DNA of 63,990 nucleotides, filler included, from Kipferlia bialata (lineage: Eukaryota), in assembly GCA_003568945.1 (NCBI GenBank). It is 5 parts of 5 records of this genome, joined end to end, with 100 filler letters (N's around TTAATTAATTAA, not from the genome) between each part and the next. Parts side by side here need not be neighbours in the genome. Positions count along the whole stretch, not along the records: positions 45,527 to 60,572 come from BDIP01000748.1; 4 more parts are not named here. One strand, given 5' to 3'. Each line of letters opens with the position of its first letter. The stretch's first letter is position 1. Made by a program: the position numbers and the translations under genes. Below are positions 1 through 63,990 of the stretch, piece after piece. A model generated the notes under the pieces. That model saw nothing but the letters and a program-made list of their open reading frames with translations. It did not search any database and was not told the DNA's origin.

Positions 1-61
1 CCCCCCTTCCCCCCCCCTCCCCCCCCCCCCCCCCCCTTCATGTCTATGTACTGATCTCTAG

Positions 62-715
62 GAGTGCTGGGGTGAGTGCTCTGCCGGCAAGTCGTGCCAC
101 ATGAACAGCAACCACACATGCACATGCGCCTTCTGTGGATGGTCCACCCCAGAGCAGGTATGGGATATGTTCATACTTATGCAATGCATCTATATGCCCA
201 TGTATATAAGTCCAATTATGTATACACTCATATATATATATGCGCCATCTGTGGATGGTCCACCCCAGAGCAGGTATGGGATATACATCTATCTATGTGA
301 TTATGTATATATATATGCCCCAATCTCCCCATCGATCCCAGGGCAAGGAATCCCCCCCATGTCTTTTGTCTGTGTAGGTTCACTCTCTAAGAGGCTCTCT
401 CTCACCTTATATTTCATATATGCAATACATCTCACCTCAGACTGAGTGTGTGGGTACCTGCCAGGTGAATGGCATGGAGTGCAGCCAGAAGAGTCCCACA
501 CAGCAGTGCACATGTGGGGACCAGGTACAATATTAATATGTATATATATACAGACGTATGTATGTATGTATATATATATATGTCAGAAGAGTGCCACACA
601 GCAGTGCACATGTGGAGACCAGGTATATGACCATAATAGTATATTCCCATGGCTTTCTCTCTCCCCCCCTCTCTCATACCAGTATGTCTATGATTTTGGC
701 GGTGACAGGTGCATG

Positions 716-751
<36 letters not shown>

Positions 752-1054
752 CACCCCAGTGTGTGTATGACTTTGCCAGTGACAGGTGCATGGGTGACTG
801 CGTCATGGGGTCATGCGTCCTCACATCGGTATGTCACCTCTCTCTCTCTCTGTGTATACGTGCACCATGCATCAGTCTCTGGTGCTGCTCTCTCTATCGT
901 TTCCCCAGCGTCAGGCGCCTACATACATAGCCATCTCTCTCTCTCTCACCAGGGCCACTGCACTGTATATGGCATGTCTCTCCGTCTCTATCTCTCTCTC
1001 TCTCTCTCCCTCTCCCTCTCACCCCAGCATGAGAAGTGCACTTGCAAGCACTAG
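62..1054 (+). CDS. Cysteine-rich protein, 3' part (multi-exon, 5' end off contig)
   Basis: GT-AG exons give ECWGECSAGKSCHMNSNHTCTCAFCGWSTPEQ / TECVGTCQVNGMECSQKSPTQQCTCGDQ / CVYDFASDRCMGDCVMGSCVLTS / ...HEKCTCKH* (TAG 1052-1054). Repeated C-x-G-x-C...CTC units. Confidence 0.6.
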
Positions 1055-1658
1055 GTCTTGTAAGGTGTACCATCTTCCAAAGAGACAGACTGTATGATTC
1101 TTCCCCAGTCTGGTCCTGTGAGTGTACTGCATTGTTTCCAGTATCGAGTCTATCCCACCAACACATCATATTTCCATATTACCAGGATTTCCTGACTTGC
1201 TAGTAATAGATTGCTCACAGAGTGAGAGTATTACCCTAGGACTCCTAGGCTAGAGTCCTGATGGGAATGGACCCTTTTGCATATTAGACCCTTTTCTCGT
1301 TTTTCTCACTTGTCACCGAAGACCGTGTAGTGCCTAGCACCTTCGTCACCGTCCCTCTCTCTTCACTCAGTAGTCCTTTTGGACCAACAGGACCACCACA
1401 GCAACAGCCCTTACGACCATATAGGTAGTGATAGAGTGTTAGACAAGGAGCACAGCCTGCCGAGATGCCTTCTGGTACCTCTACACGGAACATTGACATG
1501 TTGTTCGTGGTCGATTTGGAAAGGCAAGTGGGTACTACCACCCCATATCTAACAGTGGATAACTGTTACACGCCTTTAGGAGAGTGGTTAGTGTGTTAGT
1601 GTGACGTTGTGGGGTAGTACTTGCTATGTGGTTGTCATGTGCTGTGTATATCATTCAC

Positions 1659-4600
1659 ATGTCATGTCTCTCGTTCGGTGTCTCCTCCTGTCTAACTAGA
1701 GGGATGGGACCGTCTTTCGTTTTGGGCAACCACTCTCTGGGTTGCAATATCCCCCTCCCCCTCCCGTGTACTTCCTAGATACACAGTGTTATGTATACTG
1801 TATATACACGATATTTCTAACACCAGGTCTGACCCCATGACTGTGCACTTCCAGCCCAAGTTGGACAAGGGGTACCCAGTCACACGACTAGTGAGGTAAT
1901 CATAGTATATTTGTAGTAATAGTACAAGACAGTGTAATGTAGTGTATATGGAGTGATTGGATATTGGATACCTGTACGTACTCTATTCGACCTTGACACC
2001 AGGCATGGAACTCTGGCCGTTGTCCACCTGACACTGCCCTCAACACACCCTGCTCTCTCCAGTTCACTCTCCACTGGCGGCATATCCTTCAAGGTATGTG
2101 TCAAGTAGATGTGATATATACCAACTCAAGCCTTGTTCTTACATTATTTTGACTACTCATTGAGAAAGAGGTGGCATATCCTTCAAGGTATGTGTCAAGT
2201 GATTGTGATACACCAACTCTCAATGTCTTTTTTGCATAACGATATGCATATCTATACCTGAAGATGAATATATCTCTGTCTTTCTGTGAATATGGACATA
2301 TGTGTGCGGACATCTACATATCTGACCCCAGTGCAAGGTCAGTGGCATGGCAGAGTCCACCAAGATGGAGTGGGAGAGGGAGCATGGGATGCCTTCCATG
2401 CAGATGGGGGAGGATGGCAGACTATACAGGTATGTAAATATATATATGTATATATATGCCTATGTAATGGATGGCCCACACGCAGATGGGTCAGGTATAG
2501 GGCATGTGTCTTCCCCTCGGCATCTCTCTCTCTCTCTCTCTGTCTCTCACTGTAGGTTCCTAGACCTCTCTCAGGGTGATGTGTACCTTGGCTCAGTCAA
2601 CCATCGCGTAGCATATGGCCCTAGACAGGGCACCAGTGTCAGCAATGAAAGGCTGGCACTACTGGTGGCTACTGCTCTGAGGTAAACATATAGTATCCTT
2701 CTCCCCCTTTCTCTCTCTCCGTGTGTCTGTCCCTCACTCTCTCACCTGTCCCTCCCTCTCTCCCCCTCTAATACTCTAGGTGGTTCTCCAACAGACGCGG
2801 ACTGGCCAACTGCGTAGAGAGGCTGACCGAGAGCAACCACTACTTCCTGTGCCCTATCTCGAGACCTGTCTACACCCCCCCTCCCCGTGCCACCAAGCCC
2901 TCTACCTATCCCACTACCAAGTACGGCCTGCCCCTTACTGGCATCAACGAGCACTACTCCATCCCAGACGCCATAGCTGTGTCAGGGGCGCTAGAGGGTG
3001 TAGCAGGTGCAGTAGCAAGAGCAGGAGTGTTCCTCGGCTTCGACGCTAGGGACCTCTTTGCGGCAGATGCTCTTCCTGTCTGTGAGAGAGAGGCAGTGAG
3101 GGGGCTAGACACCCCAGACACACTCAGGAGCATGAAGAGTGTATCTTCTGCTGGTCTCTCTCTGTATATCAGCACTGTCGAGAGCAGAGACAGCTGGGCT
3201 GACAACACCAGGGTACTCGATGACGTCTACAGAGTACTGTCACTCACTAGCAAGGAGGGGGTGTCTCAGTCTCAAGCAGCAGACCTTGGCCGTCTGGTGA
3301 CACAGAGTAGCCTGAGGACCAGTCTCGCCCTCATACAGCTGAGAGGACTCATACCAAAGGTCCCCACTGCCTTCTGGTGGCCGGTCATGCAGGTGGGTGT
3401 GTGACACTTACATCACAGTACCACACTATATCGTACTACTTTGTTTGCGATGTTGACCATAATTCTTCCTGCTCCCATGGTATATGTAGTACCTAATTTG
3501 AACTCTAGCACCACCTGGTTATTCATATATATACACGTGTGATACATCATCATATACTCTCTTATGTATCTACTAACACCCAGCACTGGATGCATTGTAT
3601 TCTATTGACATTTACAGTCTGATACAATTACATCTAGTCTTCTGACACTCAGCACTGGATGCAGTCCCCTGGCACTGACTATCCTGGGCCAGGGCAGTCA
3701 GTGCCAGGGCCTGGCCTCACCTTCCTGTCAGACCTACCCACAGACACCAACCCCCTAGAGTGCAGTGCTATACTAGACATCGCCGAGGAGTGTGGCATGT
3801 ACAACCCATATATGTCTCTGTACGAGGTACTCCTGATGCCTTCTCTGTACCATAGCGGGGCCAGCACTGTCCTTATGAGGATAGAGTGTGTCCAAGACCT
3901 ACGCGGTCTCCGCCAGGAGGTGCCTCTTCGTGTAGTCATGGGTCCACACATAGACACATACATCAACCTCCTGCCTCAGCTGCTCACGGCACTGGATATA
4001 GCAGATACCATACCAGTGTTCACTGCTACACTTGAGAGTATGGAGCGGACTAAGGGTCTCCTGCATGCCCTACTAGAGGCCCAGCATGTAGATGGTGTGT
4101 ACAAGAGACCTATCAAGCAGTGTATCGGGCTGGTTAGACAGCTACTCGCTGAGGCTCCAGACACAGCAGTGAGTGAGGTACCAGCGCTGCTAGGAGGCAG
4201 TGATCATGAGGGTGTGGTACTGGTAGTAGAGGCTGACACCATTCTCTTCAGGCACTTCCTGGCAGACCCACAGCTGCTAGGTATTGCCCGTCCCGAGCCA
4301 GGGATACTTACTAGCACAATGGTTCCGAGTGCTGATGTATCTGGTGATACAGGTGTGTACACTTCACCAGTGAATGGAAGTATCAGAGGGAGTGAGGATG
4401 GACAGGGGTCCACAGCTGAGTGGGAGGGAGAGGAGTCAGTATGCACTGTGCGTGGCAGTACCGAAAACAATCGCTCTGTGCAGCATACACATCTGACAGA
4501 CAGCATACCCTGCACTGTCAAGACAACCAAGCTTCCACACACGCTGGCACGAGTGTCTGTCTCTCCCAAGCACTCAGTATCTCCTGCGATCTCTCTCGTT

Positions 4601-4768
4601 AGTCCTGAGACCGCAACACCTCTGTCAGTGGACAGTCACACTAGGCTATGGGAGGTAGAGAGGAGCGAGACTGGGGAGAGAGAGGGACAGACAGAGGAGG
4701 TGGGAGAGATCTTCAAGTGTCTGGTCGACAACCTGTACACCATGCGCATTGGAGAGTACATGTACTAG
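1659..4768 (+). CDS. Hypothetical protein (multi-exon)
   Basis: Exons at about 1827-1890, 2003-2093, 2332-2429, 2556-2681, 2781-3392 and 3653-4768 have canonical splice sites. The last exons match the 141-aa and 369-aa ORFs. No recognised domain; start codon uncertain. Confidence 0.55.
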
Positions 4769-5210
4769 TGGAGTAGTAGTGACTGGTTCTCAGGACCAGT
4801 GGTTCTGCGATAATAAAGTGTCCATGTATTGACCAAGTGGGAGATATTATAGAGTACTGGCTATGGATTTAACTGGTGAGGACCCTTCTCAGTGAGAGGT
4901 GTATGTGTAACTCTGAGGACTCCTCAGTGAGGACACACTATTCTAATTATAGAGTGTACGTACGCAGTACCAGGGTGTTAGGTACATATATGTGTCAGAC
5001 CTATATATATATCTGATTGCAGTTGTGCCTGTTTCTTTCTGAGACTCAGACTCTGAGACAGTGTCACAACGAATGAGAGGTTTCCCTTGCTCTAGCTCTT
5101 CGGGACACTCCTGGGCCCTTATTCTCATTATTGTCTAGACGTCTAGACGTCTTCTCGTACTGAGATACGAGCCGCTTCTTTCATGTGTGTCTCTGCACTG
5201 ATAGGCTCTG

Positions 5211-5670
5211 ATGGGCTACTTTGAGGACAGTGGTGGCATCGACGGCTACGTGTCACGCAACCTCCACCTCTACGGGGTCGAGATGCACGACTACGATGAC
5301 TATGATGACGATATGGGATACGACAGTAGGTATGGTATGGTATAGTTACCTTCTTTGACTATAAGAGGGCTCTAAGTGAGTATATCTGATGTATATGTAT
5401 ATGATACGACAGTGGGTATGGTGCCTTCCTTCTTAGTGCACACTCCGCATGATATCACATCTCTCTGCTTATGTGACACATTGAACATCTATTGACACCA
5501 GGCACTGTGATGACTACTGCCATGGCATACTGTGTGGGCTGTGCAACAGGGTGTTCAGTGTAGATGCCCCAGAGGGTGAGTGGCAATGATATACATCAAT
5601 CAGAGTGCCCTGGTTCTTGTAGTCAGTCTCACCACCAGAGTTTGCTGAGCACCTCGTCACAGACCACAAG

Positions 5671-5706
<36 letters not shown>

Positions 5707-7376
5707 CCCCCCCACACACACATGCACACTCTCTCACTCTACCCTTACTCTAGACTCGTCACAGATCACAAGGTATCAGTATCCTAAATAATATCCTATA
5801 TAGTATCCTATATAATATCCTTATATAACCTACTACGTATACATGGTAGTCTATACCCTGGTATATATAGTATATATCGTCACAGACCCCAAGGTACATC
5901 CAACCACTCTCTCTCTCTCTCTCCCCCCCTCCAACACACATACACACTCTCTCACTCTACCCTCACTCTAGACTGTCCCCATCTCACTCACTCCCTCCCT
6001 CACTCTCTCCCTCCATCCCTCACTCCCTCTCACTCCACCCTCATTATCTACCCTCACTCCCTCCCTCTCTCACTCTAGACTGTCCCCCGTATGTATGGCT
6101 GGTCCAACCCCAACGCAGAGCACTGGGCGCCTCGGTAAGTATATATATAGGATATATAGTACATATAGTGTATATAGTGTTTATAGTATATATATAGTTC
6201 CAACTCCAACGCAGAGCGCTGGGTGCCTAGGTAAGCTTCGTCTCTCTCTCTTAATCAAGTGAAAGAACCCCCTCTCCCTTTTACACGCAATGAGGATCTT
6301 TATTGTTTTGTATCACCTCACTTTCTGTAGTTGCTACCTGCACATAAAGTACATATAAGTATAGATAGATAGATTGATATTTATATATAGTTATGTTCAT
6401 AACTACATTTCTAATTACTCTCTATATCGATCTCAGGGTCTCTCTCTCACCATATGTGCCTTCTATACTGCTAGGGACGTATATATCTATATATATATAT
6501 ATACTATTTTATATATAGTATATAAATACATATGTATGATACTCTATATATTTACCTACTGACTGATAGGAATGATGCCCGCCGTTTCGTGAGTGACTAC
6601 TTCTTCGCAGACACAGAGGTATCTCTCTCTCTCTCTCTCTATCTCCTTCATAGTCAGAACACAGAGGTATCTCTTCCTAATTATCCTAGGGTGACTTCCA
6701 TACCCACATCACCTCGTCGACATACTTGCTCTCTCTCTCTCTCACTCTCTCTCTCTCTCTCATAGTCAGAAGAGGGCTGAGAGGACTCTTGCCCAGCAGC
6801 GCCTCAGTGCCGCAAAGAAGACCAGGGAGAGCTACAGTGGCAAGAAGAGTGGCAGAAGTGTGAGTGCCAACTATATATTTATATATACGCACACACACAC
6901 ATTATATATATATATATGTGTGTGTGTGTGTATAGTATCAGAGTATATATAGGCCCTAGCTACAGTGGTAAGAAGAGCGGTAGAAGTGTGAGTACCAGCT
7001 ATATGCTACCATCCGCTTCTCTACCTCCCCTGATATTCCGTGGTGTTGCTCTTCGTACTACACTAGTATGGAGCCCTCCCGGCCTCTACCTCTCCCTCTC
7101 CGTATCTCCTTGTCCATCACTCTCTATATGTATATTTGATTGTCCCTCTTTAACCCAGGTGAGATCCATCGACGTGGAGGAGGTGTTTGTGTGCTATCGG
7201 TGTCACGAGAGGTATCAATCAAGTATATATGTGTACTATATATGTATCATGATATATGATGAGGTATCAGAGATGCTAGAGTATATGTATATGAATGTAT
7301 AGGTGTAAGGGATATATGCCAGCACCAGCACTAGCGCTCTGGTTGGGGGTGCATACTATATATATATATATATATA

Positions 7377-7414
<38 letters not shown>

Positions 7415-8204
7415 CATGTTTACGTTTACGTGTCTCACAGTATCCCAACGCATGTGATGCATGCCCTCGTGTATTGCATATATTGTATTATAGAGATTGT
7501 ATCATTATTTTTAAGAATTTCCGAATTAGTGAATAAATGTGTATTCTATTATTCACCTTCTTCTCACCCAGCTATGATGCAGACGACTACGTGTTCACGT
7601 CATTCGCTGAGGTCAGTTTTGTAGTATCTATAGAAATTACAGTTTACAATTCTAATTAGATAGTAGTTATAATTTGTGACCCCAGCTTGTGGCCCAATGA
7701 GCACAGGTGCCAAGGTTATGATATACTTACACACTATAAACTATATACGTCATTATAATAGCTTGTGGCCCATGAGCACAAGTGCCATGGCATGGTATCC
7801 TTCTCTCTCTCTCTATATATATATATATAAAAATATATTATTATATATATATTTGTATATATATATATATGACCCCAGCTTGTGGCCCATGAGCACAAGT
7901 GCCACGGCATGCACACGCACAAGGCAGAGTGCCCAGACTGCCACAGGTACTCTCTGTAGATATATGTGTATATGTATGTATGTATGATATATATATATAT
8001 TTATGTATACACTGCACAGTATATCCAGACTGATGAAGACACACAAGGCAGAGTGCCCGGTTTGTCACAGGTACACATACTCTCTCTCTCTCTCTGTCTC
8101 TCTCAGACACACACTGTCTCTCTCTCTTGCACACCCTATCTCTCTCTCTCTCTGTCTCTGGCTCTCTCTGAGCCACTCACCCCAGGCAGTACATCTCCCT
8201 TCCC

Positions 8205-8236
<32 letters not shown>

Positions 8237-8821
8237 GTTTCGTGTGTATATATGAATGACCCCAGGCAGTACATCTCCCTCGCAGCATGTGTGCAGCACA
8301 GCAAGACAAGGTGCCACATATACCATATATATATAAACATCCTCTATGATATAGTATAGTATGTCATGTACTCAAGGTGCCACCCCGTCATATACTCTAT
8401 CATATACTACTATATAGTATTCTTAGTGTTATACTATAGTATAATACCATTCTATTATGTTATGTGTACAATAATATATTAGTAAAATTCATATCCCCTC
8501 ACATATGAAATGATATGTAATGTATATAATTCATACAATACAATATCTAATTACTCACCGCAGTGGATGTCGCCTGGACGTGGCAGCTGTGTACAGACAG
8601 AGCCTCAGGTGGGTACACAGGGTGTATAATAATGTATATTTTAGTATGTGTATATGTGTTTAGTACATATGTATATGTGGATGTATGTAAATAGGTCATA
8701 TGTATATATCATATGTATATTTATGTATGTGTACAGACAGCGCCTTTGGTGGGTGCACTTTGCAGTCATGCTCTAGTTGAATCAACACCTGCTCTCATGT
8801 ACCCCCCCCCCTCACCTAAGA

Positions 8822-8856
<35 letters not shown>

Positions 8857-10728
8857 CCTCACCCTAGGGTTGCTGACGACCTCCTCATGTATATATTTAT
8901 ATAATACACATTATGTTTTATATACATTCCATATGTATACTCCCTGACTCTGATCCTACACTCACCCTAGGGTTGCTGACGACCTCCTCATGTCACTCCC
9001 TGACTCTGATCCCGGGGCATATGACAGAACAGGTACCAGCCCTAATATTCATTGTATATAATATATTTAATACAATATATATATTATATACACCATATGT
9101 ATACTCCCTGACTCTGATCCCGGGGCATATGACAGAACAGGTGTGTAGGGATATATTTGTATTGAGTACTGGTACCATCCTTATAAGAATACATACATAG
9201 AGAGAGAAATACTCCCTGAGACTGATTCTATGCACAAGTACCAGCCCTAGTATTCATTGAATAATTTATATACAACACATGTTAGTTATTCCATATGTAT
9301 ACTCCCCGACTCTGATCCCGGGGTATATGACAGAACAGGTAAATAGGGATATGGATGTATATACACACACATATATATACACATAGCAATTGAATATATT
9401 GTCTCCATCCAGAGATTACATAGGGTGTATACCATAGATAATGATGCTGATACTGTCTCTTTACTCTCAGGGGAGGACCTACGTGCAGCCGTGAAGAGAC
9501 AGTGGGAGAGAGTGAGGTAAGACAGTAACATTCGTTGCTATTCTCTTTGATCATATCTACCTCTACACCGGCGAGTGTATGGACCGACCACGATGTGGGT
9601 TTCAAGACCTCTCTCCATCTATTTTGTCTTCTTTTCAACCACATAGAAGGCTCTCTATTCCAGCCTGAGCACTCAGAATGTCTTTCCGCATTTGTATATA
9701 TAAATGTATACATGTATGTTATCCCATTTCCCCAGGCTTTGGGTACAGAGGGTGACTTCTGATACTCCCCCCCATATTATATATATATATATGTATGTAT
9801 GTATACTTACCCTAGGAACTGGGAGGAGAGTGCTGTTGTCAAATACTCTCCCCATATATATTTATGTGTATATACACTACTATATACATACTAATATATC
9901 TCCCTACTAATTAGTGTCAATATACGCTGACCATAGGACTACAATATATATACACTTACCCATATATATATATATATAAATATATATATATATATGCTGA
10001 CCATATGAACATGGAGGAGAGTGCTGTTATCAGACACAGGAGCAGGATAGACTATATACATTAGAGATGGTGGAATATATATATATACATGTATATACTA
10101 CTATCCCCTTACTCCAGGAACTGGGCAGAGCGGGGATCTAATATCATTATATATTTATATATATATGCTAACCCTAGGAACATGGAGGAGAGTGCCATTG
10201 CCAGGCAGACACAGGAACAGGAGAGGCTCTCCCTGGCAAAGAGGCGGAAGGTACCTGCTACCTGGTGGATGATGGTACTCCCTTGAAGTATTTCATTTCT
10301 TGTATGAAGATGTATTCTATTAGGACGAAGACGTTTCTTTTCTTTCTATCAGTCTTGCCAATAGAAGGAAGGTACCTAGTAGATGGTTATTCTCTCTTAC
10401 TATCAGTCTCTATCAATCTTACACTCATGCAGGTGACATCACTATGCGGCTGTTTGTTCCCTCTTGAAGATATGTAATTCTTACTTACAGTCTCCATCAA
10501 TCTTACACTAAGGCCGGAGACATGACCGCCTACTCGGAGGTGCCAGAGGACATCTACGATGTCACGGCCAAGGTATCTCATTCTCTCTCTCTCTCTCTCT
10601 ACACCCTTTAAACCAGATGTCACGGTCAAGGTGTATATACTCTCTCTCTCTCTCCCTGTGTGTCCTACCTCTCATACTCTCTCTCTCTCTCTCCCTCTCT
10701 GTCTCTCCCTCCCAGGGGGCCCCAGCTC

Positions 10729-10764
<36 letters not shown>

Positions 10765-11173
10765 CCCCTCTCTCCCATCCCAGGGTGCCCCAGCTCCCTT
10801 CCTCTTCTGCAGACACAGAGGCCCAGTCACAGTGACTGCCATAGGGTTAGAGGAGTGCCTAATATACATATACATATATCATTTATCACAGAGACAGCCA
10901 TGGGGTTAGAGAAGTACCTTTATGTACACATCTACATTCACCATATTACTAGTACTAATGTTATATATATAATACAATCTTACATAAGGATAGAGAAGAC
11001 CAAGGACCCATGCGACTTTTTCTTCACTCAGGACTGTGTGCAAGGTATGCCTCCACGTTATCCATATTTATATACATATACATTGTACCTCTCTGACATT
11101 GTACTATGCCAATTTTCGCCAGGTATCTCTCTCTCTCGCTCGCTCTGTCTGTCTCTCTCTCCCTTTTCACACA

Positions 11174-11219
<46 letters not shown>

Positions 11220-14200
11220 GTCTGTCTTTCTCCCCCCCTTCTCACTGTAGACTATGCCAGACATCTCCACCTGGTCCATCGGGAGGTGGCCTCTCTCTAC
11301 ACCTGGGACGACAGTGGCCTATACGCAGACGACCAGGTATTTGACTACATACTATTCTACTAATTATTTGACTATTTACTAATTATTTTGACTATTTACT
11401 ATTTTACTAATTATATATAGTCATTAACCAATGATCTATATGTGTTACGACAGTGGCCTATACGCAGACGACCAGGTATGTGACTATTTGACTAGTTACT
11501 ACTATTCTAACTATTTATAGTTATTAACCAATGACATATATGTGTTACGACAGTGGCCTATACGCAGACGACCAGGTAACTAAATGTCTGACTTTGAATT
11601 ACTTCTACTAGAGTATTATTTACCAATGACCTGTATGTGTGTCTACTATTCCTGGTAGTATTTCAATTAGTGATTCTTTCCACTGCCATAACGGCAGCCT
11701 ACCTATACTTCAATGGTATATTGTATGTTGCTGACCCCCCTAGTATGGCGCTGAGTCCTTCTGCGATGACTACAAATATATATACAAGTATTTATAATCA
11801 TATGTATATATATGAATATATGTATAGGTGATTAATTCCTTCTTTTCTTATGCTAGTATGGCGCTGAGTCCTTCTGCGATGACCACGAGTGGTACCCCAG
11901 GCCAGTGATCTCAGAGGTCTTCCACTGCAGGTGCACTTCCCCTCTCTCTCCCTCTTTACCTACCACTGTAGGTGCACCCTCTCTCTTTCGGAACCTACAT
12001 CATGTATAACTCATTGCTTCGACACTTCCTCTAACACCCTGATACTGATACTGACACTAACATGTGTTCCACTGCAGGTGCACCTACTCTCCCCTCTCTC
12101 CCATCTCTTCCGTCTTCCCCTCTTTCCCCTCTTATTTCTCTTCCCCCTCTTTCGGGGCCTACAACATGACCCATTACTTCAACCTTTCCTCTTCCTCTTC
12201 TCTCTCTCCTACTGTCCCTGTTACTCTGACACCCAGTAGGTGTGCCCAGGTCTTTGCCGAGTTCAACGAGGTATATATGTGCATATAATTATGGTGTATT
12301 ACATATATATGTCTCTCTCACATGGACTCTCAGTCCCACATCTACCTTCAGATGATCACGCACGAGCTGCGTATGCATAGGATGCACACCAGACCCGCAC
12401 GGTGCAAGACCTGCGAGAGGTACAGACTATGTATACTTTCTCTCTATATATGACTATAAATATGACTCTATATATATATGTACATGTATGTATACTATAT
12501 GTATATATATGTGTGTGTGTGTGTTTACTATATATCCTAGTGGATGTCCCGCGAGTGGTACTTACTAGACTCGTCCACACATAGCCTGGCTCATATATGT
12601 ATATATTGGTGTATACTGTATATATACTAGATCTGCACGTTGCATGTCCTGCGAGAGGTACAGACTATACAATCTCTCCCGTGGTACTGGACTCATCACC
12701 ACATAGCCTGGTGTTCCTGATTGCCTCTACGCTTCTTCCTCGGATATATATATATATACATACCATGTGTATACTCACAACCAGAGACTTCCGGCGTCAC
12801 GCAGACTACATCAAGCACACCAGGGACAGCAAGTGAGTACCCACTACATCTAGTACACGTCCCTACACTAGAAATACCATTTTACACTGTATTAATTATC
12901 TACCATGCTAATTGTTTAACATACAGGTACTGCAGCACCGACTTCAATGACGCATACGCCCAGAGCATTGGTGCAGAGAAGCCATCAAAGGACGTCATAG
13001 AGAACCTCCTCAGAAAGAGTCAGGACAAGGTTTGGGCAGACCAATAATGCATATATTCTTTGAAGCTACAAGGAGCTGGGACTCACATTAGGCTCGGGCC
13101 AACTACAACGCAGCCCAGGCGAGATACAAGGCGTCTGAGCCAGCTAGGAAGGCGCAGATGAAGGCGAGAAGGGAGGCTGCGTCTGATTACGGGGCAGAGT
13201 ATGAAGAGACAGAGGAGGAGACTGAGGGAGAGAGTGAGAGTGAGAGTGAGGCAGAGGTTCCCAACCCGGTCACGACTGCCTCTAAGGCTCCAGCTAAGCC
13301 AGTGGCCGTGAAGGATGTCGCCAAGCCCGTGGCAGTTACGCAAGTCGCCACAGCTCCTACCACCACATCCGTACCTGCCACTGCCACTCCTGTAGCCAAG
13401 CTTGCAAGTGGTGTTACCCCTGTATCCACCACAGCTGCACCCACTGCATCGGACTCTGTGACTCTCTCTCGTGATCAGTACAACTTGCTGTGTGCCCAGG
13501 CCAAGAAGGGAAGAGAGGCAGAGAAGGAGAGAGAGAAGGAGAAGAAGGAGGCAGAGGCTCAGCAGGCAGCTCCAGGTGCCCCGCCTCCTCCTGGTCCCAC
13601 CAACACCCCCTACGACTTCCTTATGGCTCTGAAGCCACTGAATAAGTGTGTTACCGCTCTCGATGAGTGCAGGAGAGCCCAGGCTCTATACCGTTCTCTG
13701 CCCCAACCTATCAGCCAGGTACTGGGAAAGGCCAGTATATATATAGATGTATGTATTAAAATATATGTATAAAAATATATAATATCCAATACCGGTCTCT
13801 GCCGCAGCCCATCAGCCAGGTACTGGGAAACGCCAGTATATATATATAGATATATGTGTATATATATAATATCCAATACATATAATGCCCCAGCCTAACA
13901 GCCAGGAGACGACAACGGCGCATGAACACCACGCCTCGTACATGTACATCGGCCTCACATACAAGGCATGGTATTGCTATTTATACATATATGGTATGTT
14001 AATATAGATACATGATATATATAATACAAGGCACGGCCTACACTGCAATATATATAGAAATGGATATAGATAGATAGATAGAATATAGTGATACATATAC
14101 ATATACTGGTACTAATGTCAGGCAGGGGCCCAAATTGCTCTCTCTCTCTATAAATTTATACAGACAACTAGATAGATTCAGTGATATACATATACATATA

Positions 14201-14429
14201 CCTATACTAATGTCAGGCAGGGCACGACAGGAGCGAGGCACTGCGTGGGTACACACACTACCTCAGGCACGAGGAGACTAATATGAGTTACTGAAGTACA
14301 GTGGTATATACTGATACTGATACTAATGTCAGACACAACGAGACCCCGACAGAGACACTCAGACTGACCAAGGCCTGGGCTGCCAAGATGGGCCTCAAGC
14401 TGATTGGCAAGACAACCCCACAGAAGTAG
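5211..14429 (+). CDS. Multi-C2H2 zinc-finger protein with an internally duplicated finger module, a low-complexity region and a TPR-like C-terminus
   Basis: Splicing more than 20 exons gives CGLCNRVF...EFAEHLVTDH, CPDCHRQYISLAACVQHSKTRCH, CAQVFAEFNEMITHELRMH and CKTCERDFRRHADYIKH. These are followed by the 13158-13717 Ala/Pro/Glu-rich exon and YIGLTYKAGHDRSEALRGYTHYLRHN...PQK* (TAG 14427-14429). Confidence 0.7.
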
Positions 14430-14769
14430 ACTGGCGGATAGCTTTGAGGATACAATTTGTGTATTATGGAATATATGCCAACCAGTGTTCGAGAGGCCCC
14501 TCTCGGTGCAGAGAGTGTGTCCATCTCTCGAGTCAATTCAATATATGAATCGTTCTATTTGGTTGGGGAAGAGGGGTTGAACATGAAGATCATGCGTCAG
14601 ATTGTGTGTGTATGCGATGTTGCCATTGTAGGTGTGTATATATACATAAATAGTGCACATATATAAAAGAGAGAGAGGTTTTTGCCGTTTGAGCCCAACT
14701 CTTGAGAGACGCTTCAGAAGGCCAGATTCTGGCCAGAATCGGAAAGTCGGAATTGCCGGTTTCTGTTTC

Positions 14770-14859
14770 ATGACCACCTCTGATTCTCTTCCATCATCTC
14801 CATCAGCTTCCATCAGCTATCTGTGGCCACACACTGCAGATTCTCGAAGAAGACCACAG
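14770..14859 (+). CDS. Possible first exon of a gene truncated by the contig end
   Basis: ATG...MTTSDSLPSSPSASISYLWPHTADSRRRPQ followed by CAG|GTATAT donor. The contig ends in poly-C shortly after. Confidence 0.3.
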
Positions 14860-15053
14860 GTATATATGTGTATATCCGCTTTCGAGTGCAATACTCCTTC
14901 ATATACATGCGTATTTGGGTGTGTGTGGCTCTCTATGGTTTGTGTGGTATTTGAATGATAACGGTATTGGAACTCTGCTATGTCGATACTGGACTGATTC
15001 TGAATCAATCACGTCTCATCTTACTCCAGGTGTGAATATCTAACTCTTGGCTA

Positions 15054-15089
<36 letters not shown>

Positions 15090-15097
15090 ACCCCCCA

Positions 15098-15197
15098 NNN
15101 NNNNNNNNNNNNNNNNNNNNNNNNNNNNNNNNNNNNNNNNNTTAATTAATTAANNNNNNNNNNNNNNNNNNNNNNNNNNNNNNNNNNNNNNNNNNNN
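15098..15197. other. Artificial contig linker
   Basis: 100 nt of N-run, TTAATTAATTAA (stops in all six frames), N-run. Confidence 0.97.
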
Positions 15198-15252
15198 TGC
15201 GACGTCGCGCGACAATGTCGGCCGACGTGCGACATGTCGCATGCCAACCCTA
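15198..15252 (-). mobile_element. Possible terminus of a hAT-like DNA transposon or MITE
   Basis: Reverse strand begins TAGGGTTGGCATG, then CpG-rich palindromic CGACA/TGTCG repeats unlike the surrounding DNA. It runs into the contig end, so no partner TIR or TSD is visible. Confidence 0.35.
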
Positions 15253-15456
15253 CCTGGAGTGAGGAGACCAGAAGAGACAGCTCCACATAACCAAGGAGTT
15301 AGGATCACACCATATGCTAGAACACACCTAGCTGATGACACAATCTGTCCCACCGTGTTCTGGACAAGAGCCTCGTCTGGTGTGTGCTCTGACAGTACTT
15401 CTGTCAGTCTGGCCGCATAGGCGGCGTCTCTCTGCCTCATCCCCTGCACTATACCG

Positions 15457-17358
15457 TCAAGAGATGTATGGGACAGCAGCTGCAGCACCCATCTCTCTCT
15501 GTCAACAGCATGTGTAGGGTCGAGCTTCGCACTCTCTAGCAGGCAGAGTAGGGCCTTGCACTCGGAGGGCAGTGTACCTACGTCAACACCGTCATCGTGG
15601 AGAGAGACGTAGTCTTCCAGAGTGCGGAGGCAACGGCTCCGGACAGATAGGGGTTGCTGACCCGCACCGTTGTCGGTCTCGAGAGTCTTGGTCTGGACCC
15701 CTGTCTCTGAGGGTGTGTTGAGGGCTGCCTCCTATGGTGAGGAAGTACGAAGATGGAATGTACATGCTAATAGAATTATGGCAGTTACTACCGTCCTGTG
15801 GCAGCAAGGAATTCAACAGTTACCTGATGGATGTTGATGCAACTGCTGCTCCACATCAGGTCCTTGAAGCAGCGTGTGGCGGTCCAGGCATTGATCTCCT
15901 CCCTATCATACACACCCTTTGTACGCACACTGAGCTGGGGTTAGGACATGGCTACATCTATTGACAGTGTTGGAGTACGAATGAGGACCAAGTGTGTCAA
16001 CTAAGGTTGCATTAGTGATGATGGGGTACGCATATAGACATGAGTAGAGCCCGTACCCTATCATCCAGCTCTACAGTCAGCAGAGGCACATGTACCCCTG
16101 TTGCTAGGTATCCCTCCTCAACTGTGTCAGTAATGCAGTGTCTCACACGTATATATGCATAGTGACCAACAAGACTGCCACGTACCTGGGTATTGGAAGC
16201 CGTTGGATGCTGTGAGATAGAACACACCGGCCACACTCATATCCAACTCCGACACCCTGTTCTCGGACTCCCAGGTGATGTCAACGCTCTCCCCCCACTT
16301 GTGCACGAGGGTATACTTGTACTCTAGGTTCTGTCTCTCCACCCCACTGCATCTGACCCAACCACTGTACAGATGACATGCAGCGTTGGCTAGGGTCAAG
16401 CCCCCGTTGGTATTCCAGTCGCCAAGCTCCGGGCAGTTACCAACCACCCTGACCTCGTGGTTGGCACGGACACAGGGGACAGAGACACAGAACCTCACCA
16501 ACACATCTCCAGGGCTGGTGGGGAGGGGCAGAGGTACAGCCAGAGTCCTAGGTCTCCGGATCTCGATGCCACTCCTGAGTATCTCGCAATCAACCACTGC
16601 CTTTTCTACACAAGGGACTGCCTGCCACTCGTCTTGGACAAGAACACTAGGGTAGCCAGAGGGCACGTTGACGACCTTCTTGGCACCAGCCTCCCCCTCC
16701 ACTCCCCCTTCCAGTCTCTTGACAAAGTATGAGTAGGAGACGTCTCGGTCCGTGGGTAGGTCTACAGTTGCACTCCATTGGTCTACAGTAACAGTAGACT
16801 CCTCATTGTACTGCATCTGGATGGGAGACCCGTCAAGGCCGAGAGAGGGGACATCACCAACCATGTACACAGCCTCTCCAAACTTGCACTTAAAGATGAC
16901 TCTAAAGGTGACAGAGGAGGTCCCCACACAAGCGTCTGACAGGTTAGTGGATGGATAATCCAGAATGAAGGGAAATTTGCACTAGATGGTGTCCTGAGGA
17001 GTTAGTCTGCCAATTATATATCTAACGTATGGTAATTATCTAATAACGGAGTACCGCTGTAAGCCATATAGGGTCAAACAGAGGTCATGCATGAATACCC
17101 GATCATAAGGATGGGGGTATACAGTGGACTGTCAAAGGCTAGTATGCAAACTAGTACTAAAACCCACTCACCTACATCTCTCTCAATGCACAGAGAGTCC
17201 GCACAGTGTGGACCAGGGCCCTTTCTGTCACTCCATGGGTTGGTATCGGGACCGTGTAGACCCCCCTTGTCATCTGTGACAGGACCACCCGTGGGTCCAG
17301 GGCGTGTCCCTGGAGGGCGTGAATCTCCCAGGTGAGAGACAGACTCGTCAATAGGCAT
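15457..17358 (-). CDS. Tandem CBM20 (starch/glycogen-binding) protein, DPE2-like but without a recognisable GH77 catalytic core
   Basis: ORF 16127-16927 has two CBM20 repeats (VTFRV...GEAVYMVGDVPSLG...W...YSY; VRFCVSVP...VRVVGNCPELGDWN...LEYKY...WES). Three short in-frame exons follow, ending at TGA 15457-15459. 5' exons are tentative. Confidence 0.7.
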
Positions 17359-17631
17359 CTATGCGGCTATTACCAAGTTGGTTGTTGGAGGGAGACAATG
17401 AAAGAGCGTCAGTAGAGTGGTAGAGTTCAACCCTTACACTAGGCTAAGTGTTTGCGTGTGGTCAACAGTAACTGTTGAGTAGTGTGTCCCTTTGGGACTC
17501 AATTTGATAATGGTGGAGTGATAATGAGGAAAAAGCATCCTGCCTTACAACAACACTATTAGAATAGTGGACATATGGTATATTGATGGAATATGATACA
17601 AGGGATAAGGGTCACAGAGTGGGGTCTCCAC

Positions 17632-20600
17632 TCAGAGACTGCCCAGGTCAAACACGCCGACCCTCCCTGTGTACCCCTCTGCCCCAGGCATACCGGCTAG
17701 CAGGGTGGCACCTGCACAGTTAGGGTTTTAACAACATTTGCAGAGATGATGTTAACACATACATATGACATATAGTACTATCGACGGATAATGTTGGAAT
17801 AATTCTTAGTGTACCTGCAACGCCCAGAGCAGTGCCTAGCTCATCGTTACAGGAGTAAGGGTCTGTGACAAGGCCGTACTCGGTATCAGCCAGAGCGTAC
17901 GCGGTTGCACCCTTCCTTCTGGTGTATATGTACATCATGTTGTCCATGGGTGCACCTACAGCAAGAGTGTCGCCATCATCTGAAGTCAATTACTGTCCTT
18001 TAGTATTCAGATACATATTTCTTAGCCAAATGCCAAGTAATTGAATGTACTGTACCCACCTGTGAGTGCCACAGCTGCACCAAAGGTAGCAAATGCTGTG
18101 TTATCTCCATTGAGAGTGGACACAACAGAGTACTCCCTGATTTGTCAGTACATGTACACTATATGTGGTTGTCCCTTTGATATGTTCTGAGATTCATCCA
18201 GTGAAGTGTGTGTTCGTACCCTGTCTCCATGTCCCTGTCCATCACCTGTACCTGGCCTGCATAGTGCGAGTAGGGCGTCTCTAGAGTAAGTTCAATGTAG
18301 TAGGGAGTGACTATGGCAAGCCAATGCTCCTTTGTAACCTCTCACCTGATGTGTAGTCCTGGCACCCCACAACCACCACACTCCCATCATCACTGAAGGA
18401 TAGGGTGGTCTCCTCATAGCAGTCAACTGGGGTTAGTGTATTAGTTAGTAACTAGTTACTGTGCGAAGGTTAGCAGAAGCCATCATATCTGGTAAAGTGG
18501 AAGGAGATATATCATATATGGTTCAATAGCGGGAGGGTCTCCTCATAGGAGTCAACTGGGGTGGTTAGGTGAATGTTAGCCTACCCATCGTATATGGTAC
18601 AAAACAGGGAGATATGTGTTATAGAAGAGGGAGATTGGGTTTCCTCATAGCAATCAATGGGATGAAATTGAACAGAATAACAATAGCTATTCTGTCACTG
18701 ATACTGACCATTAGTCTAATTTAGTACTTTGGTAACCACAAATTTACACAGAAGTATACATACCAGGCAGGGTGGAGCTGAGTACCCATTCTCCACCTGG
18801 GGTGTCAGCCTCCCGCTCGAAGATGTACACCTGACCCCTGGTGATTAGACATGGGGTAGACACACAGAGGCAGAGTCTCTCAAGAAAATCTCATCCAGTC
18901 ATCGGTGCATGAAATAGACCCTGAATGAATCAATGCACCGTACGCTATGTAGGACCCCATCGCTATCTTGGTGCCATCTGCTGACACTGCCACAGCATTG
19001 CCATTGCCTACAGGGTAAGAGAGTATGCAGCGTCAGTGCATATCTGGTAAGAGGCAGTAGCAGTGCTGGTATATACATATATATATATACCTATGCTATC
19101 GTTGGAGTATGGCCCTCCCCTAATATCCTGCTCCCATGTGTATGACCCATCCACCAGTCTGTACACACTGGCCATGCCTGACCCATCATCTGCATCGGGG
19201 TACCCTGTCACTAGAAGGCCACCTGGTATAAGGATATGTCAACACAAGTACACTAACTACATGCTTTCATACAATACACTTCAATAATCTGCACCGGGGT
19301 ACCCAACCACAAGGATGCCGCCTGGGATAAAGATGTGGTGAATACACATATTACACTGTATAACGCTATGCCTCCCATGGCAGGTGACTGTCCGTACAGG
19401 ACATGTATAACCACCTTGCAAATTCTATCAATTTGTGTCCAACTATACTCACAATCCCTATATGTATATGTACACAATAATGAATATATATACCTCCCAT
19501 AGCAGGTGACTGTCCGTACAGCACTTGTGGTCCAGGGCTGGGTATGGTGTCAGACAACACCCACACACCATTAGAGTTGAAGTGGAAGAGATGCACTATC
19601 ACCTGCGTCAGAAGAGCAGGAATATCTCACTTATCATCAACGTACTAATTCAATGTAAACAGATACCAACGCATTCTATATTCAGCACACCACTGTGTGT
19701 GTTGTCACTTGTGAGTAGACAGTAGACACATTGTATAATACTATATTATCATCTATATACCTGAGTGTAATCAGTGGTGCATAGTATTTGAGATATATAT
19801 TTACAAATACAAGATATAGAATAATACTGATCATAGATGTGTGTATCCATACCTGCGTGTAATCAGTGGTGAATGTCGATGTCACTGCCGTCCAGTCTCC
19901 GTCTGGGAGTGAGTAGAATCACCAGTCAGAATGTTATGTCAGGAATATATACACACACACACATATATATATATATATGTATATGTATGTATATAAGCAT
20001 ACATATATTAATATATTCGATGGTACTGCCGTCCAGTCTCCATCTGGGGGTAAGGCAGCAACTGGTACACTTACAAAGTACAACACCTGTATATACATAT
20101 ATATATTCATATATCACCTATGGGCGTAAGGGTCTGAAACTCACCTCACCATACACATCGTTTTGTCTATATCGACCATACTTATAGTGAAGCATAGAGT
20201 CTACTCCAACCATCTGAGAATGCTATGTAGGGCACACAAACATATGTAGGTATATATATGTATATATTAATATACATTATTTTTCATATATATATATCAA
20301 TAAACAAGTACCTATGGCGACTGTGAGTCCGAATGCTATGTCATCCACATCAGGCACCGGGAGAGAGGAGTGGTATACCCAGTCATTTGCATCACGGTGG
20401 TACATGAGGACAGCGCCTGAGAGGGTAAGGCGAAGAGCCCCTAAGACATCATTTATCATCAGTTGGAAGAGATGTTATTAATAGAGGTAACTTTACAATC
20501 TATATAGAGATATGATCACTTTGTATTCACACCTGTATCCTCCCCCTCCGCTGTGAGTGCTGCACATGTCTATCATAACATACTATATACCATATACTAT

Positions 20601-20779
20601 ATCTATACTTGTGTCCTCCCCCTCTGCTGTGACTGCTGTCCATATATTACAGGATGTAATCTATATATATACATGCATATATACATCTGTATATACCATG
20701 TGTATACCTGTGTCCTCCCCCTCTGCTGTGACTGCTGCCCATGTGTCACTGACTGAGAGGGCATGACCAAAGAAGGAGA
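17632..20779 (-). CDS. FG-GAP/integrin-alpha-like beta-propeller repeat protein (5' end missing)
   Basis: Exons encode repeated FG..vAl.gd.lvVGAP...G.VYvy units: FFGHALSVSDTWAAVTAE, FGLTVAI, VTGYPDADDGSGMASVYRL, TLSFSDDGSVVVVG, FGAAVALTDDGDTLAVGAP, LGTALGVAGATLLAGMPGAEGYTGRVGVFDLGSL*. Confidence 0.7.
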
Positions 20780-21038
20780 CTGGAGGTAAGGGAAGAGAGA
20801 GAGAGAGAGAGAGATAGGAAGAAGCTAAGCCTTGTGACAGATAGAGCACTCCGAATGATATGTGCCTGAAGAAGGACAATGGAATCAGGATAGGAAGCGA
20901 GAGGATGAGAGAGGGGTGGAGAGAGAGATAGGGGAGAGACAAGGAGAAGGGGGGGGGGGGGGGGGGAAAAAAAAGTGGGGGTGGGGGGGGCCCCCCCCCC
21001 CCCCCCCCCCCCCTCCACTCACCTTCCCTCACCCTCAG

Positions 21039-23082
21039 TCTCTCTGGCTACTGTGTCTTCAATGCTCCACTCAACAGCACGGTCACCCTCTCCCTCTCCC
21101 ACCCCACTGGTGCATCCCTATCCATGCAAGTGGACGTGGCTGGTGTTTCTACCTTCATAGGCCTTGTTCTCAGCCCCGTGACCCCTGATGGGGACATCAG
21201 GGTGACCCACTCTGAGACACACTCTTTCTCAGGGGTCCTCGCCCCCTCCCAGTCTCTGCTGTCCATTCTCTTAGGGTATCAGGACACCGATCACCCCAAT
21301 GCAGCACAGAGACTGTGTCCAGTCACTCTCCCCCCCCGCACTCGTGCCTCCTTCCCCGCTGGCACCAAGTACACCCTGGTGATGGAGAGCGACACCTCCC
21401 TCCCCGTCTGTGTGTCCCTGGACCTCGACCCCTCGGACGATGTGCCCCTGGTGCACACCTGCCCCAGTCCCAAGGAGCTGGTGCCTGTGGCCGTGTCCCC
21501 CCCCTTCACACACGCCCAGGCTGTGTCCCCTCTCCCCTTTGCCTCCTTCCCCCACCTCTTCCTGATCCCCTCGGCCTCAGACACCCAGGGGGGGGACGAC
21601 ATCACCATGTCCCTGTGGGCACACCCCAATCAGGCCGAGGGTGAGTGTCCCCCCCAGCTAGTGGGTGTGGGGTCTCTGTCCCTTGCCTCTGAGCATCATC
21701 ATGACGGGGAGTCGGAGTGCCGGCTGGTGGTGCCCACATCAGGGAGGGTCAGTGCCACTGTGTGCTACACAGGCATAGTCACCAGCCAGCCAGAGGACTT
21801 CACCCCCCTCCTCACCCCCCACCACAACTCGCGCCTCTCCGCCTCCTTCACCTCCTTCATGAGACTGGGCCACAGGGGGTGTGGGTCCAACAAGAGGCAC
21901 GGCCTGGGGCAGCACGTGGTGCCATTCTGCGAGAACACCGTGGAATCTAGCAGGGAGGCCCGGTCTGCTGGGATGGACGGCATTGAGTTTGATGTGGTGC
22001 TGGGTGCCGACGACGTGTGTGTCATCAACCACGACTTTGAGGTGGAGGTGCGGCAGGGCTCCTTCACATACAACCTGCCCATCCCCGTGCTGGACTCCCC
22101 CACCTTCCTGGCCCTGAGGTCTAGCAGGGCCATGCGGGACAGGCGGCTCAAGAAGGAGAAGGAGAGGGCACAGGAGGCGTCTCTTATCGAGGGCAGGGCG
22201 AGGGCCTCGTCGTGTCTCTCTCTGACTGACATGGGGAGGGATGCCGAGGCTGCTGTGAGACAGATGCAGGCCCAGGCGGCACAGGCCCAGGCACCCACGG
22301 AGGGATCATTCTCCAAGGAGGGGTCAGAGGGGGAGGACGAGTCCCACCGCTACAACGTGCTGTTCAGCCAGCGTGCCACTCTCAAGGACATGCTCACCAA
22401 GTGTGACAGGCAGTGCAGGTGCGGTAGCCTCTGGATACATCGCGTGGCATGTACTGTGATGTTAACTCTATACTTTCTGTGTACTATATATCCGGTCCCT
22501 CCTCACCTCAGGATGAATGTGGAGGTCAAGTACCCCACCGGCTTCTGGGCCAGGGGCAGCAAGAGGGTCCTGTACCCCAGGCGTGACAAGGTGGTGTCCA
22601 CCACCCTGGACACCGTGCTGCACTCCACCCTGCTCAAGCACAAGCACCTCAGGACAGTATTCTTCAGTGCATTTGACCCCGACCTGTGTCTCATCCTGAG
22701 GTATGCACCATGTCTCACTCATTGACATATATATATACATTGTATCTCACACCCCAGGGTGAGACAGACCAAGTACCCAGTCTTCCTGCTGCACTGCGGA
22801 GGCTCCTTCTTCAACGAGTGGCCCGATGTCCAGCCAGACCCCAGGTGTGCCTGTCCCTGGCTGGGACTGGCCTTTGCGGCACGTGCCAACCTGCCTGGCA
22901 TGGTTCTATCTGTCAAGACCCTGGCAGAGGTGGGGGATGAGTTTGTGCCCAAGGCTGCTGCCCTCGGCATCAGGATCCTCACATACGGCTCTCTCTCCGA
23001 CGATATCGAGCACATTGCGGCCCAGCACGGCCATGGGGTGGCGGGTGTCATTGTGGACCTGGCACTCAGGACAGCCCAGTAG
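21039..23082 (+). CDS. Glycerophosphodiester phosphodiesterase, GDE5/GPCPD1 (Gde1)-like (5' end missing)
   Basis: GDPD motifs HRGCG, ENT..S, GMDGIEFDV, INHD, NVEVKYP, FFSAFDPDLC..LR..QTKYPV and GVAGVIVD. Introns at about 22419-22511 and 22702-22777. Confidence 0.85.
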
Positions 23083-23448
23083 GCACGGTGTGTCATGACG
23101 TCATGAGGCACTTGATGATATTTGTATTGTTCTTTTGGCACAACAGACACAACAGACACAACTTCTCTTGTACAGTCGACTGTGTCGGCTACTATTCTTC
23201 TATTAAATGTGATCCCGTTAGAGTGTGGTGAGGCCTAGATTCTGTGGGTATCGTGTAGGCCATCGAGAGGGCGGAGATCGACTAGACGTTGCTGCAACGT
23301 ATGGTTGATAGTTGCAATGTTTTTGTGTGACAATTACAAAAGGGTCTCTGGCGTCCACTAAGTGGACCACTTACTACTTACCAATCGCATAACTACAACA
23401 CGGCACATAGTAATACCCACTAGCCGTTGTGGGTATCAGTTGTCCTAG

Positions 23449-26400
23449 ATGACAGAGGATGCCCAGATGGTAGCCACTACCCTCAGAGGTGGGTGTGCAT
23501 GCAGATATTGTTGTGGGTCGGTATCGGTATCGGTATCGTATATACTTGTACCAGTCTTACTTTATTTCTCTGGATGCCAATTCTCACCCCAGGGCTGTAT
23601 GGCAAGCTGGGTCAGTCCTTGAACAGGAAGGCTGCTGCAGAGAAGAGCCAGTGCGAGACGGTATGTGTATTCCTCTCAAGTCTCTGACCGGTACTGATGG
23701 GGCAGTGCTCCACCTAACATACGTGTGTAGGGATGGATGTTGCGTTTCATCTGTGCTGTTCTTACACACATTATCGTGCCAGATATATAGTGATTGTGCC
23801 ATCGTGTTCTCACTCCCAGGCACTGGACCTCCTCAAGCCCTCCCGGACCCCACCCGTCCTGCCCCCTCTCCTCCCGACCCTCCTTGAGGCACCCATATCG
23901 GTACTCAGTAACTGTGGAGGACAGCCCAAGCTGGCTGTTACCGCCTCTGCCTCTCTGCTTACCTGTCTGTCTGCCCTCCAGACCAGAGACCACTTCTTCC
24001 TCCCAGGCATGTCAATGCGTGTATATTCTACTCCTGCCTATACATCCCACACTCTAGCTTGGGTGTTACCCAGTCTCTGCCCCATTGTATCTATGTATTC
24101 ATCCCATCTGACCCCCCAGGTGATGTGGCCAGCATTGTGCACACTGCCTCGTACAAGAAGACCCCCATGTCCGTTGCCATCACCCTGGTGTCCCTCCTGC
24201 CCTCCATCTTCCAGCACAACAGAGACAGCGCCTCTCTGCTCTCTGGGCTCAAGACGGTGTGCAGCCTGAGGGACAAGGACAAGAAGAGGAGGGTGTATGC
24301 CACGCTGGAGGCTGTCTTTGCAGACACGTGCCAGGCAGTGCTGGTGACGGGGGCAGACCCCACCGACATCCACTCCATGCGATGCTGCGTGGCCCTCCTG
24401 GATGAGCTCCTAGTCCCCATCACCCCGTCCCACTCTGGCACCATCCACCGCATTCCCCGTACCGTGGCCCTGACCTCTCTCTTCAACGTGCTCGGGTCCC
24501 CCCTCTTCCTGCAGCGCCGGTCCGTGCCGCAGATTAAGGAGTGGGTCGGCACCCGGCTGGAGCCCGCCCTCACCAGACTGACCAGACAGCACCTCGGGGG
24601 CAAGGGTGTGGTGCTGGAGGGTGATGTTAAGGAGGCAGCTGGGGCCGAGTGCGACCACTACCTGCGCGCCCTGCCCATTGCCATCCGACTGGCTGTGCAG
24701 CCTGTGCAGGATGACACACCAGAGGCAGCACAGGCAGAGGGGGCCACATACATACCCATGCTGGTGCGGCATGTGCTGGGTCTAGTGGGTGCCAGGAGGA
24801 AGGACACAGTCAGGCTGGGCCTCCTGCTCCTGCGGTGCCTGATGCCGGACAGACCCACTGCCACCAGGGTGCTCAGGCTGGTGAGGCAGGAGGGCAAGAC
24901 AGAGGGTGGGTCTGGGTGCTACTCCCTCTTCTCCGGTGTTGCACAGGCCATCCTGCACCAGGGCATACAGCCCTCGGAGCAGGACACTGACACAGAGCTG
25001 CTTAGTCTGTTCCAGGGCCAGAACACCTCACTGGACCACATGCTAGGGGGGTTCCCAGTGTCACTCGGGCAGCACGAGTCCCCTGGGAGACTGGGTCTTG
25101 GGGTGCTGTGGCAGGGCCTGGACGCCCTCACTAGCTACACCCTTGTCGCTGACATAGCCCACTCCCCATCCGCCATGGACACCTTTGCCGGTCTGGCCGA
25201 GGACCTAGCTGTACCAGTCACCGTGGCGTGCCTGGGGTCTTCCTCTGCCACAGCCCACAAGACCAAGGGCCTCAGACACGTGCTGCTGGGTGCCGTTGGC
25301 CTCGTGATGCAGACCCTCTCTGCCTCCTGTCCCCCTACTGGGTGTGGACAGGGAGAGGAGGCCTCCACCCCCAGGGGCAAGTGCACTGCTAGGCTGTCAG
25401 CCGTGGCATCCTCTGTGGTGTCTCTGACATCTCGGTTTGTCCTGGCTCTGCTCAAGGACGGGACTGCCTCGGGGTACGGGGCTGTGGGCGTGGCTGCTCT
25501 GAGGCAGACGTCCCTCCCCACCCTCTCCCTCTCCCCCTTCTCCTCCCTCCCTGCCACCCACGCAGACTCAGAGGCAGAGACATACAGGGCGCTGCTGGCT
25601 GGCTCGACCTCCCTGCTCGTCTCCTTCTCTGCCTCCCCCCTCCTCACTGCCAACACCCAGCTCAGGCTGCTGTGCCAGTCTGCGGTGGCAGCTGCAGAGG
25701 TGTCCATTGTGGCCACTGTGTGTGGCACCGACCCCTCCCATCTCTCCCCCCAGCACTTTGTCTCTACCAGGGACAGGATAGGCAGTCAACACAGACTGGA
25801 TAGGGAGGGCGGGACAGAGACACCCCACACCAACGACAGCCTGACCAAGACTCTGTCCCTCATATCCAGTGTGTACAGCGACAAGGCTCTGGCCAAGGCC
25901 CTTCCAGCCATGGAGGCATATGCCCCTGGGGCAGTCGAAGCCCACGTCGCTGCCCTGTGTGAGATGGCACTGACCCAGTTCGGGACACCCACCTACCTGT
26001 CTCTCTCCCTCTCCCGTGTAGTGGCCTGTGCCTCCTCAGCTGATGTCCACTACTCAGCTGTGTTCAGAGGTGCCTCTGCCGTTCTGGGTGCCCTGATAGA
26101 CCCCACCCTCCACTCCAACTGTAGACACGCTCTGTTCCAGTTTGCCAGTGCCTACTGCAGTGCCCTGGTCCTCACCTGTAATGCAGTGTCTGTGCCGGAT
26201 AGACAGGAGGGGGACGTGTCCGACAGCGACATCCTCTCTGTGCTGCTGAGGCCTCTCGAGCCCCTGCCCACCGGCCCCCTCTCCCCTGACCTCTCCAAGG
26301 CCCTGCTAGCCGAGACCACCTCTGCCATCCACAGTGTCCTGGCAGCCACCCAGGCCCACCTCTCAGTAGGAGGTTGGGACACAGTCGGGTACCTGGCACG

Positions 26401-28999
26401 CCGTGTTGCCTCCTACGTAGATGCCGACACCCCCCAGGCCCAAGACAGAGAGAGGCTGGACGCCCTTGACATGCAGGAGTGGCTGGCCCATGTGTGCACA
26501 CCCAGACAGGTCGTGCCAGGGGTGAGGGCCATGGTGACAGAGCTACCAGTGGCTGTGTTCCACATTCTGGACATAGCCTCCAGGGCAGTGCTGTCTGACT
26601 CTCTCTCCTCCTCCGATGCCTCTCCCGCCAAGGTGTCCACACAGGCCCAGATGGATATAGTCAGGGCACTGACACAGGGCGTGTGGAACCACCGGTACCA
26701 GTCTGACCCCCTCGACGACAGGACCTTCTCCCTCATCGAGACACTGGGTAGGGTGGTCAGTAGGCCATGCCCTGCCTCCGACAAGGGTGGTCCCAACCCT
26801 GTCACCCTGTCTGTCATGGCCGTGTATGGTCTGGCCAGTCTGGCCACTGAGGGCAGGTTCGAGGTGAGGTCAGCGGTGGAGAAGACGCTCTTCGACCACA
26901 TTCCCTCTGTGCTCAGGTCGCTGTACCAGTCAGAGGATCACAGCGCGTGGCTGCTGCTCTTCAGAGGTGTCGTGTGCCCCACTGTTCTTACCTTGATGGG
27001 CATAGTGACCAACATGTACCGCAACCCCACGCCCCTTGCTGGTCGCTCCCCCCTGTCCCCTGCCAATCCCGACAACACCCACTCCCAGTGGCTGAGCACG
27101 GCCAGGTCCATCCTGCCCAGGATGTCCAGACTGCTAGGCACCCTGGCAGACACAAAGCTGGGAGGGGAGCCCCTCTATGCAGGTGCCAGGCTTGCACCCC
27201 TGTGGCACTGGGCCGTGCTGTGCCTCCTAGATGCAGCTGACATGGCATCTGCCTGTGGGGACCTCTCTCTGGCTGGGTTTGTGGTGGATGAGTACACCGC
27301 CCTGGTCTCCTGCCCTGCCTATGTGCAGCACATGCTGGAGACAGAGGCCTGTGACGAGAGTGTGGAGCTGTCTTATGCAGCCCAGGAGGCATCACTTGGT
27401 GTTGGTGTGCAGTGGGAGTGCCTGACCGAAGACTACTTCTGCCCTGTATCTACAGGCCCTGCCTCTGTAGCCCTGTGGTGCCGCCTTCTCTCTCTCCTAG
27501 AGGCAGAGGCCCTGCTAGAGGATGGAGACAGACTGGGCAGGATGCTGGCAGCCATCACCCGCTACACACCCCGATACTCCCTGCAGTCCCAGACCGTGAC
27601 CCTCGAGTCTCTGCGGTACAGGGTGCTGCACGACATCATGCACATTGTATGCACCCTGGACCAGTCCAGCGCCCATGTCAAGGTGTGCCTGGACTCACTC
27701 TCTGTGCAGTACACTAGATGGAGCCTGGCCCTGGCAGGGGGTGACAAGGAGAGGCACACGTGGTGCCCAGAGCGTGTGGCTGCTCTGTCTGAGTACGTCC
27801 ACACCGTTGCCCAGCACTGCCTGTTTGACAGTGACAGGCAGGGGTGGCATGTATTAGATTGGGCCCAGGGCACAGGGCCAGCCGACCTCTTCTCCATGCT
27901 GGATGGTATGTGCATGGGCGGAGACTACGACAGGGCAATGCACCCCAGCGAGGAGGGCGAGGGGGAGTGTGTGTGGCCCAGCCGCACTGAGGCCGTCTTC
28001 ACCCAGGGCATGGCCCTGCTGGAGCAGCTTCTGGTTGGTGCTGACTCCTCTCCGTCCCTGGCAGTGGTGGCACCCATCGTGCTGGTCACCCTCTCCCAGG
28101 GCCTAGTCTACAGATCCATGCAGGTCAGGGACGGACAGGGCGACATGCCACGCAGAGAGCTAGTGGCCCTGTCGAAGCTGCACGCCAAGCTGTGTCTGGC
28201 CACACTGACTGGGGCCAAGGCCGTAGGAGAGGCACAGGCAGAGACACAGACAGAAGAAGAGACCAAGGGGGAGGACCGCACTGCCGACTCCCTCTGGGCC
28301 CATCTTCAGGAGACTGCCCACCTGTTTGTGTCTGAGGAGGGCGGCCTCAGCCTGGGCAACCCCCTGCTTCTGGTGAGGGGTGCCCTTGTATCCTGTCTCA
28401 GGGACATGCTCGACATCCAGAGGCCCTGCGACACACGGCTGAGGGAGGCCGTGACCCTGTTCCTGCATGGGGTGGACAGTGCCGTCCGGAGCAGAGCCCC
28501 TCCCTCTCTATCCCTAGACACCATGGCACCTGTCTATGGTCTGGACACATGTGCAGTGTCCACCAGGGTGGTGTTTGACGCGTGTCTGTCTGGCCTGCTG
28601 CTGCTGAGCCACGAGGGGTACCACCCTGCCCTGTCTGCCCTCTATGAGTATGTGGTGGATGGGGTGCACTGGTACACAGACCTCACAGCTGTGCTGGGGG
28701 AGTGCCCCCTCTCCCACACCAGGCAGGAGTGCTTCGGCCTCCTCCTCTCCCAGTACCTCTCCCTCACTGTGCCCCACACCCCAGCCACCGCTGCATACTT
28801 TGTGCCATCTGTACCCATGTCACCCCCAGAGGCTGAGGCAGAGGCAGAGGCAGAGGCTGTTGTGCCTTGTGGCCAGCTCCACCTAGTGGCCCTCCTGCCC
28901 CACCTCTACCCCCTCTTTGCCACCCGCAATGCAGGGGTCAGGGACACGGTCAAGGCAATGCACGAGAGAGGCCTCAAGGGCCTGCGCCTGACACCATGA
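23449..28999 (+). CDS. MON2: MON2-like large ARM/HEAT-repeat trafficking protein (Sec7/BIG-related scaffold)
   Basis: Three short exons plus a 4.88-kb exon (1646-aa ORF). N-terminal DCB-like LEAPISVLSNCGGQPKLAVTASASL, mid RFEVRSAVEKTLF...WLLLFRGVVCP, and C-terminal HLVALLPHLYPLF...VRDTVK resemble MON2. No Sec7 catalytic motif seen. Family call is from motif recall only. Confidence 0.55.
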
Positions 29000-29556
29000 G
29001 ATGCCTTTGCGTTGTGTACCATCTACGGTATATGTAGTTGACCCTGGGTCCTTGTGTTTAGAGGCCTCTGGAATAGATAATGACCCTATATGTATGCTGT
29101 CGTTGTATGACTTGTGTTAGTGTTGTGCATCGGATGGAAGCATGAGGTTGCTTCAAGTTATCAAGCGGAGTTGACTGGTGAGAAGTATGGCAATGAGAAG
29201 TCTCACAGACGAAGTACACATACTCTTTAGTGACTCTCCCCCACTGATAAAACCATGCGCGGCAGGCTAGAGTGTTTCAGTTCAAAAGGGGTGTTCTTCC
29301 CTACTACTTGCAGAACGCGGTATAGTGAGCTGTTACACTCGAGGTTCAAATAGTGTATGACAGCGAGTTACGGTAGGCCTATGGTATCCGAAGACCTTTC
29401 TTTTCGGAAGAGACAAAAGGTCTGAGAATTGTGGCTGGGGATGGCGACTGAGAGCCACTCGTCTATTGAGTGGTCAACAGCTGGGGAAGGTGAACAGTGA
29501 AGGGCGATGTTTCTTTCAACAAACCTTTCTCTCTTCGACTACAGAGACCTCCCAAG

Positions 29557-30150
29557 ATGACCCCCCTTCCCTCCATGCCCGCCCCTGACTTCACCGTCGA
29601 TGTGCTGAACCCCGACTACTCGTTCGGCTCCGTGTCCCTCAAGGACTACGCCGGCAAGTACCTCGTCATCCTCTTCTACCCCGCCGACTTCACCTTTGTG
29701 TGCCCCTCCGAGATCCACAAGTTCAACGACAACCTGGAGCGCTTCCGTGCCGCTGGCGCCGAGGTGCTGATCGGCTCCACCGACGGCCCCTTCGTGCACC
29801 TGGCCTGGACCCAGACCCCCCGTGCCGAGGGCGGCCTGGGCAAGATGGCCGTGCCCCTCTTCGCTGACCGCAACCTCAAGTTCAGCCGCGACTACGGTGT
29901 GCTGATCGAGGACGCCGGCCTGTCCCTCCGCGGCATGTTCATCATCAGCGACAAGGGCATCCTGCGCCACGTCACCGTCAACGACTTCCAGGTCGGCCGC
30001 AACGTCGAGGAGGCCCTCCGCCTAGTGCAGGGCTTCAAGCACGCCGACGAGACTGGCGCCGGCATCCCCTGCGACTGGACCCCCGGCTCAGACACCATCA
30101 TCCAGGACCCAGAGGGCAAGAAGGAGTTTTTTCTCGAGCACCAGAAGTAG
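29557..30150 (+). CDS. Typical 2-Cys peroxiredoxin (AhpC/TSA, Prx1 subfamily), intronless
   Basis: FYPADFTFVCPSEI (peroxidatic Cys), GGLG, RGMFII, GRNVEEALRLVQ and resolving Cys in IPCDWTPG. Very strong C/G third-position bias. Confidence 0.95.
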   Translation: MTPLPSMPAPDFTVDVLNPDYSFGSVSLKDYAGKYLVILFYPADFTFVCPSEIHKFNDNLERFRAAGAEVLIGSTDGPFVHLAWTQTPRAEGGLGKMAVPLFADRNLKFSRDYGVLIEDAGLSLRGMFIISDKGILRHVTVNDFQVGRNVEEALRLVQGFKHADETGAGIPCDWTPGSDTIIQDPEGKKEFFLEHQK

Positions 30151-30265
30151 AGAGACACCCAACCCCTCCAAGCGAGGCCCCTCCCCCGCTGAGGCCCAGG
30201 CAGCCCCTGGCACCAAGCGGCGGGGATAGTGTGTAGTGTCCACATTCATTATCAGATACTTGTGT

Positions 30266-30365
30266 NNNNNNNNNNNNNNNNNNNNNNNNNNNNNNNNNNN
30301 NNNNNNNNNTTAATTAATTAANNNNNNNNNNNNNNNNNNNNNNNNNNNNNNNNNNNNNNNNNNNN
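30266..30365. other. Artificial contig linker
   Basis: N-TTAATTAATTAA-N, 100 nt. Confidence 0.97.
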
Positions 30366-30633
30366 ATATAAAATTTTTAATCTTTTTTTCCCCCCCCCCC
30401 CCCCAGCTTGCCCTGTCTACACATGTTTGGGTGTCAGTGCATCGTGTGTATATATAGTACACACACATATATATAGTGTATACCCCTCTTAGTATCTCTA
30501 ACCCCCCAGCTTGTCATGTCTACACCTACAGCTCTGAGGGTGCCAGTGTATGTATATATAGTACACACAGACACACATATATATATATATATATAGTATA
30601 TATAGTGTATGCTGAGTATCTATATAACCCCAG

Positions 30634-32645
30634 CTTGCCCTGTCTACACCTACAGTTCTGAGGGTGCCAGTGTGTGCAGCCCATGTGCAGACGGATACGC
30701 CAGTGGAATAGGTATGTTCTCCATACAGCTAATACTTATCTCCCTCTTCCTCTAGTACCCCCCTTCTCTAACACTAGAGTACACTGTCTGTGTTGACTCT
30801 CTTGACTCGCTCAACATATATACACTTTCTAACTTTAGTACTAATCATTGTGTCACTCTATTCTCCATCTATTTTATACCCTAACCCTCCAGGCTACACT
30901 GTCTGTGTGGACTGTCTGGTTGAGCCAGACCTGTGCGAGTGCGGCGCAGGTACAGTGGCACTATATTACGCAGATTTTTATAGAGAGAGTGCGGGGAACA
31001 CTTCTCTCACCAGTGCCAGTTTCACATACTTCTGAACTACTATAACGACACCTCCAGCCTGACTGTCGACATATTTTTCTCTCTCTCCCTCTTTCTCTCT
31101 CTGCATATCTATATATACATACTCACTCCAGGCTACTACACGGATACCTCCATCTTAACAGGGGATAGATGCCAGTCATGTTATATATACGTATACGCAT
31201 ATGTTTATGTATATATACCCCCACTTACCCTAGGCTACTACACAGATACCTCCATCCTGACTGGTGACAGATGCCGGTCATGCCCAGCTGGGTCATACTG
31301 TGCCATTGGGCAGAAGTATGCATGCACAGGTATACACATATAGTATATGTAGAGACATAAATATATATATATAGAGAGAGAAAGAGAGAGAGAAAGCGGG
31401 AGGGTTGGGTCGTACTGTGCCATAGGGGAGAAGTACTCTTGCACAGGTATATGCACATCTCTGATACGCATATATCGACTCAAGTTTCCTAACACGCACT
31501 CTCTCTGACTCCAGGAGACACCTATAGCTTTGGTGGCGCCACTGAGTGCTCGGACTGTATAGAAGGTATTTGTATATGAGAGACAATGTGTATGTATATG
31601 TATGTATGTATTCATATGGATGTACATATATGTGTAAGGGCGCCACTGAGTGCTCGGACAGGATAGAGGGAGGGTATCCATAGAATCATTATATATGGCA
31701 TATATATACTAACCTCAGGTTGGTTTTGTTCCGACGGCATTGCCTTACCATGCCTAGACAACACCTATGCAGACACTACCATATGTGTATACAAATGAAC
31801 GTCGAATATACCCTTACCATCTAGGCTGGCTCTGTTCCGATGGCATTGCCCTGCCCTGCCTAGACAACACCTATGCAGACACAGACAGTGGCACATGCAT
31901 AGACTGCATAGACGGGTACATATGTACAGACGGTACGTCAATCGTGTATTTGTATTCTATTTAAATACAATCTCAGTTTCTTTCTTTTAGTCTCATGTAT
32001 CTAATGCCCTAGGCCTCCTTGACCCGTGTCCCGTTGGCTTCTACCACTACACCTACGACGAGGCATATGAACCATCGGAGTATGAGGTACATCGCATACG
32101 ATCCTCGTATTGGATTCTTGCAGTCATAGAGGCAGCTGTATTTTGCATAGCAACATATCATAGACATATATATATATGTGTGTGTGGGTGGGTGTTTGGG
32201 TGTAGATAGACTAAATACAATAGACCGCTTACTATACACTCACCCTCCTAGGCCCTTTTCCCGTACCAATGCATCCCATGTTCACCAGGGTACATATCAA
32301 CATCAGAGGCATCCACAGAGGTAGATTTGATACATGTACATACCTGTATTGTTCGTTGGTATTATATGAAGTGTGCTATTTACTCTACAAGTACACTCAT
32401 CAACAGTGGAGGCATCCATAGAGGTATGCATTCTTGTATATATACATTTGCATGCGTGTATTGTTTACTGTATAGTAATCATAGTATATGCTCCCATGGG
32501 CACATATATATACATATATACATCTATATCAACCACAGAGGCATCCATGGAGGTATACATACTTGTATATATGAGTCTTCTCTCTGTCTTTAGTATATAT
32601 ACTGACCCCAGTGCACCGTGTGTCCAGATGGCCAGACCTCCAACT

Positions 32646-32684
<39 letters not shown>

Positions 32685-33620
32685 GTATACATAGTACTGA
32701 CCCCAGTGTACTGTCTGCCCTGATGGCCAGACCTCCAACTATGTCAGAGATGCATGTGTGGACTGTAGGGCTGGGGCATACTCTACAGGTGTGTAAATGT
32801 TTGTGTGTATAATATACATGAACAATTCTCTCTCTGCAAGTGCCTCTCTCTCATATGTAGGTGGCGCTGCCTGCTCCAGCTGTGTTGCTCGCTATATGCT
32901 ACTTCACTAATTTACTTAGTAATACTTCACTCGTCTCTCTTACCCTAGGTGGCGCTGTCTGTTCCAGATGTAATCTAAGCTATCCCTCTCTCACACACAC
33001 ACTCTTTCGCATTACCTATATACTTACACTAGGTGGCGCTGCCTGTTCGAGCTGTGCTGCTGGTACCTACAGTGACAGTGGGGCAGATGGGTGTACAGAC
33101 TGTTTAGCTGGAACGTATTCAGAGAGGTACTGGTGCTCCAGTAATATTCATCTCTCCTTCCTCTCTATCTACTTCCCTTGATGTCTAGGGGGTCTCCCAC
33201 CTAGTGACTGCGTGGGCTTCCCTGATTATATACTATAGTAATACGTGTTTCATTACTATCCCTAATATGTAGGGGGTCCCCGACCTGCGTGGACTGCCCT
33301 GCCGGGTACTACCAGGACACAGACGCACAGGGGGAGTGCATAGCATGCCCAGCCAATACATACAGGTATGTCAGGGTTGAATGATTAATTTTTGCATATA
33401 TATAAGCTCTCTTCCCTTACTCCCAGCACTACAATATTATCGGGTTTCTCCTCATATATGCCAAAAGCCTCTGTAGGCCCTCTTTTGGCTTTCAACTTAG
33501 TGTCACATATCATCCATCTTTCTGACCCCCAGTACCACAATCGGGTCCTCTGACCCTGCCCTCTGTCTGTCCTGTCCAGATGGCACAGTCAGTGACGAGG
33601 GGAGCTCAGAGTGTGTGTGA
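30634..33620 (+). CDS. Cysteine-rich CxxC-repeat protein (GCC2/GCC3 or ephrin-receptor-like, VSP-like), 3' part
   Basis: Spliced exons give repeated C..CPAGTY...C units: CRSCPAGSYC, CIPCSPGY, CSSCAAGTYS, CVDCPAGYYQD, CIACPANTYS, CLSCPDGTVSDEGSSECV* (TGA 33618-33620). Confidence 0.8.
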
Positions 33621-34163
33621 GCAGTGGCATGAATAGATAAATTAGTATTAATACCAAACACAGTGATGATGGTTATTATAGACGTCTTGAACGTCTCGAG
33701 CGTTTGTGCAAAAATAGGGGTTTATACTAGGTTGCCTCCTGACATGTGAGTAAGCTGCTTCCTTCAAGGCATGGCTGTATTAGATATCAGCTTCTGATAT
33801 CTAGTCCAGTAGTGCCTGTTGTGTAGCATAACACGTGTTTGGTGCCTGGGGAGTCTGAGTTTCAGCGGCTAACTGTGGGCTGTGTTAGAGTGGCGCTAGG
33901 CTCTATCTGTCCCTGACCCCGCTCTCTGGCGCTAGGCAGTAGACTGTCACGTATGCAGTTCCCGTCATGCTCCTGCTGCCAGAGGAAGTGCCTCTTAACC
34001 CTGCCACATGAGCAGAGGCAGCCTCTGATGCAGGCTGTGATCAGGTATGGTGCATTGGTATGTATGACATGTCATGTCACCCACGGCTGTAGTGGGATAG
34101 TATTCTCAGTGTTCTGCAATCAGCATACATATGCCCGTGGTGTTATAGATTGTGTTGGTACTC

Positions 34164-34207
<44 letters not shown>

Positions 34208-34579
34208 ACTTTCTGACTATACATTTCTGACTATCTCCAGCCATTGCCAGTATGACTATTTCTCTCTCTTTCTCTCTATCTCTTGCTCAAGCACTCTCTC
34301 TCATATATCTCGCTCTCACCCCAGACCCGTCCTAGTCTGCCGATGTACTCTCTCTCTCTCTATTACCCTCTCTCCCTATTTCCATATCTCTCTCTCTCTC
34401 CCCTTATTTCTCACGCCTAGACACGTCCCCTCCCTGTGTGTCACATTTGTTCTCTCTCCTTCACCCCCGCTATATATTTGTATAATCACATATGTTTCCA
34501 TTCTATATCTCACCCCCAGACCCGTCCCCTTATACTTATACTTATACTATTCCCTCCCAGTCTGCCAATATACTCTCTC

Positions 34580-34613
<34 letters not shown>

Positions 34614-34735
34614 CCACCCCAGGCCTGTCCCCTCCCAATCTGCCAGTGGGTAGTCAACAACACTATACTGTATCTATCTATCTATACATGAGTATATCTA
34701 CATATGAATATACCCACACCACTTCTCACCCCCAG

Positions 34736-35291
34736 GCCTGTCCCCTCCCAGTCTGCCAGTGGGTGGTCGGTGGTGGCAGGGGTGCAGCTGGTACATTTGT
34801 ATGCATATATGGATGTACTATATATACATATAGTTGGGTATATATATATGGTCTGTGGTGGCAGGGGTGCAGCAGGTATAGTCTTATTTACTTCTTCGTT
34901 TGTATATAACTGATTTGTATGTGTCTGATTATATTTGTATAGATGCATATATATACATATGTCTCACAGAAGCCATCCCTGCTCAACAGTCTCTCTCTCC
35001 CTCTTTGTCTTACATCCATCTCACCCAGGCCCTCTCTGCCTACATTAACACTGGTGGTGCCGATGCCTCTCTCTCTCTCTCTCTCTGAGAGAGAGTCTCT
35101 CTCTCTTCCTACACTCTTACCACTAGGCCCTCTCTGCCTTCATTAACACTGTTGGCGCCGATGCCTCTCTCTCTCTCTCTCTGTCTTACATCCATCTTAC
35201 CACTAGGCACTCTCTGCCTACATTGACACTGTTGGTGCAGACGCCAGTCCAGATGTCATGACAGTGCTCAGTGCATTGGAGGAAGGTGTGG

Positions 35292-35327
<36 letters not shown>

Positions 35328-35492
35328 AGGAGAGAGTCGGATATATGCGTCCTATCCGTACTATAACTGTGTACCCTCAACTTAACCTCAGGCGCCTCCC
35401 TCCCCATCCTCTCCATGTGCTATGTGGGTGATGATGCCTCTACCCCTCTGGACTTCATGACAGAGGTGGCACAGGACCTAGGTACATATACT

Positions 35493-35525
<33 letters not shown>

Positions 35526-38500
35526 AGATCAATACATATTGTATACGGTAACACCTTCATGAGTCATGAAGGCTTCATGACAGAGGTGGCACAGGACCTA
35601 GGTACAGATATACATATATACTATAATGCTATTCATGAATTGAAGTGAGTGTATGCACTTGAGTAACTGAGGTGGTACTGGATCTAGGTACGTATACAGT
35701 TTACATTTACTTTAACATATACACATATGTGAGTATTATGTTGTATTTACACATATACATCTTCATGACTGAGGTAGCACACCACCTGGGTTAGAAAAGA
35801 GACCAGGCTCTCTCTTTATGCCCACCCCCCCCCCCACTTACCCCTATACCTCTCTCTATCTCCCTCTATATTATTATTATAGTATAGTTTTTTCTTCCTC
35901 ACCCCAGGCAGCCACGATAACCCCTCTGCCTCCAGTGATCTCTCTCTCCTTGTGTATTGTATTATATTTATTTACTCCTCTCCCCCTAACCCCAGGCATC
36001 CACGATGACCCCTCTGCCTCTCTGTCCCAGGTGGCTGGGACTGGGTTCCACGCTAGGGCAGGTAGATATGCTCACCCATAATACACTCTAATAATAGCAT
36101 ATGTCACAATTTGTCACACCTATTAGCCCTACCACTCTGACACTAGGCTCCACTGGTATCCGCCCCTCTATCTCCTACTCTCTGGACACCTCCAGTCTGA
36201 CTGGGTGTGTGGAGCAGACAGTAGACATTGTGGTCGGGGACTATGTGGTGTTCCAGGTACGTATACATAAGTATAACTATATATGCGTATGTAGTATATA
36301 GCTCTCTCTCTCTCTCTCTGTTCTCTTCCTAGTATGATGCCACCAGCACCGACCTCATATTCTCTCTCTCTCTCTCCCTCTCTCTCTCTCCCCCCCTCTC
36401 TCTCTGTTAATAGTCCCAGTAGGATGCCACCAGCACTGATGCCATCACCAATACCTTCAATATCTCTCTCTCCCTCTATAGATACTTCTTTCACTCATCC
36501 TAGTATGGTGCCACCAGCACCGATGCCATCTTTCTCTCTCTCTCTCTCTCTCTCTCTCCCTCTATAGATATACTTCACTCATCCCAGTATGATGCCACCA
36601 GCACCGATGCTGTCCGTTCTCAGTGCGGTGACAATGCGACAACAGACAATCTCATGAACACCATTACTACATCCGGGTGAGTGGATGAGTGTTATGCTTT
36701 ACTATTCCATTCTACATCGTCCATACATAGAAGATCCATACTGCTTAAGACACTAACCGTGAGCCTGACTGGCGATACCAAGAAGTGGGTATCTTACATT
36801 CTATATTTTGCTTATCCATCACAATAGTCTGACCACTGAGGGTGACACCCAGTAGGGTCAGGAGTTATTATGATGTATATACAATACACAATGGGGTTTT
36901 TAAATACCACATATAGTGTACATGCTAACTCTCAGCCTGACCATTGGGGATGATGCCCAGATAGGGTCAGGGCCCAACCAGGAGCCCTGGATATGCGGGT
37001 TCAATGACAACGCAGATTCATACTGGGTATGCCATACTGTTATGTATATGCTCTCTATATATATGTAAGTTTATTATGATATATGTATCTGTATGTTCTA
37101 TTTGATAATAGATATTCCATTGTATCAATCTTGGATCCTCCTTTGATACTCATTCCAGGTGGCAGGGTATGTATGTTCAAGTAGTACTATGGGTTCATTG
37201 GGTCTCATTCAGATACTCTTCCTGTATTTCCTTCATACTTATACCAGTTCGACAGGTGTGGGGCCACTGTAGAGAACTGTTCGAACCTTGATGCCGTGAC
37301 AGAGGTATGAAGACAAGGCGTTATTCCCGTATTTTGCTCATTGGTGGTTGCATTAACACCCAAAAGTGAGAGAATTCCCTTCTAATGAATCGGCGAATGC
37401 AATATTATTGTGTTAATCCTTATGAGTATCAATGTCGACTGTTCCCTTAACCCTCCCAGGCAGAGTGGGATGCCCACTATGCGTTACTATTTCCATTCAT
37501 CCAAAGTGTTAGACCATGTGTATTAGATTGTATTAGTGAATAGTGTATCCCCTAACCTCCCAGGCAGAGTGGGGTAACCACTGTAACTGTTGGCCCTATT
37601 CTATGTTCAGCTACCCCTGTGGGGAGAGCACTGGGTCAGTGAAGGTATGTACTTAAACAACAGCAGTGTAATTATATATTTAGGAGTTTGAACAATATGA
37701 TGTACTAAGGAGTTCTCCATATTATGCATATTATGGAATGTATCCAGTAAATACTATCCATATATACTCAACTCAAACCAGGACGAGGATGTGTCTGACG
37801 AATATCTGTCCGGAGACGCAGCAAACTACATCATGTCTCTGCAGGGTGAGTAGGCATATATCACATGGAATACTATTTTCCACTGTCATTATTATATGGA
37901 ATTGCCCCTTTCTGTTCCTTTGTTTCTATCATCAGGCATGGAGTATGTCTTGTTGCCATGTATTTCTTTCACAAAGACATACTGATTAACTGTTAATCTA
38001 GCGTATATGTTGGTGTTCTATATACTAACCCCCAGGTATGGTCTTTGCCTTCCTGACTCAAGTGTGTTCTTTGTGTACTATTCATATATATATACATCTC
38101 ATATATACAGATATATATATACTAACATAAAGGCATGGACTTTGCCTCCCTGACCCTTGGTGATGAGTACTACATATACTTGTCATATGCACATATATAC
38201 ACACATATATATATACTCACCTACAAATTCATATGTATATATTGTCTCTTCACCGTCAGGCATGGACTTTGCCTCCCTGACCCTTGGGGATATGTCAACA
38301 GATTAATTATTAATATATAGGTGTTGTATACTAATTATTAGGCATGGACTTTGCCTCCCTGACCCTTGGGGATGAGTACTACAATCAGTACTCCAATGAC
38401 CTCATGGAAGAGATGGAAGAGATGTTCCCAACGGTACGTGTATAGGACCACTTTGTTGTGTATAGTATTTCGCATTTGAGTACTCTCGTAAAAACCGTAA

Positions 38501-41500
38501 AAATACTGTCTCACATTGTAACTTGTCATACACCAACTCTCAGTGCTTCACTCGCCCCTGATTGTACAACAGACTGCAAATACAATTATATATATTATAT
38601 TCGTAGAAGAAAGGATATATATTCTATTAATGAAATATGGTATATATACTCTCAAGTCCGTACCTCCAGTGCTACCCTCCCCGCTGGATGTACAACGCCC
38701 TGCCCTCCTCCGATGCGTCTAACATGGTCATCCACTCTCTGACTAACATGGTGATTGGTATGCCAACAGTCACCAACACCATCGACTTGGGTAGCAACAT
38801 GATGTACAACAGTGTGGACGGAGAAGGTGGGTACATACTACACAATGTATATATATATATATATGTATATTCATTGAGCGCTATAGACATGAGTAGCAAC
38901 ATGATGTATAACAGTGTGGGTGAGGAAGGTGGGGTTTTCTCCATATTCTACGTTACACCATTGCTAGTCTTTAGCTCTATACCCATATGCTAACACTATC
39001 GCTACCGCCTACTTCATACATCTTCGCCGTGTCTCACCCCCAGCCTCCTCCCCTGCCTTCACGGTTAAGTCAGGACACATCACCGGAGGTATGTCAAGTT
39101 TATTCACATACCCTTAGGTGTTTCATGAATTGCTAGCCTAGTATTACTTGGTGTTCATAATAATTAATCATAATTCATCATAGTAGTATCAGATGCTATA
39201 TTTTATATATATTCATTCCAGGCACTCAGTTCTGTGCCGCCAACCGCCCCGCCTCCTCTCTCAACGATGTCTCTCAGACATGGGAGTAGTACGTGGAATA
39301 TGTATATAGCTAGAACATGTATATAATTGACCCCTTTGAGTATATGTGTTGATAACATCAACATGGTATGAATTGTCACTCACTCCAGCTTCACCCCCTC
39401 CAACGACTACTCTGAGCAGACCAGCACAGACCCTGGCACGGACACTCAGTACATAACAGGGCAGGGGTGCTCAGGTGCTACTTACACAAGATAATGGCAT
39501 GCATGCACTATATATATGTGTGTCAATATATATATATATTAGAGTATATCAAGGGGCACAGTGTAGATACAGTGGCAGGGGTGCTCAGGTATACTAGCAC
39601 TAAGATATACACACCGTGATGTTTCTGTATTCTATCATTCTTTTGTATCATATATGAGACTTACTCACCCCAGGGACCTATGCCACTGCTGGGACTCTTT
39701 GATACCTTACATGAGTATATAATATACTCTTTCCATATCTATATATATGAATGGTAATATGAGGAAGTATATGTCTCACCCCAGGCACCTATGCCACTGC
39801 TGGGACTCTTTGATATCTTACATGAGCATATCCATGTCTATATATATGAATGGTTGTATGAGGTAGTATATGTCTCACCTCAGGCACCTATGCCACTGCT
39901 GGATATGACGAGACAGACGACGGTACCAAGATCGGTACTGTCTATATCACCTCCCTCGGTGGCTATGTGCCCTCCCTCGTGGCTGCTGAGGTGGCTGCAT
40001 GTGCTGCCATACTGGTGGAGAGGTATGTTAAGTGTATTTATCTCTCTGCTCTCTTTAAGTGTCTTAAATACTCTAATCTCTAGGGATGTCGACTCCGTCA
40101 TCGTTGATCTCACCAATGCCTCTGGGGGTGACACCGCTACTGCTTCTCTAGTTCTTGAGGCACTCTTCGCACCCAACGTGTCTCCACTCCTGGTTGCTGG
40201 CACAAGCGTTACAGCAAGGTATACATCAGGATGTATATACATAATACCCATATACATAGATGCTATGACATAAATGGGCACAAGTGTTTCAGCTAGGTAT
40301 TCACATGTTTAGGTATTACGGATACTAATATGTTTCTCAATATTTAATGTATTATTCAGTGATTCACATCCAGGAACATTGTCTGTGGCAACGGTCTGTT
40401 CAACGAGGTCTACGCATGCACAGGTTCTTTCAGTATCACTCTTCAATCAAAGTATATAATAGTTTGCATATATGACAATTATATATATGTGTGTATGTAG
40501 TTGTAGAGAGAGAGAGAGAGATGCCATATCTCATGTCCAGACACCTCTGACAATGGGACTGACGACGCATACTCTGGGGTACTCAACTATGGGAGGGACT
40601 CTGCTACAAGGTATAGTATATACACATAGATACATATATAGCAACATTTCGGACAGTGTTGTTGTCTCACCTCAGAGGAGGAGTCAGTACCGGAGACAGC
40701 ACTATGGGGGTTTCTTCCAATAAGATCACTGGCCCATGTAAGTATATCTGATATAGCGATACATGCTTGCCACTGGTCTATGTATATACCTGTATTGTTT
40801 CGTTACAAATTGTTACTGGTCTTGAGTAATAATCTCATTATTCACCTCAGCCACTAAGGGTATCGGCAAGAGATACCCGTACATGATGAGCAACGTAATA
40901 GATAAGCCCAGCTCCTCCAGCATGTGTGACTTCCTCGAGGACATATTCAGTGACAGTCCTAACCCAGGTGAGGGTCAATTGTTATGAAGTATATGTTGCT
41001 GTGACAGCAACACTGTCTGTTTAGTCTACTTTGATTATTGACTCTTGAATAATGTGTATGGATGTGTCCGTAATCTCACCTCTAGAGAACATCCTGTATG
41101 CCAATGCCCTTGCCGAGCAGGCATCACTCACTAGGGTGGTGCAGATGCCAACACTCGGGGTAAATGGATCAGGTGTGTATCTATATACTATGTGTATATA
41201 TACATTCATATATTCTGAATAGGTATATTCTTACTACTCTCACTGGGTGTGAATGGGTCAGGTACACACTGTATATGTATATATATATATATATGTATAT
41301 GTATATACTTTCATATCCAGGCTCTTCCGAGGCAGTCCTGCCTTTCACAGCATGGACAAACACAGACTCAGGTAGGTTGATAATGATTCATAGTCACTGT
41401 GAGTTTCTATTTATTCAGACTTGTGCATATATGCGGAGTGTTAGTGAGTAAATCCTTCTGGCCGATCCTCAACCCAGGATCTGTAGAGCTGCACTATATA

Positions 41501-42908
41501 TACACCCTGTATCAGTATCAGTATCAATAGATGTGTCGTACTAGTATAGCGTACTGGCAGTACTCAACCCAGGATCTGTTGAGCTGGGCCCGCTACGTGA
41601 CTTCCAGCCCAACCAGGTCACGCTTGTCACAAGGTATTTACGAGTATATATGTTATTCATAGTCATACCGGTTTGAAAACGTTCCACTTACTCCCTAGCT
41701 CCTCAGTGCCGATATACTATACGTTTAATGAATGATTTTATTCACATGCATATATATATATTAGGGAATGTTATTGTATAGGTATGTCTCAACCAAGCTC
41801 CTCCTGTGCCGATATACTATACGTTTAATGAATGATATATATACACATGTATATGTATATATATATATATATGTGTTTTTGTATAGATTTGTCTCAACCC
41901 AGCTCCTCCTGTGCCGATGCATGCTCTGCTATGGTAGTGAGTGTACAAGCCCAGGTACCGTGTGTCTACTATATTGGATAGTGTTCGCAAATGTATTAAG
42001 TTTCCTTGGCCATGAATAGTATTCGCGAACGTTGTGTGAATTATGTTTCTCTGGATTAATTTGTGTTGCCTATTCTAACCATCAGCGCCTGGGTAGTGTC
42101 CTGACTATTGGCCTTGATGGCCAGTACTCAGCTGCCACCAAGACATCAGTACTAGAGGACATGGGGTACAAGAGATCAACCACCATGGGTGAGTGGTATG
42201 TATATAGAGTGGGAGGCATAGTACTGTTTTACGTGTTAAGTGTTTCGAGATTCCAGTCTTGTTTACGTGATAGTCCAAATACAATAGTACATCCACAATT
42301 ATGGTTCCCTGACCTCCAGGTGTGTTCACTGTCCCCCTTGCAGTTGGTGACTCCTCGGTGCCCCAGGCAGAGACAATCACAGTGAGGTATATATATACAT
42401 ATATGTATACTGATTCTGCGGTAGAACGTGCATCTGTATGTTACTTGCTCTGTTGTAGCATGTCAAGGTATGTCATTCTTGCCTCATATTCAGTGATGGA
42501 TCCAACAGTGCCACCGGACATGTCCGATGGAGCAACTCAGCTGATGAGAGTGAAGATACTGTCATTGGTACGTCTGTATTTGCACGTATAGATGTATATG
42601 TATACTGCACAAAAGTACCCCAAGCCATGGTCATTCATCCCCACTCTCTCGGAGAGACTCCCTTTGTATACTATATTGTCATATACCACTCTCTTTCTCA
42701 TAGGCACTCCCCGCTGTTTTGCCCATGTCGCGATCTTATAATTTCGTTACGTAACTGCGAATACATTACACCTCTTCTGACTCCAGACTCCACCCTTGCC
42801 CTTTATGCCAATGCCGTCATCCTCTCTCTCTTTCTATATATATACATATTAACATATTCACTCTAGACACCCCCCTAGCCCCCTATGACAATGCCCTCAT
42901 CCTCTCTC

Positions 42909-42951
<43 letters not shown>

Positions 42952-44692
42952 ATATATATATACATATTCACACTAGACACCCCCCTAGCCCCCTATGCCA
43001 ATGCCGTCATCCTCGAGTCCCTGTTCAGTCCAGATGATGTTGCAGCTGGAGCCCATATGGCAGCTGTAGAGTTCAGTAATGTGGTATGTATTAAAGTATA
43101 TAGAANNNNNNNNNNNNNNNNNNNNNNNNNNNNNNNNNNNNNNNNNNNNNGTATATAGAATATATGACATACATAATTATGTGTATAGAGGGAGGCATCA
43201 GGGGCACACATGGCAGCTGTAGAGTTCAGTAATGTGGTATGTAATTAAGTATATATACACATTAGAATGATGTATTCAAAAGTATGTATATTATAGCTGG
43301 GGCCCATATGACAGCACTCGAGTTCAGTAGTGTGGTATGTATACCTGCTCATTCCATTGGTGTGTAATAGGTATATGTGTATAGTCGACTCTGCCTTTTG
43401 AATGGTGCCATTAACATCGATGTAGCACTTTGTGTTCATTGTTCTGTACTAAGACATGAACAACTGTGCTTGATTGACATCCAGCGTCGTCTGCAGTGTG
43501 GTAACATTGTCACCAGTGACAACATACTGTACACTGTGGCCAACACATACACTGTCCCCATGCCTGACACACTTCCAGCAGAGGGTAAGCGTATTGCACT
43601 CGTCGTGTAGATACTACTATCATGTAAATGCTATTATGAGATCTACTACTCGTAGTGTAGATGAGTTCATATTGGGTAAGCAGGTAGCGTATATACTTGT
43701 ATCAAGATTGTACGATTGTTACAGTTACTCTGATACCAGACGAGTGTGTGACTGTTGACTGGGTGGATGCCGACCAGCTGTACCCTGCCGTCAAGACCAG
43801 CGTGTCCGTCGAGGCTGTCGAGGGCGCCGCCATTCCATTCGGCTGTGAGGTATACACTCTTAAGGGTCTTTCCACTTTAGACTTGGCTACAAGTTCTCTT
43901 TGCTACTGAACTTCCATTATACTGCAAGAGCCTCTCTGACCCAGGTTGCCGAGGGCGAGACCTCCTATACTGTCAATATGTACAGCTGCAACACGGGCGA
44001 GGGTCTGCGTCTGATGGGTCCCAGGGCCACCTGTGGTTACGAGCCTATGTCGGTGTGTGCCAACATCCTGCCCACCAAGATGGAGGTATGTACTTTGTGC
44101 ACACCAGTCAATATTTGTCGTTAAGGTCACCGGGAACTATCTTCTACACTATACCACCGGTGTTTTACCCCTAGGCCTACTCCTCCTACATCACTGCCAA
44201 CCTTGGTCTGATGTGTTCCTTAGTTGGCATGGTCCTTCTTGTGCTGACATGCCTCATCATGGGGGTCAGGGGGCTGGTGAAGGCATCCAAGGTATATATA
44301 TACTATATATACTACTATATTTACTATATATACTATATTTACTATATATATACTATATATTCTGGCAATGGCATCAAAGGTAGAGGAACAATATGTAGCA
44401 TCACAATATTTTAATGTACTAGTGATCTATCTGAAAGTAACATGTCCCCACACTACTAGACTCTGCTAAGAAGCTAACCTCTTACACTTCAGATCAAGAG
44501 TGATTCCAGCGGTACTTCTAATTAAGCTCAGGCTGTATGATGACGTCTACTATCTTGAATGCTATCAACCCCAGATCCAGAGTGATCTATATGACATAAA
44601 TTGTCTTGGATATATATCTTACCCCCCAGGTCAAGAGTGACAGGGACAAGGAGGTCCTACGTGCTGCCAGTGGACTCAGCATGGTGTGCTAG
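34736..44692 (+). CDS. Membrane-anchored peptidase S41-like protein (fungal/protist type), probably catalytically inactive; 5' end uncertain
   Basis: Roughly 30 exons. Motifs DVDSVIVDLTNASGG (S41 IDLxxNGGG) and FQPNQVTLVTSSSCADACS (cf. F.PENIVILTDG.CASTC). C-terminal TM LGLMCSLVGMVLLVLTCLIMGV, then a short tail ...GLSMVC* (TAG 44690-44692). Assembly gap at 43106-43150. Confidence 0.6.
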
Positions 44693-45392
44693 GGAGTGTG
44701 TATATGGTGTATGTATATAGGGTATCCAGGGTGATAGGTGGATATGCTGAGAGAATGTGAGTTGAATGCGATATGACTTGTATAGTCGTCACTTGAAATT
44801 AGCAGCCTTTCTGGCTGTGTGTGTATTGCGTGTCTTTTGAGAGAGTTCAAGTGCATGTCGAGTAAATGTAATTGTGTGTAAGAGGTCATGTATAAGCAGG
44901 CACGATTTACCATGTGTTTCATTATGTGTTTCATTATGTGTTCATCCACTCTATCATAGCTAATCATTATTGATATTTATAGCATGGGTGTCAATTATTT
45001 ATATAAGCATGGCAATAATTAGAAAGCCGCCGGATTAAGGTACTTCTACGTATCGTCAATAGAATCTATTGATGATGGAATACTTGTGACGCTAGACCCT
45101 TAGTTTGACACCGATTCCTTGACCAAGCAGAGCCACATCTGCATCTCTCCATACAGTAGGCTGAGTGCCTGTAAGGCCATCACAATGAAAGGTAGGGAGC
45201 AGTATATCAAGTATACTTATGGGGAATATTGCTGGCTGTCGGATACTTGGCTACTAGGCGTTATGGTCAATCCTAGTGTGGAATTCGTATGATAGGGTAG
45301 ATTCATCATGTCTGTCTATGTTGTATGATAGGCGAGGGAGTCACCCATAGGCCACATATGAATATACTCGTCTAATCTAGTCATACTAACAG

Positions 45393-45423
<31 letters not shown>

Positions 45424-45426
45424 ACC

Positions 45427-45526
45427 NNNNNNNNNNNNNNNNNNNNNNNNNNNNNNNNNNNNNNNNNNNNTTAATTAATTAANNNNNNNNNNNNNNNNNN
45501 NNNNNNNNNNNNNNNNNNNNNNNNNN
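45427..45526. other. Artificial contig linker
   Basis: N-TTAATTAATTAA-N, 100 nt. Confidence 0.97.
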
Positions 45527-45571
<45 letters not shown>

Positions 45572-48271
45572 GAGAGATACCATCTCCCACTCAGAGGGAC
45601 ACTGACGTTTAGGGGCTCGAGGGAGAGAGAGAGAGAGCAAAGGCCGGAGTGGGACTACCATCTCCAGCAACATCATATATATACGCAGAGAGAGAGAGAG
45701 ATGTCACCTTATCCTTGAGCTTGGCAGGTGTCACCAGGAGGAATGGTCTCTTGCCCATGCTCTCCCACCTGATATAAGACAGATTGTAACAACATATTGT
45801 AATATATATAATATATAATGAATATTCAGTAATATGAATATTAATGAATATTAATGAAACACGGGTATTGAGAGAAAGAAGAAGGGTCTCTTGCCCATGC
45901 TCTCCCACCTGATATGAGACAGATTGCAATGACACATTGCAATTTATAGTAAAAAAATATAATATAGCACAAGTGATGAGAGAAAGAAAGAAGAAGAGAA
46001 TGTTCTCCTGCCCATGCTCTCCCACCTGGTGTTAGATGGATGAAAGTAGAACTATACACAGATGTGTAAAGTATAATTATATGTGTGGCACATAGCGGCT
46101 ATAATAATAGATATATAGTTGCATAGACTTATCAGAGAGAATAGTATATATCTGTATACCTGGTGGTACATTACTACAGAAGTTCTCTAATATAGTAGTC
46201 TAGTAAAGTAGCAATACAGTAGAAATCTTATACTAATATTTATACATATATAATATATAAAATATATATAATATGTATATTATATATGCTAAGAATTATA
46301 CCTGATGGTAGCACACCGCAGCTCGCGTCTGATGGTTCTAAGGACATCGTTGAGCTCCGACTGAAGATGAGACGATACAGCCTTATACACTAGTGTGGAT
46401 CACATGAAATGTTACACTGCAGTACATATTTAGGTACTATTAGCTGCGATATATATACTACGATTCACCATCTAATATATATACTCCTAAATAGTTATAC
46501 ATTGTCCAATACCTCCAGGCTCTGCCTCCTCTCCTCGATGTTGTACATGTCCAACCATACCAGTACCATTATTATATTATATATATATTATATTATGTAT
46601 ATATACTGAAGTATTATACAGTATATTACACTATCTACCTCTAAGCTCTGCCTCCTCTCCTCGATGTTGTAACTCTCTAGTCGATGTCATATAATGTATC
46701 CATAATACTATACTATATTATACTATGTACCTCTAAGCTCTGCCTCCTCTCCTCGATGTTGTACATGTCACTCCCAGGGGCTGCAACAAGGGTGATGGAC
46801 CTTGCATTAACATGAAAAATTATGTAAGGTATATTATGTGTGGATTATCAGCCAGTCACATAAAGATGGTCTCAAACAATTGGCAAGAGAATTATACACT
46901 CACTTGTCTGAGATCTACCCGTAATATCATCTAAATACATCTACACGATAATTACTACACGATACACTCACTTGTCCGAGTTGAGTGTGACATGGCTGGA
47001 TGTGACATCTACAAAAGTATCATCTACATATAAATATATATCTACACGATAATTACTACACGATATACACTCACTTGTCACTGTTGAGTGTGACATGGCT
47101 GGATGTGACATCAACCAGTAGTATCATCTAAATATAGTAATGCATCTATACTATATTACTACACGATATATACTCACTTGTCACTGTTGAGTGTGACATG
47201 GCTGGATGTGACATCTACATAAGTATCATCTACATATAGATATATATCTACACGATAATCACTACACGATACACACTCACTTGTCACTGTTGAGTGTGAC
47301 ATGGCTGGATGTGACATCTGCCATCAACTGACCCAGGCTGTCCCAGACAGGGGAGGCAAGGCCTGGGTATGAGGCACTGTGTCTCCTAATGTATACACAG
47401 ATACATATATAAATATATACTAGTATAAATATAATGAATATATATATATAAATATATATATACCTTCTGATATGAGTCCCTTCTCCCCTGCCTCCATGGC
47501 ACTGTGTCTCAGTGACTCAACCTTGGCACACACAGAGGACAGAGCATGTAGGAGCCTAATGGGTAAATTGGGAGTATAAGTATACATATATATATATACT
47601 TATATATTATATATATATATTTATTGGCAGAGACAGAGGACAGGGCGTGGAGGAGCCTATTGTTAGTGCACTATTATATACACATATGTAAATATAGTAG
47701 ACACACATATATATAATAGCTGTGAATGAACCCTAGAGGACACAAGGGACAGGGCAAGTAAGAGTCTATGGTTAAGTGGGAAAATTAATATATACATGAT
47801 AGTAAGTATAGTTTACTGTGCAAGGCAAAGTAGTAGACAGGGCATGTAAGAGTACGTGATATAGTAGTTATGGATAATACATAGTGCAAGAATGTAAACA
47901 ATATATATCAATATATATAAGTATACGAATAGTCCTCTACCCCGCCATCTGGGCGTCTGAGTCCACCACAGCAGGAAGTATAATAAAGTCCAACATAGCA
48001 CATATCTACCTCATATATCTAATTAATGTATACATATATATCTGTGTGCATATCCATGAATGATACTATACTATACCTAGCCATCTGGGCGTCTGAGTCC
48101 AAAGACATATTGTGCCACAGAGTATATATATATGTACCTTATATGAATATAGTATCTATATATATGTGTGTGTTATACCTAGCCATCTGGGCGTCTGAGT
48201 CCACCACGGTGGTGGCCCTTCTGACCAGGAGGGGGATGTCGGGGACAGCTGGGAGTGAAAAATAGAGTCAC

Positions 48272-48305
<34 letters not shown>

Positions 48306-51300
48306 TATATGTAGAGAAGAAAGACACACGCACGTGAAACGCATAAATAGTATATATAGTCTGTGGGATATTAGTATATAGGGTACCTGCCACAAACTGT
48401 GCCAGTGTCTGTCTGTAGTCTGCACTGGACAGGATGCTAGAGATAGAGCGGTGCCTAGGGGTGAGACAAAACTGTACCAGCAATAATTGCCAATTGTTTT
48501 GCACCTTCCAATCACACGTGCCTTGCGGATATCATTCTGTCTAACTATAATCTATATAATCGTTATGTATTATTAATCTATGTATTCTAGTTATGTACTA
48601 GCACATAAATAAGGTAGTTCTTCTAATCACATGTACCTTGCTGATATCATTCTGGTGTCCCTCAGTGGTCTTAGCAGCCACTGCCTCAGTAGGCGTCTGG
48701 GATGAGAAGAGAGTGGAATACACACATACATAATACACACATACATAATATAGGTAGTGAAATGCCGATACAAGAGTGACATCTCGCTATGTATGGTACT
48801 TGTGAGCGTCACTATAGTGTATGATGTTACATACATAAGACACCATACATCCCCATGCTAGTGGCACAGTGTTATATATATACCCACTATATCATACACC
48901 TTATAGCACATAGTATACTGTACCTTCCCATGCTTGTTCCACATCTGTCCAATACGTTGGTTGTGATGTTGAAATATGAAACGTGTATACATATACACAT
49001 GCACTGTACCTCCCCATGCTAGTTGCACATCTGTCCAGAGAGGCCAGGACACTCGCAGAGCCCTGTACTCTGAGGGTTAGTGCATAATACACACCATATA
49101 CTACAATATCATAAATGTGCAATAACACCGTATGATGTTAAGTGAATGGACATCAGTATGTAGGATACACTATACTATATATACCCTATATACTCTACAT
49201 ATACCATTCACTTCATACCTTGTGATGTTTTGTGTATCCACCAAGGACAGTCCCAATATGGCAGACCCATCCTCATCATAGCTCTCTCTCTCTCTCTCTC
49301 CCTCTCTCCATATATACATATATATATGTGTGTGTGTGTCTATACTACTCTTCATACCTTGTGATATTTAAGGCATCCACCAATGATAGCCCTAGGATGG
49401 CAGACCCATCCACATAGCAGCTATCTCTCTCTCTATATATATATAAATATATATTCCCATATATAAATGTCTCTATACATTCATACCTGGTGATGTTAAG
49501 AGCGTCCACTAATGACAGTCCCAGGATGGCAGACCCATCCACATCACAGCTCTCTCTCTCTCTCTCTATTTCTCTCTATCTATACATCTATATATTCATA
49601 CAAATACCTAGTAATGTTCAGAGCGTCCACCAAGGATAACCCTAGGATGGCAGACCCATCCACATAGCAGTGGGTGGAGGCAATGTCATGGCCGGGGACA
49701 AACCTGGAGTAAGATATATATGGACATCTATAAATGTAGATATATATATATGTGTGTATAGATAGCAGTGGGTGGAGGCAATGTCATGACCTGGCACAAA
49801 CCTAGAGTAAGAGGAATATGTGTATAGGTACAAATTATATCGATGGACAGGGAGTGCAGGTATACAGATATACATATGATATACACTATACACATATATG
49901 TACTATATATAACTATACATATATATGTACTATATACCTCAGGTCCACCCTCTTTCCATCGATGGACAGGGAGTGCAGGTACTGACCAACTAGCCAACCC
50001 GCATGGACAATACTCTCTCTCTCTCCCTAGACGTTAGGGGAACACACACATATGCTATGCATAAATATGTAACTATCTACCTGTACACATACGTGTATAT
50101 ATACATATGAAAGCATATATAGGTATATATATACATATACACATACCTCCCCTACCCCAAATGCACTGACAGCAGCAGCCAGCTCAGAGCCAAGGTCGCC
50201 TTAGGATTAGATGTGAAGTATGTGCAGTTCCTGAAGCTATATATATGTATATATATAATAATAATATATATGTATATAGCCAACCGACAGCAGCAGCCAA
50301 CTCAGAGCCAAGGTCGCCTAGGGGTAAGAAAGAGACAGGATATAGTGCTGATTCCACCATTGGTCGTCTTAAAAACATGTTATACATATTAGAAGAATAT
50401 CATATGTAATTTGCACTAACCCAGTGAGTCGAATGCCGCTGTGGCTGTCTCTGGGGCATCCTTCACAATGAGGTGCCTGGGAGTTAGTACATCCACACTA
50501 CACACCTACTACATGATATGTACTGGTACTGATACTGTAGATACAATGTAGACCCAAGATATACATAGTATATACTATCTATATACAATACCTGCTACAG
50601 TCCACTGCACTCCTAAGCATCTAAACATGACACTAGATGAACAGAGTAAATATGCACTATCTATATAGTACCTGCTAGAGTCCACCGCACTCCTCAGGAT
50701 GCGTCTGACCTCACCAGACACACCGCAGGCCAGGATCTCTGGGGATAAGATTATGTATTACGATATAGGATATATACTGTATTCATTTATACAGTAATAC
50801 ATATATATGTGTATCCACACCACAGGCAAGGATCTCTAGAGATGAGTTTAGAGATCAACTACCGGTGTATATACTGTATGAAGGGGCCGACACCAGAGTA
50901 AAAGCTATCGACACACACATGATTATAGTGTGTATTCATACATATACATATACACACACTTGCTGGAGCTCTCAAGGCCAGTGGCGATATAAGTACGCAC
51001 AATTAAGTACTAAATGCCATATATATATAAATATATATATATAAATACATAAATACATATATTCATACATACATAAACACGAATGCATACCTGCTGGAGC
51101 ACTCAAGGCCAGTGCCGATATCAGTGCGGCATGGGAGGCAGAGAGGGCAAGGTTCTCGAGGGTGGCTGAGAGTGAGACTCAGAATGTATAAGTATATACT
51201 TCTGTTGAACAGTATACATTATCAAGAGAGAGAAATACAGCGATGGGAGGCATGGTAGCCAATCAATATTATGAGTCCCACCATAGCAATTTCACCAGCG

Positions 51301-51661
51301 AATAATAGAGTTATATGCTTCCTACCTGTGTTTGTGACTGGGTTGTATGCATAGGATAGTCATATACAAGAATACTTATACATATAATAGTATATATACT
51401 TGTATAATAATAAATATCCTAGTATAACAATATGCTTCCCTACCTGTGTTTGTGACTGGGTTGTATGCACAGACTGATATCACCCCTGGGCTAGAGGGGT
51501 GACAGGAGACACCAAGGAGACCGGAGCGGCGCATGCCTAATGTGAGACATGCTCAAATCATATATATAGTAAACATCTATATATTAATAAACACATATAT
51601 ATCCTTTCCCACTAGCAGGTCTGGGTCATCCACGGTGCCTGGCCCTATACAAATATGTACA

Positions 51662-51697
<36 letters not shown>

Positions 51698-52176
51698 TAT
51701 GTATATGACTATATATTTGTACATAAATACATGTCTATGCATAAATACCTACTAGCAGGTCTGGATCATCCACTGTGCCTGGGCTCAACAGCTCAACACA
51801 GATACATTCAATATAAACATACATATATATATATATGTGTACTATTAATTCAAGTCTATGTATAACTACCTACTAGAATATCTGGGTCATCTATATACAT
51901 ATATATTAGAATACTAACCCACTAGCAGGTCTGGGTCATCCACTGTGCCTGGGCTCAACAGCTCAACACATATAATTTCAATATAGACATATAAGTATAA
52001 GTATGCGCATATATACATATGTATTTATATATTCAGATTATNNNNATAAGTATAAGTATGCGCATATATACATATGTATTTATATATTCAGATTATATAC
52101 TCACCCACTAGCAGGTCTGGGTCATCCACTGTGCCTGGGCTCAACAGCTCCACACATATAATTTCAATATAGACAC

Positions 52177-52211
<35 letters not shown>

Positions 52212-63935: not shown

Positions 63936-63990
63936 CAGGCATGGTAAAACCGGGAACGGTTCCCGGTGTTCCCGCTTTCGTACTTTCCGG
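63936..63990 (+). mobile_element. Possible terminus of a hAT-like element
   Basis: CAGGCATGG start followed by inverted CCGGGAA/TTCCCG subterminal motifs. Cut off by the window end. Confidence 0.3.

Follow-up and report, generated by a model that had tools for sequence, protein, structure and literature searches.

Genomic context

The window, meaning the whole 64 kb stretch of DNA that was analysed and to which all echo counts below apply, joins five contigs of the Kipferlia bialata draft genome through filler runs at 15098-15197, 30266-30365, 45427-45526 and 60573-60672, where N's stand around TTAATTAATTAA. K. bialata is a free-living fornicate and a relative of Giardia, and according to the genome paper the draft of 51 Mb was assembled from short reads with SPAdes, is divided into 11,564 scaffolds, contains 124,912 GT-AG introns and shows two k-mer peaks that were read as diploidy (PMC5874029).

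The minus strand of 45581-58250 carries a many-exon MSH6-like gene, KIPB_003755, which is partial and runs to the contig end. Its annotated protein (Kipferlia bialata, 818 aa, partial) is a 100% match to exon 5 of the gene, contains the Pfam domains MutS_I (8.7e-26) and MutS_III (4.2e-19) and matches two metagenome homologues at 26-29% over about 550 aa. Domains I and III place the host gene in the MutS family. It is probably of the MSH6 subfamily, judging by its motifs and the alignment to distant MSH6-like proteins. An exact spliced parse of the protein on the window gives 29 exons and a last piece, and the annotated protein agrees with the intact exons.

Elsewhere in the window lie an intronless peroxiredoxin (29554-30147, +), with a best other match of 63% in Dysnectes brevis, and a predicted cysteine-rich repeat protein with CxxC motifs (30634-33610, +). 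A 596-codon open frame (61214-63004, +) with the motif HNDLHLGN...DFD is presumably kinase-like. Likewise, judging by motifs, 5205-13970 (+) is presumably a cysteine- and histidine-rich multi-exon gene, 16127-16981 (-) a starch-binding-like frame and 20932-22725 (+) a glycerophosphodiesterase-like frame.

Exon 20 and its partial copies

Exon 20 of the MSH6-like gene is accompanied by partial copies of itself in the adjoining introns. Such copies of exon ends are called echoes here. The features around exon 20, in the direction of the gene, are as follows.

49938-50026 (-): exon 19, upstream neighbour of exon 20, from the spliced parse
49839-49862 (-): internal echo lacking both splice sites, an exact match over 24 nt to the middle of exon 19
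49802-49820 (-): branch-like motif and AG before the 5' echo, CTTACTCTAG; the intact exon has CTTACTCCAG
49762-49801 (-): 5' echo, the first 40 nt of exon 20 with no GT after it, from sequence comparison
49608-49703 (-): intact exon 20, 96 nt, encoding FVPGHDIASTHCYVDGSAILGLSLVDALNIT, from the spliced parse and alignment to distant MSH6-like proteins
49550-49607 (-): spacer 1, with the real donor GT, an AT-rich intron head and a (GA)n end at the copy 1 junction
49487-49549 (-): 3' echo copy 1, 63 nt, followed by GT
49421-49486 (-): spacer 2, with GT, (TA)-rich, ending in (GA)nTAG
49358-49420 (-): 3' echo copy 2, 63 nt, followed by GT
49282-49357 (-): spacer 3, with GT, (CA)n(TA)n and a (GA)n end
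49219-49281 (-): 3' echo copy 3, 63 nt, the most distal and most decayed, followed by GT
49010-49069 (-): exon 21, downstream neighbour, with two 3' echoes of its own, from the spliced parse

The recoded copies reported in the initial annotation are present, one 5' copy upstream and three 3' copies downstream, and GTATGAA directly follows each of the latter. The 5' echo (49801-49762) has the three silent changes described for it, all within its first 13 nt, the remaining 27 nt being identical to the exon. Over the stretch ILGLSLVDALNIT, copies 1 and 2 each differ from exon 20 in 8 of 13 codons (9 of 41 nt) without any amino-acid change, just as had been claimed, and the Y>D replacement placed upstream of this stretch in copy 1 was found near its inner end, beside 10 silent differences in all. 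Copy 2 is identical to the exon over its first 31 nt and then shows 9 silent differences and no residue change. Copy 3, said to add replacements, does so at 5 of its 20 codons, two of them within the quoted stretch. Four versions of GSAILGLSLVDALNITR had been proposed, and three of them stand; copy 3 reads ...VDTQNITR and is therefore not a version of this peptide.

Copies 1 and 2 differ from each other at 12 nt, 11 of them silent, which has a p of about 1.5e-5 if both are dead. Over the last 11 codons, exon and copy 1, exon and copy 2, and the two copies differ in 7, 8 and 8 codons with 0 residue changes, while full saturation is expected to alter 6.7 codons; recoding beyond random saturation is thus ruled out. 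Copy 2 matches exon 20 throughout the inner 9 codons, in which copy 1 has 3 differences.

It had further been proposed that the 3' echoes begin at TGCTAT, where the 5' echo stops, so that a deletion at this microhomology would rebuild a recoded exon. This holds for copy 2 (CTGCTAT) but not for copy 1 (CTGTGAT) or copy 3 (CTATGAT). By its sequence, a join of the 5' echo with copy 2 at the 7 nt CTGCTAT would yield an exon of 96 nt, in frame and flanked by both splice sites, but such an arrangement is not general. Among the 12 exons with both kinds of echo, the relation of 5' end to 3' start ranges from a 7 nt overlap to a 27 nt gap with a rank correlation of 0.01, and the ends match no better than by chance scaled to exon length (p 0.09), the value against absolute echo lengths being p 0.0003. 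The exact repeat of 31 nt shared by exon 20 and copy 2, which a window-only check found to be the longest in 49000-50030, would be a far better deletion substrate than 7 nt. The AG within (GA)n that was said to precede the 3' echoes is not a general feature either, as 5 of 51 are directly preceded by AG.

Echoes across the window

The catalogue rests on 104 modelled exons, 29 of MSH6 that are fixed by the annotated protein and 75 from our own predictor. The predictor gave 116 exons, of which 15 doubtful ones were dropped, and 3 were added by hand; the frames outside MSH6 are predictions. Echoes were found by anchoring at GT or AG, hence the catalogue is blind to echoes without such a site. In total, 99 echoes adjoin their own exon at 53 of the 104 modelled exons of the window, 46 of them at 20 of the 29 analysed MSH6-like exons. 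They are absent from the peroxiredoxin (29554-30147) and from the long intron-poor ORFs of the window. An unanchored all-against-all test of MSH6 placed 56 of 78 matches on the same strand and in the adjacent intron; the other 22 (non-adjacent or antisense), together with 2 of the 56, belong to the (GA)-rich exons 5 and 6. Relative to their own exon, all 5'-end copies in MSH6 are upstream and all 3'-end copies downstream. Local direct repeats number 159, of which 145 touch modelled exons or echoes; the remaining 14, judged by eye, lie at splice junctions or array spacers.

Echoes are 15-63 nt long and never extend over more than 66% of the exon, leaving 18 nt or more of it uncopied in every case (65 exon sides). 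A spacer of 27-336 nt always separates an echo from the exon or from the previous echo, and the echo unit has a median period of 105 nt (99 echoes). Intron length tracks the echoes at about 128 nt per echo (r 0.82). The period is tight, with 96 of 99 at 75 nt or more and exceptions at 49, 68 and near 75; it resembles the length of short echo-free introns, and spacers are seldom below 40 nt.

The splice sites of the echoes are comparable with the real ones (donor 8.5 versus 8.3 bits, acceptor 9.3 versus 10.0). A YTNAY branch-like motif within 16 nt of the AG was seen at 42 of the 48 real acceptors checked and at 41 of 48 echo acceptors. A second splice site at the inner end is rare, with AG directly before 5 of 51 3' echoes and GT directly after 1 of 48 5' echoes, so the echoes do not represent exons in their own right. 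Alternative exons were rejected, as was non-canonical splicing at the inner ends. Former intron positions in mid-exon are likewise ruled out, neither GT nor AG being present there. Paired capture of an intron with both flanks was rejected, as the numbers of 3' and 5' echoes per intron, by eye, are often unequal. If a whole exon had been inserted into a broken one in a single step, the 5' and 3' ends should match, for which support does not go beyond p 0.09. Microsatellites are not enriched exactly at the inner junction, where the profile is flat.

Within arrays, one junction is common to the units. Two cases are listed here.

51611-52442 (-): largest array, at least seven 3' echoes of exon 13 (52595-52514)
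46972-47010 (-): third 3' echo of exon 26, identical except for serine TCG versus the exon's AGT

Five echoes of the exon 13 array share one junction, and the full-length ones differ mutually at silent sites only. A 55 nt duplication surrounds NNNN (52042-52045) at 51989-52099, where the copy number is uncertain; the NNNN is probably a scaffolding gap. Echo 1 of this array is exon-like in its coding part, but its spacer is homologous to the one in echo 4, an echo of the other codon type, and the pair (52288-52442 and 51798-51967, -) looks like a conversion tract confined to the coding part. At exon 26 (46895-47010, -) the same serine codon is AGT in the exon, TCG in the third echo and TCA in the short fourth echo, a codon-box switch that sits in copies otherwise identical to the exon. 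Near-perfect tandem units of exon end and intron flank (82-94% matches) occur at 58639-58852, 11387-11578 and 41697-41918 (all +), with periods of 80, 100 and 105 nt, the first two belonging to exons outside the catalogue. Some echoes can be mistaken for exons: a parse of the annotated MSH6 protein through the echo at 55025-55002 (-) is just as good, and the echoes at 50285-50317 (-) and 31719-31784 (+) were taken as exons by the predictor.

Coding-level signal in the copies

In the 46 MSH6 echoes, 105.5 of 135 differences are silent, the three codon positions carry 25/15/98 changes, and pS of 0.29 and pN of 0.026 give the formal dN/dS of 0.07 that the initial annotation had named as a check; the signal of protein-level selection is real, and echoes that carry coding-level selection could be swapped in by recombination. 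For the 53 echoes of other genes, whose frames are self-predicted, 79.5 of 153 differences are silent (p 0.31 at a null of 0.5), with codon positions 38/35/89, pS 0.22, pN 0.062 and dN/dS 0.24. The highest silent rate outside MSH6 is that of the cysteine-rich frame at 30634-33610 (pS 0.35, dN/dS 0.13). The null was a dead copy beside an exon that accepts silent changes only, simulated with the same detection. The MSH6 value was reached in 0 of 400 simulations under each of three mutation spectra, and the value of the other genes in 10, 15 and 27 of 400. Restricting MSH6 to the nearest echo per exon side and leaving out exons 13 and 20 gives 35.5 silent and 16.5 replacing differences (p 5e-6; p 0.004 at a null of 0.5). 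The dead-copy null is therefore rejected for the MSH6 echoes, and the silent excess of the other genes is weak.

Several further features concern the kind and place of the changes. Those private to the nearer echo, where the exon agrees with the farther one, are still third-position biased in MSH6 (3/4/15), and nine codons show silent swaps of two or three bases (8 Leu and 1 Ser, AGT/TCG). The silent differences are clustered (59 adjacent pairs versus 33) and are skewed toward the splice site. In a two-state model of MSH6, every echo starts near-identical at its inner end, at 12% of saturation, and switches one way to 83% of saturation, the second state never being left. Residue changes per codon are 0.047 in the near-identical and 0.033 in the near-saturated state, and the likelihood gain for the nearest MSH6 echoes (30.1) exceeds that of all 25 within-echo shuffles. 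In the 14 units with the best-conserved intron flanks, divergence is 0.133 in the flank, 0.114 at third positions and 0.040 at positions 1-2, flank alignments in low-complexity DNA being rough; a flank that diverges like third positions, with positions 1-2 far lower, is the pattern of two alleles. Flank identity and silent rate are not correlated across echoes, which is neutral for an allele model.

Signs of present decay

When compared with random single steps, the residue changes of the echoes are not more conservative; 3 of the 96 are stops, so many echoes are without present constraint; the 5' echo of exon 7 has a frameshift. The GC-to-AT bias is 56:26 at positions 1-2 and 80:64 at position 3, the latter not supporting a directional codon shift. 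Across 57 echoes the silent and replacing rates are uncorrelated, and with distance from the exon the replacing rate does not rise (0.046, 0.041, 0.037) while the silent rate does. The echoes look dead today. A silent bias together with random residue changes points to two sources of difference, which implies that the silent differences arose while both versions coded and that the replacing ones were added afterwards.

Origin of the echoes

Our tentative preference, held at somewhat less than an even chance, is that the echoes are former working exon ends displaced by imperfect recombination with diverged alleles. The proposal builds on the position, orientation, period and intact splice signals of the echoes, the silent bias in MSH6, the inner identity with outer divergence and the random-looking residue changes, and we infer every step of the mechanism from these. 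An echo would be a tandem duplication of about 105 nt across one splice site. Because microsatellite introns diverge fast, the short exons would be the only pairing sites of homologous chromosomes. A broken end would enter the other allele inside the exon by one-sided invasion and would copy the exon end, the splice site and part of the intron before rejoining its own chromosome without homology, leaving the old exon end in the intron. The overlap would stay identical and the remainder would differ as alleles do. Unequal exchange and conversion at the shared inner part would then produce arrays with one junction and several allele versions. If the spliceosome picks the sites nearest the intact exon, echoes would be tolerated and would decay, and no function would be necessary for them; many young echoes may possibly be plain sister-chromatid copies. 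The proposal is in keeping with what is reported of the lineage: metamonads are said to be without NHEJ, and fornicates to be without Rad51A while keeping two Dmc1 paralogues (PMC8516963), and Dmc1 is reported to recombine mismatched DNA (PMC11514202).

Displacement accounts for the geometry and polarity of the echoes, for the uncopied anchor and for both kinds of difference; the uncopied stretch of at least 18 nt fits the need for a homology anchor. Its weak point is that it needs an allele pool at silent-site saturation and yet with a nearly identical protein. On reasoning, the four mutually saturated versions of exon 20 are impossible from two homologues, and they are unlikely under a simple single-population genealogy. 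The flat replacing rate also counts against it, since decay with age predicts a rise with distance, as does the weak silent excess outside MSH6; the period near 105 nt is left unaccounted for, and microhomology is not demonstrated at the echo junctions. No second allele or isolate was found; the KIPB_003755 protein is alone in its cluster and on one contig. A second Kipferlia-like protein was found neither for MSH6 exon 5 nor for the peroxiredoxin, whose next match is at 63%, and an extant paralogue as donor is therefore unsupported in this fragmented draft. In a metagenome scan with KIPB_003755, 3 of 118 matched stretches are relatives, all of them distant (26-46%). The genome paper gives an assembly size equal to the k-mer genome estimate (PMC5874029), hence the sequenced strain is probably not extremely heterozygous now.

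A different and unlikely explanation is that the echoes are used, a skip or deletion between the identical inner repeats swapping the echo end in, so that purifying selection acts on the echoes directly. The join would be made at the exon-to-echo repeat rather than at the 7 nt overlap and would concern a fraction of DNA molecules or transcripts. Inner identity of 20-31 nt beside saturated, residue-preserving outer tracts would be its natural outcome, as any crossover in the inner part would give an exact in-frame exon; it is also favoured by an exon that has several versions at mutual saturation, by echo splice sites that match real ones in strength, and by a replacing rate that stays flat with distance while the silent rate rises. 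It is opposed by the stops, the random residue changes and the frameshift in the exon 7 5' echo, by the want of a canonical splice route for echoes that have no second splice site, and by the assembled genome being the unrearranged form. A heritable deletion frequent enough for selection would, on reasoning, quickly erase the old versions, and we know of no germline-soma split in fornicates, which counts against use as well. A sequencing run guessed to be of RNA contained a fraction of 0.11 of the words, the expectation being 0.116 from intact exons alone and 0.147 with echoes, which counts as evidence neither for nor against use. That there is a genome-wide reserve of interchangeable exon ends, swapped into the message through direct repeats of 20-30 nt, is likewise doubtful.

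It is improbable that the echoes were dead sister copies from birth and that the silent excess came only from fast-changing working exon ends, one version following another in a relay. This would be adequate for most non-MSH6 genes and for the young, nearly perfect tandem units, and back-mutation at saturation could mimic private changes. For MSH6 it requires a silent rate in the working exon 5.5-10 times that of the dead copies, although third positions diverge no faster than the intron flanks; the third-position bias of changes private to the nearer echo and the silent-only differences among the full-length exon 13 echoes also speak against it. Least probable is an assembly artefact, with haplotypes or strains having been strung together in tandem through microsatellites by a short-read assembler. 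The source is indeed a short-read SPAdes draft of 11,564 scaffolds (PMC5874029), and one array holds the NNNN gap with its 55 nt duplication. The echoes nevertheless begin mid-exon behind unique junctions that no allele would contain, and in all 99 cases order and orientation are strictly kept. At 31 nt, the longest exact repeat in 49000-50030 is shorter than 55, the usual final k-mer of the SPAdes assembler; with this and the unique junctions an assembly artefact is unlikely. A run that is probably of DNA, and that may be the source sample and so non-independent, holds 0.95 of the sampled 31-mers of 46500-52000. A small chance is left for causes beyond those considered.

Comparison with known systems

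A close likeness is the 37-bp VNTR in intron 7 of human F7, in which tandem copies span the exon-intron boundary and the 5' pseudo-sites, downstream of the real donor, are described as functional but silent (PMC1557585). Here too the repeat unit spans one exon-intron boundary and the pseudo-sites are of consensus strength. F7 is, however, one minisatellite locus with identical sites, whereas in Kipferlia about half of the modelled exons are concerned, echoes derive from both 5' and 3' ends in units of about 105 nt, and they are diverged and carry a protein-level signal. Copies of the F7 type, without coding constraint, do not match the MSH6 echoes and are not clearly rejected in the other genes. 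Repair-mediated duplications by SDSA are reported to give closely linked copies, including exons and splice sites, from break repair (PMC2671141). The echoes resemble them in being closely linked to their source (median period 105 nt, adjacent intron only), but SDSA captures proximal DNA anywhere in the genome, whereas the echoes occur at splice junctions only and presumably involve a diverged allele.

Where an intron is gained by tandem duplication, the new intron has a copy at each of its two ends. Such duplication at a proto-splice site near AG/GT is reported to leave exon-like sequence in the intron (PMC3265369, PMC2891723). The echoes, in contrast, bring their own intronic flank, lie within an intron that already exists and make no new one, and this origin is ruled out by the spacer of 27-336 nt that always intervenes. 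Recursive splicing (AG/GT) is ruled out as well, there being no AG enrichment (an AG end in 38 of 51 3' echoes and in 67 of 88 exons). Mutually exclusive exons, as in Dscam and arthropod Mhc, are whole exons with both splice sites and different residues; the likeness lies in tandem versions of one coding stretch with a signal of purifying selection, and the class is ruled out by echo coverage of at most 66%, by the single splice site and by the rarity of a second one (5/51 and 1/48). Silent cassettes (chicken Ig pseudogenes, Neisseria pilS, Borrelia vls) diversify the residues of surface or immune proteins. They share with the echoes partial unexpressed copies, exchange with an expressed locus and a coding signature, but the Kipferlia copies are intronic and a housekeeping gene keeps its residues. 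In ciliates, recombination between the direct repeats that serve as MDS pointers rebuilds a coding stretch upon IES excision. Unlike there, the intact exon is already present in Kipferlia and removal is not needed for splicing, and we know of no second nucleus for this organism.

Among the openly accessible papers listed by the literature searches, no description of these intronic exon-end copies in Kipferlia was found, and 'duplicat' is absent from the main text of the genome paper (PMC5874029). The echoes are apparently unreported.

Implications

The echoes are real, widespread in the window and, in the one gene with verified frames, statistically beyond ordinary explanation. Intronic, unspliceable half-exons with a dN/dS near 0.07 are unexpected. 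Echoes make up much of the intron length in the window and can mislead gene prediction in a much-used reference genome. A reduced spliceosome, with 87 of 174 proteins found, has been reported (PMC6679479), and on any reading about 100 decoy splice sites of consensus strength in 64 kb are a natural test of site choice. If the echoes are used, they would represent a new mode of gene assembly outside ciliates, with half-exons under protein-level selection without being exons. If they are displaced exon ends, one genome would store several past alleles of each exon end, which would mean that a free-living relative of Giardia harbours very high hidden diversity or has hybridised repeatedly; it would also be a visible repair footprint in a lineage without NHEJ or Rad51A, and an undescribed piece-by-piece replacement of exons.
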